From: an uncultured Gammaproteobacteria bacterium
GTDB lineage: Bacteria; Pseudomonadota; Gammaproteobacteria; UBA9214
Length of the DNA: 64,000 nucleotides
Reading direction: 5' to 3'
NCBI GenBank assembly: GCA_963748215.1
Contig: CAVVHS010000007.1
Span: 32,001 to 96,000, forward strand
Shown here: one piece after another, positions 1 through 64,000 of the stretch
How the letters are laid out: each line of letters begins with the position of its first letter
How positions within the stretch are numbered: the first letter of the stretch is position 1
Made by a program: the position numbers and the translations under genes
The notes under the pieces: model-generated
What the model was told of the DNA's origin: nothing
The model's input: only the letters and a program-made list of their open reading frames with translations
The model's database searches: none

Positions 1-233
1 CACGACGTACACCAGGTGGCCCAGATGTTCAGCACGCTGACCTTGCCCTTGAGATCGGTATCGCTGATGGTTGCGCCGGCATCGTCGAGACGCGGCAGCG
101 TAAATGCCGGCATGGGCTTGCCGATCAGCGGCGAGGGTACGATCTTGGGATCGAGACTGAGGCCGCGATACAGCAGACCGGCGAGCAGCAGGAACAATGC
201 CAGCGGGACCAGGTAGCGCAGATAGCGTGTCAT
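1..233 (-). CDS. ccmG: Thiol:disulfide interchange protein CcmG/DsbE (5' part; runs off window)
   Basis: Manual translation from ATG at 233: [47 protein letters not shown]...NIWATWCTS(C); start overlaps ccmF stop. Not in the ORF track. Confidence 0.9.
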   Translation of the reverse strand, partial: MTRYLRYLVPLALFLLLAGLLYRGLSLDPKIVPSPLIGKPMPAFTLPRLDDAGATISDTDLKGKVSVLNIWATWCTS

Positions 234-2237
234 CAGTTGTGTGCTTCCTGTGTCTTGCGGGCTGCCCGGGCGGGCTGCACGGCCTGCTGCCTGAACGGGA
301 GTCGGTAGCGCCGGTCGAGGGCGGCGAACAGGCCACCAATGGCGATCATCAGGCCGCCGAGCCAGATCCAGCGCACGTAGGGCTTGTAGTAGAGACGCAG
401 GCTCCAGTCGCCACCACTACCCAGGCCTTCACCCAGCGATACGTAGATGTCGCGCATCAGGCCGGCGTTGATGCCGGCCTCGGTCATCGGCTTGGTCTGC
501 ACTGTGTAGGTGCGTTTTTCGGGCGTGAGTGTTGTCACTTCCTTGCCTTCACGGGAGACCGCGATGCTGCCCTGGTCGGCCCGGTAGTTCGGGCCCTGCA
601 CGGTACGCACGCCATCGAAGCGGAAGGTGTAGCCGGCCATGTCGATGGACTGGCCCGGCGACATACGGACATCCTGCTCGACATCGAACTGGGTGACGAA
701 GGTGACACCGATAATGAACACGGCGACGCCTAGGTGGGCGAGAACCATGCCGAAATAACTGCCGTTGCCGCGCGCCATGGGATTTTTCAGCAAGGCCTGC
801 AGGCTGGCGCGGCTGCGGTAGCGCTGGCGCAGGCTGAGCACCAGCGACGAGACCAGCCAGGTCGAGAGCATGACCGCCATGCCGGCCCAGGCCGAGAAAT
901 CGTGCAGGATCGGCAGCGCCACCAGCAGGCCGGCGGCAACGCTGACCAGTATCGCCACGCGGAAGGTGCGCAGCAGCTCGGCAGGGGTCGTGGTGTTTCC
1001 AGCGCGTCAGCGGACCCAGTCCCATCAGGAAGATCATGAGCGGCGTGAAGATCGTGAACATGGTGGTGAACCAGGGAAAGCCGACCGAGATCTTGCCCCA
1101 GCCGAAGGCGTCGTAGATGAGCGGGGCGAGGGTGCCGAGCAGGATGAAGGCCGTGATCACCACCAGCAGCAGGTTGTTGCCCAGCAGCATGGTTTCCCGC
1201 GACAGCATCGAGAAGCGTCCACCGCTGGTGACGTCCGGCGCACGCCAGGCATACAGGGCGAGCGAACCGCCGATGACGATGCACAGGAACACCAGAATGA
1301 ACAGGCCGCGCGCCGGGTCGGCGGCGAATGAGTGCACCGAGGTCAGCACGCCGGAGCGGACCAGGAAGGTGCCCAGCAGACTCAGCGAAAAGGCCAGCAG
1401 TGACAGCAGTACGGTCCAGCGCTTGAAGGCGCCGCGTTTTTCGGTCACCGCCAGCGAGTGGATCAGCGCGGTGGCGGCCAGCCAGGGCATGAAGGAGGCG
1501 TTCTCGACCGGGTCCCAGAACCACCAGCCGCCCCAGCCGAGTTCGTAGTAGGCCCACCAGCTGCCGAGCGTGATACCGATGGTCAGGAACACCCAGGCGA
1601 CGGTGGTCCAGGGCCGCGACCAGCGCGCCCAGGTGGCGTCCAGCTTGCCGCCGATCAGTGCGGCGATGGCGAAACTGAAGGCGACCGACATGCCGACGTA
1701 GCCCATGTACAGCATGGGCGGATGGATGGCCAGGCCAAAGTCCTGCAGCAGCGGATTGAGATCGCCGCCCTCGAGCGGCACCGGGAACACACGCTCGAAC
1801 GGATTGGAGGTAAACAGCAGGAAGGACAGGAAGCCGATGCTGATCATGCCCATGACGGACAGCACGCGTGCCAGCACCTCGGCGGGCAGGTTGCGCGACA
1901 GCGAGGCAACCGCGACCGTCCAGCCGCAGAGTATCAATGCCCACAGCAGCAGCGAGCCCTCGTGCGCGCCCCACACGGCGGAGACCTTGTACACCGTCGG
2001 CAGCAGGCTGTTGCCGTGCTGTGCGACATAGGCAACCGAGAAATCGTTAACCAGGAAGGCGTTGACCAGGCAGGCGAAGGCGATGGCGGTGAACGTGAAC
2101 TGGCCCCAGGCGGCCGGTTTCGCCATGGCGACCCAGCGCGGCGTGTTGGTCAGGGTGCCGACCATGGGGAAGACGGCCAGTATCAGGGACAGGCACAGTG
2201 CCAGGATAAGTGCGAAATGGCCGAGTTCTGGGATCAT
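233..2237 (-). CDS. ccmF: Cytochrome c heme lyase CcmF (one frameshift at ~984-987)
   Basis: [10 protein letters not shown] start, [30 protein letters not shown] (WWD) motifs in ORF 549..2705; C-terminus in ORF 233..958; removing one base of the GGGG run at 984-987 joins them. Confidence 0.93.
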
Positions 2238-2705
2238 GGTGTCACCGTCCTCTGCGGCTGCAGCCTTACCGCCGCCTTCCTCGTGCGCGGTCTTCAGCGC
2301 ATCGGCGACCTCGGGCGGCATGTAGTTCTCGTCGTGCTTGGCCAGCACCTCGTCGGCGACGAACAGCCGTCCGCGCCGCAGGCGGCCGTGCGCCACGATG
2401 CCCTGGCCCTCGCGGAACAGGTCGGGCAGGATGCCGGTGTATTGCACGGTGATGGTTTCGGCGTTGTCGGTGATGTCGAAGTTGACGGTCAGTCCGTCGG
2501 ACTGGCGCTTCACGCTGCCGGTGGTGACCAGGCCGCCGACGCGGATCAGGTGATCGGCCGGCGCCTCGCCCGCGGCCACCTTGCTGGGCGTGTAGAAGAA
2601 CATCAGGTTTTCATTGAAGGCCTTGAGGGCGAAGCCGGCGGCGACGCCGACGCCGGCGACCATCAGGCCGATGAGCAACAGGCGTTGTTTGCGCTTGGGT
2701 GTCAT
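2238..2705 (-). CDS. ccmE: Heme chaperone CcmE (reads in frame into ccmF, no stop)
   Basis: N-terminal [33 protein letters not shown] heme-binding motif. Confidence 0.93.
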
Positions 2706-2872
2706 GTCTCTCTCCGCGCGCGCCTGGCGGCGCGTGCAATGTTGGTCAGCAGTTTCCTGCGCTGGCGCAGTGGCAGCACGATGTTGACCAGCAGGATCAG
2801 CAGCGCGATGCCGTAGGATGTCCAGACGTAGAAGGCATAGCCACCCATGTGCAGGAATTCATTCAGATTCAT
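2702..2872 (-). CDS. ccmD: Heme exporter protein CcmD
   Basis: [21 protein letters not shown]... 56 aa, between ccmC and ccmE with overlapping start/stop codons. Confidence 0.9.
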
Positions 2873-3609
2873 TTCGCCTCCACAAGTTCCCTGACCCAGC
2901 CGGTATTGCGTTCGCGCTCCAGTACCTCGCAGCGGGCGCGCATCAGCACCACGAAGGCGTAGTACAGCTTGAACGCCAGCGCCATCAGCAGCAGCGGGAT
3001 GAGCATACTGATATGGATCGAGGGTTTGTCGAACTTGGTCACAGTCGGGCCCTGGTGCAGGGTATTCCACCATTCCACCGAGTAGTGAATGATCGGAATG
3101 TTGACGACGCCGACCAGTGCCAGGATGGCCACGGCGCGCGCCGCGGTGCGCTTGTCCTCGATGGCGCCGTACAGGGCAATTACGCCCAGGTAGAGGAACA
3201 GCAGGATCAGTTCCGAGGTCAGGCGCGCGTCCCACACCCACCAGGTGCCCCACATCGGCTTGCCCCAGATGGAGCCGGTCACCAGGGCGAGGAAGGTGAA
3301 CCAGGCGCCGATCGGCGCGCTGCTGATGGCGATCACCTCGGCCAGCTTCATGCGCCAGATCAGGCCGATGGCGCCGGCGCCGGCCATGACGACATAGATG
3401 AACATCGACATCCAGGCCGCCGGGACATGGATGAACATGATGCGGTAGCTCTCGCCCTGCTGGTAGTCGGGCGGCGCCACGACCAGGCCGTAATACAGCC
3501 CGGCCAGGAACAGAAGCAGGGCGGCGCCGGCCAGCCACGGGATCCAGGCACCTGCGATGCGGTAGAAGTGTTTGGGCGAGGCCAGCTTGTGAAAGAAATT
3601 ATTAAACAT
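2869..3609 (-). CDS. ccmC: Heme exporter protein CcmC
   Basis: IHVPAAW, WGKPMWGTWWVWDARLTS, WWNTLHQ motifs. Confidence 0.96.
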   Translation of the reverse strand: MFNNFFHKLASPKHFYRIAGAWIPWLAGAALLLFLAGLYYGLVVAPPDYQQGESYRIMFIHVPAAWMSMFIYVVMAGAGAIGLIWRMKLAEVIAISSAPIGAWFTFLALVTGSIWGKPMWGTWWVWDARLTSELILLFLYLGVIALYGAIEDKRTAARAVAILALVGVVNIPIIHYSVEWWNTLHQGPTVTKFDKPSIHISMLIPLLLMALAFKLYYAFVVLMRARCEVLERERNTGWVRELVEAK

Positions 3610-3610
3610 G

Positions 3611-4294
3611 TCAACTCAGGCTGATGCGTAACGCCGCCGCCGTGGCAAACGGCGACAGGCTCAGGGCCAGTACCAGCAACGCCGCAATCAGCGACAGGTG
3701 GGCGGTGACCGGGAGTCCGGTCGCCGCGGTATCGACGGCGCTGGAGGCGAAGATCAGTAACGGTACATACAAGGGTAGCACGAGTAGCGAGAGGATCATC
3801 CCTCCCTTGCGCAAGCCCACGGTCAGGGCCACGCCCACCGCGCCGATCAGGCTCAGTACCGGGGTGCCCAGCAGCAGGGTGATGAACAGGATCTTGATGC
3901 CCGCGGCCGGCAGTCCGAGAAACACTCCGAGCAGTGGGGAAATGAGCAGCAGCGGCAGCCCGGTGATCAGCCAGTGCGCCAGCACCTTGGCCAGCACCAG
4001 CAGCGACACCGGGTGTGAACTCAGCAGGTACTGTTCCAGCGTGCCGTCCTCGAAATCGGAACGGAACACGCCCTCCAGCGACAGCAGTGCCGCCAGCAGC
4101 GCCGCTACCCAGATCACGCCCGGGCCGACGGCCTGCAGCAGGTTGGGGTTGGCGCCGATGCCGAGCGGAAACAGGCTGGTAACCAGGATGAAGAACAGCA
4201 GCGGGTTGACCATCTCCGCGCGATGCCGCATGGCCAGGATGAGATCGCGCCGGATCAGCAGGGTAAAGGCACGTGTCAGCGAGTGGCGGTTCAT
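3611..4294 (-). CDS. ccmB: Heme exporter protein CcmB
   Basis: PGVIWVAALLA, FRSDFEDGTLE, LLVLPLYVPLLIF; ATG at 4294 overlaps the ccmA stop. Confidence 0.95.
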   Translation of the reverse strand: MNRHSLTRAFTLLIRRDLILAMRHRAEMVNPLLFFILVTSLFPLGIGANPNLLQAVGPGVIWVAALLAALLSLEGVFRSDFEDGTLEQYLLSSHPVSLLVLAKVLAHWLITGLPLLLISPLLGVFLGLPAAGIKILFITLLLGTPVLSLIGAVGVALTVGLRKGGMILSLLVLPLYVPLLIFASSAVDTAATGLPVTAHLSLIAALLVLALSLSPFATAAALRISLS

Positions 4295-4929
4295 GCGGAC
4301 AGGTTGATGCGGTGCACCGTCGCGCGATGCAGGTTGACGGCGTGATGGGAGGTGACGGCCAGCATGCCGCCACGCTGCGTGTGCGCATCGAGCAGCTCCT
4401 CGATGACCTGGATGCCGTGCACGTCCAGCGAGGTGAACGGCTCGTCCAGTATCCACAGCGTGGCGTCGGTGACCAGCAGCCGTGCCAGCGCCAGGCGGCG
4501 TTGCTGGCCGGCGGACAGGTTGCGCGTCGGGACATCCTCGAAACCGGACAGGTCGACCCGCGCCAGCGCCGCCTCGAGGCTTGTTTCATTGGGCCGGCCC
4601 AGGGCACGCGCCATGGCGAGATTCTCCAGTGGTGTCAGGTCGAGCTTGATGCCGTCGCGGTGACCGACGTAGGCCGTGTGCTGGTAATAGTCTGCACCCA
4701 GTCGCTGGATGTCGGTGCCGCACCAGGCAATCATACCGGCATCCGGCAGGCGGATGCCGCACAGGATGCGCAGCAGCGAGGTCTTGCCGCTGCCGTTACG
4801 GCCCTCCAGCAGCAGCGCCTGGCCGGGTTCGAGCCGGAATTCCAGGTTCCGGAACAGGGTGCGGTCGTCGCGCACACACTCCAGTTCCCGGGCCTCGAGA
4901 ATAAACGGGTTACTGCCGGTATCGGTCAC
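4291..4929 (-). CDS. ccmA: Heme ABC exporter ATPase CcmA
   Basis: Walker A GRNGSGKTS, LSAGQQRR, WILDEPFT; first gene of the ccm operon. Confidence 0.95.
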   Translation of the reverse strand: MTDTGSNPFILEARELECVRDDRTLFRNLEFRLEPGQALLLEGRNGSGKTSLLRILCGIRLPDAGMIAWCGTDIQRLGADYYQHTAYVGHRDGIKLDLTPLENLAMARALGRPNETSLEAALARVDLSGFEDVPTRNLSAGQQRRLALARLLVTDATLWILDEPFTSLDVHGIQVIEELLDAHTQRGGMLAVTSHHAVNLHRATVHRINLSA

Positions 4930-5398
4930 GGGTCTTGTGTCTTGTCGGGATTTTTCAGACTGTTGGGGGCGAAATCATACTATTGCCGGTCAGCATTGCA
5001 CCACAACTTATCGCTGCCCTGTGGCACGCCGTTCACAATAATCGCCGCAATGTGGCGAATTGTGGCGCCGACAGCCGTGCGGGACGATGCTGCAGGGTTG
5101 ATGCTCCTGTTGCCGGGCTAAGCAGGTGCGTGTCCGGCACGGGGCCGTTATGCCCGTGCCGCTGGATCCTGCCCGCTTGTCTGCCATCCTGGCGCCGCTA
5201 CATTGCGCCGGATGCCCGTCCGCACGTTGCGGTGCGCCCACCGCCCCGGTTTTTCATGCCCGCCGGCATGCGTGCCTGAAACTGGCTGCTGTCAGGAGAG
5301 ATATCCGGATCAGGGGCGGGCGAATACTGCCACAAGCCACTGTTTATAATGTATAAGTTCTGTACAAACCCTTAACTGCGGGTTCTTACTTAGGTAAC

Positions 5399-5412
5399 AT
5401 GACCTAGATCAA
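5399..5412. promoter_or_regulatory. FNR/Anr-like box upstream of the sigma-54 activator
   Basis: ATGAC-CTAG-ATCAA, 8/10 match to TTGAT-N4-ATCAA, about 110 bp before the ATG at 5522. Confidence 0.4.
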
Positions 5413-5521
5413 TTTGCGACAGTTCTGTCAGTGCTAGATTGTGTCCAGCTGTCTAACCTGACAAAAATGACACTTGCAACAGCTACTGCGGGGGCAGGCT
5501 GTGCGGTGAGGAGAAATAATA

Positions 5522-6898
5522 ATGGACATACATACCAAGCCGTTACCGTTCGAGCTGCAATCGCTGGTCGAGACGCATGCCAAGCCGTTTGTTGTGGTTG
5601 ATTCCGGGTACCGGATACTCGCTGTGAACTCTGCGTATGAAAAGACCTTCGGCATTGCGGCCGCAGACGCTGTTGGCAAATTCTGCCACCAGGTCAGTCA
5701 CAGCAGCGCGGTACCCTGTAGCGAGATCGGTGAGGATTGTCCCCATGCCAGCCTGTACAACAATCGCACGCCGACGTCCTGCCTGCATAACCACTTCGAT
5801 ATCAATAATCGTGCGTGCCAGGTCCGGGTATCCGCCTTTCCCCTGCGCGGCAGCGACGGGGAACTCTACATGGGTGAGTTGGTCGAGGAGCTCAACCCGC
5901 CGGCCGATCGGCGCATGAATGGCAAGCGCATGGTCGGAAAAAGCCGCCCGTTCCTCGCCTGTATCGAACAACTGAAAGTGGCGGCGGCGACCGATGCGCC
6001 GGTGCTGGTGCAGGGCGAGACCGGGACCGGCAAGGAACTGGCGGCCAGACATATACATCTCCACTCCTCGCGCAGAGAACAGCCGTTTCTGACCGTGGAC
6101 TGCACCGTGCTTACGGACACATTGTTCGAGGCGGAGGTGTTCGGCCATGCGCGTGGTGCCTTCACCGGCAGTGTGGGCGAACGCATCGGGCTGTTCGAGC
6201 AGGCCAATGGCGGCACGCTGTTCCTGGACGAGGTCGGCGAGTTGCCGATGTCGCAACAGGCCAAGCTGCTGCGTGCGCTGGAATCCGGACAATTTCGACG
6301 CGTCGGCGGCAGGCACCAGCGTAAAAGTGATGTGCGCATCATCTGCGCGACCAACCGGCATTTGTGGGATGGCGTGAAGGCCAGCCAGTTTCGCGAGGAT
6401 CTGTATTACAGGATTGCATGCATGGCAATCCGTATGCCGCCGCTGCGGGAACGGCTGAACGATATTGATGTCCTCGTGGCAAGCCTGCTGGAGCGGATCA
6501 GCGAGATCATGAAGCGGCATTTCATAGTCGAACCCGAGGCGATTCAGGGGCTGAAGCAACACGATTATCCGGGCAACATACGTGAATTGCGCAATGTCCT
6601 GTTTGTCGCAGCGTCGCGCAGTACCAGGAATGTGATCACCACTGATACGGTAGCCGCGGTGCTCGAAGAACAGCGGCGGGATCGACAGCACGAGCTGCCC
6701 GATACCAGCGGCCCGTCTCGGGCTGCAGGGCATGCGCGGCCCGGCAAGAAAATGACGCCAACACTGAAGGATGTCGAGGCGCAGCATATCGCCGAGCTGT
6801 TGCAGAAGCACAATCACAGCCGCAAGCTGGTCGCCGTGGCGCTGGGTGTCAGCGAGCGCACCCTGTACCGGAAGCTGAAACGTTATGCGCTGAACTGA
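5522..6898 (+). CDS. PAS-domain sigma-54-dependent transcriptional activator (Fis-type HTH)
   Basis: N-terminal PAS with Cys/His (CHQVSH...C...CPH), GETGTGKE, GAFTGS, LFLDEVGE, PGNIREL, C-terminal LGVSERTLYRKLK. Confidence 0.93.
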   Translation: MDIHTKPLPFELQSLVETHAKPFVVVDSGYRILAVNSAYEKTFGIAAADAVGKFCHQVSHSSAVPCSEIGEDCPHASLYNNRTPTSCLHNHFDINNRACQVRVSAFPLRGSDGELYMGELVEELNPPADRRMNGKRMVGKSRPFLACIEQLKVAAATDAPVLVQGETGTGKELAARHIHLHSSRREQPFLTVDCTVLTDTLFEAEVFGHARGAFTGSVGERIGLFEQANGGTLFLDEVGELPMSQQAKLLRALESGQFRRVGGRHQRKSDVRIICATNRHLWDGVKASQFREDLYYRIACMAIRMPPLRERLNDIDVLVASLLERISEIMKRHFIVEPEAIQGLKQHDYPGNIRELRNVLFVAASRSTRNVITTDTVAAVLEEQRRDRQHELPDTSGPSRAAGHARPGKKMTPTLKDVEAQHIAELLQKHNHSRKLVAVALGVSERTLYRKLKRYALN

Positions 6899-6953
6899 CA
6901 GCAATGACGGTGCCGGGCTGTCAGTATTGTCTAACAAGCCTGTTTCCTGTTGT

Positions 6954-7082
6954 GGCTCTTTCCCAAATCGAGTGAATAGATTACCGTTGTACGGCCGAAT
7001 TCATTCGGCCAACAACCTTGCCATCAGAAGGAATGCGTCTCGTCTAAATTGATGTGTTACCCACTCAATCAGGGGAAGATCC
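6954..7082 (-). mobile_element. Miniature inverted-repeat element, family A, internally deleted copy
   Basis: Reverse-complement matches both ends of the 8811-9190 and 16666-17055 elements, joined at TTGGCCGAATGAATTCGGCC. Confidence 0.8.
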
Positions 7083-7087
7083 CTTGT

Positions 7088-7453
7088 GCCGTATTCTGGA
7101 TGCATACCATCACGGCCGAGGCAAACCCGGTCTAATGACGTGTGCCTGAACTGCCACAGTGACGAATCCGACGACGTGTTCACCCCCAGGGATGAATGGC
7201 CCGGTCACACCATGAAAGGTGTCGTGTCACGCCAGACCATGGACAAGTTGCAGATTGCGCTGCCGGGCAAGGTGTTCAGGACCGGAACTCGCTCAGCACC
7301 AGGTGCCGCAGTTGCCATGGCCACGAGAGGAGCCATGTCCAGTGCAGCGGCCCGAATGGCCGGGAGAGGAAGGACTGCCTGATCGAGGGCCGCGTTGCCG
7401 GGAGTGTCCGGGTCAGTGTGTCGACGTAACTGATCGGCAGCATCTGCGGCTGA
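7088..7453 (+). pseudogene. Decayed C-terminal fragment of a paralog of the 1761-aa multiheme cytochrome
   Basis: Across frameshifts reads AVFWMHTITAEANP/NDVCLNCHSDESDD...VSRQTMD...GKVF/...CRSCH...LIEGRVA...ICG*, colinear with AVSWMHTYTDEADP..DVCRNCHGDESDE...VSRVAMD...GQVF...CTTCH...LIQGRVS...GCGW. Confidence 0.85.
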
Positions 7454-7675
7454 TAAGGTCTATGCCCAGCAGTGCAAGGGGTAGGGATTTACTCCGCTTT
7501 ACGCAGCGAGACGAATGCATCGCTGCGACGTCGACGTTCACTGCCAGTATCCTTCTCAACAAGCGTGGCGGTACTTCCGTGGGTGTTGCGGGTCCTGTCC
7601 CTTGCCTTTTTTCACCAGTGACTTCGCGATGCGACGTGGGTGCGCTTTACCCGGCGTGCTGACGACGGGCCTGTG

Positions 7676-8128
7676 TCAGTTGCCGTTGCCAATCGCCGCG
7701 CGCAGTTCTCCGATATTATCCTGCAGGCGCTGCATGGCGAGCTGGTTGCGCTGCTGTACCAGCTGCGGAACGATGGTGATCACCTTCTGTCCGGTCGGCG
7801 TGATGTAGAAGGCATTCATGACCTTCAGTTCATCCTCGCTGAAGGTCTGCATGTACATTCGCGCCAGGTCATCCCTGATCGCATCCCAGCCGATATATTT
7901 TTCCAGAAAGGCCATCAGGACATCCTGCTTGGACGCAAGTCCCGGGTCCTGACGAACCTGAAGCTGCGCGACGGACGCTACGCTTTCGCTGATCTTCTGT
8001 TCCATGTGCGTCAGCTGGAACAGGGTTTCGACCGCCTGGCGGTGGCTGTCGGGTTCAGCCGCCTGCAGGGCCGGGCATGTCAGGGCGGCGGCCAGCAGCA
8101 GGCCGAGGTAGAAAGGGTGTGGTTTCAT
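7676..8128 (-). CDS. Exported DUF2059-like protein
   Basis: Signal peptide MKPHPFYLGLLLAAAL..., YMQTFSEDELKVMNAFYITPTGQK motif; start overlaps the upstream TlpA stop. Confidence 0.75.
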   Translation of the reverse strand: MKPHPFYLGLLLAAALTCPALQAAEPDSHRQAVETLFQLTHMEQKISESVASVAQLQVRQDPGLASKQDVLMAFLEKYIGWDAIRDDLARMYMQTFSEDELKVMNAFYITPTGQKVITIVPQLVQQRNQLAMQRLQDNIGELRAAIGNGN

Positions 8129-8652
8129 TGTGTCGTCTCCTGTTCCTGTAACAGTTGCCTGATGAGGGACAGCGTTTCCTCGCTGTCCCATTGGGGTGTG
8201 CTCTGTACCCAATAGCGAATGCGTCCGTTGCCATCGAGCAGAAAGCTGGTCGGCAGCACCGTCATGTCCCATGCCTCGAAAAGTTGTTTGCGTGTGTCCA
8301 GCAGTACGGGCAGATCGAAATCGACCAGCTTGACGAATTTCCACACTCGGAATTCTTGTTCGCCGACGTTGACCGCCAGGATTTCGAAGGGCTGGCTGGG
8401 AAAAGTCTCCTTGAGGCGTTCCAGCTCCGGCAATTCCTGTATGCAGGGCGGGCACCAGCTGGCCCAGAAATTCACCAGTACCACCTTGCCGTGGTAATCC
8501 TCCAGGGAATGCATCTGGTCTTGCAGGTCGGGCAGGCTAAACGCGGTGTCAGCATGAGTGTTCTCATGCGGGACGAGCGCGGGCCCGGCCAGCGCCTGTG
8601 TCAGTGCCATCCAGAACAGGGTTATCGCCAGTGGTATCGATGCAAGTTTCAT
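8125..8652 (-). CDS. TlpA/ResA-family thioredoxin
   Basis: Signal peptide, VLVNFWASWCPPCIQELP, ILAVNVGE, LPTSFLLD. Confidence 0.9.
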   Translation of the reverse strand: MKLASIPLAITLFWMALTQALAGPALVPHENTHADTAFSLPDLQDQMHSLEDYHGKVVLVNFWASWCPPCIQELPELERLKETFPSQPFEILAVNVGEQEFRVWKFVKLVDFDLPVLLDTRKQLFEAWDMTVLPTSFLLDGNGRIRYWVQSTPQWDSEETLSLIRQLLQEQETTQ

Positions 8653-8708
8653 ACGCGTGTTTTTATTAAATATGCAGGGAAATTATACACCCATGCGCGA
8701 TGGATAAA

Positions 8709-8804
8709 GGCCACGAAAACACACGGAATAACGAATGCAGTGAGGCATGAGACGTGAGTCGTGAAAGATAATGGCCACGGAATCCACGGAAGGACACGGA
8801 AAAA
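8709..8804 (+). repeat. CCACGGAA-type short repeats, same motif as in the 34-35 kb array
   Basis: GGCCACGAAAACACACGGAA...ATGGCCACGGAATCCACGGAAGGACACGGAAAAA and a TGAGACGTGAG motif. Confidence 0.65.
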
Positions 8805-8810
8805 TAAAAT

Positions 8811-9190
8811 GGATCTTCCCCTGATTGAGTGGGTTAATTACTCAATTTAGACGTGACGCATTGCTTCTGATGGCAAGGTTATTGGCCGAATGAATTCGGC
8901 CAGCGTTGTTTCTGTAGGGTCGAATTCATTCGACCAGCGGTGTTTCATTCGAGCAGGTATGCTGCGGTGATATCCGTAAACAAAAGAATGACGACCGCGG
9001 GTAACCGAGGTGATGCATATAGACTTGATGGTGCAGGGAATGACGCTCACCTGCGCAATGCGTCACAGGACAGGGCGACCTCCTTGTCTACAATGACAGC
9101 AGGCTGTTGGTCGAATACCCGATAAAGCGCCGGGCACAAGTGAATTCGGCCGTACAACGGTAATCTAGCCACTCGATTTGGAGAAGAGCC
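8811..9190 (+). mobile_element. Miniature inverted-repeat element, family A, with REP palindromes and RAYT remnant
   Basis: Ends GGATCTTCCCCTGATTGAGTGG and CCACTCGATTTGGAGAAGAGCC; highly similar to 16666-17055. Confidence 0.8.
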
Positions 9191-9287
9191 AGATAAAGAC
9201 ACCGGCCAGGGCGGCAGATGCGTGTTCAGCGGTGCATGATCAAGACCCGGCAAAACCCTTCCGCAAGGCCGGGAATGCCACACCTGG

Positions 9288-9324
9288 CAGACATTCGTGT
9301 CAGTCATGCTGACAGTAATGGCTG
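9288..9324. promoter_or_regulatory. Tandem candidate enhancer (UAS) sites
   Basis: CAGACA-TTCG-TGTCAG (9288-9303) and CTGACA-GTAA-TGGCTG (9309-9324), 21 bp apart, upstream of the -24/-12 promoter. Confidence 0.55.
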
Positions 9325-9398
9325 ACCCGCAGACAGGCGATGCTGCCCGTATTCAGACTGCATTCGGCACATCAACACCTTAACAGAACACGGGGCAA

Positions 9399-9414
9399 TG
9401 GCATGAAAGTTGCT
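9399..9414 (+). promoter_or_regulatory. Sigma-54 (-24/-12) promoter
   Basis: TGGCAT-GAAAG-TTGCT with exact GG-N10-GC spacing, upstream of the 1761-aa gene. Confidence 0.8.
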
Positions 9415-9691
9415 GTCCTTTTAAGCAGAGACAGCGAAACGAACAAGCACAGTTCCTCGCGGGTTTGTTTCATATAAGCACAGACAGGTGAAGGCAGAGG
9501 CGCAGCCTTTGGGGGATTTGAGTTGATAACCCGGCCAGTTACCACAAGGCAGGGGACAACTTGAAAACAGAGACTGCCGCATTATCGTACTGCACCGAAA
9601 CAATATTTATTACCGTTGCAACAGCAGCACGGCTTGCCGGGCGCTGTTTGGCTTAGTCATCAGAAAAATATTTGTCAGGAGGGGCAGGATA

Positions 9692-12600
9692 ATGACAACA
9701 ATACTCAAGGACTCGCGGCAATCGCGGTGGTCTGTATTTTTCATTACGGCCATGCTGGTCGTGATCGCGGCACTTGCGGCAGCACCAACCGCGCACGCCT
9801 CCAGCGGCTATCTGAATACCTGGAGCGGGCTATACCCCGGCTCCGCCTCGGACAACAATGCCAGCTGTCAACTCTGTCACGGTAGCAGTACCCAGAATAT
9901 AAATCCTTATGGCTTTGCCCTGGCCCAGTGCAACGGTGCCACCGGCAACATCACCCAGCGCATACAGGCGGTAGAAGGTCAGGATTCTGACGGACAGGGT
10001 GACTCGAACCAGACCGAGATCAACGCCAACGCGCAACCTGGATGGACTACGGGCGCGATGCAGGTTTGGACCCGCAACGGTTGCGCCCCGGCTGGCACCA
10101 ACACCTACCCCGGTAGTGGCGATGTGGATCCGGCAGCTGCCAACCTGCCACCGATCGCCGATGCCAACGGCCCATACACAGGCACTACAGGCCAGCCGGT
10201 GACTTTCGACGGTACCGGCTCATCCGATTCGGACGGTACGATCGCCAGCTATGCCTGGACCTTCGGTGACGGCGGTAACGGTACCGGCGTGAGTCCGACA
10301 CACACCTATACCAGTGCGGGCACCTTCACCGTGACCCTGACGGTAACCGATAACGCGGGTGCGACCGACTCGGCTACCTCAACGGCGACGATTGCTGCTG
10401 CTCCGCAGGCTCCGGTTGCTGATGCCAATGGCCCCTACAACGGCACTGCCGGTCAGCCGGTGACCTTCGACGGATCCGGTTCCAGCGATGCTGACGGCAC
10501 CATTGTGTCCTTTGCCTGGACCTTCGGTGACGGTACTACCGGTACTGGCGTATCCCCGACCAATACCTATGCCGCCGCCGGCACCTTCAACGTGACCCTG
10601 ACGGTGACGGATAACGACGGACTGACTGACACGGCGACCTCAACAGCGACTATTGTTGCTGCCCCGGTTGATCCGATCGCAGATCCCAACGGTCCGTACA
10701 ACGGCACCGAGGGTGTTGCCCTGACGCTGAATGGCAGCGCCTCGTTTGATCCTGACGGCGGTAACATTACCGCTTACGACTGGAACTTCGGTGACGGTAA
10801 TACCGGCACGGGTGCTACACCAACGCATACCTACGCTGCTCCTGGTCTTTACACAGTAAGTCTGGTTGTTGTGGATGATGAAGGTGCGCAGAGTGCGCCG
10901 GCGACGACGACTGCCGACATTGCCCAGGCACAGGTTGATGTGTGTGACTTCAGTGTAATTCCGACCTCGCTGGCTTTTGGTGGCGTGAATGTCGGCAGCA
11001 GCTCGACGTTGTCAACAACGGTGACCAACAACGGTACCGCGGCCTGCGCCATCACCGCCAGCGTGACATCCGGGACAGGTGAGTTCACCCTGGCCTCAGG
11101 ATCGACGGTCACGGTCGCAGCCAATGGGGGAACGGCCAGTGTCTCCGTCGACTACACGCCGGTGAACACTGGTGCTGACAGCGGAACCCTCAACCTGTCG
11201 AGCAATGATCTCAACAATGTGCAGGCTGTTGGTGTTTCGCTGTCGGGTACCGGTGTCGACAATGTTCCTCCGCCCGTCGATTGTGAGGGTCTCAATATCA
11301 CCCGGGCAGATTACAGTAATCGTCGGAACCGGCTCAGCGTCGACGGTAACGGCGGCGAGAGAAATGGCGGTGATTTTGTGCTGACCAATGCCTACGATTC
11401 AACACAGATACTGGCGACGGGATCACGGGACAGGGACAGGAGCTTCAGATTCCGCGTCAGCAACCCCAATCCAGTGCCGTGTGTTGTACGGGTCGAACAG
11501 CCTGAGACAGGCTTGTGCGCGATTGCCGATGTGGCCAACGCGCCTGAAGACTGTGCCCCTAAGGCCCCCCCACCACCCCCCGGCGGAGGTGATGGAATCA
11601 CTGCCCGTGGTGACACCTATGCCACCCCGGTTGGTAACACCCTCACGGTGTCGGCCTCACGCGTCTCCGGCGTGCTCTACAATGACTTCGGTGGCGTGCC
11701 GCCGCTGACAGCACAGCTGGTCAGCGGACCTACCGCCGGTAACCTGGATGCTTTCGGTGCAGACGGTTCATTTACCTATACCCCGGGCAGTGCCATGGTC
11801 GATAATCAGATCGACCAGTTCACCTACGTCGCGGTGGATGCAAACGGTGATGAATCGGCTCCGGCCACGGTCGTACTGCAGACCCTGTCCAAGCAGACCG
11901 ACTTCAAGATCCTGATGAACTACGAGCTGGGCATGCACTGCACCGGTTTCGAGTTTGCCTACTGCTGCGTACTGCCGCCGTACAACTCGATCATCGCGCA
12001 GGTTGTGAAACCGGCGCAGAACGACCCGGCTAATTCTGGCAACAACTTCGTCGATGGTTTCCCTCGCATGCTCGAGGGCGATCCAAACGTCGGTCTGGAC
12101 GGTTTGAACCGTGAGACCGTGGTGCGCGACTGGGATTACACCACCAGCTCGTTCAAGAAGTACCAGCTGCGCTACTATCACGACGCTCAGCCACGCCAGG
12201 AAGGCAATACCGGCAAGCCCAACACCAGCACGCTGATCAGTGCGGCGGAAGGTAACTCGCTGCAGTACTTCAATACGGTGTTCGATTCCGCAGCACCTGA
12301 CGGTGGTAATGCGCTGGTGTACGGTGAGTACAACGGCTTGCAGAACGTAATACAGGGTGACGGCAGTTTTGGCGGCCCCACCGACAACTATGCCAACGGT
12401 TGGCTGAACCACTTTTACATCTACGGCAACCTCGAAGGCCATGGTAATACAGGCCTTGAAGCCGATAAGGTCCGCCTGGGTGTCGCCGGACAGGTGGAAT
12501 ATCCACCGAATTCAGGCGCTGCGCTGCAGCCGCTGGGGCCAACCGGTAATGGTGCCTTTGAAAACGTGCTGACCTTCTCGGCCGACACCGGCACCGTGGT

Positions 12601-14977
12601 CTTTACCCAGGCCAAGGTGCTCGAAGACCTGCCGATCATGCTGACTTCGCCGCGCATCTGGGAGGCCCTGGGCCTGCCGCTGACGCCGTTCGAGGACACC
12701 ATCGGCTTCTTCGCTGATCCGGGTGCAGTGGACGAAGACGCGGTCCGGCCCTATGTGGCCATGAAGGCTTCCTTGCACGAGTATCCGTCGGGCAATGCGG
12801 TAACGGGCAGCAACGGCCAGCCGGTGATCGGTTTCGGTACCGCACCGATCGATATACCGAACTGCGAGCGTTGCCACTCGGCACCCTCTGTCGATCCGGT
12901 CACGGGCAATCCGAATGTCAACAGCCCGAACTGGAACAGGCCAGATGCTTTCTACCCGCATACCAACGGCACGGTTCCGTTCGGCACAGGACTGGAGGAG
13001 ATCACCAACCTGGAGATCAGCTTCTGGCAGGCCTACTACGATATCATCCCGGGCGTGGATTCGACCTGGTACTCAAGGCTGAAGGGCGCGGCGATCAATA
13101 TGCTGACCCTGCATGACCTGGACGTAGGCACCAGCTTCACCGCGAATTACGCCGGTGTGGATTGCGTCGATGTGAACAACTGTTCGCACACCAACGGACT
13201 GGCGGACCTGACCAATACCAGCGACATCCCGCAGAACACCCGCCTGGGTGGAGAATCGGTCATCTGCCAGCGCTGCCATGCTGATAACGTGATTGCCAAC
13301 GTCAAATCGGCCACCTTCGATGTGGACGGGCAGTTCCCCATCAAACCGATTTCGGAAGCCATTCACAATCAGCACCGCAATCAAAGTGAAGACGGCGTAA
13401 TCGTGTTCAACGACAGCCTCGGTCGCGACGGCGGCTGCCAGGGCTGTCACCCGGCCCACCGTTCGGACGGCGTGATGGATGACTATCCCATCACTCTGGG
13501 CGGCAACAACGCCAATGCCAGTGACGACAACCGCCTCAACCTGGGTGGCTGCTTCGTCGGACGTGATGTTCACTCCAACCCGATGAAGGACATCGATGGC
13601 GTCGAAACGCCGAGCCATCTGAATGCTGTGGGTACCTGGCTGGTTGATAATGTTGCCTTCGATCAGGGCGACGCACGCGGTATCTGGTGCACCAACTGTC
13701 ATACCCAGCTGGGTCAGGAAATGTGGCGCACCGAGGACTGCAACGACCTGATTCGCGGTGACTGCCTGGTCAATCCGCGTGCCGGGGCGACACTGGCAGA
13801 TGTTGCGGCCGCAGTCGGACTCACCGAGCAGCAAGCGATCGATTACCTCGACCCCAAGGTCGATGGCTTTGATCGCACCTCGGACCAGACCCACGCAATC
13901 TGGGCTCCAGCCTCAGTCACGTCGGATGCCAATGTAGCGACCATCGAGGTCGATGGCGGCGGTAATCCAGTGGTCACCTTTGACGCCGATGGCGACCCCA
14001 GTGTCAACATACTGAGCTTCTGCACCACAGATGACTGCGTGGCCCGGATCAATGCCAATCCAAGTGACCAGAGTCAGTGGCGCTACCCGGCCAACCCGTT
14101 CATCGATCCGGTGAACAACTCGGGCTTTCCGGTACCGTTCAGTGCGGCCACCGACGGCCGGGATCACTGGCTGGCCGCCGGCGAACCCCACTGTGCGGAC
14201 TGCCACCAGGCGCCATATGTTGAGCAAAGCGGTAATATCACAGCCTACCCGCCGTTCAACTACCCGGCCAAGGCCAGCCTGATGCGCTACACCCGTGGCC
14301 ACCAGGACATCAGCTGCCAGGGCTGTCACGAGTCGATACACGGTCTCTACCCGGTGACCCCGACGATTGACACCACCAGCTATGCACAGGCAGCGGCACT
14401 CAATAACGACGGTTCTCATGGTCCGCTGAAGTGCGCAAGCTGCCACACCTACGTGGATGGCGATGGCATTCCGAACTGGGTGGACAATCTGCGCTACAAC
14501 GATCCGACCACGCCGGGCAATGACAACCTGCCGGTTGCCGGTAATTTCGACCGGGCGGTCAGCTGGATGCACACCTACACGGACGAGGCCGATCCGACAC
14601 AGGACGTGTGCCGGAACTGCCATGGCGACGAGAGTGATGAGATGTCGGAGAACGATCAGGAGTACCTGGAGCACGCTATGGTTAACCGCGTATCGCGTGT
14701 GGCCATGGACAACGCCGAGCGCGCCGTCAACAACGGACAGGTGTTTGGCGAGACGGCCGGTTCCCAGCGTGTCCAGCTGTGCACCACCTGTCACGAATCC
14801 GGAGATCGTGACGGCGACCGGCGTCGACATAGAGGTGGTGATCGCCATGGCGGTGGCGGCAACCAGCTGCCGAATGTCAGCTGCAATACGACCTGGAGGA
14901 ATCACCTGATCCAGGGGCGTGTCTCCGAGTTGGTATGGGAAGATATATCCGCTCCGTTGGGTGGCTGCGGCTGGTAA
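9692..14977 (+). CDS. Giant secreted multiheme c-type cytochrome (10 CxxCH) with 3 PKD and further Ig-like domains
   Basis: Sec signal (AHA|S); CQLCH; three WxFGDG...TY...VTLTV PKD repeats; ASH-like and cadherin/Big_9-like (DGSFTYTP...DQFTY) domains; CERCH, CQRCH, CQGCH, CTNCH, CADCH, CQGCH, CASCH, CRNCH, CTTCH. Confidence 0.92.
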   Translation: MTTILKDSRQSRWSVFFITAMLVVIAALAAAPTAHASSGYLNTWSGLYPGSASDNNASCQLCHGSSTQNINPYGFALAQCNGATGNITQRIQAVEGQDSDGQGDSNQTEINANAQPGWTTGAMQVWTRNGCAPAGTNTYPGSGDVDPAAANLPPIADANGPYTGTTGQPVTFDGTGSSDSDGTIASYAWTFGDGGNGTGVSPTHTYTSAGTFTVTLTVTDNAGATDSATSTATIAAAPQAPVADANGPYNGTAGQPVTFDGSGSSDADGTIVSFAWTFGDGTTGTGVSPTNTYAAAGTFNVTLTVTDNDGLTDTATSTATIVAAPVDPIADPNGPYNGTEGVALTLNGSASFDPDGGNITAYDWNFGDGNTGTGATPTHTYAAPGLYTVSLVVVDDEGAQSAPATTTADIAQAQVDVCDFSVIPTSLAFGGVNVGSSSTLSTTVTNNGTAACAITASVTSGTGEFTLASGSTVTVAANGGTASVSVDYTPVNTGADSGTLNLSSNDLNNVQAVGVSLSGTGVDNVPPPVDCEGLNITRADYSNRRNRLSVDGNGGERNGGDFVLTNAYDSTQILATGSRDRDRSFRFRVSNPNPVPCVVRVEQPETGLCAIADVANAPEDCAPKAPPPPPGGGDGITARGDTYATPVGNTLTVSASRVSGVLYNDFGGVPPLTAQLVSGPTAGNLDAFGADGSFTYTPGSAMVDNQIDQFTYVAVDANGDESAPATVVLQTLSKQTDFKILMNYELGMHCTGFEFAYCCVLPPYNSIIAQVVKPAQNDPANSGNNFVDGFPRMLEGDPNVGLDGLNRETVVRDWDYTTSSFKKYQLRYYHDAQPRQEGNTGKPNTSTLISAAEGNSLQYFNTVFDSAAPDGGNALVYGEYNGLQNVIQGDGSFGGPTDNYANGWLNHFYIYGNLEGHGNTGLEADKVRLGVAGQVEYPPNSGAALQPLGPTGNGAFENVLTFSADTGTVVFTQAKVLEDLPIMLTSPRIWEALGLPLTPFEDTIGFFADPGAVDEDAVRPYVAMKASLHEYPSGNAVTGSNGQPVIGFGTAPIDIPNCERCHSAPSVDPVTGNPNVNSPNWNRPDAFYPHTNGTVPFGTGLEEITNLEISFWQAYYDIIPGVDSTWYSRLKGAAINMLTLHDLDVGTSFTANYAGVDCVDVNNCSHTNGLADLTNTSDIPQNTRLGGESVICQRCHADNVIANVKSATFDVDGQFPIKPISEAIHNQHRNQSEDGVIVFNDSLGRDGGCQGCHPAHRSDGVMDDYPITLGGNNANASDDNRLNLGGCFVGRDVHSNPMKDIDGVETPSHLNAVGTWLVDNVAFDQGDARGIWCTNCHTQLGQEMWRTEDCNDLIRGDCLVNPRAGATLADVAAAVGLTEQQAIDYLDPKVDGFDRTSDQTHAIWAPASVTSDANVATIEVDGGGNPVVTFDADGDPSVNILSFCTTDDCVARINANPSDQSQWRYPANPFIDPVNNSGFPVPFSAATDGRDHWLAAGEPHCADCHQAPYVEQSGNITAYPPFNYPAKASLMRYTRGHQDISCQGCHESIHGLYPVTPTIDTTSYAQAAALNNDGSHGPLKCASCHTYVDGDGIPNWVDNLRYNDPTTPGNDNLPVAGNFDRAVSWMHTYTDEADPTQDVCRNCHGDESDEMSENDQEYLEHAMVNRVSRVAMDNAERAVNNGQVFGETAGSQRVQLCTTCHESGDRDGDRRRHRGGDRHGGGGNQLPNVSCNTTWRNHLIQGRVSELVWEDISAPLGGCGW

Positions 14978-14986
14978 CCACGTATG

Positions 14987-15056
14987 ACCGCCCGCTCTGG
15001 ATGGAGCGGGCGGTTTCCATCGATGGAGGGGATATCTCTGTATCCCCTCCATTTTT
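14987..15056 (+). terminator. Two consecutive hairpins after the cytochrome gene
   Basis: ACCGCCCGCTC..GAGCGGGCGGTTT then ATGGAGGGGATA..TATCCCCTCCATTTTT. Confidence 0.7.
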
Positions 15057-15161
15057 AACGCTACATGAATCGCGGCGCCGAGCAGCTCATCGTCCTGTTG
15101 TTCCAGGCGGCGGGATAGCGTAGTTTTATCGGAAGACCTGTAAGTTCAGAGGATAATAAGC

Positions 15162-16643
15162 ATGAGATTCCTGTTTGCCTTCCTGATGATTTTCAATCTG
15201 CTGTTTGCGAATGTCTCAATGGCCGTGGCACGTGCCGGGGAATCGGCAAAGGCAGACACGGACAGTGACATCATTGCCCGGGTCGGTGATCAGGACATCA
15301 CCTTTAACCAGATCAATACCATGCTCAACAGTTCCGCTGTGATCGGAGTATCGGTGCCGGCGCTGGGCACGCCACAGCGCGACACCGCCAGGATTGTAGT
15401 GCTGGACAAGGTGGTCAGCGCGAACCTGCTCTACCTCGATGCCATTCGCCAGGGCCTGGACAAGGATCCGGCCTATCAACGGGATATGCAGAACTTTACC
15501 GAGGGCATGCTGGGTGGGCAGTATTACCGTCAAATCATGGCGGGTGATATCCTCGTGTCGGAGACGGAGATCCAGGAATTTTTCTCCAAGACCATGAAGT
15601 CGGGCACCGAAATGAGCGACGATTTGCATACCCAGATCGAAGCAGCCCTGCGCAAGCGCAAGCTGCACGAACGCGTCGCAGCGAAGCGCGCAGAACTGCG
15701 CCAGGGTATCGAGGTAGACATCTACCCGGACAACCTGGCTGCGGCCGGGGAGGAGGCGCCGGCGGATGATGTGCCGGTGGCGAAGTACGGCGATCAGGTT
15801 ATCAGCTGGGGTGATGTCAATGACACCCTGGTAGCAGCGGGCAGGGGAGCAACCGACCTGGATCCCACCGCGATGGAAGTCGATGCGCAGCTCGCGGCGC
15901 TGGAGATGGTGATCGACAAGCGCATCATTGCAGCCAAGGCTCGTGAAGCCGGGCTGGAGCAGGACGCCATCTACCAGTCACGCCTGAATGAATACCAGAA
16001 GACCCGGCTGGTGAATATGCACCGGGCAAACCTGGCTCGGGATATGGAACCATCCGATGAGCAGCTGAAGTCTTACTACGACGCGAATCGCAACACGATC
16101 ATGCAGGTGGAGATGCGCAAGACCCAGGAAGTTCTGCTCAAGACGCGCGAGGAAGCCGAAGCCCTGAAGGCCAGGATCGAGTCAGGGGAGCTGACCATGT
16201 ACCAGGCCGCCGCTGACTATTCCATTGCCCCTGGGGCCAAACAGCAACTGGGTGAGGTGGGCTGGGTGGCCGCAGGGCGTGCCCAGACGGCGCTGGACGA
16301 GGTGATCTTCAAACTGGGCCCCGGCGAGCTCGGTGGCCCGGTCGAGTCCACACAGGGCTGGCACCTGGTCAAGGTGCTTGATATCAGCGATGCGAAATTC
16401 GACATCTTCGAGGATCAGGAAACGCAGAAGCTCACCCGGCGCCGTTACATCCACGACCAGCTGGATGCCTATGTCATGGACCTGCGCAAGAACGACTTCA
16501 CGGTGGAAGTTTATGAAGACAATCTGGTCCGGCTGGCGCAGAAAGAGGCGGACATGATCGCCAGACTGACCGAGCAGGCGTCCAAGCCCGGTTCCAGGAC
16601 CGAGCAGCGCGTGAAGGAACTCAAGGATCTGATTGGCGAGTAA
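15162..16643 (+). CDS. Periplasmic PpiC/parvulin-type PPIase with SurA-like chaperone region
   Basis: Signal peptide, duplicated helical segments (IARVGDQDIT / VAKYGDQVIS; GLDKD / GLEQD), parvulin motifs GEVGWV, GELGGPVESTQGWHLVKV. Confidence 0.85.
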   Translation: MRFLFAFLMIFNLLFANVSMAVARAGESAKADTDSDIIARVGDQDITFNQINTMLNSSAVIGVSVPALGTPQRDTARIVVLDKVVSANLLYLDAIRQGLDKDPAYQRDMQNFTEGMLGGQYYRQIMAGDILVSETEIQEFFSKTMKSGTEMSDDLHTQIEAALRKRKLHERVAAKRAELRQGIEVDIYPDNLAAAGEEAPADDVPVAKYGDQVISWGDVNDTLVAAGRGATDLDPTAMEVDAQLAALEMVIDKRIIAAKAREAGLEQDAIYQSRLNEYQKTRLVNMHRANLARDMEPSDEQLKSYYDANRNTIMQVEMRKTQEVLLKTREEAEALKARIESGELTMYQAAADYSIAPGAKQQLGEVGWVAAGRAQTALDEVIFKLGPGELGGPVESTQGWHLVKVLDISDAKFDIFEDQETQKLTRRRYIHDQLDAYVMDLRKNDFTVEVYEDNLVRLAQKEADMIARLTEQASKPGSRTEQRVKELKDLIGE

Positions 16644-16665
16644 CGCGGAGCGCGAAACTTTTTCA

Positions 16666-17055
16666 GGATCTTCCCCGGATTGAGTGGGTAACACATCAAT
16701 TCAGACGAGACGCATTCCTTCTGATGGCAGGGTTGTTGGCCGAATGAATTCGGCCCTACTGTAGGGTCGAATTCATACGACCAGCGTTGTTTCTCAACCA
16801 GACCGTAGGGTCGAATTCATTCGACCAATGGTGTTTCATCCGAGCAGGCGTGCTGCGGTGATATCCGTAAACAAAAGAATGATGACCGCGGGTAACCGTG
16901 GTGATGCAATCGACTTGATGGTGCAGGGAGTGACGCTCACCTGCGCAATGCGTCACAGGACAGGGTGACCTCCTTGTTTCCTATGGCAACAGGCTGTTGG
17001 CCGAATGAATTCGGCCCTGCAACGGTAATCGACCCACTCGATTTGGGGAAGAGCC
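16666..17055 (+). mobile_element. Miniature inverted-repeat element, family A (most complete copy)
   Basis: Imperfect ~24-bp terminal IRs; flanks CTTTTTCA / CTTTTTAA (7/8 direct repeat); internal GTAG-type REP hairpins. Confidence 0.82.
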
Positions 17056-17316
17056 CTTTTTAATCACTATCCATCCTGAAAGGTGGCCCGCAGCCTGTGT
17101 CGGGCAATTATCGCCCAGGATGTGGGCAGGGCGGTGTACGTACTGCATAACCTGCGCTGGCGCGATGACTCTTGTCCTGCGCAGGTGTGGTAGCACATTC
17201 CATCAAACATCCACTTTCATAGCCCCCCGTTGCTCCCGGGTTTGTACCTTGCCAATGGCTAGCCCATGCGGCCGATTCGGATATACACTCGATCGGGAGA
17301 CCGGAGTCCCCAGCTG

Positions 17317-17856
17317 ATGAAAATTCAGGCAACTGTACCTGTGTCGTTGTTCCTGCTCTGCCTGTGCTTGCCTGTGCAGGCCGGTGAACTGGAGCAGTAT
17401 CCCGACTTCGGGTCGACGCCCCCGCTGCTGCTGAGGGACCTCGGTGACAGGGAACATGCGCTGACCGATTACCGGGGCCAGGTGGTGCTGGTCAACTTCT
17501 GGGCCAGCTGGTGTTCGCCCTGCCTGGTCGAGATGCCGTCCATGCAGCGACTCCAGCGGTCCCTGGCCGGCAGGCCGTTCGCCATCCTGGCTGTCAATGT
17601 CAGGGAATCCCGGGAGAAGGCCTGGCGCGTCAGGAAGCGGCTGGGCGTGGACTTCACCACGCTGCTCGACAGCAACGGTGTCGTCACGGGTGACTGGGAT
17701 GTGCAGGTTTACCCCACCAGTTTCCTGGTCGATCCGGAGGGCCGGATTCGCTACATCGCCTATGGCATGGTGCGCTGGGATGACGACCCGGCGCAGCAGG
17801 TGATCGAGCAGCTCATGCCAGACCGGGAAGCTGTGCAGGCCGCGAGTGTCCGGTAG
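17317..17856 (+). CDS. TlpA/ResA-family thioredoxin
   Basis: Signal peptide MKIQATVPVSLFLL..., VNFWASWCSPCLVEMP, YPTSFLVD. Confidence 0.9.
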   Translation: MKIQATVPVSLFLLCLCLPVQAGELEQYPDFGSTPPLLLRDLGDREHALTDYRGQVVLVNFWASWCSPCLVEMPSMQRLQRSLAGRPFAILAVNVRESREKAWRVRKRLGVDFTTLLDSNGVVTGDWDVQVYPTSFLVDPEGRIRYIAYGMVRWDDDPAQQVIEQLMPDREAVQAASVR

Positions 17857-17989
17857 TGTGCTGACCCGTGTGTACTTATTTTCATGCCTGGCAGGATACG
17901 CCGGCGTACCGTGCAGCGTCCCTGCTGTCCGGGATCAGTGTGCTGCGGGGTGTCCACCTGGCGCAGATGTGTAACCTGTCGCAGGCCGG

Positions 17990-18384
17990 GGTCCTTTCTC
18001 GATCGCCAGGCCGCCTGTATCCAGGCGGAGAAGGTCCCCTCGATGTGATAGAGGCCCCCGATGCCGGCATCCAGCAGGATCGGTTCGGCCTGGCGGGTGC
18101 GCGAGCCCTTAATGCAGTAGATCGGCACGCCATGGTCGTGGTCGGGGTCATCGAGGTGCTGCTCCAGCTCGTCGAGCGGAATGTTGATGGCGCCGGGTAT
18201 ATTTTCGATCCTGAATTCGTACGCTTTACGCAGGTCGACCACGAGGGGCGCAGTTCCGGTCTCCGGCAGTGTCTGGACCCGCTGAGGGGTGGCCCGGCGA
18301 CATGAAATCCGCGGCCGGCCGGGCCAGGGGAAGCAGGACCAGCAGTCCTGCCGCGGCAAGTGATCGAAAACCGGAAAGCGACAT
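17990..18384 (-). pseudogene. Exported rhodanese-domain protein, frameshifted
   Basis: Signal peptide from ATG 18384 (after GAGGGAAA) is out of frame with the core VVDLRKAYEF...IPGAINIPLDEL...YCIKGSR...HIEGTFSAW; 3' end approximate. Decay or sequencing error. Confidence 0.6.
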
Positions 18385-18427
18385 TTTCCCTCATCCAGGA
18401 GGGGCAGCGGTCTGTACCCAGGTCTGT

Positions 18428-18940
18428 TTATTTTGTTTCCTGCGCGCCGTCTGCGCCTGTCAGTGCCAGGCAGGCCGGCAGGTGAAACTCCGCATCCAGC
18501 CGGTAGCGTTCGTCGAAGAACCCGTTGCAGTCACTGTCCATAATGACATAGTTTTCCGTCACGTCTGCATCGTCATCGCCCTTGGTGTCGAGACTCCAGG
18601 TCCAGAGTATGCCGTTTGTGGTCATGCTGAACAGGGTGTCGCCCTGGCTGTTGATGTAGCGCACCACATGCGTCTCGTTGATGCCGTCGCCATCGCCGTC
18701 GTCATCATATTCGTTGTGCAATGTGAAACCTTCCATTGCGGGTTTGGCGTAGATGCCCTTACCCATGGCGGGGGGCTCAGTGGCCGTGGCAGGCGGGCCG
18801 GGATTGCTTGCCACCTGCACCGCAGGCTCCTGCGATTGCTCGCTGCAGGCGCCGAGAAACAGCCCCGCCAGGACCAGAAAAACAACCCTGGCCGACAGGC
18901 GATCGGCAAGGCCGGTGACAGGGGACATGGAATCCTTCAT
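18428..18940 (-). CDS. Hypothetical lipoprotein with acidic DxDxDG-like motifs
   Basis: Lipobox FLGAC; DDDGDGDGINET and DSDCNGFFDE. Confidence 0.7.
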   Translation of the reverse strand: MKDSMSPVTGLADRLSARVVFLVLAGLFLGACSEQSQEPAVQVASNPGPPATATEPPAMGKGIYAKPAMEGFTLHNEYDDDGDGDGINETHVVRYINSQGDTLFSMTTNGILWTWSLDTKGDDDADVTENYVIMDSDCNGFFDERYRLDAEFHLPACLALTGADGAQETK

Positions 18941-19712
18941 GAAACCACCTTTTCAGATTGTCTTATCATTCGGGTCGGACCACGATAACTCACTACGAAT
19001 AAAATATAAATCACGCGAACCCGGTCAATCAGCGATGCTTGTACAACCGTTTTCAAGGTCAAAACGCCGCTACAAGAACAAGACAATATGTGAGTTCACG
19101 CGCGCCGACAAGGCAGCCTCGGCCGGTGTTGCTGATTCCCTGCCGGATGCTGCCGCCATCGCGCTGGCTGTTGCGGGCGTGCTGGACTTCACGGTCGGCA
19201 ATGGTGGATGGTGGTTCCCACATGGCATGAAAGTTTCATCAAACCTGCTTGCCGCCAGCCTGAAGGCCTTCCGGAGACATTTTGCGATTCACTAGCGGGA
19301 GTCCCGGTGCGCAAATACTGCAAGCCGTCTTCCTGCGGGGGCGCCCGGTTTTCAGGTCGGACTGGGTGAGGCCGGACCCGGCTGAACCGTCCGGTACGGG
19401 ATCGGCCAGCGCCGCCGCCAGGTCATCCAGAAGAGGTATACCGTCAGTGATATTGATGCCGGCTTTACGAGGATAACGATGAAAAATTCCAGGAAAATTA
19501 TCAACCTGCACGCGCTCTCACGGCGGATTCCCGCATTTTCGCCGGGTATGACGGCCGCCTCCAGCCGGGGCGTTTATAACAAAATCACCGCATACATGAT
19601 GATTTGCTTATATAATCATTGCGAATTTCGGGTTCGTCCTGGCACAGGCATGAGCATGCTCGAGCGGTGCTGACGCAGATTTTTCAACATCTCATAAAAC
19701 GGAGTAGCTACC

Positions 19713-20021
19713 ATGAAAAAGATAATCCAGATTGCCGTGATCGGCGCAACCCTGCTGGTCGCGAATTCCGCGGTACAGGCAGCCGACGCCGAAGGCATTT
19801 ACAACACCAAGTGCATGGCCTGTCATGCGACCGGTGCGGCCAATGCGCCGAAGCTCGGCGACAAGGAAGCCTGGGCGCCGCGTATCGCCATGGGTAACGA
19901 TGCCCTGCTGGCCAGTGCCATCAAGGGCAAGAACGCCATGCCGCCGAAGGGCACCTGCATGGAGTGTTCTGACGACGACCTCGCCGCCGTCATCGACTAC
20001 ATGATTTCGAAGAGCCAGTAA
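19713..20021 (+). CDS. Cytochrome c5
   Basis: Signal peptide, CMACH, APKLGDKEAWAPR, AMPPKGTCMECSDDD. Confidence 0.93.
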   Translation: MKKIIQIAVIGATLLVANSAVQAADAEGIYNTKCMACHATGAANAPKLGDKEAWAPRIAMGNDALLASAIKGKNAMPPKGTCMECSDDDLAAVIDYMISKSQ

Positions 20022-20139
20022 CGCTCGTCCGTATTCCGGGTGGCCCGCCGCTGCTTGCCGGCGGACCGCCCGGTCCGGTTTCTTTACCGGAACATGGGGT
20101 TCCGGTCCCCGATCCCCCTTTTGTAGTTCGTTGGCATAT

Positions 20140-20356
20140 GTAGGGTGCACTTCGTGCACCGTTCATGGTGCGTAAAACGCACCCTACGTACTGTTTTTCC
20201 GTGTGGTTCCGTGGTCATTCTTCTTTTCACCACTCGGCTTTCCCGGTGCGTAGAACGCACCCTGCGTATTCGGGTTGTAGGGTGCACTTCGTGCACCGTT
20301 CATGGTGCGTAAAACGCACCCTACGTCCGGGTTCCGGTCCGTAAAACGCACCCTGC
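20140..20356. repeat. Cluster of GTAG-type REP palindromes (BIME-like)
   Basis: GTAGGGTGCACTTCGTGCACC paired with GGTGCGTAAAACGCACCCTAC, repeated twice plus partial copies. Confidence 0.85.
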
Positions 20357-20363
20357 CTTCAAA

Positions 20364-21551
20364 CTAGATCATGATCCGGTCGTAGGTCCAGTACAGCCCG
20401 ACTGCCGCGATGGCCAGCGAACCGCTCACCACGACCACCTGCCGGTACCAGGCCCGATCCGCGAACCACAGGCCGACGGCCAGGAAGGCCAGCGTGATGA
20501 TGGCCAGCTGCCCGAGTTCGACACCGACATTGAAGCTGAGCAGCGCCGTGAAGAAGGCATGGTCGGGCATGCCGAAGTCCTTCAGCATGCTGGCGAAGCC
20601 CATGCCGTGCAGCAGGCCGAAGCCGAACACCAGTGCCAGCCTGCCCCTGTGCAGGGTGCGGGCGAAGATATTCTCGATACCGATCCAGGCGATCGATAGT
20701 GCAATCAGCGGTTCGACGATAAAGGCGGGCAGGCTGAAGATGCCGCTCATCGAGAGTCCCAGGGTGATGGTATGGGCCACGGTGAACATGGTGACCTGCA
20801 ACAGCAGCGGACGCAGCTTCACGCTGAGCAGGAAGATGCCGAGGATAAACAGGATGTGATCCAGTCCCCGCGGCAGGATGTGATCGAAACCCGCGGCCGT
20901 ATAGGTGGCGATCACGGACGTGACCGGTTGTTGGGTAAATACCTCGGTCAGCGAGAATGGTTCGCTGGGTTCGTCCTTGCGCAACCACTGCCAGTTAGAC
21001 CAGTGCCATTTTTCGTTGGCCTCGTCGACCTGGCGCACGCGCACCGCGTTGTCACCGAATGCTTGCGGGTAGTACCAGCGTACGCTCTGCACGCTGCGCG
21101 CGATGTCACCCTCCAGGTAAATCACACTGATGCGCGGTACCTTGGTGTAACCCGGCTCGGGGATTTCAACCCGCGTCACGGTGAGCGGGGCAGGCTGGTC
21201 GTCAAACAGCAGTTGCACTTCCTGCGTGAAACGCTGCCTGAACGGCTCGAAGGCGGCCTGCAGCTCATCGGCCTGCAACACCCTCAACGCATCGTAGGCC
21301 TCGGCGTTCGGCGCTTCCCGTGTATTTCGGTAGCGGCTGTTGATGCCGGTCAGCAGGGCCTCGACACTGGCCCTCACTTCCACACGGTAGGTGCCCCTGG
21401 CGTCGATGCTGATCTCGATCAGGGCCGGTTTGACGACGTCCGCCCGTGCCGTTGACAGGCCGGCGATGAGCAGACTGCACAGGGCCAGCAGGAACACGAC
21501 GGTCCGTGCGTGTTGGCGCGTTGCATGTCGGTCTGCGCGTGGTGGTTTCAT
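20364..21551 (-). CDS. HupE/UreJ-family membrane protein with N-terminal periplasmic domain
   Basis: GFDHILPRGLDHILF, FTVAHTITL, FGFGLLHGMGFA, FNVGVELGQ. Confidence 0.85.
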   Translation of the reverse strand: MKPPRADRHATRQHARTVVFLLALCSLLIAGLSTARADVVKPALIEISIDARGTYRVEVRASVEALLTGINSRYRNTREAPNAEAYDALRVLQADELQAAFEPFRQRFTQEVQLLFDDQPAPLTVTRVEIPEPGYTKVPRISVIYLEGDIARSVQSVRWYYPQAFGDNAVRVRQVDEANEKWHWSNWQWLRKDEPSEPFSLTEVFTQQPVTSVIATYTAAGFDHILPRGLDHILFILGIFLLSVKLRPLLLQVTMFTVAHTITLGLSMSGIFSLPAFIVEPLIALSIAWIGIENIFARTLHRGRLALVFGFGLLHGMGFASMLKDFGMPDHAFFTALLSFNVGVELGQLAIITLAFLAVGLWFADRAWYRQVVVVSGSLAIAAVGLYWTYDRIMI

Positions 21552-21798
21552 GTGCTCACCGGGAGGGCAGGGCGTGTTTGCCGTAACTTCAATATAAGCA
21601 TGCTGTAAAACACTGAAATGTCATGATTTGACTGTAATTGTCGCTGCCGCTGTTCTATTATCTATGCACAATGAAACGGGGATAACAAGCGGATACAGCC
21701 CTGGCCGGGTGGGGAAGCCGGTGCTGGTCCGTAACATCAGGATACACCCCGCCAGGGTAATGCGTGTATCTTCCAAACGAAAACAATCCAGGTGACCT

Positions 21799-23739
21799 AT
21801 GCCTCCATTTGACCGTCGAGAGTTTCTCAAGATTCTGGGTGTCGGTGCAGTCGCATCGACCGGACTGATTTCATGCAGCAAGTCTGACAGCGGGGCGTCG
21901 GCCCCGACATCGGCGCCTGCCGGTGCAGCCGACCCGCTGGAAGGGTTCTATGACCTGCCGATGCAGGGCAATGCCCGCATCCTGCATATCACCGACGTGC
22001 ACGGACAGCTGAAACCCGTGTACTTCCGCGAGCCGAACGTGAACCTCGGCATGGGCGACGCCTATGGCCGCCCGCCGCATATCGTCGGCAGGAAGTTTCT
22101 CGACTATATGGGCGTGGCTGCCGATACACCCGAGTCCTATGCCTATACCTACCTGGATTTCGACGCTGCCGCCCTCAAGTACGGCCGCACCGGTGGTTAT
22201 GCCCATATCAAGACGCTGCTCGACCGGCTTCGGGAACAGGCCGGTGGCAGGGAAAATACATTGACCCTGGATGGCGGCGACCTGTGGCAGGGTTCGGGCA
22301 CTTCGCTGTGGACCCGTGGCGTTGACATGGTCGAGGCCTCGAATATCCTGGGTCTGGATGTCATGGTCGGTCACTGGGAATTCACTTACCGCGAGGCCGA
22401 GGTGCTCAATAACGTGGCGCTGTTCAAGGGCGACTTCATCGGCCAGAACGTGCGCGTCAAGGAAGACTCGTTGTTCGGCGACGAGTACGGGAAGATGGTC
22501 GAGAAGTACGACGGGCGCGGCCTCTACGACGAGGACACCGGGCATGCATTCCGGCCCTATGTCATCAAGAACGTCGGCGGCGCGCGCATCTGCGTGGTCG
22601 GCCAGGCCTTCCCGCGCACTGCCAATGCCAACCCGCAGGAATTTTTCCCGGACTGGTCGTTCGGCCTGCGCGAGGACGACATGATCGAACTGGTCGAGGG
22701 TATCCGCGCAGACGAGAACCCGGATGCCATAGTGCTGCTGTCGCACAACGGCATGGATGTCGATGTCAAGATGGCGGAGCGCGTGCCCGGCCTGAACGCG
22801 GTGTTCGGTGGTCATACGCATGACGGTATTCCGAAGCCGGTCGAGGTCAAGAACGTCGAGGGTCACACCTGCCTGGTGACCAACGCCGGCTCCAATGGCA
22901 AGTTCGTCGGCGTGATGGACTTCGATATCCAGGACGGCGCCCTCAAGGGCATGCATTACAAGATGCTGCCGATCATCTCCGACATGCTGCCGGCCAACAA
23001 GGAGATGGAGGCGTACATCAACCAGATGCGCCAGACAAAATACGACGAGAAGATCGTCGAGAGCCGCTCCAGCAAGCTGTTCTTCAACAAGGGCCGGGTC
23101 GGCAGGACTTTTGAGGAGATCCTGGGCGAGAAGCTGGCCATCGCCGATCGTGTGCTGTACCGGCGTGGCAATTTCATGGGTACCTGGGATCAGGTGCTGT
23201 GCAACGCGCTGCGCCACGAATATGGTGCGGATGTCGCCATGTCCGCCGGGGTGCGCTGGGGCACCACGACCCTGAAAGGCGAGTGGATTACCATGGAAGA
23301 CGTCATGACCCAGTGTTCCATGACCTATGGTGAAACCTACGTGAATGAGATGACCGGCCACGACCTGCTGAACATCCTGGAGCAGGTGGCGGACAACCTG
23401 TTCGATCCCGATCCCTACCTGCAATCGGGTGGCGACATGGTGCGGGTCGGCGGTCTTGATTACACCATCGATCCTTCCAAGCCCCTGTACGAGCGCATTA
23501 CCGACGCCAGACTGGACAACGGTCACCTGATCGAGGCGGACACGGTCTACAAGGTGTCGGGCTGGGCCTCGGTCGGCAAGGCCCCGGACGGCCGCCTGAT
23601 GTGGGATGTGGTGCGTGACTACATCCTCGCGACCAGGGGGCCGGATGACGTGCTGGTACTGCCCAAGATCAATCACCCGAAGCTGGTCGGTGTTGGGGCC
23701 GATCCGGGTATCGCCGATTACCCGGGCGAGATGACCTGA
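21799..23739 (+). CDS. soxB: Thiosulfohydrolase SoxB
   Basis: Tat motif DRREFLK, HITDVHGQLKPVYFREP, LDGGDLWQGS, GHWEFTY, LSHNGMDVD, GGHTHD, LYRRGNF, NLFDPDPYLQSGGDMVR. Confidence 0.93.
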   Translation: MPPFDRREFLKILGVGAVASTGLISCSKSDSGASAPTSAPAGAADPLEGFYDLPMQGNARILHITDVHGQLKPVYFREPNVNLGMGDAYGRPPHIVGRKFLDYMGVAADTPESYAYTYLDFDAAALKYGRTGGYAHIKTLLDRLREQAGGRENTLTLDGGDLWQGSGTSLWTRGVDMVEASNILGLDVMVGHWEFTYREAEVLNNVALFKGDFIGQNVRVKEDSLFGDEYGKMVEKYDGRGLYDEDTGHAFRPYVIKNVGGARICVVGQAFPRTANANPQEFFPDWSFGLREDDMIELVEGIRADENPDAIVLLSHNGMDVDVKMAERVPGLNAVFGGHTHDGIPKPVEVKNVEGHTCLVTNAGSNGKFVGVMDFDIQDGALKGMHYKMLPIISDMLPANKEMEAYINQMRQTKYDEKIVESRSSKLFFNKGRVGRTFEEILGEKLAIADRVLYRRGNFMGTWDQVLCNALRHEYGADVAMSAGVRWGTTTLKGEWITMEDVMTQCSMTYGETYVNEMTGHDLLNILEQVADNLFDPDPYLQSGGDMVRVGGLDYTIDPSKPLYERITDARLDNGHLIEADTVYKVSGWASVGKAPDGRLMWDVVRDYILATRGPDDVLVLPKINHPKLVGVGADPGIADYPGEMT

Positions 23740-24106
23740 CAGGCCGCAGCTCCGCCAGTTAACATGCCCCGCTGGCGGGGCCTTTGTTCGTCTGACATGC
23801 AGAAATACACGGAACGGCTGACCAACGACCGGCGTCAGCCCGTGAAGCGGTCCTGCCGCACTAAACGTGCCGGATCAGCAAAGAGCCCCGGGTTGTATCG
23901 GGAACGGCGCCAAAAAATATGCCCGACCAAGAGTGGCCAGGCAAAGTCTTTACGGAGTCGAATACCTTGCTAATTCAATAGTGAAAGCATACTCCGTGGT
24001 CACTTACAGACGACTTACATATAGGCCAATCCCTGCCTGTGTTGATCCGTGCGGTCACAGCACAGGACAGGACTATTGGGGACATACAATAAATACAGTA
24101 ACTAAG

Positions 24107-24168
24107 AGAATCTCTGATTAATTCGTCATGCCGGCCTTCGCCGGCATGACGAATTAATCAGAGATTCC
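24107..24168. mobile_element. Palindromic miniature element, family B (deleted form of 55997-56106)
   Basis: GAATCTCTGATTAATTCGTCATGCCGGC-CTTC-GCCGGCATGACGAATTAATCAGAGATTC perfect 28-bp stem. Confidence 0.8.
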
Positions 24169-24331
24169 TGAGAAAAATCTGCTTGCTTATGGTCAGGATT
24201 TCACGGCACGATGCTTCTTTATACAAGTATGGGTTAAACCAGTAGTCCGGCACAGCCGATACGCACAGTACACGACATGGCATGATCCCATGCCCTGCAG
24301 CACACCACCCGTTAACCTGACACTGGTAGCT

Positions 24332-24766
24332 ATGAAATTCGTTTTTCCCCTCTCGGTCCTGATGCTCCTGCATATCCTGTTTGTTTATATGAATGTCTAT
24401 TCCATTCCGCACCTGGACAGTGCCATGCACTTCATTGGCGGGATAGCCCTGGGAATATTCATATTTGGCGTGATGGGGCACGCAATCAGAAGAGGATGGT
24501 GTCGCGATCCTGGCAAGATCATCATGCTGGTGCTGATTGTTTCCCTGGTTACGACGGGCGCCGTGTGTTGGGAAATTTACGAGTGGCTGTCAGACGCATA
24601 CCTGGGCACGCATTTCCAGCTGACGCTGGATGATACGTTGAAGGACCTGGTCCTGGGGCTGGCGGGTGGAATTGTCTGCACCTCCATGATGCTCGCATCC
24701 GGAGCGTATGAAATGCTGTCGGTGCAAGGTGACGTGCAGCGCAAGGCGCTGAAGTCGGGAAGCTAG
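24332..24766 (+). CDS. Small membrane protein (DUF2238/VanZ-like)
   Basis: Four hydrophobic segments; LDSAMHF, WEIYEW, DTLKDL motifs; start uncertain. Confidence 0.6.
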   Translation: MKFVFPLSVLMLLHILFVYMNVYSIPHLDSAMHFIGGIALGIFIFGVMGHAIRRGWCRDPGKIIMLVLIVSLVTTGAVCWEIYEWLSDAYLGTHFQLTLDDTLKDLVLGLAGGIVCTSMMLASGAYEMLSVQGDVQRKALKSGS

Positions 24767-24851
24767 CGACCCTGCGAAGCCGGGCTGCACGCCACAGCGG
24801 CGGCCGTTCCATTCGCAGACCGTGTCCGCATCTACAGGAGCAGCTATTTGC

Positions 24852-25056
24852 GTAGGAGCGCATCTCATGCGCGATGCGTTATTTAAAATGATCGCGGATG
24901 GGATCCGCTCCTACACAAGCATCGATTGGGTATAGGAGCGCAGGCATGGCCCAGACCAGTTTCTCGATCCGGGCTATGCCCGTATACCCGGGCTATGCCC
25001 GTATACCCGGGCTATGCCCGTATAAATGGTCTCACCTTTTCCCTGTACATCGAGCG
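24852..25056. repeat. GTAGGAGCG REP pair followed by a dispersed repeat with a 19-bp triplication
   Basis: GTAGGAGCGCATC...GATCCGCTCCTAC; CCGGGCTATGCCCGTATA(C) x3 at 24969-25024. Confidence 0.75.
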
Positions 25057-25077
25057 ACCGGCGTCGTTTCAGGCAAG

Positions 25078-25106
25078 AAAAAGCCCGGCATGAGCCGGGC
25101 TTTTTT
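25078..25106. terminator. Bidirectional intrinsic terminator downstream of soxA
   Basis: AAAAAGCCCGGC-ATGA-GCCGGGCTTTTTT. Confidence 0.85.
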
Positions 25107-25126
25107 GTGTCGCCAGAACGGGTCGC

Positions 25127-25963
25127 TTACTTGCGTGAGCCCGGACCGTTGATCTCCAGGCCGTTGCTCATGTAGGTATGGAAGAACTCCAGTGCGGTGT
25201 ACTCCGGACCCTGGGCCTTGTACGGCTTGGCACGAACCTGCTTGTTGCAGCCATCGTAACGGCGGTGCAGCGTACCCAGTTCACCCCACTTGGAGCGGTA
25301 GACGGGCCAGTGGGTGGCTTGACCGAGGGCAGGGCTCAGCAGGTCGGCGCGGATCTTGTTGCCCGCATTGTAGACATGACAGTCGGCGCAGGCCATGTTC
25401 ATCTGGCCACGCTTGGCATAGAACTGCTGCTTGCCTTCCTCGTAGATCGCCTGGGCACGTGGATCATTCGGTACTTCCACATTGATGATCTTGCCACGTG
25501 ACGTGTAGTGCATATAGGCAGAGAGATCGGCGATGGCACCCTTTTTCCAGCCCAGCGGCTTCTCGCCGTTGGCTTCACGGCAGGTATTGATTGCCGCTTC
25601 CAGGGTGATGACCTTGCCGGATGCCTTGTCGAAGAACGGGTAGCGATTGGCAATGCCTTCGCCGCCGTTATCGAAGCAGCTGGCGTAGGTCTTGCCGTTG
25701 GCAAACGGCGTGTTGAACAGCGTCTTGCCGTTCTCCAGGCTCAGTTCATAGGGCGGAAATTCCTCGATCTCTTCCCACTGGGCGCGGGAATCGGGGTCGA
25801 GGGCATACACGCCATTGATGTAGTCACTGAATGGTACTTTCGGGAAGCGCTTCTCGAAGAAGTTTCTGAATGTTTTCAGATCATCCTCGGGTGTGGCCTG
25901 TGCCGGTGCCGTGAAGGCAGCGAACAGGCCCAGTACCAGTGTTGCAGTCAGGAGCTTTTTCAT
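25127..25963 (-). CDS. soxA: SoxA (single CxxCH, SoxK-associated type)
   Basis: PPYE, YASCF, RGQMNMACADCH, WPVYRSKWG, RYDGCNKQVRA, GPGSRK. Confidence 0.95.
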   Translation of the reverse strand: MKKLLTATLVLGLFAAFTAPAQATPEDDLKTFRNFFEKRFPKVPFSDYINGVYALDPDSRAQWEEIEEFPPYELSLENGKTLFNTPFANGKTYASCFDNGGEGIANRYPFFDKASGKVITLEAAINTCREANGEKPLGWKKGAIADLSAYMHYTSRGKIINVEVPNDPRAQAIYEEGKQQFYAKRGQMNMACADCHVYNAGNKIRADLLSPALGQATHWPVYRSKWGELGTLHRRYDGCNKQVRAKPYKAQGPEYTALEFFHTYMSNGLEINGPGSRK

Positions 25964-26014
25964 TGAATGTTTCCCCTACAGTTCAAAAGAAGTTGTCCGG
26001 TCGACGGGCTGTTG

Positions 26015-26326
26015 TTACTTGATCTCGGTCTCGTCGGAGTCCTTTTCGCCCTTGTTGTCGACCCAGCTGATTCCGACCTTGTCGCCGGCAGCGCCACCCT
26101 TGAAGCTGAAAGACAGATACGGGTTCTTGGAGATTGCGGCACCCCAGCTCGCGGTCATCACATTGTTGCCATTGTGTGTACAGACAACTTCCTGAATGAA
26201 GTGGGCCGGAATTTTTTCACCCGTCTTGGCGTCCTTGCGGGTGCCGGTTTCCATGGCGTGACTGATAAGTGCCTTGACTGTGGTAACGCCGCCGCTGGCA
26301 CTGGCTCTGATTTTGATGCTTGACAT
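26015..26326 (-). CDS. soxZ: SoxZ
   Basis: HAMETGTRKD, IPAHFI, ISKNPY, WVDNKG. Confidence 0.95.
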   Translation of the reverse strand: MSSIKIRASASGGVTTVKALISHAMETGTRKDAKTGEKIPAHFIQEVVCTHNGNNVMTASWGAAISKNPYLSFSFKGGAAGDKVGISWVDNKGEKDSDETEIK

Positions 26327-26378
26327 GATAGTTCCTCTTTAATCCGCTGATTCTGTAATGGTGAATGACCGTCTGTGC

Positions 26379-26852
26379 TTAACCGCCACAACCACCGATG
26401 GTGACCTTGACTTCCTTGCCCGTGCTGTAGAGTTTGCCGTCCGACTTGACGATAGCGATCACGCTGGAGGTCTTGCCCATCTTGATACGGGTCGATATGT
26501 CGGGAATGGCTGCCGCACCCAGGGCGAAGCTGGCCGTCAGGGGATTCTGGTTCTTTTCGGCAACGATGGTAATCGACTCGACATTACCCATGTCGGTGGA
26601 TACCGAGATCGGTACCACGGCGCCGTTTTCGGCGATGTCCGGGGCCTTGATCTTGATCTTGTCGCTGGCGGACAGATCGGAGCTGCCGAACAGGCCGGTC
26701 AGGGCGGCGTTGACATCTTTCGCCTCGAAGGCATCTTTTGCCCATGCGGCCAGTGAGGCGCGCGGGGTGATCAGGCCGGCACTGGCTGCTACGCCAAGTG
26801 CGCCGGTTGCCAGTGTGCCTCTAAGAAATATTCTGCGTTTCATGCTTGTCAC
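26379..26852 (-). CDS. soxY: Sulfur carrier SoxY
   Basis: Tat signal KRRIFL, APDIAENGAVVP, C-terminal VKVTIGGCGG. Confidence 0.96.
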   Translation of the reverse strand: MTSMKRRIFLRGTLATGALGVAASAGLITPRASLAAWAKDAFEAKDVNAALTGLFGSSDLSASDKIKIKAPDIAENGAVVPISVSTDMGNVESITIVAEKNQNPLTASFALGAAAIPDISTRIKMGKTSSVIAIVKSDGKLYSTGKEVKVTIGGCGG

Positions 26853-26875
26853 GGGAGCTTCTCCTGAATTGTTAG

Positions 26876-27250
26876 CTAGAGTGTGTATACGTATTCGACG
26901 ATCTGGTCAATCTGCTCTTCGGTGAGCATTTTGAACCGGCCGAAGGGCGGCATGATCGAGTTCGGGTTGTTCACGGTCGAATCCCAGATCTGCGCGCGCA
27001 GTTTGGCCTTGTCCGGGAAACGCAGTTTCATACTGATCAGTGGCGGGCCGATGTTGCCGGGCAGTTCGCCGTCGTCCATTGCGTGGCATGCCAGGCAGTT
27101 ACCCAGCTTCCGATCGATGGCCACTGCCTTGCCCTTGGCGACAGTTGACTCGTCGGCGCTGGCGGTTGAGAACGGTGTTGCCAGCAGAGCTCCCGCGAGC
27201 ACAGCAACCGAGCATGCTGATAAGACTGTCTTTGTAGCGGTTTGCCGCAT
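26876..27250 (-). CDS. soxX: SoxX cytochrome
   Basis: GNCLACH, GNIGPPL, IMPPFG. Confidence 0.94.
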   Translation of the reverse strand: MRQTATKTVLSACSVAVLAGALLATPFSTASADESTVAKGKAVAIDRKLGNCLACHAMDDGELPGNIGPPLISMKLRFPDKAKLRAQIWDSTVNNPNSIMPPFGRFKMLTEEQIDQIVEYVYTL

Positions 27251-27307
27251 TGTTTCATCTCCTGGATTCATGTGGTAGATCTTGAGGACTCGCTTGGCGC
27301 GCGTCGG

Positions 27308-27640
27308 TTACAGGCCGCGCGGGTGCGCCTTTTCGTAATTGTACTGGGCGGCGGCGTTGTCGGCTTCGTCCTTGGCCTTTTTGGCAAGCTTGATCGCCAG
27401 GCTATTTTCACCCTTGTCGGCTGCCGCCTGTGCCTCCGATGCGAACTTTTCCGTGTCACGCCAGAGCCAGTTGTTTGCCTTGGCTGCCTTGATAGCATCG
27501 TTCGCGGCGGTGATGGCTGCGGCGGCTTCAGGACTGGCCTTGGAAGAGCCTGCCTTCGTGGACTGGTCGGCACAGCCGCTGACCAGCCATAACGACAGGA
27601 CCGCAGTCGAGAATAGCCTGAGGGGGAAGCGTGTCTTCAT
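27308..27640 (-). CDS. soxK: SoxXA-binding protein SoxK-like lipoprotein
   Basis: Ala-rich helical protein with WLWRDT motif and lipobox VSGC, directly upstream of soxX. Confidence 0.75.
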   Translation of the reverse strand: MKTRFPLRLFSTAVLSLWLVSGCADQSTKAGSSKASPEAAAAITAANDAIKAAKANNWLWRDTEKFASEAQAAADKGENSLAIKLAKKAKDEADNAAAQYNYEKAHPRGL

Positions 27641-27770
27641 TGAATCACTCCAATTTGGTTAACGAGGGACAAACTTACAGATTTTATTTGGAAAATTTTT
27701 ATGGCAGTTAAGCTAGCACCCCCCATATGCGACGTCAAGCCATTGTTTCTTCTTGTATTAGCATTAAGTA

Positions 27771-29213
27771 CTATTCTAATCCCTCGGCTTTCTGCAGTTC
27801 CTTGAGACGTGCAATCCGTGCCTGTATCACGGCTGCCTGGTAATCAGTCAGACCGTCTGACTTCTCCGCAAGTTCCATCTGCTCGATGGCCTTGGTGGTG
27901 TAACCGTTCAGAAAATAGTATTGCCCCATGGCCGTATGGGTTTGTACCGGGCGGTTGGTCAGGCCTGCAGCCTGGGCCAGTAACTTGTAGACCTGCGGGT
28001 TATCCGAGCGGGTGCTGGCATCGGATAGCAGGTCATAGGTCTTGTCGGGCTGTGCGCTGGCAAGCAGTGAGCTGGCGTAGGGCAGTAGCACGGTCAGCTC
28101 GCCCGGATAGAGTTTAAGTGTGTCCTGGTAGATGGCCTGTGCCTTGTCGAAGCGTTGCAATTTGTTGAGCACGCCGCCCAGCGCCAGCCGGTAGGCGATG
28201 CGATCCGGGTCGGCCATGGAAAGTTGCTCGAGTACACTGACTGCGTCCTGCTGGCGGTCATTGGCCGACAGCAGCAGGGCGTATTCATAGCGTTCGGCCG
28301 CCGTGTCACCGCCGGACTTGCCGTGGTAGCGCTGGAAATCGGCCAGAACCTGGCTTGGATTCTGGTAGGTGTTCACACGCAGGCGGGCGCGCAGCAACTG
28401 GAATTCGAGGTCGTCCGGTACATTGATTTTGCCAAGCGAGGCGGCGCGTGTTTCGGCTTCGGCTATGCGATTGGTGGTGACCGGGTGGGTGCTGAGAAAC
28501 TCGGGTGGTTGCGTTCCGTACAGCTTGGAGTTTTTCTGCAGGCGCTCGAAGAAAAGGCCCATGCCCTTGGGGTCGAAGCTGGCATCGGCGAGGGTCTGAA
28601 TGCCCACCCGGTCGGCTTCCTGTTCATTGGCGCGGGTAAAATTGATCTGCTGCTGCAGGCTGGCCGCCGAGGCGGCGGTCAGGGCGGCAGCGCCGGCCTG
28701 ACCGTTCTGCGTGCCGATCAGGATGGCCGCCAGTATGGCGGCCGTGGTCGGCAGGCTGAGTTTGTCGGCGGCTTCGAAGGCGCGTGCCAGGTGACGCTGG
28801 GTGACGTGGGCGATTTCATGGGCGAGCACGGCCGCCAGTTCGCTTTCCGATTCCGCGGCCACGAACAGGCCCACGTTCACGCCGATATGGCCGCCCGGTC
28901 CGGCGAAGGCATTGATGCGTTCGTCATTGACCATGAAAAAGGTGAATGCGTGGCCCGGGTTTTCGCTGTGCATGCTCAGCCGGCGGCCAAGGTTTTGCAG
29001 GTAGCTGGTGGTTTCCACGTCGTCCAGGATCAGGTCCGACTGGCGCAATTCGCGCATGAAGGCGGCACCGAGCGCCTGGTCCTGCTGCGGGCTGTAGATT
29101 CGGCCCGCGGCTTCGCCCAGGCTGGGCAGGTCGTTGAAACCGGACTGCGCGAGGGCAAAGGGGCAGTACAGGGCCAGCAACAGGCTGGCCCGGCGTCGGG
29201 TTGAACGTCTCAT
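27771..29213 (-). CDS. bepA: M48 metalloprotease with TPR-like C-terminus, BepA/YfgC
   Basis: INAFAGPGG, LAHEIAHVTQRH, EQEADRVG, PEFLSTHP. Confidence 0.88.
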   Translation of the reverse strand: MRRSTRRRASLLLALYCPFALAQSGFNDLPSLGEAAGRIYSPQQDQALGAAFMRELRQSDLILDDVETTSYLQNLGRRLSMHSENPGHAFTFFMVNDERINAFAGPGGHIGVNVGLFVAAESESELAAVLAHEIAHVTQRHLARAFEAADKLSLPTTAAILAAILIGTQNGQAGAAALTAASAASLQQQINFTRANEQEADRVGIQTLADASFDPKGMGLFFERLQKNSKLYGTQPPEFLSTHPVTTNRIAEAETRAASLGKINVPDDLEFQLLRARLRVNTYQNPSQVLADFQRYHGKSGGDTAAERYEYALLLSANDRQQDAVSVLEQLSMADPDRIAYRLALGGVLNKLQRFDKAQAIYQDTLKLYPGELTVLLPYASSLLASAQPDKTYDLLSDASTRSDNPQVYKLLAQAAGLTNRPVQTHTAMGQYYFLNGYTTKAIEQMELAEKSDGLTDYQAAVIQARIARLKELQKAEGLE

Positions 29214-29422
29214 TTGACCTGGATTAACCTCATAACGACCCATTAAGACAGGAAAACCCCTCGCGGGTTCAGTCATTTTCCCGTCGTGGCCGGTAAATCT
29301 CCCCGTTGGGGGTCTTGCCTTACGGGGCCTGTTGGCATAAGTTATCGACCCTATTCTAATATCATAATCAACGATCCGCAGTGCCGGGTCTAGAAAAAGT
29401 GGTAACTAACAGGAGAGACGCA

Positions 29423-29653
29423 ATGGCGGACTTTGATGATGAGCTGGATGCAACCGGGCTGAACTGCCCGCTGCCGATTTTACGCGCCAAGAAGGCCCTG
29501 AATGGCATGGAGACTGGTAAGGTGCTACGCATCATTGCGACCGATCCGGGCTCCGTAAAGGACTTCGAGGCCTTTGCCAAGCAGACCGGTAACGAGCTGA
29601 TGTCCTCGACGGAAGAGGGCGGCAAGTTCATGTTCCTGATGCGCAAGGGCTGA
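29423..29653 (+). CDS. tusA: TusA-family sulfur carrier
   Basis: LDATGLNCPLPIL, ATDPGSVKDF. Confidence 0.92.
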   Translation: MADFDDELDATGLNCPLPILRAKKALNGMETGKVLRIIATDPGSVKDFEAFAKQTGNELMSSTEEGGKFMFLMRKG

Positions 29654-29681
29654 TACCTGAAGCACGTTCAGAACACTGAAT

Positions 29682-29712
29682 AAAAAAACCCCGGCCACTG
29701 GCCGGGGTTTTT
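29682..29712. terminator. Bidirectional intrinsic terminator
   Basis: AAAAAAACCCCGGCCA-C-TGGCCGGGGTTTTT between convergent genes. Confidence 0.88.
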
Positions 29713-29740
29713 GTTTATGCAATGCTCAAGCTTCAGGTCA

Positions 29741-31069
29741 TCAGAACTTCCAGTTCGCCTGGGCGCTGATGATGTCGACCGAGGCGTCGTACTCGCCGTT
29801 GACGCGGTGTATGCCTTCGACGAACGGCACGGCCGAACTGTAGGCATCAGTGCTTTTAATGTCCGTATCGTCGATAAACAGGTGTGCATAACCGACGTCA
29901 AAGCTCAGCTGCCTCGAATGCTTGTAGCCGGCGCCAAGTGCAAACCAGAGGCGATCCTCGTCAGGCAGCGCGGCCGGGCGAAACTCCGGGCTGGATACCG
30001 GGGTTTCGTCAAACGCCAGACCGCCGCGGAACGTCCATTTCTCGTCATGCTTGTAGCTGGTGCCGACCGATACGCGTGTGCTGTCTTCCCAGTGCAGCGG
30101 GATGGTGTTGGTATTGCCGGTGCCGAAGCGCGCGACCAGGGCATCGATTTTGCTCCACTGCGTCCACATGACATCGGCCATCACCGCCCATTGCGGGTTG
30201 AGCTCGTGCCAGGCACTGAGCAGCAGGCTGTTCGGCAACGAGGCATCGACCTTCGCACCGGTGCTGGGCTGTACAACACTGGTTGATGCGAGGTCGCCGT
30301 CAAGCTCGACATCGACCTTGGAGCGATAGGCCAGTCCAAGGCGGGTATGCTTGGAGGGCTCAAGCAGCACACCGAAGTTGAAACCGAAGCCCCAGTCATC
30401 CACGTCGATCTTGCCGATGCCGTCGGACGTGGCCGCGCCGCCGGTCAGATAGACGTCATCAATCGCGTTCTCCAGGATAAGGTTGGCATACATGGCGCTT
30501 ACGCCGAAGCCGATCGAGGCATGTTCGTTGACCCGAAATGACAGGGTCGGGTTCAGGTTGACCGTGGTGATTTCCGACTCGATGGCGGAATAACGTCCGA
30601 CCCAGCCAGAGCCATATTCTGTTTTCAGGCCAAAGGGCACATTGACGCTCAAACCGAGATTCCACCTGTTGTTGAGTTCCTGCACGTAGGTGAAGTGCGG
30701 CACGTAACCCGTGACGCCGCCGTCGGTGTCGTTGTCAGGTCCGGGTGCGACCGGTGTGCCCGGTACGCCGGGGTAGAGGGGGTTATAGGTTACACTGCCG
30801 CTGAAGTCAGATTCCGGTATGACGACATGCAGGCCGGCGGAGAGCTGCCTGCCTTCCAGTCGCGCCATGCTGGCCGGGTTGAAGAATACTGTCGAGGCAT
30901 CCTCTGAAATCGAGCCGGCACCGGCATAGGCAGTGCCCATGCTGCTCACGCTTTGTTCAATCAGTGCAAAACCAGCGGAAAAGACAGGGGTCATTGCCAG
31001 AGACAGCAGTCCGGCGATACTGATTGCGCAACTGCGACGGGCAACAGGGTGGTACGTGGCCATCTTCAT
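29741..31069 (-). CDS. FadL/OmpP1/TodX-family outer-membrane transporter
   Basis: AGFALIEQS, GTAYAG, FFNPA, PFGLKTEY, C-terminal WKF. Confidence 0.9.
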   Translation of the reverse strand: MKMATYHPVARRSCAISIAGLLSLAMTPVFSAGFALIEQSVSSMGTAYAGAGSISEDASTVFFNPASMARLEGRQLSAGLHVVIPESDFSGSVTYNPLYPGVPGTPVAPGPDNDTDGGVTGYVPHFTYVQELNNRWNLGLSVNVPFGLKTEYGSGWVGRYSAIESEITTVNLNPTLSFRVNEHASIGFGVSAMYANLILENAIDDVYLTGGAATSDGIGKIDVDDWGFGFNFGVLLEPSKHTRLGLAYRSKVDVELDGDLASTSVVQPSTGAKVDASLPNSLLLSAWHELNPQWAVMADVMWTQWSKIDALVARFGTGNTNTIPLHWEDSTRVSVGTSYKHDEKWTFRGGLAFDETPVSSPEFRPAALPDEDRLWFALGAGYKHSRQLSFDVGYAHLFIDDTDIKSTDAYSSAVPFVEGIHRVNGEYDASVDIISAQANWKF

Positions 31070-31338
31070 CTCCTCTCCAGGTTGGGTAGCGTACGGGGAG
31101 AAGGTCTGCCTTTATATTCATCTACAAAATCCGGCGACTGCCTTGCCGAATATTTGCCATCCCCCCGAACAGTGTTGCATACACTACTGCACACGCTGTA
31201 ATTAAACAACACTTTCTGTTGACAACCTGATAACCCTTTGTCACAGTTGCCGCAGTCAGTTTGCGCGGCTGTTGCTTCGGAACAACAATAAGCCGATTGG
31301 CGCGGACAGGACACACTTTAAATGCGAGGAGCACACAT

Positions 31339-32802
31339 ATGAACAGAACCCCGGGGTTATTCCGTGCAGCGGCATTCATTATTGGGATGGGATGCGCATC
31401 GTCAGCGTTCGCCACAGCCGGCTATTTCATGCTGGGTTACGGTGCCAAGTCCATGGGCATGGCCGGAGCCGTGGTATCCAATCCGCAGGACTCCATTGCT
31501 GCAGCCAGTAATCCCGCCGGCATGGCGCTGGTCGGTCAGCGTGTCGATGCCGGCCTGCGCTTTTTCAGCCCGATTCGCGAGGCCCAGATCGACACCTCGG
31601 CCTATGGCGCCACCTTTGACGTGGATGACAAGAGCCGGCGCAACCTGTTCCTGATTCCCAACATCGGGTTTACCCGCATGGTCAATGACCGCCTGTGGTG
31701 GGGTTTCACGGTCTTTGGCAACGGGGGCCTGAATTCCACATATGACCGCAACATATTTGACGAGACCTTTGTCGTGTTCGGTGCCTACGCCGGAGGTGGC
31801 CCCGCTGGAGCTGCCGCGATACCGGAAGGGACCACGACACCTGCCGCGACGACGTTCCCCGGTGGGCCACCATCGGCATCCGATCAGGTTGGCACGCTGG
31901 GTGTGGACCTGGCCCAGTCGATCCAGGCATTGAGCGTCGCGTTCAAGGCCAATGATGCGCACACCATCGGCGCCTCGCTGCTGGTCGGGGTGCAGCGCTT
32001 CAGTGCGCGTGGCCTGGGTAACTTCCAGTGCTTTACCACCACAGTGGCCAGCAACCCGGGTGGTAACCCGTCCTGTGCCTTCGGCGTGGCGGATTTGCCA
32101 TCGCCTTACCTGACTGACAACAACAGCGACTGGTCCTACGGCGCCGGCGTGCGTGTGGGCTGGATCGGCGACATCACCCCGTCACTGACCCTGGGCGCCT
32201 CGGCCGCCAGCAAGATCTATATGACGGAGTTCGACGATTACCGGGATCTGTTCGCCGAGCAGGGTGATCTGGATATCCCTGCCAATTTCGCGCTGAGTGC
32301 CACCGTCAAGGCCACGCCGAAGCTGAACCTGTCATTCGATTTCCAGCGCATTCTCTACGAAGGCGTCGCTTCCATCTCCAACCCGGGACCGGTTGCCTCC
32401 CCTGGCGGGCCGTTCTTCCCCGCTGGCAGCGGCCCGCTCGGTGCTGACAACGGCCTGGGTTTCGGCTGGGAAGACACGAATATCTATCGAATCGGTGCTG
32501 AATACGCGTATGACAACGACTGGACCTTCCGCGCCGGTTTCGCCTATAACGATCAAACGATACCGGCAGACCAGGTACTGTTTAACATCCTGGCGCCGGC
32601 TGTCATCCGCAAGCATGCCACCCTTGGCTTTACCTATAGTCCGGATTCCAGCAGTGAATGGAGCTTTGCCTACATGCATGCATTGAGTGAAACGACCCGG
32701 ACAGCGGCGTCTCCATTCAGCATACCGGGTGTTGTGGATGTGCCGGCAGAAATCTCGATGTACCAGAACTCGGTCGATCTCAGCTATTCGCTGAAGTTCT
32801 GA
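31339..32802 (+). CDS. Second FadL-family outer-membrane transporter (divergent subtype)
   Basis: TAGYFMLGYGAKSMGMAGA, SNPAGM, GNGGLNSTY, GFGWED, FNILAPAV, C-terminal LKF. Confidence 0.85.
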   Translation: MNRTPGLFRAAAFIIGMGCASSAFATAGYFMLGYGAKSMGMAGAVVSNPQDSIAAASNPAGMALVGQRVDAGLRFFSPIREAQIDTSAYGATFDVDDKSRRNLFLIPNIGFTRMVNDRLWWGFTVFGNGGLNSTYDRNIFDETFVVFGAYAGGGPAGAAAIPEGTTTPAATTFPGGPPSASDQVGTLGVDLAQSIQALSVAFKANDAHTIGASLLVGVQRFSARGLGNFQCFTTTVASNPGGNPSCAFGVADLPSPYLTDNNSDWSYGAGVRVGWIGDITPSLTLGASAASKIYMTEFDDYRDLFAEQGDLDIPANFALSATVKATPKLNLSFDFQRILYEGVASISNPGPVASPGGPFFPAGSGPLGADNGLGFGWEDTNIYRIGAEYAYDNDWTFRAGFAYNDQTIPADQVLFNILAPAVIRKHATLGFTYSPDSSSEWSFAYMHALSETTRTAASPFSIPGVVDVPAEISMYQNSVDLSYSLKF

Positions 32803-32827
32803 TTGCAGCCACCGGGTGTTTACAACC

Positions 32828-32857
32828 AAGGCCATCCTCCGGGATGGCCTTTTTTTT
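32828..32857 (+). terminator. Intrinsic terminator
   Basis: AAGGCCATCC-TCCG-GGATGGCCTTTTTTTT. Confidence 0.88.
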
Positions 32858-32917
32858 GTCGTGTTATCTCGTTGCTGACGACGCTAGCCAACCGGTGCGG
32901 TTGCGGGTACGAGAGAG

Positions 32918-33020
32918 GTAGGGTGCGTTTTACGCACCGGCAATAGATGTAGTGACGGTGCACAAAGTGCACCCTACGCACGCATTGAGAATGCAGGGTG
33001 TAGGGTGCGTTTCACGCACC
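32918..33020. repeat. Three GTAGGGTGC REP palindromes
   Basis: GTAGGGTGCGTTTTACGCACC, GGTGCACAAAGTGCACCCTAC, GTAGGGTGCGTTTCACGCACC. Confidence 0.85.
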
Positions 33021-33069
33021 GGTACCCTGACGGTCGTCATCCGGACCGTTTGCGGGCACAATAGTTCGC

Positions 33070-34053
33070 ATGAGCACGCTCTATTACGCTGCGGCCTGCC
33101 AGACCGATTTCGCTTGCCCGGCGACGCATGAGGAAATCGCCGAACGCACGGCGCACATGTGCCGGATGGCGGAGCAGACCATCATCGGTTACGAACCCTT
33201 TCACGATGTGCGCCTGCTGGCGTTTCCCGAGTTCGCGCATGCGGCACCGATCTACGACAGCGTGGCGAAACTGCGCGAGCGGCTGGCCGTGCCCGTGCCC
33301 AACGAACACACCGACCGTTACCACAAGCTATGCAGAAACTACGGCTGCTACATTCAGACCGGCACCTTCCTGGAGGCCGATCCCGCGTATCCCGATGCCG
33401 TGTTCAACACCACCGTGCTGGTGGGGCCGGGCGGCGTGCTGTCGAAATACCGCAAGGTGAACCCCTGGCTTCCCTGGGAACTGCACGCCAGCCCGCACGA
33501 CCTCGCCGACTACGCGGCGGAGCCGTTCCCCGTGGTGGACACGGAGCTGGGCCGGCTCGGCGTCGCCATCTGTTATGACTGGCTGTTTCCGGAGGCCATC
33601 CGCCAGATTGCATTCAACGGCGCGGAGGTCATTATCCGGGTGTCGGCCTACATGGACCCGTGGGGCGCGACGCCGCCCATGGACTGGTGGACACTGTTCA
33701 ATCGCGCGCGTGCCGCCGAGAACACGCTATACGTGGTGGCCGCCAACCAGGGCGCCAGCCTGGAACACTACCCGCCGTTCTCCTGGCCGGGCGGCAGCAT
33801 GGTCGTCGATTATGATGGTCGTATCCTGGCACAGACGGATGCCGGTCCCGGCGAGAAGGTGGTGCTGGCGCCCGTCGATATCGCGGCCTTGCGTCACGAG
33901 CGCGAGCGGCGGGTCGGGCATGATATGCGTGCGCACCTGCGCAGCGAGATGTATCCCTATCTGCAGCAACCGTACCTGGCGCCGGCCACTGCCCATCCGC
34001 TGACCGCCGAAGAGATCCGTATGCGGATCAAACAGGGCAAGCAGCGTACCTGA
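33070..34053 (+). CDS. Nitrilase/carbon-nitrogen hydrolase family protein
   Basis: E-K-C triad contexts FPEF, YRKVNPW, AICYD. Confidence 0.9.
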   Translation: MSTLYYAAACQTDFACPATHEEIAERTAHMCRMAEQTIIGYEPFHDVRLLAFPEFAHAAPIYDSVAKLRERLAVPVPNEHTDRYHKLCRNYGCYIQTGTFLEADPAYPDAVFNTTVLVGPGGVLSKYRKVNPWLPWELHASPHDLADYAAEPFPVVDTELGRLGVAICYDWLFPEAIRQIAFNGAEVIIRVSAYMDPWGATPPMDWWTLFNRARAAENTLYVVAANQGASLEHYPPFSWPGGSMVVDYDGRILAQTDAGPGEKVVLAPVDIAALRHERERRVGHDMRAHLRSEMYPYLQQPYLAPATAHPLTAEEIRMRIKQGKQRT

Positions 34054-34065
34054 GAGTGTTTACTC

Positions 34066-35106
34066 AATGGCCACGGAAGCACACGGAAAAATCCAATAGG
34101 CAGGATGCGCCATAGGGTGAGACGTGAGCCGGCGTAGGGTGCACTTTGTGCACCATTCCCGGTGCGTAGAACGCACCCTACAACGAATGGCCACGGAAGC
34201 ACACGGAAGAATCCTTAGGCAGGATGCGCCATTGGGTGAGACGTGAGCCGGACGTAGGGTGCACTTTGTGCACCATTCCCGGTGCGTAGAACGCACCCTA
34301 CAACGAATGGCCACGGAAGCACACGGAAAAATCCAATAGGCAGGATGCGCCATAGGGTGAGACGTGAGCGGACGTAGGGTGCACTTTGTGCACCATTCCC
34401 GGTGCCTAGAACGCACCCTACAACGAATGGCCACGGAAGCACACGGAAAAATCCAATAGGCAGGATGCGCCATAGGGTGAGACGTGAGCCGGCGTAGGGT
34501 GCACTTTGTGCACCATTCCCGGTGCGTAGAACGCACCCTACAACGAATGGCCACGGAAGCACACGGAAGAATCCTTTAGGCAGGATGCGCCATAGGGTGA
34601 GACGTGAGCGGACGTAGGGTGCACTTTGTGCACCATTCCCGGTGCATAGAACGCACCCTACAACGAATGGCCACGGAAGCACACGGAAAAATCCAATAGG
34701 CAGGATGCGCCATAGGGTGAGACGTGAGCCGGCGTAGGGTGCACTTTGTGCACCATTCCCGGTGCGTAGAACGCACCCTACAACGAATGGCCACGGAAGC
34801 ACACGGAAGAATCCTTTAGGCAGGATGCGCCATAGGGTGAGACGTGAGCGGACGTAGGGTGCACTTTGTGCACCATTCCCGGTGCATAGAACGCACCCTA
34901 CAACGAATGGCCACGGAAGCACACGGAAAAATCCAATAGGCAGGATGCGCCATAGGGTGAGACGTGAGCCGGCGTAGGGTGCACTTTGTGCACCATTCCC
35001 GGTGCGTAGAACGCACCCTACAATAAATGGCCACGGAATCCACGGAAGCACACGGAATTACACGGAAAAAACTATTGGGATAATTCCGTGTGCTTCCGTG
35101 GCCATG
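34066..35106. repeat. Tandem array of eight 120-bp REP-containing units plus terminal palindrome
   Basis: Units start at 34066, 34186 ... 34906; each has CCACGGAAGCACACGGAA, GTGAGACGTGAG and an inverted GTAGGGTGC/GCACCCTAC pair. Confidence 0.95.
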
Positions 35107-35142
35107 CAATAGAAAGCCCTGGCATTCGAAATGTCCGGATCG

Positions 35143-35925
35143 CTAGGGCCGGCAGTTCGGATTCCTGCCCTGCTGTTTCGCGCGCTGCTGCAGTTGCTGT
35201 GCGGCCGGTATGCGACGGGTGAGGTCACTGATGCGGGTACTGTGCGACGGGTGGGTCGACAGGAACTCCGGGGGCTGCCCCTTGTTGGCGCGACTCATGT
35301 TGATCCAGAGCTGGGTGCTCTCGCGCGGGTCGAAGCCGGCCTTCGCCATCAGGTCCAGCCCGAGCATGTCAGCCTCGCTTTCCTGCAGCCGGCTATAGGG
35401 CAGCAGCACGCCGTATTGCGCGCCGACACCCAGCAGACCCATCAGCGTCTGGCCGGTGCCGCTGGTCGGGTTGGCAACGGCGTTGATCAGGCCGATGCCC
35501 TGTTCGACGGCAAATTTCTGCGACACGCGCTCGTTGGAATGCCGTGCCTGAACATGGGCCACCTCGTGACCGATCACGGTCGCCAACTGGTGCTGGTTGG
35601 TGGCGATCTTGAGCAGGCCGGTATTGACGCCGATCTTGCCGCCCGGCAGGGCAAAGGCGTTGGCGCTGTCATCCTCGAATACGACGACTTCCCAGCTGCC
35701 GCCGACCTCGCGGGTGATGGCATTGGCCACGCATTGAACGAACTTGTTGGCCTTGCGGTCTTTCGATGCCGGCGTCTCGCCCTTGATGCTGGTGAAGGCC
35801 TGCAGCCCCATCTGGTCCATCTGGCTGTCCGGCATCAGTACCAGCTGGTTTCTGCCAGTGGGAGAGGTTGTGCAGGCGCCGAGCGCCAGCAGGGCGGTTA
35901 ACAGTAATGTGAAACGTTTAAACAT
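35143..35925 (-). CDS. M48 zinc metalloprotease lipoprotein (LoiP/Oma1-like)
   Basis: Lipobox LGAC, NAFALPGGK, GHEVAH, ESEAD, FLSTHP. Confidence 0.9.
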   Translation of the reverse strand: MFKRFTLLLTALLALGACTTSPTGRNQLVLMPDSQMDQMGLQAFTSIKGETPASKDRKANKFVQCVANAITREVGGSWEVVVFEDDSANAFALPGGKIGVNTGLLKIATNQHQLATVIGHEVAHVQARHSNERVSQKFAVEQGIGLINAVANPTSGTGQTLMGLLGVGAQYGVLLPYSRLQESEADMLGLDLMAKAGFDPRESTQLWINMSRANKGQPPEFLSTHPSHSTRISDLTRRIPAAQQLQQRAKQQGRNPNCRP

Positions 35926-36053
35926 ACGGTGGCCTCCGGGTGTGCCTGCCCGCATTATAAACCGCTTTGCCACCCGGCAGCACCGGCCCCCACCAATAAC
36001 CCGCCTGTTGCGCCAGCATCCGGCATGCCGGCGCCAACAGGGGTAACAGGCGA

Positions 36054-36971
36054 CTACGGGACCGGTGTGCGCCTGACGAGCAGTTCCCGCAGCCGGGCCT
36101 TCCAGCCGTTCATGCGCTGGCCGTACTCGAACAGCAGCAGGCCGGTCAGGATGGTAGCGGTCCCGCCCCAGGCTTCCGCGTGGATGTCCTCGCCGTTCAG
36201 CAGCTTGCCGAGCAGCAGCGCGATCACCGGTGTCAGCAGCGTGATCAGGGCGACGCGGGTAGCCTCGACATGGCGCAGCACATAATAGTACAGGGCGAAG
36301 CCGAGCACCGAGCCGACCATGCCGAGGTAGGCAATCGACACGGCGACACGCGGCGGTACGTGCGACGGCAGCGGTTCGCCGGTCAGGACGTATACCGCGA
36401 GCAGCAAGGGCACGGTGACGGCCAGTCCACCCACGGTGGTTGCCAGCGCAGGGATATCGGCGCCGATGCGCTTGATGGCAATGGCACTGGCCGAGTAGGC
36501 CGTCACGGACAGCAGCAGGCCCGCGATCCCGAGTGCCGCTCCGGGACCGAGCGACCGCGTGCCGATCAGCATGATCGCCAGGCCGGCGATTCCCATCAGC
36601 AGGCCCGTGATGCGTGCCGGTGACAGGGCGGTTTCCTGCAACCAGAAATGCGCCATAACGCCGGTGATCATCGGGGCGATGCCGAACAGCACCGAGATCC
36701 AGCCGGACGGAATGTAGCGCGCGGACCAGTACACCAGCGTCATCGCGCAGAACAGACCCAGGCCGGCAGCCAGGTAGGTACGTCGTGCCGCGCTATGCCA
36801 GGGCAGGCTGATCCTGAACAGCAGCACAGCGACCAGGCCGGTCAGCACGCCGATGCACATGCGTGTGGTGATTCCGAACAGCCAGCCGACTTCGTCGCCG
36901 CTCCACTGGATAGCCAGTGGCGTGGTCGACCAGATCAGTATCACTCCGATGTATGCCGCCGGGATGGACAC
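36054..36971 (-). CDS. DMT/EamA-family transporter
   Basis: Ten hydrophobic segments, IWSTTPLAI, two EamA-like halves. Confidence 0.88.
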   Translation of the reverse strand: MSIPAAYIGVILIWSTTPLAIQWSGDEVGWLFGITTRMCIGVLTGLVAVLLFRISLPWHSAARRTYLAAGLGLFCAMTLVYWSARYIPSGWISVLFGIAPMITGVMAHFWLQETALSPARITGLLMGIAGLAIMLIGTRSLGPGAALGIAGLLLSVTAYSASAIAIKRIGADIPALATTVGGLAVTVPLLLAVYVLTGEPLPSHVPPRVAVSIAYLGMVGSVLGFALYYYVLRHVEATRVALITLLTPVIALLLGKLLNGEDIHAEAWGGTATILTGLLLFEYGQRMNGWKARLRELLVRRTPVP

Positions 36972-37005
36972 GACAATCTCCTTGAGGTTCTGGTTATGAA
37001 AAACG

Positions 37006-37038
37006 AAAAAGGCCGCAGGGTTTGCACCGTGCGGCCTT
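37006..37038 (-). terminator. Terminator hairpin in the 5' leader of the EamA gene (candidate attenuator)
   Basis: Minus strand AAGGCCGCA...TGCGGCCTTTTT, 35 bp before the start codon. Confidence 0.65.
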
Positions 37039-37064
37039 CGGGATTCGCTGGTTTGATCAGTCTG

Positions 37065-37169
37065 CTACTGTATCGCAACCCCCGTCTCGCCACACCCGCG
37101 CACGGCCACCCGCCACGCCGGCAGTCGGCGGGCACGGATTGTGACGGGATGCATGTGACAGTGGTTCAT
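37065..37169 (-). CDS. Candidate 34-aa leader peptide
   Basis: MNHCHMHPVTIRARRLPAWRVAVRGCGETGVAIQ between a sigma-70-like promoter and the terminator. Confidence 0.45.
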   Translation of the reverse strand: MNHCHMHPVTIRARRLPAWRVAVRGCGETGVAIQ

Positions 37170-37176
37170 GGGTTCG

Positions 37177-37205
37177 AGTCTTTCAGACGGGCCTGCGCGT
37201 GTCAA
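37177..37205 (-). promoter_or_regulatory. Sigma-70-like promoter
   Basis: TTGACA-17 bp-AAGACT with extended TGn, ending 7 nt before the leader ATG. Confidence 0.55.
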
Positions 37206-37221
37206 GCGCTGCAAGGAAAAG

Positions 37222-37980
37222 TCATTTCGGTTGCTTGACGAGCACGCGGAGTTTTTCGATATCGCGGCTCCGGAACGAGAAAGAAAAATTGCCGCTCCGG
37301 TTGCGCTGGGCAAATTGCAGCCTGCTCTTGGTGGCACCGGTCAGGCGGTATTCCTTTTCGACGACGTTCTTGCGCGTTACCTTGACGGTCGCGCCGATGT
37401 ATTTGTGTGCCTCCGATACATCGATCGGGATGTAGGTCACGCGATAGCCCGTGTTCTGCGACTTCACCTTCTTGCGCATGTCGTGGTAGGGGACCTCTTC
37501 GACCTCTTCGGCCTCGGCGGCTTCCGCGTCTTCGGCTTGCCTCATGGCTTCCAGTGCCTCCCTGACCAGCTGCTCGCGGGCAAATTCCGCCGCGGGTATG
37601 TTGCGTATATCGAGCCCGGACTTTTGCGCGAAGGCCAGGTTGGCCTTGAGGAAGTTGCTGGCATCGCGGCTGGCCAGCTTGTCGGACTGCATGCCCTGCT
37701 GGACGCGCACGCCGGTACGCAACAGTTCCCAGCCGCCCCAGGCATTGAACATGTACAGGGTCAGGCCCAGGGTCACGAGGAACGCGACGGCGTAGACCGT
37801 CAGCGGTTTCTTTACGTCTTTCCAGTACCGGCGGCCAAAGACGGCAGCGCCGAGCGGTGAAAACAGCAGGACGGCAAGGCCCCACCCGGCATGCCTGTGA
37901 AAGGCACGCATGGCGAGCCAGCACAGAGCAATCAGGGTGATGACGGCGGATACCTGGGCTGTTACATCGATTAAATTCAT
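37222..37980 (-). CDS. Hypothetical membrane protein
   Basis: Three N-terminal TM segments (AF...GWGL...P), soluble C-terminus; clean 252-aa ORF. Confidence 0.7.
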   Translation of the reverse strand: MNLIDVTAQVSAVITLIALCWLAMRAFHRHAGWGLAVLLFSPLGAAVFGRRYWKDVKKPLTVYAVAFLVTLGLTLYMFNAWGGWELLRTGVRVQQGMQSDKLASRDASNFLKANLAFAQKSGLDIRNIPAAEFAREQLVREALEAMRQAEDAEAAEAEEVEEVPYHDMRKKVKSQNTGYRVTYIPIDVSEAHKYIGATVKVTRKNVVEKEYRLTGATKSRLQFAQRNRSGNFSFSFRSRDIEKLRVLVKQPK

Positions 37981-38099
37981 TTACTCAGACCAGCCGGATT
38001 TCGGGGACGGACATTCATCTACAGTGTTCGACAGACCCGGGAACAAGCTTTAGACGTTGATGGAGTTGGCTTATTACACCTGCCCCGGATAGTGACAAG

Positions 38100-38115
38100 T
38101 GTGACGCGCGTCACA
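38100..38115. promoter_or_regulatory. CRP-family binding site
   Basis: Perfect TGTGA-CGCGCG-TCACA, intergenic, 120 bp upstream of the 37980 start. Confidence 0.65.
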
Positions 38116-38186
38116 AAACGGGTCCGGGCACCTGCGAAGGGGCGACAGCCGGACTGGCAGGCGGGATGCCTCGTCTGCCAGGTCTG

Positions 38187-38405
38187 TCAGTAGTGGGGGG
38201 GTGGCGGTTCCGCTTCCGGGGTCGCCGGGTAGCCTGCAGCCAGACCCCTGAGCTGTTCCTCGATGCGCTTGATCGTTTCCGCCTGGGTCCGTGTCAGTTG
38301 TTCCTGCCGGAGCAGGGAGCGGGTCATTTCATCGAGTGCTGCCTCGAGATGCATCAGGCGCATCTCGAGCGACTCCATGCGTTGCTCGAGTTCAGGCATA
38401 GACAT
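38187..38405 (-). CDS. slyX: SlyX family protein
   Basis: Coiled coil ending EPPPPHY. Confidence 0.88.
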   Translation of the reverse strand: MSMPELEQRMESLEMRLMHLEAALDEMTRSLLRQEQLTRTQAETIKRIEEQLRGLAAGYPATPEAEPPPPHY

Positions 38406-38449
38406 GGCAGCAATCGCCTGGGCGCAGTGGTGTGCGGTTCATGCCGGCA

Positions 38450-39631
<1,182 letters not shown>

Positions 39632-39759
39632 GCGTTCATCCTGCAAGCGGTTTCAACAGATAGCGGATGATACCTAACCTGGCTGCGAGAAGCACAGTAG
39701 CCGCCAGCGCGGTCATGCCGCGCCGGTGTGGAACTCTCCCTCGGGTGAGGCTGTCGCCG

Positions 39760-40422
39760 TCAGGCGGCGAGTGGTACTGCGACCTCGCGCAGGATTTCAT
39801 CCTTGCGCGCCAGAACGGCAGTGCGCAATCCCTCGAAGTCAGCGCCTACGGCCTCGAACAGGGCCTGCACGTCGATACCCGTCGCGAAGAAGGTGTGCGT
39901 CAGATCGGCAATGCGCTGAGGAATCCTGTCGAGGCAGGCCTGTCGCGCTGCAGGCTGCATGCGTGCCAGTTCCTCGCGCAGGCGATTGATACCGAAGGCA
40001 ATGTGGTTGAGCTCGTCCGCCAGCGGGATATGCAGGGATTCCTGTGTACCCGGGTCCGCCAGCGGCACGATCTGCTCGACGGCATCGCTGCCGAGTGCTT
40101 CCACGCACAGGTACATGTCAATGAGAAAATCGAGCCAGCCCAGCGCACGGAAGTGCGCGAGAATGGCCGCTTCCTGTGCCGCCGTTAGTAGCGGTGTACT
40201 ATCCCCGCCGAACTGCGCCATCCACTCCTGCTGGATGACGACATGCCGGGATTCGTCGCCGACCTGCCGTGCGAGACCCAGCCGCGCGGCATCATCAGGT
40301 GCATGGCCGATGCGCTCGGCACAGGCCAGCATGATCAGTTTGTCCACCTGTGTATACAACACCAGCAACTGTCCCATGGCGGAACGGTAGTCGGGTCGGG
40401 TCGGGGAATGGATCTGCTTCAT
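39760..40422 (-). CDS. Ferritin-like (diiron) domain protein
   Basis: Two DExxH motifs (DESRH, DELNH) with intervening VEALG; RBS GGAGG before ATG 40422. Confidence 0.75.
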   Translation of the reverse strand: MKQIHSPTRPDYRSAMGQLLVLYTQVDKLIMLACAERIGHAPDDAARLGLARQVGDESRHVVIQQEWMAQFGGDSTPLLTAAQEAAILAHFRALGWLDFLIDMYLCVEALGSDAVEQIVPLADPGTQESLHIPLADELNHIAFGINRLREELARMQPAARQACLDRIPQRIADLTHTFFATGIDVQALFEAVGADFEGLRTAVLARKDEILREVAVPLAA

Positions 40423-40744
40423 GGTGGTTTCCTCCAGCAGTGGCTGATAGTTGTATGTGCGCAGGAATGCGCGAACGATGGATCCTGCCGGTGTGTCAAT
40501 TGGATGCAGGAGCGCTTCGCACGGCCGTTCCCGCACATGGCCCGGGCCAGCCTCTCGACCCGGGCTATGTCCGTAAAAACAGTCTCACCTGTTCCCTGCA
40601 CATCGCGCGAGGTTTTTCTCGAAAATATCGCGGACATCGTTCGCTCCTGCAGGTCGGGTTAATGGACGGGCAGATTGTCGGAGTGACAAAATCGAGTATA
40701 GACACGTTCCTCTGGTTTGCCAGAATGGTTTGCAGGTGACGGAA

Positions 40745-41386
40745 ATGAGCGTACAGGCATTCACATTACGGTTTTTCCTGTTGGCAGCACTCTGGCTCTG
40801 TACAGGGGTGGGGGCCATTGCCGCAGCCGACTGCCAGCCGTGGCGCCAGATTCGGGATACGGCCGAGGGGATGGTTTACCACCGCTGCCGGCCGGGCTCG
40901 CCCGTGGACGAGGTCATGATAGAGACGCACTTCAGTGCCACGCCGGAACGCCTGTATGCCCTGGTGAATAACTACGCGGCATTCGCAGGCTTCATACCGG
41001 GTGTGGCCGAGAGCCGGGTGCTGGAGGTTGCCGGCGCGGTCCAGTGGGTCTTTCACCGCCTGCATTTCCCCGGGCCGGTGGCCGATCGCGTCTATGTGAT
41101 GCAAAGCCGGGGCGATATATCGGGGACGCCGCCCGCTGCCTGGCGGGTCGAATGGGCGCTGACGGAGCGTGATTTTCCACAGGTTGATCTCTCTGCGGGC
41201 ATCCGGCCGGACAGCCTGTCCGGATTCTGGGAGATCGAGTCTGTTGATGACGCAGGTATGACCAAAGCGCGGTATGCTGTACACACTGACCCGGGCGGGC
41301 AGCTGCCGGCCTGGCTGGTGATGCGCATGACGGACCGCTACGTGCAGCGGGTGGTTGCCGCCATTCGCGGCCGACTGGAGAACTAG
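40745..41386 (+). CDS. START/SRPBCC lipid-binding domain protein
   Basis: Signal peptide, FPGPVADR, HTDPGGQLPAWLV. Confidence 0.75.
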   Translation: MSVQAFTLRFFLLAALWLCTGVGAIAAADCQPWRQIRDTAEGMVYHRCRPGSPVDEVMIETHFSATPERLYALVNNYAAFAGFIPGVAESRVLEVAGAVQWVFHRLHFPGPVADRVYVMQSRGDISGTPPAAWRVEWALTERDFPQVDLSAGIRPDSLSGFWEIESVDDAGMTKARYAVHTDPGGQLPAWLVMRMTDRYVQRVVAAIRGRLEN

Positions 41387-41387
41387 C

Positions 41388-41984
41388 GTGGCAGTGTGTT
41401 TACGACACTACAGTCTGTTGCTGGCCGGGCTGCTGCTTGCAGCGGCCGCCGCTGCCGATGTGCGCCACACGGTCAACGAAGACAACGGGCTGCGCGGCTG
41501 GGATTTTACCGCGGGTGATATCCAGATCGAGCTGATCCAGCGCCTGCCGGACCAGACCCGCGCGCTGTTCATGAACCACGAGTTCTCGCGCGAGGTCATC
41601 GAGCAGCTGGCCTTGAGCTGTATGTTCCAGACTATCATCCGCAACACCGGAAGCTCGGGCAGCGGCAAGCCGGTAGCCATCGATCTCACCCGCTGGCGCA
41701 TGCACCATGCGGGGAATACGGCCGGTATCCTGCTCAAGGAACCGCTGCTGGCGTCATGGAGCGATGCGGACGCCAGTGCGGCCGCGAAGCTGGTCGTACG
41801 CTGGGGCATGTTTCCGACACAGCAGGAATACTTGCCGAGTGACTACAACTGGGGGCTGATGGCGTTCGGGATACCGCCGGGTTCAAGATTCGATCTCGAT
41901 GTGACCTGGAACGAAGGCGGCGTGCCGCATGCCGCGACCATCGAGGGCATCGAGTGCGCGCCCGATGTCGACAAGCTGAAATGA
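41388..41984 (+). CDS. Conserved-looking exported hypothetical protein
   Basis: GTG start just after the upstream stop, signal peptide, IQRLPDQTRA, two Cys. Confidence 0.7.
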   Translation: MAVCLRHYSLLLAGLLLAAAAAADVRHTVNEDNGLRGWDFTAGDIQIELIQRLPDQTRALFMNHEFSREVIEQLALSCMFQTIIRNTGSSGSGKPVAIDLTRWRMHHAGNTAGILLKEPLLASWSDADASAAAKLVVRWGMFPTQQEYLPSDYNWGLMAFGIPPGSRFDLDVTWNEGGVPHAATIEGIECAPDVDKLK

Positions 41985-41989
41985 CAGCC

Positions 41990-42493
41990 ATGTCCTGTTT
42001 GCGAACCGTGTTACTGCTGCTGTCCCTGCTGGCGCTCCCCGCGCAGGCCGGCCAGCTGCTGACGCCCGTGCCCGGCAAGGTGCCGGCGCCCGATTTTACG
42101 CTCCAGGATACCGAGGGCCGGTCGCATCGCCTGTCGGATTATCGCGGCAAGACGGTGATCATCAATTTCTGGACGACCTGGTGCCCGCCCTGTCGAGAGG
42201 AAATCCCTTCAATGAACCGCGCCTGGCAATCCCTGAAGGACGATGGCGTAGTGATGCTGGCCATCAACATGGGCGAGGACGAGGACACGATCTTCGTGTT
42301 TACCGCGGACTACCCGGCGGATTTCCCCCTGTTGCTGGACCGCGGCGGCGAGGTGATCGCGCAGTGGCCCGTCAAGGGTCTGCCGACCACCTATGTCATT
42401 GCACCGGACGGCACCATCGCCTTTCGGGCCATTGGCGGGCGCGAGTGGGACGAGGCCGGTTTCATGGAACAGATCAGGAGCCTGGGGAAGTGA
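41990..42493 (+). CDS. TlpA/ResA-family thioredoxin
   Basis: APDFTL, INFWTTWCPPCREEIP, GLPTTYVI. Confidence 0.9.
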   Translation: MSCLRTVLLLLSLLALPAQAGQLLTPVPGKVPAPDFTLQDTEGRSHRLSDYRGKTVIINFWTTWCPPCREEIPSMNRAWQSLKDDGVVMLAINMGEDEDTIFVFTADYPADFPLLLDRGGEVIAQWPVKGLPTTYVIAPDGTIAFRAIGGREWDEAGFMEQIRSLGK

Positions 42494-42597
42494 GCAGCTG
42501 GGGCGGTTCGTTTCACTCACCGCATCGACTCGGAACCGCCGACCATCTGCGGGATCGCGCACATGGCAGTATTGCTTCCGGGTCAACGGCAGGCAAT

Positions 42598-43203
42598 TCA
42601 GCACCTGCCCGGTTGCCGCCAGCGGCGCGCAATCCAGTAATCGAGGCTGAACCAGCGGCCGGCGCCGGTGAAAAACAGGGCCAGCAGCATGATGAAATAG
42701 GTTGCGGCGAATTCGATGCCGTTTTTCAGAATGGTGATACTGCCTGCCGAGGTCAGCCACTCGTAGTTGCCGTGTTCGCGCAGGATTTCGCGGGCCCGTT
42801 CCTTGCGGATGGTCCCTTCATCGATCAGGTCGCTGCGCCATTCCCAGGGGACCTGCAGCTCGGTTTCCGGCAGTGCATGCCAGCCGTTGTCCCAGTGCGC
42901 GGTGGTGGCGGCGACGACCATGGTGAACATCATGGGCAGGGCGAACCAGCGCACGGCCAGCCCGGCGAGCAGGGCGATGCCGCCCAGTAACTCGGTCAGT
43001 GCGGCGACGTAGACCATGATCTCCGGGGCCGGTATGCCCAGCGAGGCGAAGTAAGGACCGAGGTGCTCGGCGTGCGCCAGCTTGTTGGATCCGGCCAGGA
43101 TGAAGATCGGCGCGAGGTAGATACGCAGCGCCACCGGGGCGAGAAAGTCGAGTCCGCGCGTGCGATCCAGCAGGTCCTGCAGGCAGTTCAGAATTCCGGT
43201 CAT
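42598..43203 (-). CDS. DoxX-family membrane protein (HvfX-like)
   Basis: LRIYLAPIF, HWDNGW, ILKNGIEFAATY, GAGRWFSLD. Confidence 0.85.
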   Translation of the reverse strand: MTGILNCLQDLLDRTRGLDFLAPVALRIYLAPIFILAGSNKLAHAEHLGPYFASLGIPAPEIMVYVAALTELLGGIALLAGLAVRWFALPMMFTMVVAATTAHWDNGWHALPETELQVPWEWRSDLIDEGTIRKERAREILREHGNYEWLTSAGSITILKNGIEFAATYFIMLLALFFTGAGRWFSLDYWIARRWRQPGRC

Positions 43204-43244
43204 GGCTCACTCTCTTGTGTGCTGCTGCTGCCGGGATCTGGCGT

Positions 43245-44018
43245 TCAGCGGTCGACTGTTCTGGTGCCGGGAACGATGTCCTTGTTGCGCAGATTTTCGA
43301 GGATGTCGAGGCCGCCGTTGATCACGACCTCCGGCTGCGGGTGTGACATTTCGGCGGCAATCGCGGTCAGCAGCTCCCGGCCGGTTGCGCCGCTGTTTGC
43401 CTCGAGCCCTTCCAGCAGACGCTTGGTGACCGGGTTGATTTCCATGAAGCCCACCTCGTCGTCCCGGTCGCGGTAGACCACCAGCCAGGTCGGCTGCCTG
43501 CCGAAGGCATCGGGCAGGAATTCCGGGCCGATCTTGTGTACCGGGTATTCGTAGGCCAGGTGCCATACCAGCGGGGAGAGCACCGGTATCGCGTCGAGCA
43601 GGTCGCCCGCGGGATCGATGGCATCCGGGTCCATGCTGTCCTCGGCCACGGATACCGCCAGCTCGACCCATTCATAGTGGGCGAGTTCGTACAGGAAGGG
43701 ATAGTCATCTCCGCGCGGTTCGCGTTCCTCGCGCAGCCAGTTCAGGAATTCGCGCGGGATTTCCAGGAACAGCGGGCTGTGCGAACGATGGCTGGAAAAG
43801 AAGGCGCGCGCCATGGCGTGCCAGGCCGTGTCATCGTGAATCCTGCGCAGTACCGGGAAGGTGCCGCTCAGGAAACTTTCCACGTTGTTGTAGAACAGCT
43901 CGCGGTAGATCGCCATGCGCCGGTCCTCGACATCGGCCGGAGCCGGGCGGTGATCCGGGTCGCGGATATGCGCGGCGAATTCGTATTGCCGGCGGACGAA
44001 CTCAGGCTGGCCGGCCAT
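43245..44018 (-). CDS. DUF2063-family partner protein (HvfC/BufC-like)
   Basis: [40 protein letters not shown]. Confidence 0.87.
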
Positions 44019-44869
44019 GCGCTGTCTCCCGTGCGGCACGGCCCATCCATTTTGCCTGCAGCTCGGCGATCTGGCCGACTTCGCCGAGCAGTTCCGGCAG
44101 GGGTGGAATGTTGAAATCGCGTTCCAGCAGGGTCGGCACCACGCCGAAGTGCGCGTAGGCCTTTTCCAGCAGCTCCCAGACCGGGTCGATGACCGGTGCG
44201 CCGTGGCTGTCCACTTTCAGGTCGTCGGCCTCGTCGAAGTGGCCGGCCACGTGAAAGTACACCACCCGTTCTGCAGGCAATGCCGTCAGGAACTGTTGCG
44301 CATCATAGCGGTGGTTGATGCTGTTGACGTAGATGTTGTTGACGTCCAGCAGCAGGTCGCAGTCGGCCTCGGCCAGTACCGCGTTGACGAAATCGATTTC
44401 CTCCATTTCCTTGCCGGGAGCCGCGTAGTAGGAGATGTTCTCCATGGCGATGCGCCGTTCCAGAATGTCCTGGACCCGGCGGATGCGGCCGGCAACATAG
44501 TGCACGGCTTCCTCCGTGAAAGGGATCGGCATCAGGTCATAGAGATGGCCGTCGTCGCTGCAATAGCTCAGGTGTTCCGTGTAAGCGCGGATGTCATGCT
44601 CATCAAGCAGGCGCTTGACGCGTTGCAGGAAGGTTTCGTCCAGCGGGGCAGGGCTGCCGATCGAGAGCGACAGGCCGTGTGCGACAAACGGGTAGCGTTC
44701 GGTGAAGTGACGGAACTGCCGCCCGAACTTGCCGCCGACGCCGATCCAGTTCTCCGGGGCGACCTCGAGGAAGTCGACATTGTCCGGCGGATTGTGCCTG
44801 CAGCGGACCCATCAGGGTCCGCCGCAGGCCAAGTCCGGAACCGCTGACAGGATAGCGTGAGTTATTCAC
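44002..44869 (-). CDS. DUF692 multinuclear non-heme iron oxidative enzyme (MNIO), one frameshift near 44793
   Basis: GLGLRR, then after the shift [55 protein letters not shown]. Confidence 0.9.
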
Positions 44870-44899
44870 GTTTTGTCTGCCTGGGTTGCGGATTAAGCC

Positions 44900-45300
44900 T
44901 TACTCGGCCCCCTCGCCCTCATCGCCGCCGCCTTCAGCAGGCGTCATCATCTTCTCGCCGCCGCCTTCAGCAGGCGTCATCATCTTCTCGCCGCACTTGC
45001 CTTCGCCGCACTTGCCTTCACCGCACTTGCCTTCACTGGACTTCATCTTCTCGCCGCACTTGCCTTCACTGGCATGGACTTCATCTTCTCGCCACACTTG
45101 CCTTCACTGGACTTCATCTTCTCACCGCACTTGCCTTCCATGTCCTTGGTATGGCTTTCAGCGACCATGTAGCCACTGGAGAGGTCGGACATGGCAAACG
45201 GGTTGTCCGCGGCATTGGCAATGCCGGCACCTGCCAGGGATGTCACGAAGGCTGCACCCATGGCGACGGCCAGCGGTTTCAGAGTTGTTTTCTTGGACAT
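44900..45300 (-). CDS. EGKCG-repeat RiPP precursor (oxazolin/bufferin type), frameshifted near 45075
   Basis: Signal peptide, NPFAMSDLSSGYMVA, six EGKCG motifs once a 5-nt insertion is removed. Confidence 0.88.
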
Positions 45301-45532
45301 TGTATCTTTCTCCACAATTGATTAGACGGGTGGAACGGCTGTTCCGGTTGATTGCGGTCGTTTGCCACGACCCGGGTGTTGTCAAGGGCTGTGACCTTAC
45401 ACGATACGAAAAGTTTCTGATAATCGTTAGCACTACGGCAACTGCTGCTGCCGGGATGTATTAGTCACAGCTAAAGTATATGTCTGAATTATCACAAAAG
45501 TATCCATTCCAGGCACTTACCATGACCGGCTG

Positions 45533-46171
45533 TCATTTATCCGGCTCCTTTGCCTTGTATTCGCACAGGTCGAAGAGGGTGCAGGACTGGCAGCGCGGCT
45601 TGCGGGCGATGCAGGTGTAGCGGCCGAGCAGGATCAGCCAGTGGTGTGCGTCGTGCATGAATTCATCGGGTACCACCCGCAGCAGCCGCTCCTCGACCTC
45701 CCTGACGTTTTTGCCCGGTGCGATCCCGGTGCGGTTGGCGACACGGAAAATATGCGTGTCGACGGCGATGGTGGGATGTCCGAAGGCGACATTCAGCACC
45801 ACGTTGGCGGTCTTGCGGCCCACACCCGGCAATGCCTCCAGCGCGTCCCGGTCATCGGGCACCTTGCCGCCATGCTGATCCACCAGTATGGCGCAGGTCT
45901 TGATGATGTTGCCGGCCTTGGTATTGAACAGGCCGATGGTCTTGATGTAATCGCGCAGTCCCGCTTCGCCGAGCTTCAGCATGGCGGCCGGCGTTTTCAC
46001 CTTTTTGAACAGCGGGACGGTGGCCTTGTTGACACCGGTGTCGGTGGCCTGCGCCGACAGGATGACGGCGACCAGCAGCTGGAACGGGTTGCCGTACTTC
46101 AGCTCGGTGGCCGGATGGGGATTGGCGGCGCGCAGCCGCTCGAAGATGGTGCGACGTTTCTGCGCGTTCAA
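45533..46171 (-). CDS. nth: Endonuclease III
   Basis: LSAQATD, LPGVGRKTANV, VDTH, C-x6-C-x2-C-x5-C cluster. Confidence 0.96.
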   Translation of the reverse strand: MNAQKRRTIFERLRAANPHPATELKYGNPFQLLVAVILSAQATDTGVNKATVPLFKKVKTPAAMLKLGEAGLRDYIKTIGLFNTKAGNIIKTCAILVDQHGGKVPDDRDALEALPGVGRKTANVVLNVAFGHPTIAVDTHIFRVANRTGIAPGKNVREVEERLLRVVPDEFMHDAHHWLILLGRYTCIARKPRCQSCTLFDLCEYKAKEPDK

Positions 46172-46860
46172 ACGGAGCCGGCCGCCTGCGGGGCCGGCAC
46201 GGCGACGCTGACGGCCTTGCGCGCACGCCGGGCATTGATGATGTTCATGCCGGCGATCAGCAGGCCGAGGCCCATGAACGCGCCGGGCGGCAGGATCGCC
46301 AGCAGGAAGCCGCGGTAGTCATCGATCACGGTGATGGTCCAGTCGCGCGCGACCTCGCCGAACATCAGGTGCGCCTGCGCCAGCAGCGTGCCCTGGCCGA
46401 ACAACTCGCGCATGCCGCCGAGTGCGACCAGCACCAGCGTGAAACCGATACCCATGGCCAGTCCGTCGAGCAGTGCGCGGTCGGCAGTGTTGCGCGAGGC
46501 GAACGACTCGGCGCGGCCGATGATGGAACAGTTGGTGACGATCAGCGGAATGAAGATACCGAGAATCTTGTACAGATCGTGCAGCCAGGCGTTCATGGCC
46601 AGTTCGATGACCGTCACAATGGAGGCGATCACCAGCACGAACACCGGGATGCGCACTTCCGGGCGCACCAGCTTGCGGATCAGCGACACGGTAAGATTCG
46701 AGCTCGCCAGGGTCAGGGTGGTGGCCAGGCCCAGGCCCAGGCCGTTGACCGCGCTGGTCGTGACCGCCAGCAGCGGGCACAGGCCGAGCAGCTGCACCAG
46801 CCCAGGGTTGTTCTGCCACAGTCCGTCCTGGATGATTTTTGCATAGCTCGGTTCGTTCAT
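46168..46860 (-). CDS. rnfE: Rnf complex subunit E
   Basis: LGLCPLLAVT, IPLIVTNC, ILPPGAF. Confidence 0.95.
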   Translation of the reverse strand: MNEPSYAKIIQDGLWQNNPGLVQLLGLCPLLAVTTSAVNGLGLGLATTLTLASSNLTVSLIRKLVRPEVRIPVFVLVIASIVTVIELAMNAWLHDLYKILGIFIPLIVTNCSIIGRAESFASRNTADRALLDGLAMGIGFTLVLVALGGMRELFGQGTLLAQAHLMFGEVARDWTITVIDDYRGFLLAILPPGAFMGLGLLIAGMNIINARRARKAVSVAVPAPQAAGSV

Positions 46861-47486
46861 GGCTGCTCCGGTGCTGCAGGTGTCGCAAACAGGGCATCGC
46901 GGTGTGCGCGATAGTATAGCAGGGCCGCATGCACCGCCTTGACCACGGCACGCGGCGAGATGGTGGCGCCGGTGAACTGGTCGAATACGCCACCGTCCTT
47001 CCTGACGGCCCATTGGCCGGGCGGCGGATCGTCCAGCGAGCGGCCGTCGAAGCCATGGATCCAGTCCGAGCGTTCCTCGTCGATGCCGTCACCCAGTCCG
47101 GGTGTTTCACGGTGTGTCACGACGCGCACGCCGGCCACGCTGCCGTCATGCCGGATACCCACCAGCAGGTAGATGGAGCCGCTGTAACCATCCGGCGCAA
47201 TGGCGTTCATCACCACGGCAACCGGCTGCCCCAGCCGGCGCGCGCGGTACACACGCAGTGGCCGGTCGGCAAGTTCCCCGGCGGGCAGCTCGATGCTGTC
47301 ATCCAGCAGGCTGTTGTCGTAGGCGTCCGGCGGAATCAGCTGGCTCAGCTTGCGCAGCAGCGTCTCGCGCTCGTTGGCGGCGATCCGTTCGCGGGTGCCT
47401 TCATAGGTTGCCGCCACCATGGCGGTGCCGATGACGGCGAACAGCAGCAGGATCGCGGCGGTGATGCCGATCTGGCGGACATTCAT
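46857..47486 (-). CDS. rnfG: Rnf complex subunit G
   Basis: APDGYSG, HRETPGLGD, FDQFTGATISPRAV FMN site. Confidence 0.95.
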   Translation of the reverse strand: MNVRQIGITAAILLLFAVIGTAMVAATYEGTRERIAANERETLLRKLSQLIPPDAYDNSLLDDSIELPAGELADRPLRVYRARRLGQPVAVVMNAIAPDGYSGSIYLLVGIRHDGSVAGVRVVTHRETPGLGDGIDEERSDWIHGFDGRSLDDPPPGQWAVRKDGGVFDQFTGATISPRAVVKAVHAALLYYRAHRDALFATPAAPEQP

Positions 47487-48514
47487 CGCGGCGTCCCGTC
47501 CTGGTGGCCGAACACGCGCGGCCGCGTGTAGTGGTCGATGGTCGGTGCCGCCAGGTTCATCAGCAGCACGGCAAAGGCAATACCTTCCGGGTAGCCGCCC
47601 CAGGTGCGGATGATCCAGGTGATGACGCCGACGCCGAGCCCGAACCAGATGCGCCCCAGCGGCGTGGTGCAGGCCGATACCGGGTCGGTTGCGATGAAGA
47701 AGGCACCGAGCATGGCCGCGCCGCTGAACAGGTGAAACAGCGGGGTGGCATAGAGTTCCGGGTTGACGAGGTGGAAGATGCCCGCCATGCCCGCCAGCCC
47801 GGCCAGCATGGCCGCGGGGATCTGCCACTGGATGACTTTCGTCTGCAGCAGCCAGAGACCCCCGGCGAGATAGGCGAGATTGACCCACTCCCAGCCGAAG
47901 CCGGCGATGATGCCGAACAGCGGTTCCTTGCCCAGGTCGGTCAGCGTGGCGCCCAGGCCGAGCTGCATGCGCACGGTGTCCATGGGTGTCGCCATGGTGA
48001 TGGCGTCGATGGCGACACCGGCCGGTGGCGCGCCGGTGAAGATCATCGCCAGGGTCGTGGCCAGGTCCGGCGCATTGCCGGGCGCCGGCCACAGGGTCAG
48101 TTCCAGCGGGAACGACACCAGCAGCACGACGTAGCCGGCCATGGCCGGGTTGAACGGGTTGTAGCCCAGGCCGCCATAGAGCTGCTTGGCGACCACGATG
48201 GCAAACACGGTGCCGACCACCGCGATCCACCACGGCGCCAGCGGCGCCAGCGCCAGTGCCAGCAAGGCCCCGGTCAGCAGGGCGCTGCCATCCTGCAGCG
48301 TGGCGGTGACCGGCCGGCCGCGCAATATGAGCATGAAGGCTTCGGCGGCGAGTGCCGTGGCGCCGGCGATGAGCAGGTTGATCACCACGCCCCAGCCAAA
48401 CAGCCAGGTCATGCAGGCGGCGCCCGGCAGCAGCGCCAGCAGCACGCGCCGCATGACGACGTTGACGCTGCTTTCCACCGGCAGGTGCGGCGAGCTCCAG
48501 GTCTTGAATTCCAT
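47483..48514 (-). CDS. rnfD: Rnf complex subunit D
   Basis: SSPH, KQLYGGLGYNPFNPAM, ITMATP, FFIATDPVS. Confidence 0.95.
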   Translation of the reverse strand: MEFKTWSSPHLPVESSVNVVMRRVLLALLPGAACMTWLFGWGVVINLLIAGATALAAEAFMLILRGRPVTATLQDGSALLTGALLALALAPLAPWWIAVVGTVFAIVVAKQLYGGLGYNPFNPAMAGYVVLLVSFPLELTLWPAPGNAPDLATTLAMIFTGAPPAGVAIDAITMATPMDTVRMQLGLGATLTDLGKEPLFGIIAGFGWEWVNLAYLAGGLWLLQTKVIQWQIPAAMLAGLAGMAGIFHLVNPELYATPLFHLFSGAAMLGAFFIATDPVSACTTPLGRIWFGLGVGVITWIIRTWGGYPEGIAFAVLLMNLAAPTIDHYTRPRVFGHQDGTPR

Positions 48515-50193
48515 CAGTCCGTATCCTGTGACTTTGCGGCCCGCTCGCGGCGCCGTTGTTCGACGGCCTCGATCTGGCGCTGCTGTTCGGGGGTCAGGTT
48601 GTCGGTATTGCGCGGCGCGGCGGCAGCCTCTTCCTTTTTCTGCCTGACGCGCTCCAGCGCGGCCTGGATCGCCGCCTGGCGCGCCGCGTCGCCGGCGCTC
48701 TTGCCGGTCACTGCCTGCTTCCTGCGCGCGAGCCGTTCCTCGCGCTCGTGCCTGATGCGTTCCAGCCGCTCCAGACGCGCCTCGTGACGCAGGCGCGCGA
48801 TGTCTGCCTTCTGCTTCTGCTTTTCCTGTTCCCAGATCGCGGTCTTGGCGTGGCGATAGTACTGCACCAGCGGGATATGGCTGGGGCAGACATGCGCGCA
48901 GCAGCCGCACTCGATGCAGTCGAACAGGCCATAGTCCTGCGCCGCATCGTGATTGCCGCTGCGTGCGAACCAGTACAGCTCCTGCGGCAGCAGGTTGGCC
49001 GGGCAGACCTCGGTGCACCGGCCGCAGCGGATGCAGGGCACTGCCGGCGGTGGTGCCGGCATGCTGCGCGCGGTGACTGCGAGAATGCAGTTGGTGGTCT
49101 TGATGACCGGCACGGCGTCGGTGCTGACGGCATAGCCCATCATCGGTCCGCCGATCAGCAGGCGCTCGATATGATCGGTATAGCCGCCGGCGGCCGCGAT
49201 GAGATGGCTGACCGGCGTGCCGATCAGCGCCTCCATGTTGCAGGCCTGTTGCACGCCGTCGCCGGTGACGGTGACGATGCGCGACAGCAGCGGCTGTGCC
49301 TTTATCACGGCGTCGTGCACGGCCGCGGCGGTGCCGACGTTCTGCACGATGATGCCGATGTCCGCCGGGAAACCCTGGCTGGGCACCTCGCGGCCGGTCA
49401 GCACCTTGATGAGCTGGCGCTCGCCGCCGGTCGGGTAGATGGTCGGCACGTTGACCACGCGGATGCCGGTTCCGTTACGCCCGTCCAGCGCGGCGCGCAG
49501 CGCCTGTTCCGCCTCCGGCATATTGTCTTCCACGGCGATCACGCAGGCGGCCGGCTGCACGATGTGCTGCAGGATGCGCGCGCCCTCGATCACCTCGTGT
49601 GCGCGTTCGCGTTGCAGGCCGTCATCGCAGGCGATGCAGGGTTCGCACTCGACGCCGTTGATCACCAGCAGCTCGATGGCGTCACGCCGTGCCAGCTTGG
49701 CATCGGTCGGGAAACCCGCGCCGCCGAGGCCGACGATGCCGGCGGCACGGATGCGCTCCAGCAGGGTGTCGATCTCGGTGTGCAGATAATCCAGCGCGGG
49801 CGGCAGGTCGGGCGCGGGCGTGTCCCTGCCGTCGGTCGCGATGACGATGCAGGGCGCCGGCAGACCGGACGGGTGCGGCACCGGGCGCGGTTCGATGGCC
49901 AGCACAGTGCCGGAGGTGGAGGCGTGCACGGGGGCGCTGATGCTGCCGACGGCCCGGGCAATGAGCTGGCCCCTGTAGACGGTGTCGCCGGGGCTGACCA
50001 GGCACTCGGCCGGTTCGCCGATATGCTGCGCCAGCGGCAGGATCAGCTGGTCAGGTATGCCCGCCGGCTGGATCGGCCGGCTGGACGCGGTCTCGCGGCA
50101 GCCCGCCAGTTTCAGGCCGCCGTGAAAGCGGTAGCGCCGCGTGAAGTCCGGGTCGATCGCCGGCGGCAGCGGCTTGCGCGATGCTTCAGCCAT
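48514..50193 (-). CDS. rnfC: Rnf complex subunit C
   Basis: [49 protein letters not shown]. Confidence 0.95.
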
Positions 50194-50746
50194 GCTCTGC
50201 GACCTCCGTGCCCGGTTCGACCGGCAGCGGCCAGGACCAGTTACGCAGGGTTTTCGCGACCGGCACGATGTGGATGCACTCGACCGGGCAGGGCGGGATG
50301 CACAGGTTGCAGCCGGTGCATTCGCTCTCGATGACGGTGTGCATCTGCTTCGGCGCACCGAGGATGGCGTCGACCGGGCAGGCCTGGATGCACAGCGTGC
50401 AGCCGATGCACACCTGCTCGTCGATCACGACGACGGTCTTGTCCTTGTGCTCGCCGTGTTCCGGGTTGAGCGGCTTGGGGTCCACGCCGAGCAGGTCGGC
50501 CAGCGCCTGGATGGTCACCTCGCCGCCGGGCGGGCACTGGTTGATGTCCGCCTCGCCGGCGGCGATGGCCTCGGCGTAGGGCCGGCAGCCGGCGTAGGTG
50601 CACTGGCCGCACTGCGTCTGCGGCAGCAGCGCGTCGATCTGGTCGACGATCGGATCGCTGTCGACGCGGAAGCGGATCGCCGAATAACCGAGCACCAGTC
50701 CGATCACGATGGCGAGTACGCCCAGTGCTATGAGTGCGCTCAGCAT
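50186..50746 (-). CDS. rnfB: Rnf complex subunit B
   Basis: [35 protein letters not shown]. Confidence 0.95.
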
Positions 50747-50767
50747 GTCGAGAGTGGGTTTACTTCC

Positions 50768-51349
50768 TCAACCCTTGATCAGTCCGGAAAAGCCCATGAA
50801 CGCCAGTGACATCAGGCCGGCCGTGACCAGGGCGATGGCCGAGCCGCGGAACGGCACCGGCACGTCGGCGGCCGCGACGCGTTCGCGGATGGCCGAAAAC
50901 AGGATCAGCACCAGCGAAAAGCCGACCGCTGCACCGAAGCCGTACACGGCGGACTCGATGAAGTTGAACTGCTGCTGCACATTCAGCAGCGCCACGCCCA
51001 GCACCGCGCAGTTGGTGGTGATCAGCGGCAGGAAGATGCCCAGCACCTTGTAGAGCAGCGGGCTGGTCTTGTGCACCACCATCTCGGTGAACTGCACCAC
51101 GGCGGCGATCACCAGGATGAAGGTGATGGTGCGCAGGTATTCCAGGCCCAGCGGCGCGAGCAGGTATTCGTTGGCGAGGTAGCTGCAGATCGAGGACAGC
51201 GTCAGCACGAAGGTGGTGGCCAGCGCCATGCCGGTCGCGGTGTCGACGTTGCGCGACACGCCCATGAACGGGCACAGGCCGAGGAACTTCACCAGCACGA
51301 AGTTGTTGACCAGCACCGTGCTGACAAGGATGAGGGCGAGTTCGGTCAT
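50768..51349 (-). CDS. rnfA: Rnf complex subunit A
   Basis: [28 protein letters not shown]. Confidence 0.96.
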
Positions 51350-51374
51350 ATATTTCAGTTCATGGCAAACCTGT

Positions 51375-51440
51375 TAGGAGCGGACCTCGTCCGCGATCAT
51401 TTCAAACCCGGCGCAATTCGCGCTTGAGAAGCGCTCCTAC
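51375..51440. repeat. AGGAGCG-type REP pair
   Basis: TAGGAGCGGACCTCGTCCGCGA ... TCGCGCTTGAGAAGCGCTCCTAC. Confidence 0.7.
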
Positions 51441-51478
51441 ACCGATTTTATAGACCCTTTAAAAATGGCTTACGATAC

Positions 51479-53522
51479 CTATTTCACCCGCATACCCGGC
51501 TGGGCGCCGCTGTCCGGGTGCAGGATATACAGTTCCTTGCCACCCGGGCCGGCGGCCAGCACCATGCCCTCGGAGACACCGAAGCGCATCTTGCGCGGCG
51601 CCAGGTTGGCGACCATCACGGTGAGCCGGCCTTCCAGTTCCTCGGGGCGGTAGGCGGACTTGATGCCCGCGAATACGTTGCGTTGTTTCGCCGCCCAGAT
51701 CGAGTGTCAGCTGCAGCAGCTTGTCGGCGCCCTCGACCGGCGCGGCCTTCGCGATACGCACGACGCGCAGGTCGAGCTTCGCGAAGTCGTCGAACTGGAT
51801 GGTGTCCGCGATCGGGTCTGTTGCCAGCGGTCCGCTGCGCCGCGGGTGCGGCGGTGTTGGCGAGGTGTTCCTTCGAGTCTTCCAGCATGGCGTCGATCTT
51901 CTCCTGTTCCACGCGCGTCAGCAACGGCGTGAAGGGCTTGATGGTGTGATCGGTGAGCGGCGCCTCGACGCTGTCCCAGCGCAGGGCCGGGATGTCGAGG
52001 AACGCCTCCACGCGCTGCGCCATGACCGGCAGGATCGGCTGCAGCCAGGTGATCAGCACGCGGAACAGGTTGAGCCCGGTGCTGCACACGTCCTGCACGG
52101 CCTGTTCCTGGCCGGCCTGTTTGGCCAGGACCCAGGGCTTGTGGGCGTCGATGTACTGGTTGGCCCTGTCGGCCAGCGCCATGATGTCGCGCACCGCCTG
52201 GCTGAATTCGCGCTGCTCGTAATGCGTCGGCGATGGCCGCGCCTTCGGCGACGAACTCCGCGTACAGTGCCGGCTCGCTGCACTGTCCGGACAGCCGCCC
52301 GTCGAAACGCTTGTTGATGAAGCCGGCGCAGCGGCTGGCGATGTTGACCACCTTGCCGACCAGGTCGCTGTTGACGCGCGCGATGAAGTCCTCGAGGTTG
52401 AGGTCGATGTCGTCGACGCCGCTGCCCAGCTTGGCGGCGAAGTAGTAGCGCAGGTATTCCGGGTTCAGGTGGTCGAGGTAGGTGCGCGCCTTGATGAAGG
52501 TGCCGCGCGACTTGGACATCTTCTGGCCGTCGACGGTCAGGAAGCCGTGCGCGAAGACCGCCGTCGGCGTGCGGAAGCCGGCGCCGCGCAGCATGGCCGG
52601 CCAGAACAGGGTGTGGAAGTAGATGATGTCCTTGCCGATGAAGTGATACAGCTCGGTGGTCGCTGTCCGGGTTCCAGTAGTCGTCGAAGTCGAGCCCGCG
52701 CTGTTCGCACAGGTTCTTGAAGCTCGCCATGTAGCCGATCGGCGCATCCAGCCAGACGTAGAAGTACTTGCCCGGCGCATCCGGGATCTCGAAGCCGAAG
52801 TAGGGCGCATCGCGCGAGATGTCCCAGTCGCTGCAGGCCGGCCTCGAACCACTCGTTCAGCTTGTTGGCGACCTCGGCCTGCAGGTGGCCGGCGCGCGGT
52901 CCAGTCGCTGCAGCATGTCCGCGAAGTCGGCCAGCTTGAAGAAGTAGTGCTCGGACTCCTTTTCGCACCGGCGTGGCGCCGGACTCAGCACCGAGACGCG
53001 GGTTCTTCAGCTCGGCCGGCATCGTAGGTGGCGCCGCAGACCTCGCAGTTGTCGCCGTACTGGTCGGGGGCGCCGCAGCGCGGGCAGTCGCCCTTGATGA
53101 AGCGGTCCGGCAGGAACATCTGCTGTTCCGGGTCGAAGACCTGGCTGATGGTGCGCTGGCTGATGTGGCCGGCGTCGCGCAGTTGCCGGTAGATGTCTCC
53201 GGCCAGGCTGCGGTTTTCGTCCGAGTGCGTGCTGTGGTAGTTGTCGAAGCCGACCTCGAAGCCGGCGAAGTCGGCCTGGTGCTCCCCGGCCATGCGCGCG
53301 ATCAGCGCCTCCGGCGTGATGCCCTCCTGCCGGGCGCGCAGCATGATCGGCGTGCCGTGGGCATCGTCGGCGCAGACGTAGATAGCAGTCGTGGCCGCGC
53401 AGCTTCTGGAAGCGCACCCAGATATCGGTCTGGATGTATTCCACCAGGTGCCCGATGTGGATCGGGCCGTTGGCGTAGGGCAGGGCGCTGGTGACCAGCA
53501 GGGTGCGGATTTCCTGACTCAT
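51479..53522 (-). CDS. metG: Methionine--tRNA ligase with many frameshifts (probable sequence errors)
   Basis: [41 protein letters not shown]-terminal tRNA-binding domain [11 protein letters not shown], spread over different frames. Confidence 0.93.
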
Positions 53523-53711
53523 GCTCGGGTATCAGTCGGCTTGCATAAAATCGTTGCGAATGGACGGGTTAGTATGCCATAGACCCGCCGCTGCCGTGGT
53601 ATCCCGTATGGGTAGCCCCGGGGACGCCCCCGGCCAGTTGGTGTACAATGCCCGGTCAATTTTCACCTGCACGAATGCGGCGGGTGACCTGACTGACCCG
53701 GGAGTAAAAAA

Positions 53712-54804
53712 ATGGCTGCAAGCAAAGACCAGATCGAAGCCAAACTGGCGACCTACGTCGATCCCTACCTCGAAAAGGACCTGGTATCCACCAAGTGCAT
53801 CAAGGAGATTTCCATCGACGGCGACACCGCGACCGTGAAGGTCGTGCTGGGCTTTCCGGCCACCGGCTACCGCGACGACCTGGCCGCGAAGCTGAAGGCG
53901 CTGGTCGAGTCCGTGGAGGGCGTCAAGACCGCCATCATCGACGTGTCGAGCAAGATCGCCGCCCATTCCGCGCAGAAGGGCGTCAAGCACATCGAGGGCA
54001 TCACGAACATCATCGCCGTGGCCTCCGGCAAGGGCGGCGTCGGCAAGTCCACCACCGCCGTCAACCTGGCCCTGGCGCTGTCGGCCGAGGGCGCCAAGGT
54101 CGGCATTCTGGATGCCGACATCTACGGCCCCAGCCAGCCGCGCATGCTCGGCGTGCACGGCAAGCCGGAGTCGCAGGACGGCAAGACGCTGGAGCCGATG
54201 AACAGCTACCACCTGCAGGCCATGTCGATCGGCTTCCTGATCGACGAGGAGACGCCGATGATCTGGCGCGGCCCGATGGTCACCCAGGCCCTGGAGCAGC
54301 TGCTCAACGACACCAACTGGAAGGACCTCGACTACCTGATCGTCGACCTGCCGCCGGGCACCGGCGACATCCAGCTGACCCTGGCGCAGAAGGTGCCGGT
54401 CAGCGGCGCGGTCATCGTCACCACGCCGCAGGACATCGCGCTGCTCGATGCGCGCAAGGGTCTGAAGATGTTCGAGAAGGTCGAGGTGCCGGTGCTGGGC
54501 ATCGTCGAGAACATGAGCATCCACATCTGCACGCAAGTGCGGCCACGAGGAGCACATCTTCGGCGAGGGCGGCGGTCGCGCGCATGGCCGAGCAGATACG
54601 ACGTCGACTTCCTCGGCGCGCTGCCGCTCGACATGCGCATCCGCGAGGAGACCGACTCCGGCAAGCCGACCGTGGTCGCCGAGCCGGACAGCCGCATCGC
54701 GCAGATCTACCGCGAGATCGCCCGCCGCACCGCGGCGAAGCTGTCGCTGCAAGACCAAGGACTACGCAGCGCGCTTCCCGCAGATCGTGATTTCCAACGA
54801 CTAG
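53712..54804 (+). CDS. apbC: Fe-S cluster carrier ApbC/Mrp (C-terminal frameshifts)
   Basis: SGKGGVGKST, DADIYGPS, WRGPM, DLPPGTGD, ENMS; likely true end RFPQIVISND* at 54804. Confidence 0.93.
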
Positions 54805-54925
54805 GAATCTACCCAGGCGGCGCGATACGGCGTTGAAAACCGGCTCGGAATGCTCATGTATTCATCCATACACTCCGCTTCCTCGCCGGTTTTCGCCTTG
54901 TCTCGCATCCGCCTGAGCGATTCCC
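54804..54925. repeat. ~120-bp imperfect palindromic (MITE-like) element
   Basis: GGAATC...CAGGCGG...GAAAACCGGC...GCCGGTTTTC...CCGCCTG...GATTCC nested inverted repeats. Confidence 0.6.
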
Positions 54926-54990
54926 TGGAAATATCGTCATTCCCGCGCAGGCGGAATCCGTAATTCACAGCGCAGGCGAAGACAGCTGAC

Positions 54991-55560
54991 ATGACCATCA
55001 AATCCGACAAGTGGATCCGCCGCATGGCGCAGGAGCACGGCATGATCGAGCCGTTCGAGCCGGGCCAGGTGCGCGAGAACGGCAACGGCAGCCGCATCGT
55101 CTCCTACGGCACGTCGAGCTACGGCTACGACATCCGCTGCTCCGACGAATTCAAGATCTTCACCAACATCAACTCGACCATCGTCGATCCCAAGAACTTC
55201 GACGCCAACAGCTTCGTCGACGTGAAGTCCGACGTCTGCATCATCCCGCCGAACTCGTTCGCGCTGGCGCGCACCGTGGAGTACTTCCGCATTCCGCGCA
55301 ACGTGCTGACCATCTGCCTCGGCAAGTCCACCTACGCGCGCTGCGGCATCATCGTCAACGTCACGCCGCTCGAGCCGGAGTGGGAAGGCCACGTGACGCT
55401 GGAGTTCTCCAACACCACGCCGCTGCCGGCCAAGATCTACGCCAACGAGGGCGTCGCGCAGGTGCTGTTCTTCGAATCCGACGAAGTCTGCGAGACCTCC
55501 TACAAGGACCGCGGCGGCAAGTACCAGGGCCAGCGCGGCGTCACGCTGCCCAAGACCTGA
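54991..55560 (+). CDS. dcd: dCTP deaminase
   Basis: [33 protein letters not shown]. Confidence 0.97.
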
Positions 55561-55996
55561 TTGCGCCCGCTGCGCTGAATCTGCAATAGCACCTCGCGCA
55601 CGACTACAGGGATGCAGGAGGTGCGAGTCCATGGATAGACTCGGTAGAGTGAAGCAGTAGAAGGTGAGATCGCGCAGCGATCGAGCGACTGTCCTGGGCC
55701 ATGCCAGAGACGAGGGCAACGCATGGAGCAGTTGCCGAGAGCCGCAAGAAAACACTACATAAATACCACAGGGTACGCCGGGTACACAGAGATAGTCCGT
55801 CGCTCGCGGGATGCCGGAATCGCCCGCAGGAGCGGACCGCGTCCGCGATGTTTTTCAGAATGGCAGCACCGCAGGATATGTTTGCGTCCACGAACCGCAT
55901 CAAAAAATAATGTCCCGCGCCAGGTCGCAAAGCCACAAACAGAAATCAAAAGGGTCAGACTACATGGATTCCCCTCTGTCGTCGGGTGATATTTAG

Positions 55997-56106
55997 GGAA
56001 CCTCTGATTAATTCACTCATCGTCATCCCGGCGCATGCCGGGATCCAGATTTTTCAATGACCTGGATGCCGGCCTTCGCCGGCATGACGAATTAATCAGA
56101 GATTCC
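55997..56106. mobile_element. Miniature element family B with IS5-like ends enclosing a CGTC-type REP pair
   Basis: IRs GGAACCTCTGATTAATTC / GAATTAATCAGAGATTCC, flanked by TTAG on both sides. Confidence 0.8.
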
Positions 56107-56113
56107 TTAGATA

Positions 56114-56335
56114 ATGCCGACCAATAAAATCAATCCGAAGAAGTTGCTGAACAGTAAATGGACGGCCGTCAAACCGGTGCAAAAGGAAAAGCATTTTATT
56201 GTGACTGAAGTGGAGTTTGATGAGCAGGGAGCTGTCATTTTCTGCTTGATAGAAGCCGTAATATCCAGACACAGGTATCCAATAAAATGGCAGGATTTAA
56301 AAGATATGAGTCAGTGGATCCATGGCTGGAAATAA
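56114..56335 (+). CDS. Small Trp-rich protein (TIGR02450 family)
   Basis: INPKKLLNSKWTAVKP..KEKHFIV ... WQDLKD...WIHGWK. Confidence 0.82.
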   Translation: MPTNKINPKKLLNSKWTAVKPVQKEKHFIVTEVEFDEQGAVIFCLIEAVISRHRYPIKWQDLKDMSQWIHGWK

Positions 56336-56427
56336 TCTGCCTTGCAAAAAATAATTGGTGCCAGAGCACATTTTCGACTTATATTCGTAATCAGTGTGCT
56401 CTGGCCCTTGTTTCCCTGTGTGCAGCG

Positions 56428-57021
56428 TCAACCCAGTTCGTGCAACACCTCGGCCAGCGAATGCGCGGCGAACTCCGGGTCACTGACGTCATGCCCCAGC
56501 AGTTTGCTGATGCACGGAATCGAGAACACGCCGCGGATGATCTGTAAGTCGCTGGTTCGATCGGTCTCGACCACCAGGATGTGCGGGCGCTCCTGCTTGC
56601 GCAGGGTATGGATGATATGACCGACGCGCGCATTGCGCACCGTGATCATGTCCATGGCCATGACCTCGTCGAGGGGTGTCATGAGCATGTCCACATGGAT
56701 GCGATGGCGTGGGATGCCTGCATTCTGGCCGATTCTGATTGGCCGTTCGCCCTGAATATCACAGGCCGTGATGATGCCGACAATGTTGTCCTCGCTGTCC
56801 GGCACCAGCAGGAGGCGGATGCCGGCAGCCTTCATCTTGCCGAGGGCCGCGTCGATGTTCATGGTCGGCTCGATGGTCAGCGGGGTCACTTTCAGGAAGT
56901 CCGTCATGACGCTGATAGCCGGGTCGTTGGTATGCGCCACCGGCGTAAGTCCATCGGGGGTGTGGCAGGGTATACCCACGTGCAGGCGAGTATGAGACAG
57001 CGCAGCATAATCGTTGGTCAT
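56428..57021 (-). CDS. CBS-domain protein
   Basis: DPAISVMTDF, IRLLLV...VGIITA, RGVFS. Confidence 0.8.
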   Translation of the reverse strand: MTNDYAALSHTRLHVGIPCHTPDGLTPVAHTNDPAISVMTDFLKVTPLTIEPTMNIDAALGKMKAAGIRLLLVPDSEDNIVGIITACDIQGERPIRIGQNAGIPRHRIHVDMLMTPLDEVMAMDMITVRNARVGHIIHTLRKQERPHILVVETDRTSDLQIIRGVFSIPCISKLLGHDVSDPEFAAHSLAEVLHELG

Positions 57022-57210
57022 GGCTCGCCCCTTCGCTTGCTTCGCAAGCACCGTCCCTGGTCCGACTATTCCGGGCCCTTCAACAGTAAGCATAGTCCAT
57101 GTGGACGGCGTGGCCAGTCCGTCAAATTGATCTGTTGTCGGCAGAAATCGACCGGGTAACTCAGGGGCAGACCCCGTTTTCCGGCTATCAACCGCGGCAG
57201 GCTGCATCGG

Positions 57211-59092
57211 TCATTTCGGTTTCTTTTTCCGCACCTTCTTCTTGCTGCCGCCTTTACCCTTGAAGCCGTCTTTCTTGCGCGCCTTGTCCTTGTCTTTGGG
57301 TTTGCCGCGCTGGGGAGTCGGGAACGCCGGTCGGTTTTCTTCGCCCGCACGGGATATTCTCAGCTGCTGGCCCGACACCCAGACCTTCTTCAGGGTGTTG
57401 AACACGTCCCTGGGCATGCCCTTGGGCAGGTCGACCAGGCTGTAGTCGGAATGTATGTCGATGCGGCCGATATTCTTGCTGTCGAGGCCGGCTTCGTTGG
57501 CAATGGCGCCGACGATGTTGGCCGGTTTGACGTCGTGGTCATGGCCCACTTCGATGCGATAGCGTTCCATGTCGGCATCGGGCGTCCGCTTCACCGCACC
57601 AGGCTCGCGTTCCTTGCGCGGCTTCCCGTCTTCCCGGTCCCTGGGGCGTGCACCGTCGGTCTTGTGCGGCTTGCTGACCGCCTTGTCACGGGGGCGGGCG
57701 CCCTCGGTCTTGCGCGGCTTGCGCGCCGGGCTGGCTTCGGACCGGTTGCTGTCTGCCTTGCGCTGCGGCTTGTTCTGCAGCAGCAGGGGGGTGTCACCCT
57801 GCAGCAGCTGGGCCAGGGCGGCGGCGATTTCCAGTGCGGGTACGTTGTGTTCCTGCTGGTATTGCTCGATCAGCTGGGAAAACAAGCCGGAATCCTCGGT
57901 TGCCAGGGTGTCGGTGATGCGCTGCTTGAAGCGGGCGATGCGCTTGTCGTTGATCAGCTCGGTGGAGGGCAGCTCCATGATATCGATCTTCTTGCGCGTG
58001 GCCTTTTCGATGGCGCCCAGCAGGCGCTTCTCGCGCGGCGCGACGAACAGGATGGCATCGCCGGCGCGGCCGGCGCGGCCGGTGCGGCCGATGCGATGCA
58101 CGTAGGCCTCGGTGTCGTAGGGGATGTCGTAGTTCACCACGTGGCTGATGCGTGCTACGTCCAGGCCGCGTGCGGCCACGTCGGTGGCGACGATGATATC
58201 GAGTTTGCCGCTCTTCAATTGTTCGATGGTGCGCTCGCGCTGGGCCTGCGGGATGTCACCGCTGAGCGCCGCCGCGGCGTAACCACGTGCCTCCAGTTTT
58301 TCCGCGAGCTCGACCGTCGCAATCCTGGTGCGCACGAACACCAGCATGGCGTCGAAGGGTTCGGCCTCGAGGATGCGGGTCAGGGCGTCCAGCTTGTGCA
58401 CGCCGCTGACCGGCCAGTAGCGCTGGCGAATGGTCTCGGCCGTGGTGGTTTTGACCTTGATGGTGATTTCCGCGGGATCTTTCAGGTGGCGGGTGGCGAT
58501 ACGGCGGATCTGCTGCGGCATGGTGGCCGAGAACAGCGCGACCTGCCGGCCAGGCGGCGTCTGTTCGAGGATCCATTCCACGTCATCGATGAAGCCCATG
58601 CGCAGCATTTCATCGCCTTCGTCCAGCACCAGGGTGCGCAACTTGTCCAGCATCGAGGGTGCCGCGGCGCATATGGTCCATCACGCGACCGGGCGTACCC
58701 ACCACCACGTGCACGCCACGCTGCAGGGCGCGGATCTGGGTGCGGTAGTCCTGGCCGCCGTAAACCGGCAGCACATGAAAGCCTTTCAGGTGTGTGGCGT
58801 ATTTCTGGAACGCCTCGGCCACCTGTATGGCCAGTTCACGGGTCGGCACCAGCACCAGCACCTGAGGGTCTTTTTGCTTTAACTCGAGCCTGTTCAGGAT
58901 CGGCAGGGCGAAGGCCGCGGTCTTGCCGGTGCCGGTCTGTGCCTGGCCCACCAGGTCCCGGCCGGCCAGCAGCAACGGGATCGTTTGCGCCTGGATGGGC
59001 GAGGGTGTTTCATAGCCCACCTCGTCCAGTATCTGGAGAATGGGTTTGTTCAGCGCGAGTTGATTGAACGCGGTTACCGTGTCGGTGGTCAT
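57211..59092 (-). CDS. deaD: DEAD-box RNA helicase DeaD/CsdA (one frameshift near 58650)
   Basis: AQTGTGKT, PTRELA, GTPGR, DEGD, SAT, HRIGRTGRAG, DbpA-type RNA-binding domain, basic tail. Confidence 0.92.
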
Positions 59093-59431
59093 TGTGCAGT
59101 ACCTGGGAAACAAGGGGCAGGCGTGGAACGCCGGGACCCGGGCGGTGTGCCCCGATTATCCGGGTCCATCAACTGCCGGGTCAAAGTCTGAAAGGCTGCG
59201 TAGTGTAACGGTTTGCATGCCCGGCGGCATGCCTTTTTCGGATAAAACCGGCGCCGGGGCAGGGTTGGCGCGGGGCGGGGCAGGCTGCCAGCCGGGGGGT
59301 CCCGGGTGCGTCCGTGGCATCGGCTGGCGTGCCGGAGCGTGCTGCGTCCGGACAAACACCGACTGCAGGCGGGCGGGTTCGTTATACTCCGCCCTGCAAA
59401 TTATCGTTACAGAACAGGCGGCGACAGACGC

Positions 59432-60103
59432 ATGAAATATTTCCTGGGCCTGCTGGTCGCGACACTGGTCGTGGCCGGCCTGCTGTTTCTCAACACCGGC
59501 GAACAACGCAGCGACCCGTCCGTCGATGCACTCGTGACCGGCCTGCCCTGGCAGATCGAGCTGTTGCCGGGCGGGGACACGCGAGTGTTCGGCATCACGC
59601 CTGGCCAGACCACGCTGGGCGAGGCCATGGAGCGGATGGGCGCTGACCTGGACCTGGCGATCATTGCGCCACCGCAGGAGGCCGGCACGCTGGAGGCCTA
59701 TTACAGCCACTACACGGCCGGGCCGATCACGGGCCGCCTGATCCTGGTGCTGGATGTCGCGGTTGACACGCTGCTGGCGATGCGCGCACGGGCGTTCCAG
59801 GACGGCGGCACGCGCCGCTACCACCTGCATCCCGACGACCTGCCGGTTGCCTACGCGGCACCGGTCAGGGTCATCACCTTTGTGCCCACGCTCAACCTGG
59901 ACGAGGCCATTGTGCAGGCCCGGTTCGGCGCGCCGGCCGAGGTCATGCACGCCAATGACCGGCAACAACACTGGCTCTATCCGGCACTGGGGCTGGACCT
60001 GGTTCTCGATGCGGACGGCAAGGATCTGCTGCAGTATTTATCACCCCGCAAATTCGGTGCCCATCGAGAGCGGCTGGGGCAGACGGCAGTGGCCGGTCAG
60101 TAG
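59432..60103 (+). CDS. Hypothetical membrane-anchored protein
   Basis: N-terminal TM, LPWQIE, HWLYPALGLD; clean ORF. Confidence 0.7.
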   Translation: MKYFLGLLVATLVVAGLLFLNTGEQRSDPSVDALVTGLPWQIELLPGGDTRVFGITPGQTTLGEAMERMGADLDLAIIAPPQEAGTLEAYYSHYTAGPITGRLILVLDVAVDTLLAMRARAFQDGGTRRYHLHPDDLPVAYAAPVRVITFVPTLNLDEAIVQARFGAPAEVMHANDRQQHWLYPALGLDLVLDADGKDLLQYLSPRKFGAHRERLGQTAVAGQ

Positions 60104-60319
60104 CCCCGATTGATGCGGTTCGCAGGCTCACCGCATCCTGCGGCAGGCGGCTTGACGGCTTTGGTGTATCCCTGTGAATCGACATGTGTTGTCAGGGAAA
60201 CGCGCAATCCGGGGTTTATACGGCCGGTCATTGATCTCCCGCCTGCATAGTCCTACCCTATCTCCTATACACGGCCCGGCTGGGTCGCTGATAACAAGCA
60301 CCGACAGTGAGGACTTTAC

Positions 60320-61216
60320 ATGCGTAATCTGTTCATTATCCTGCTATTGAGTTTTGGTCTGGCGTCCGCCGCATCTGCCGAGGTCGTTACCCTCTCGCAC
60401 AACGGTGTGACGCTTAACGCCAACCTGGAACAGGCCGGGTCGAGCTGGCCGGCCGGTCCCGTGGTGCTGATGACGCACGGCACGCTCGGGCACCGTGGCA
60501 TGGAAATCATGGCCACTCTGCAGGATTTGCTCGCCGAGCGCGGCATCAGCTCACTGGCGATCAATCTCAGCCTCGGCCTGGATGACCGTGACGCGGCGAT
60601 GTACGACTGCACCACCCCGCACACACACAAGCATACCGATGCGGTTGGCGAGATCGGGGCGTGGCTCGGCTGGCTGAAGGCGCAGGGCGCCAAACAGGTT
60701 GCATTGCTCGGCCATTCCCGCGGCGGTAACCAGACCGCGCGCTTTGCCGCTGCCAGTGACGACCCGGTCATCACCGCGGTGTTCCTGGTCGCGCCGCAGA
60801 CCTGGGACGCGGACAGCGAAACGCAGGGTTACAAAAAGCGTTTCGACGCCGATCTGTTCCCCTTGCTGACAAAGGCGCAGCAGATGGTCGCTGCCGACAA
60901 GGGCGCGGAGCTGATGGACGACATCGATTTTCTCTACTGCGAGAACACCCGCGCCAGCGCGGAATCCTTCCTTTCCTACCATGCGCCGGACGAGAACATG
61001 GACACGCCGCGGCTGATTCCGCAGATCAAGACGCCGGTCACGGTGTTCGCCGGCAGCGAGGACACCGTGGTCAAGGGACTGATCGACAAGGTCGAGCCGA
61101 TCGCCGATGGCGAGGCTGTGACGCTGGTGGTCATCGATGGTGCGGACCACTTCTTCCGCGACCTTTATGCGGAGGACATTGCCGACGCCATCGCGGCGAC
61201 GCTGGGCGTCGAATAG
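60320..61216 (+). CDS. Exported alpha/beta hydrolase
   Basis: Signal peptide, HG, GHSRG nucleophile elbow, GSED, GADHFF. Confidence 0.85.
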   Translation: MRNLFIILLLSFGLASAASAEVVTLSHNGVTLNANLEQAGSSWPAGPVVLMTHGTLGHRGMEIMATLQDLLAERGISSLAINLSLGLDDRDAAMYDCTTPHTHKHTDAVGEIGAWLGWLKAQGAKQVALLGHSRGGNQTARFAAASDDPVITAVFLVAPQTWDADSETQGYKKRFDADLFPLLTKAQQMVAADKGAELMDDIDFLYCENTRASAESFLSYHAPDENMDTPRLIPQIKTPVTVFAGSEDTVVKGLIDKVEPIADGEAVTLVVIDGADHFFRDLYAEDIADAIAATLGVE

Positions 61217-61443
61217 CGGCCCGCGGCACGCAATGACGTCAGGTATAAACCTCGCGTTATGTGCGGGAACGGCCTTGTGAAGCGCTCCTGCGCCCGATAG
61301 CCGCGCTTGTAGGAGCGGATCTCATCCGCGATTATTTACTCCTACAGAATAAGACCCTTCCGTAAGCGCCCGCGGTCTGCCTCCTGCGAGGCGAAAAAAA
61401 ACGGCGGGGCGTTTTACGCCCCGCCGTTCATGCAGGTCAGCGG

Positions 61444-61905
61444 CTAGCTCTGTACGCGCCAGCTGCCGTCCGGCTGCCGGCAGGCGGTGCCGTAGACCTT
61501 TTCCTTGCGGCCGCCGATCACGGCATCGATAGTGTACTCCCTGCATGGCCCGCTGGCGGAGTCGTAGGTGCTGGTCGGTACCATCGTGTAGTCGTTGCCC
61601 GTATCCGGGTTGTGCCAGCGCGACGGTACGCCGGTGCGTACGGTCTCCAGTGACTGGCTGACCCGGGCGCGGTCGTTGGCGTCCATGTTGTGGCCGATTG
61701 CGCCTCCGATCGCGGCGCCGGCCAGTGTGCCGGCAATGATGGCGGCCGTACGGCCATGCCCGCCGCCCACCTGGTTGCCCAGCACGCCGCCGAGGATGCC
61801 GCCGATGACCATGCCGGTCTGTTCCTGCGGGCCCTGGTAGGTAGCGCAGCCGGTGACGGCAAGCGTGGTGGCGAGCGCGATTGAAGTGATAATTTTACCT
61901 TTCAT
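61444..61905 (-). CDS. Glycine-zipper surface lipoprotein (17-kDa antigen-like)
   Basis: Lipobox VTGC, Gly-zipper, WHNPDTG, CREY...GTACRQPDGSW. Confidence 0.85.
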   Translation of the reverse strand: MKGKIITSIALATTLAVTGCATYQGPQEQTGMVIGGILGGVLGNQVGGGHGRTAAIIAGTLAGAAIGGAIGHNMDANDRARVSQSLETVRTGVPSRWHNPDTGNDYTMVPTSTYDSASGPCREYTIDAVIGGRKEKVYGTACRQPDGSWRVQS

Positions 61906-62074
61906 GACGGTTCCTCTCTAGACTGTTCGAGTCAAATGTTAGTTGCCGGATTATACCGCCCACCGGTGTTGATGGCTGTTGACCGCGATCATTCATGCCT
62001 GTTAAAAAGCGTACCTGACAAGTCTGGCAGCTTCAAAAAACAGCTACATATATCTGACACCGAATTCCCGCGAA

Positions 62075-63172
62075 TTACTTCCGCAGTGTCCAGTGGCGTC
62101 CCAGCGGGGTGTCCACGGCCTGCAATCCGAAGCGCTGATCGGCGCGCTGGCCGGTCTGCAGCAGGGCGAAGATGTCTTCCATGATACGGCGGTCCTCGGC
62201 GAAATAGGAGTGACCCAGCAGGCCGCCCGTGACCTCGCTGGCATCGATGGTTTCCACGCCGTCCACCACGACCAGCCCGGCGCCCGATTCGCCCGCGCGC
62301 GAGTAGCCGTGAAAGGCCTTGGAAGCCATCAGTGCACGGTCATTGGACGAGGCGTACAGTGTGATGTGAATGCCGGTGCGCGCCAGGCGCGGGGCCATGT
62401 CGATGCGAAACACCTCGGCATCAATGTCCGGCGCGATCATGATGATTTCACGGAACAGCAGCATGTCGCTTTCCAGGCGGTCGCTGGCGAGCGAGGTCAT
62501 GGCGCGGCCAATGATGCGGTTGCCCATGCTGTGACCGACCAGGTAGATGTTCTTGACCGGGACATAGTCGAACAGCTCGCCCATCAGCCGGACGAAATCC
62601 GCCTGCGCCCACTCGGCGTTGGTTTCGTCCACGGTGTAGCCGGTGAGGCTGCCCTGCGACGGCCAGCTGAACAGTACCACCGGACCCGAGAATTTCATGT
62701 CACTGGCGAACTGCGCCACCCGCTTGCTGACGGAGGGGAAGTCCTCGTTGTAGCCGTGCACGAAAATCATCAGCTTGCCGCCCGCGCTGGCATCGATGGC
62801 CGTGCCGAGCCGGCTGGCGAACTCGTCACGCGTCAGTGACAGCACCTGCTGCAGCCGGATGTGTTTTGTCTCGTCGGGCGTCATTTCCAGCCGGAGCAGC
62901 GAGGGTTGCTCGTGTTGTCCCATGACGTGGCCGGGGGGGATGCCGACGGTGGAGATGCCGTAGCTCAGGTCGCCGCGCGCGCCGCCGAAGAACAGGCCGC
63001 CATCGCCGTCCGGTGCCCGGTTGGTCACAAAAAACAGTTCGACCTCGCGCGGTTGCGTGTCTTCCGCTGCCGCATACGGGCGCGTGCCGCCGGTCAGTCC
63101 GCAGCCGTTCAGCAGGGGCAGCGCGACCAGCGCGAGTACGATCATGTACAGGGTGTTTCGAAAGTGATTCAT
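62075..63172 (-). CDS. DUF900-family alpha/beta hydrolase lipoprotein
   Basis: Lipobox LNGC, FVTNR, FVHGYN, FSWPS, GHSMG, APDID, GHSYF. Confidence 0.87.
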   Translation of the reverse strand: MNHFRNTLYMIVLALVALPLLNGCGLTGGTRPYAAAEDTQPREVELFFVTNRAPDGDGGLFFGGARGDLSYGISTVGIPPGHVMGQHEQPSLLRLEMTPDETKHIRLQQVLSLTRDEFASRLGTAIDASAGGKLMIFVHGYNEDFPSVSKRVAQFASDMKFSGPVVLFSWPSQGSLTGYTVDETNAEWAQADFVRLMGELFDYVPVKNIYLVGHSMGNRIIGRAMTSLASDRLESDMLLFREIIMIAPDIDAEVFRIDMAPRLARTGIHITLYASSNDRALMASKAFHGYSRAGESGAGLVVVDGVETIDASEVTGGLLGHSYFAEDRRIMEDIFALLQTGQRADQRFGLQAVDTPLGRHWTLRK

Positions 63173-63260
63173 GGGCTTGTTGTAAATGCCGTAGCTGGGG
63201 TAAACGGAACCGTGGCACCGGCGACGTGAACGACACGCGCGCCGCTGCCCCGGAATGATA

Positions 63261-64000
63261 CTACCGATTGTCGCTTGACGTCCTCAGGGAGGTGCTGAAA
63301 TATTCCAGGTCGCTCTGGTATTCGGCATCGTCTTTTTCGCGGTGCCAGATACGCACCGGGAGGTAGTGCAACGACGGCGCACACCAGATAAGGGTCTCGC
63401 GCTTGGTGTCTTCGCGCAGACGGGTGATCTTGACAGTCTCGAACATGCCGGCCGGCGTTTCCAGGGTTTCCTCGCCAACCACCTTGAAGCGGTACTCCTT
63501 GAGCTTGCCGCCATCGGCGATGTTGAAGGTGATGTCGGTATCGCCGCTGGCGAGCGCGTGCATCATGCCGAGTTGCGAGACCAGCTTGTCCAGGGTGCCG
63601 GCGGGGATGTCCATTTCCCACTTGCTGTCCTCGACATCATTCTGCACGCGCATATCTTTCCAGTTGAATGTCAGGTTGGCCTCGCGCTCTTTCCGCCCGC
63701 CGGTGCGCTGGTACGTATAGGTGTCAGGGCGTATCCCGGCAGCGGTGATCTTGCCGTGGCTGGTCTCGTACAGCTTGTCCTTCAGGAACCAGGCAACCCA
63801 TCGCACCGGCCAGCTGCGCGCTTTGTAGGTATAGCTGCCGTTGGCGCCGGTCGAGAGTTCGATGGTCGAGTTGCCGATTTTCATCGAGCCCCGCGAGAGC
63901 TCGTAGCTGGCCTTGAATGCGGGCATGACGAAACTGTCCTGTACACCGGCGGCAAGCAGTGTTGCCGCGAGCAGCAGGGCGACGGCAAGGATTGGTTTCA
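63261..64000 (-). CDS. DUF3108-like exported protein (start codon straddles the window edge)
   Basis: Frame stays open to the edge with signal peptide (M)KPILAVALLLAA; GEETLETPAGMFET, WCAPSLHYLPVRI. Confidence 0.8.
   Translation of the reverse strand, partial: KPILAVALLLAATLLAAGVQDSFVMPAFKASYELSRGSMKIGNSTIELSTGANGSYTYKARSWPVRWVAWFLKDKLYETSHGKITAAGIRPDTYTYQRTGGRKEREANLTFNWKDMRVQNDVEDSKWEMDIPAGTLDKLVSQLGMMHALASGDTDITFNIADGGKLKEYRFKVVGEETLETPAGMFETVKITRLREDTKRETLIWCAPSLHYLPVRIWHREKDDAEYQSDLEYFSTSLRTSSDNR

What the first reader, a model, noticed from the sequence alone, without database searches (positions are those of the whole stretch)
5522..17856. Candidate undescribed system: sigma-54-controlled giant adhesin-like decaheme cytochrome with its own foldase and thioredoxins
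Seen: a 1761-aa Sec-exported protein with one N-terminal heme domain, a stalk of 3 PKD and about 3 other Ig-like domains, a 7-heme core and a 2-heme tail. It has a -24/-12 promoter, is followed by a SurA/PpiC foldase, is flanked by two TlpA genes and a DUF2059 gene, and lies next to a PAS-AAA+ activator, ccmA-G and, nearby, sox. Established: PKD/cadherin-like repeats are typical of surface and extracellular proteins; Ccm attaches heme at CxxCH. Inference: a cell-surface or secreted redox protein for contact with solid substrates (elemental sulfur, metal sulfides/oxides) or partner cells. No MtrB-type porin, lipobox or TM anchor is visible, so it is not an ordinary porin-cytochrome conduit. I do not recognise it as a characterised family.
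Basis: partly seen in the sequence, partly recalled or inferred. Interest (0 to 1): 0.88.

Follow-up and report, generated by a model that had tools for sequence, protein, structure and literature searches.

The report
Stalked ten-heme cytochrome of unnamed family
This gene encodes a giant exported ten-heme protein from a large, unstudied cytochrome family that travels with its own chaperone and thioredoxin genes in sulfur-oxidising bacteria, and it looks more like a sulfur-handling redox enzyme mounted on an adhesin-like stalk than a plain electron wire.

Summary
The 1761-aa ORF has 10 CxxCH motifs, an Ig/PKD stalk, no anchor, a sigma-54 site and the listed neighbours. The conserved unit, however, is a seven-heme core: an Ig-like domain with an invariant Gly-Met-His(-Cys) motif plus 7 hemes. 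The stalk, the N-terminal heme and the two-heme tail are add-ons.

PpiC follows directly in 51 of 55 related loci. A seven-heme lipoprotein form keeps the same cytochrome-PpiC-TlpA operon. A compact relative has at least 2,799 homologues. No family model, solved-structure match or paper was found.

In a class-wide sample, 9 of 9 carriers outside the host family have DsrA (background 67 of 239), and 0 of 9 have an MtrB porin. The non-heme domain is among the most conserved parts, and there are eight candidate axial ligands for seven hemes. Both point to a catalytic site.

Best reading (0.45): an exported heme-c oxidoreductase for sulfane-sulfur compounds, here probably surface-displayed. Location and substrate are untested. 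A decayed second copy lies at 7082-7450. The scan met the nine-heme family twice before on other DNA.

The parts
5522..6898 (+). PAS-AAA+-Fis sigma-54 activator, the likely regulator
   Evidence: Pfam; a homologue lies within the locus in 13 of 28 long loci
7082..7450 (+). decayed, 5'-truncated, frameshifted remnant of the two-heme tail of a second copy of the cytochrome gene
   Evidence: A1 profile E=4e-10; translations; up to 50% identity to family tails, in-frame stops
7676..8128 (-). DUF2059 exported protein, accessory
   Evidence: Pfam; 7 of 28 long loci
8125..8652 (-). TlpA-type thioredoxin 1 (WCxxC)
9399..9413 (+). sigma-54 -24/-12 site, 293 nt before the start codon
   Evidence: a like site near the start in 28 of 49 loci against 3 of 49 on the opposite strand
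9692..14977 (+). 1761-aa exported ten-heme cytochrome c
9692..9799 (+). Sec-type signal peptide (about residues 1-36), no lipobox
   Evidence: sequence; hydrophobicity scan
9800..10135 (+). optional N-terminal monoheme module
   Evidence: 7 of 54 loci; weak NF041762 hit below its cut-off; no PDB hit
10142..11896 (+). variable stalk: 3 PKD, ASH/choice-of-anchor-D-like Ig, unnamed beta domain, Big_9
11900..12859 (+). heme-free Ig-like domain of the core, carrying G747-M748-H749-C750 and Y-C758-C759 (11930-11968); candidate active site
   Evidence: most conserved 25-residue block, 19 of 25 invariant; Ig/Fn3-like fold Z 4-6
12860..14587 (+). seven-heme domain of the core
14588..14974 (+). two tandem copies of a roughly 55-aa monoheme module, ending CGW
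   Evidence: the repeat-1 profile hits 46 of 47 repeat-2 sequences; four copies in P0249
15162..16643 (+). SurA/PpiC-type chaperone, the near-obligate partner gene
   Evidence: 51 of 55 loci; 9 of 10 seven-heme loci
17266..17856 (+). TlpA-type thioredoxin 2
   Evidence: a TlpA in 16 of 28 long loci and 7 of 10 seven-heme loci
17760..18359 (-). rhodanese-domain gene, apparently frameshifted at its 5' end; accessory
   Evidence: Pfam; 9 of 28 long loci; also beside both other paralogues of this genome
18428..18940 (-). 170-aa lipoprotein of no known family; accessory
   Evidence: no Pfam/NCBIfam hit; 9 of 28 long loci

Best explanation
The protein is a member of an unnamed family of exported multiheme c redox ENZYMES. 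Shown: Sec export signal, heme motifs, Ccm genes next door, and a conserved operon with a chaperone and TlpA under a sigma-54 site. Inferred: (1) Ccm attaches the hemes, the SurA/PpiC-like protein holds the large apo-protein, and TlpA keeps its cysteines reduced. (2) The heme-free Ig-like domain puts its invariant Met-His(-Cys) loop and the Cys-Cys pair against one heme, forming a site that makes or breaks S-S bonds in a sulfane-sulfur substrate (polysulfide, S0 chains, thiosulfate or tetrathionate; direction unknown). (3) The other hemes, lengthened here by three monoheme modules, carry electrons to or from partner cytochromes. (4) In this copy the Ig/PKD stalk spaces the enzyme away from the cell after type II secretion; other members are tethered as lipoproteins or have no stalk.
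For: Enzyme-like traits. (a) 57-85% identity across Gammaproteobacteria, Nitrospirota and Desulfobacterota records, whereas EET cytochromes diverge fast (PMC12977616, passages). (b) 79 of 224 invariant columns lie in the heme-free domain. (c) About 128 residues per heme. (d) GMH is invariant in all 14 sequences spanning the superfamily; G, H and C are invariant in 120 compact relatives. (e) There are eight candidate distal ligands for seven hemes (H749, 1141, 1225, 1228, 1294, 1537, 1550, 1627); H1294 is Met in 117 of 118 compact relatives, as expected of a true axial ligand. Sulfur link. DsrA in 9 of 9 carriers from 8 families against 67 of 239 (p=1.7e-5); rhodanese beside all three paralogues of this genome. 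Operon. PpiC 51 of 55 and 9 of 10, TlpA 7 of 10. Precedents: a TlpA-type protein helps mature sulfite reductase SirA (PMC6976685, passages); MccSep builds a polysulfide-reducing site between an Ig-like and a heme domain (bioRxiv 2025.11.18.688581, passages). Surface display. Relatives carry SLH, dockerin, DUF4214, cadherin and VCBS domains. The genome has two GspD secretins. Paralogue 2 borders an island with a second T2SS and shares a 95-aa module with 9 other ORFs, 8 of them on the same stretch of contig C6.
Against: No activity, location or ligand was measured, and the structure tool gave no coordinates, so contact between the GMH loop and a heme is inferred. The extra ligand could serve a heme and leave all hemes bis-ligated. 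C750 may simply form a disulfide with C1287: both are lost together in 7 sequences, which may be one or two lineages. Only 9 of 76 DsrA genomes outside the host family carry it, and 13 of 15 family members without it keep dsrA, so it is accessory. The compact relatives occur in Planctomycetota, Chloroflexota and Acidobacteria records whose sulfur metabolism I did not test. The DsrA link could reflect habitat or kinship. The invariance of NYELGMH in A1 is partly built in, because it was one of the six search patterns.
Confidence: 0.45

Rival explanations
1. A non-catalytic extracellular electron-transfer terminal (the role of MtrC/OmcA). It docks on the genome's MtrA/MtrB pair and exchanges electrons with Fe/Mn minerals, metal sulfides or partner cells through the stalk.
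For: The genome has MtrB and a DmsE-type decaheme but no MtrC. In the host family MtrB is in 20 of 23 carriers against 5 of 15 non-carriers (p=0.0013), while nosZ shows no link (4 of 23 against 4 of 15). 11 of 20 other nine-heme carriers have MtrB over the cut-off, against 13 of 251 class-wide. An operon of large anchorless multiheme cytochromes with a PPIase is described for SEEP-SRB1 (PMC5539420, passages).
Against: 0 of 9 seven-heme carriers and 0 of 4 Thiodiazotropha genomes have MtrB. This genome's MtrAB sits in a tetrathionate-reductase/YeeE operon. No recurrent porin cluster appeared in the 73 loci. Conservation and heme density are unlike those of wires.
Confidence: 0.2
2. The same enzyme core, but always periplasmic (free, or on the inner face of the outer membrane). 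The Ig stalk is a spacer or scaffold, for example at periplasmic sulfur globules.
For: 16 of 54 loci have no stalk. The seven-heme form is mostly a short lipoprotein (lipobox found in 7 of 9 class-sample loci scanned). The window copy has no anchor or sorting tail, and no secretion gene lies in its own locus.
Against: Stalks of up to about 900 residues built from domains typical of secreted proteins. A paralogue shares a module with proteins encoded around a T2SS cluster. Relatives carry SLH domains.
Confidence: 0.2
3. An enzyme with a non-sulfur substrate (nitrite, NO, hydroxylamine or peroxide), or a copper-heme enzyme in which Met-His binds Cu, as in MccA.
For: Sigma-54/PAS control fits low-oxygen respiration. 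A cd1 nitrite reductase lies next to L023 and a nirK-like gene near paralogue 3 (by eye). Cu-type ATPases lie beside 3 of 10 seven-heme loci. The Cu-binding CrdA fold scores Z 5.3.
Against: None of these neighbours recurs. There is no nosZ link. One of the ATPases is a FixI type, and the Z-score is at background level for Ig folds. The DsrA link is 9 of 9.
Confidence: 0.15

Closest known systems
MccSep / ExtKL polysulfide reductase (bioRxiv 2025.11.18.688581; passages read)
   Same: Exported multiheme c protein joining a heme domain to an Ig-like beta-sandwich; adjacent Cys-Cys; found in sulfur cyclers.
   Different: 5 hemes against 7-10; the domain order is reversed; no Sec here; no sequence match in NCBIfam or PDB searches. 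Works-like analogy only.
MccA / SirA octaheme sulfite reductase (PMC6976685; passages read)
   Same: Multiheme enzyme with dedicated maturation genes, including a TlpA-family thioredoxin (SirH); a PPIase gene in the cluster is recalled, not read.
   Different: No CX15CH motif, no dedicated heme lyase, no NrfD-type partner; no sequence or fold match.
MtrC / OmcA / MtrF outer-membrane decahemes
   Same: Ten hemes plus beta-sandwich domains; weak PF22113 hit; MtrC appears at Z 4.9 (rmsd 4.9, 128 residues, rank 25) for the compact relative.
   Different: Heme spacing 1+7+2 rather than 5+5; no lipobox; not next to mtrAB; TIGR03507 gives only E=0.003 on the tail alone.
SEEP-SRB1 / Oet cytochrome operon (PMC5539420, PMC10553843; passages read)
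   Same: Large anchorless multiheme cytochromes with a co-encoded PPIase; an adhesin domain is fused to one cytochrome (OetF).
   Different: 16- and 26-heme proteins with a beta-propeller and a porin; none of these is in the loci here.
OmhA / SmhC / OcwA surface cytochromes of monoderm iron reducers (PMC7829351; passages read)
   Same: Secreted 7-11-heme proteins with surface-attachment modules.
   Different: No PDB sequence match at E<=1 for A1 or at E<=10 for A2.

Membership tests
MtrC/OmcA | lipoprotein signal | tested here: not met
   no Cys after the signal peptide
MtrC/OmcA | two pentaheme domains, TIGR03507 over cut-off | tested here: not met
   spacing 1+7+2; no own-genome match; tail 16 bits against a cut-off of 209
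MtrC/OmcA | shared fold | tested here: inconclusive
   Z 4.9 among unrelated Ig folds; apo models
Porin-cytochrome conduits (Mtr/Mto/Pcc/Oet) | porin gene in the same cluster | tested here: not met
   no recurrent porin cluster in 73 loci; one OmpA-like barrel beside 1 of 10 seven-heme loci
MccA/SirA | CX15CH eighth heme site | tested here: not met
   only CxxCH motifs reported by the pattern scan
MccA/SirA, NrfA, HAO, OTR enzymes | sequence homology to the solved enzymes | tested here: not met
   no PDB hit; no NCBIfam hit over cut-off
MccSep/ExtKL | five N-terminal hemes, C-terminal Ig domain, Sec/Cys site | tested here: not met
   Ig domain first, seven hemes after it, open frame without TGA
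MccSep/TsdA/SoxA type | His/Cys-ligated active-site heme | not testable with these tools
   no coordinates returned; C750, C758, C759 and C1287 are candidates
Unnamed LGMH seven-heme superfamily (defined here) | Ig-like domain with GMH plus seven aligned CxxCH and conserved distal His | tested here: met
   profile-profile probability 99.9, E=7e-33; the nine-heme clade has 100 SH-aLRT in a quick tree
Parvulin PPIases (partner gene) | first catalytic His | tested here: not met
   Met, Glu or Ile in 54 of 54; catalytic positions recalled
T2SS-secreted surface proteins | secretion shown | not testable with these tools
   indirect only

The most novel reading that the evidence does not exclude
A secreted, stalk-mounted heme enzyme that touches solid sulfur or metal sulfide outside the cell and cleaves or forms S-S bonds at a new Met-His-Cys/heme site. 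It would be the missing step by which some Dsr-type sulfur oxidisers activate external S0, and the first functional handle on a superfamily of thousands of proteins.
Probability: 0.2. Interest if true: 0.88.

Novelty: new variant of a known kind. Interest (0 to 1): 0.64.

Why it matters
[quoted passage not shown] This family is exported, sulfur-linked, present in sediment RNA libraries and modular (lipid anchor, stalk or none). It has an invariant motif that can be mutated. A named, cultured species carries the seven-heme form (Thioalbus denitrificans, RCX33097.1), so the substrate question is directly testable. Lucinid clam symbionts carry the nine-heme form. Even if the substrate differs, a multiheme superfamily of thousands of proteins has no model or structure.

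Tried and rejected
PDB sequence searches with the core, A1, P0249, A2 and the N-terminal heme domain: nothing meaningful; the weak A2 hits to reaction-centre cytochromes lie outside the core.

Fold searches: no Foldseek match at E<=0.001; best VIA Z 4.6 (window core, pLDDT 59.6) and 6.0 (compact relative, pLDDT 78), both generic Ig/Fn3 sandwiches. This does not show that the fold is new, and the heme domain was not folded alone.

ESM Atlas: only automatically named clusters.

Complex prediction of a seven-heme core piece with its PpiC: no answer.

The roughly 400-bp repeats at 8811-9190 and 16666-17055 that bracket the cassette were rejected as part of the system: they are a dispersed element with 11 long hits genome-wide.

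sox and ccm adjacency: rejected as conserved linkage. MtrB as obligatory partner: rejected.

RNA runs: nine runs held only 5-7% of the sampled words. The four laid show contigs of relatives, mostly under 95% alike, over the core. They are contigs only, chosen with this stretch, so they give no expression level or ranking, and DNA carry-over is not excluded.

A phylum-wide search with the compact profile found 3 of 401 genomes, too few for neighbourhood statistics.

Ten literature searches listed no paper on this family. Subscription papers and supplements were not seen; the cluster tables of PMC11492766 (passages only) could hold compact members.
Full report
Observation. The ORF at 9692-14977 encodes 1761 aa with ten CxxCH motifs in a 1+7+2 pattern; shuffles give 0.022 on average. 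After a signal peptide come a monoheme module, three PKD domains, an ASH-type Ig domain, an unnamed beta domain and a Big_9 domain. There is no second hydrophobic stretch and no lipobox. The only strict sigma-54 site of the window lies 293 nt upstream. Two additions: a rhodanese gene at 17760-18359, and a decayed remnant of the 3' end of another family copy at 7082-7450, directly after the activator.

The family. A search with the core found 394 proteins at E<=1e-10 among 7997 candidates; of the best 120 nearly all have nine hemes after the NYELGMHC motif and end in CGW or a like triplet. Seventy-three genome loci came from uncultured Gammaproteobacteria, Thiogranum, Ca. Thiodiazotropha, Sulfuricaulis, Methylococcaceae, Nitrospirota and Desulfobacterales records. 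Cores are 57-85% identical. What precedes the core varies: of 54 loci with an intact start, 7 have the N-terminal heme, 3 have PKD, 24 have Big_9 and 16 have no stalk. The two-heme tail is a tandem of one roughly 55-aa monoheme module, found four times in an unrelated architecture. The window's genome has two more paralogues, each followed by PpiC and rhodanese and each with a sigma-54-like site. Source databases call the members hypothetical or name only the stalk.

The superfamily. The profile search (491 hits) revealed a seven-heme form of about 800 aa, mostly a lipoprotein, and a compact form of about 360 aa with at least 2,799 homologues among 8000 candidates. An alignment of 14 sequences spans the whole core, with GMH, seven CxxCH and five distal His invariant (profile match E=7e-33). 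A quick tree puts the nine-heme proteins in one clade (100 SH-aLRT) inside the seven-heme forms; the careful search did not finish. Compact members are fused to SLH, dockerin, DUF4214, PKD and cadherin domains. Models show an Ig-like sandwich followed by a loop-rich heme domain; no solved structure matched by sequence or fold (see Tried and rejected).

The operon. PpiC lies within 1 kb downstream on the same strand in 51 of 55 loci; 18 of 73 were dropped because the gene end or the downstream DNA was missing. In 28 loci of at least 21 kb: PpiC 28, TlpA 16, activator 13, rhodanese 9, small lipoprotein 9, DUF2059 7, ccm 6, soxB 1. A sigma-54-like site is near the start in 28 of 49 loci against 3 of 49 on the opposite strand (strict pattern 11 of 49). 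Ten seven-heme loci from nine other Gammaproteobacteria keep PpiC (9) and TlpA (7). In eight nine-heme loci a second LGMH gene follows PpiC; in three of them (L023, L061, L066) it was read out as the seven-heme form. The minimal unit is cytochrome-PpiC-TlpA. The parvulin domain lacks the first His in 54 of 54 (active-site positions recalled), which suggests a holding chaperone.

Enzyme or wire. The best conserved block is the heme-free motif at residues 737-761, and 79 of 224 invariant columns lie before the first core heme; the caveat is that this motif was among the search patterns. The core has 128 residues per heme. Eight residues qualify as distal ligands for seven hemes; one of them switches His to Met in 117 of 118 compact proteins, which leaves the GMH His as the likely surplus. 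C750, C758-C759 and a Cys between hemes 3 and 4 are present in 118 of 118 scored window-type proteins. The compact form keeps only C750 and the latter, and seven sequences lose all of them, so a structural disulfide is an alternative. EET cytochromes are reported to be poorly conserved (PMC12977616, passages). MccSep shows that an Ig domain and a heme domain can form an S-S-cleaving site (passages), and SirH shows a TlpA serving one multiheme enzyme (passages). These are analogies, not membership.

Which metabolism. In an even draw of 251 genomes of the class, 11 of 250 scored carry the family. Leaving out the host family and the unscored genome, DsrA is in 9 of 9 carriers (8 families) against 67 of 239, OTR in 3 of 9 against 16 of 239, and MtrB in 0 of 9 against 11 of 239. 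Kin and habitat are not controlled. The gene is accessory: 9 of 76 DsrA genomes carry it. Within the host family MtrB goes with it (20 of 23 against 5 of 15), but this weakens after size matching (10 of 13 against 4 of 11, p=0.095). Among 20 other nine-heme carriers 11 have MtrB, and the four Thiodiazotropha genomes have none. A link of the stalked nine-heme form to MtrAB therefore remains possible but is not general.

Location. Not shown. For the surface: the stalk domains, two GspD genes, and paralogue 2 at the edge of an island with a second T2SS, a PEP-CTERM-like protein and proteins sharing its 95-aa module. Against: stalkless members, and no anchor or secretion gene at this locus.

Literature and earlier notes. 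Ten searches listed no description of this family (calls named under Tried and rejected). Twelve papers were read as passages only; no supplements were opened. Two earlier scan notes describe the nine-heme family with its foldase on other genomes. They agree with my findings but are not independent support. The seven-heme and compact forms, the TlpA-containing minimal operon, the DsrA link and the candidate site were worked out here.

Verdict. A real and undescribed system, best read as an exported multiheme sulfur-redox enzyme with its own maturation genes (0.45), here in an elaborated, probably surface-displayed form. Rivals: electron-transfer terminal (0.2), periplasm-only enzyme (0.2), other substrate (0.15). 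Novelty: new variant of a known kind (multiheme c redox enzymes). Interest 0.64.

Noticed in passing
window 6953-7085, 8811-9190, 16666-17055: Copies of a dispersed palindromic element of about 390 bp, MITE-like; 11 hits of at least 250 bp genome-wide; one copy abuts the decayed cytochrome remnant.
   Followed up: partly
window 549-2705 (-): CcmE and a shortened CcmF read as one ORF, probably a frameshift artefact; the assembly shows other frameshifts (dsrA, mtrB, paralogue 3).
   Followed up: no
window 19713-20021 (+): Monoheme cytochrome c5-like gene, a possible electron partner; a like gene sits just upstream of the family gene in L069.
   Followed up: partly
G000:C6:703146-706070 (-): 974-aa lipoprotein of the compact form (9 CxxCH, PKD, choice-of-anchor D) followed by TlpA, downstream of paralogue 2.
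   Followed up: partly
G000:C6:718800-786000: Island of secreted proteins with PEP-CTERM/GlyGly-CTERM-like tails, a second T2SS, sigma-54 sites, a MauG-like diheme protein and a shared 95-aa TSP3/dockerin-like module.
   Followed up: partly
G000:C8:148884-156850 (+): 15-heme tetrathionate-reductase-family fusion, YeeE-type genes, a rhodanese-like gene, a DmsE-type decaheme and MtrB in one run; no MtrC in the genome.
   Followed up: partly
L044:5164-9374, L060:5209-9423, L040:2697-6111: In place of the PAS activator, a kinase and sigma-54 response regulator; in L044 and L060 preceded by a multiheme protein (5 CxxCH in L044), a possible heme-based sensor.
   Followed up: no
window 42598-44039 (-): HvfX and HvfC family RiPP maturation genes.
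   Followed up: no
G000:C5:88534-90501 (-): Five-CxxCH exported cytochrome with a GlyGly-CTERM-like tail, seen by eye.
   Followed up: no
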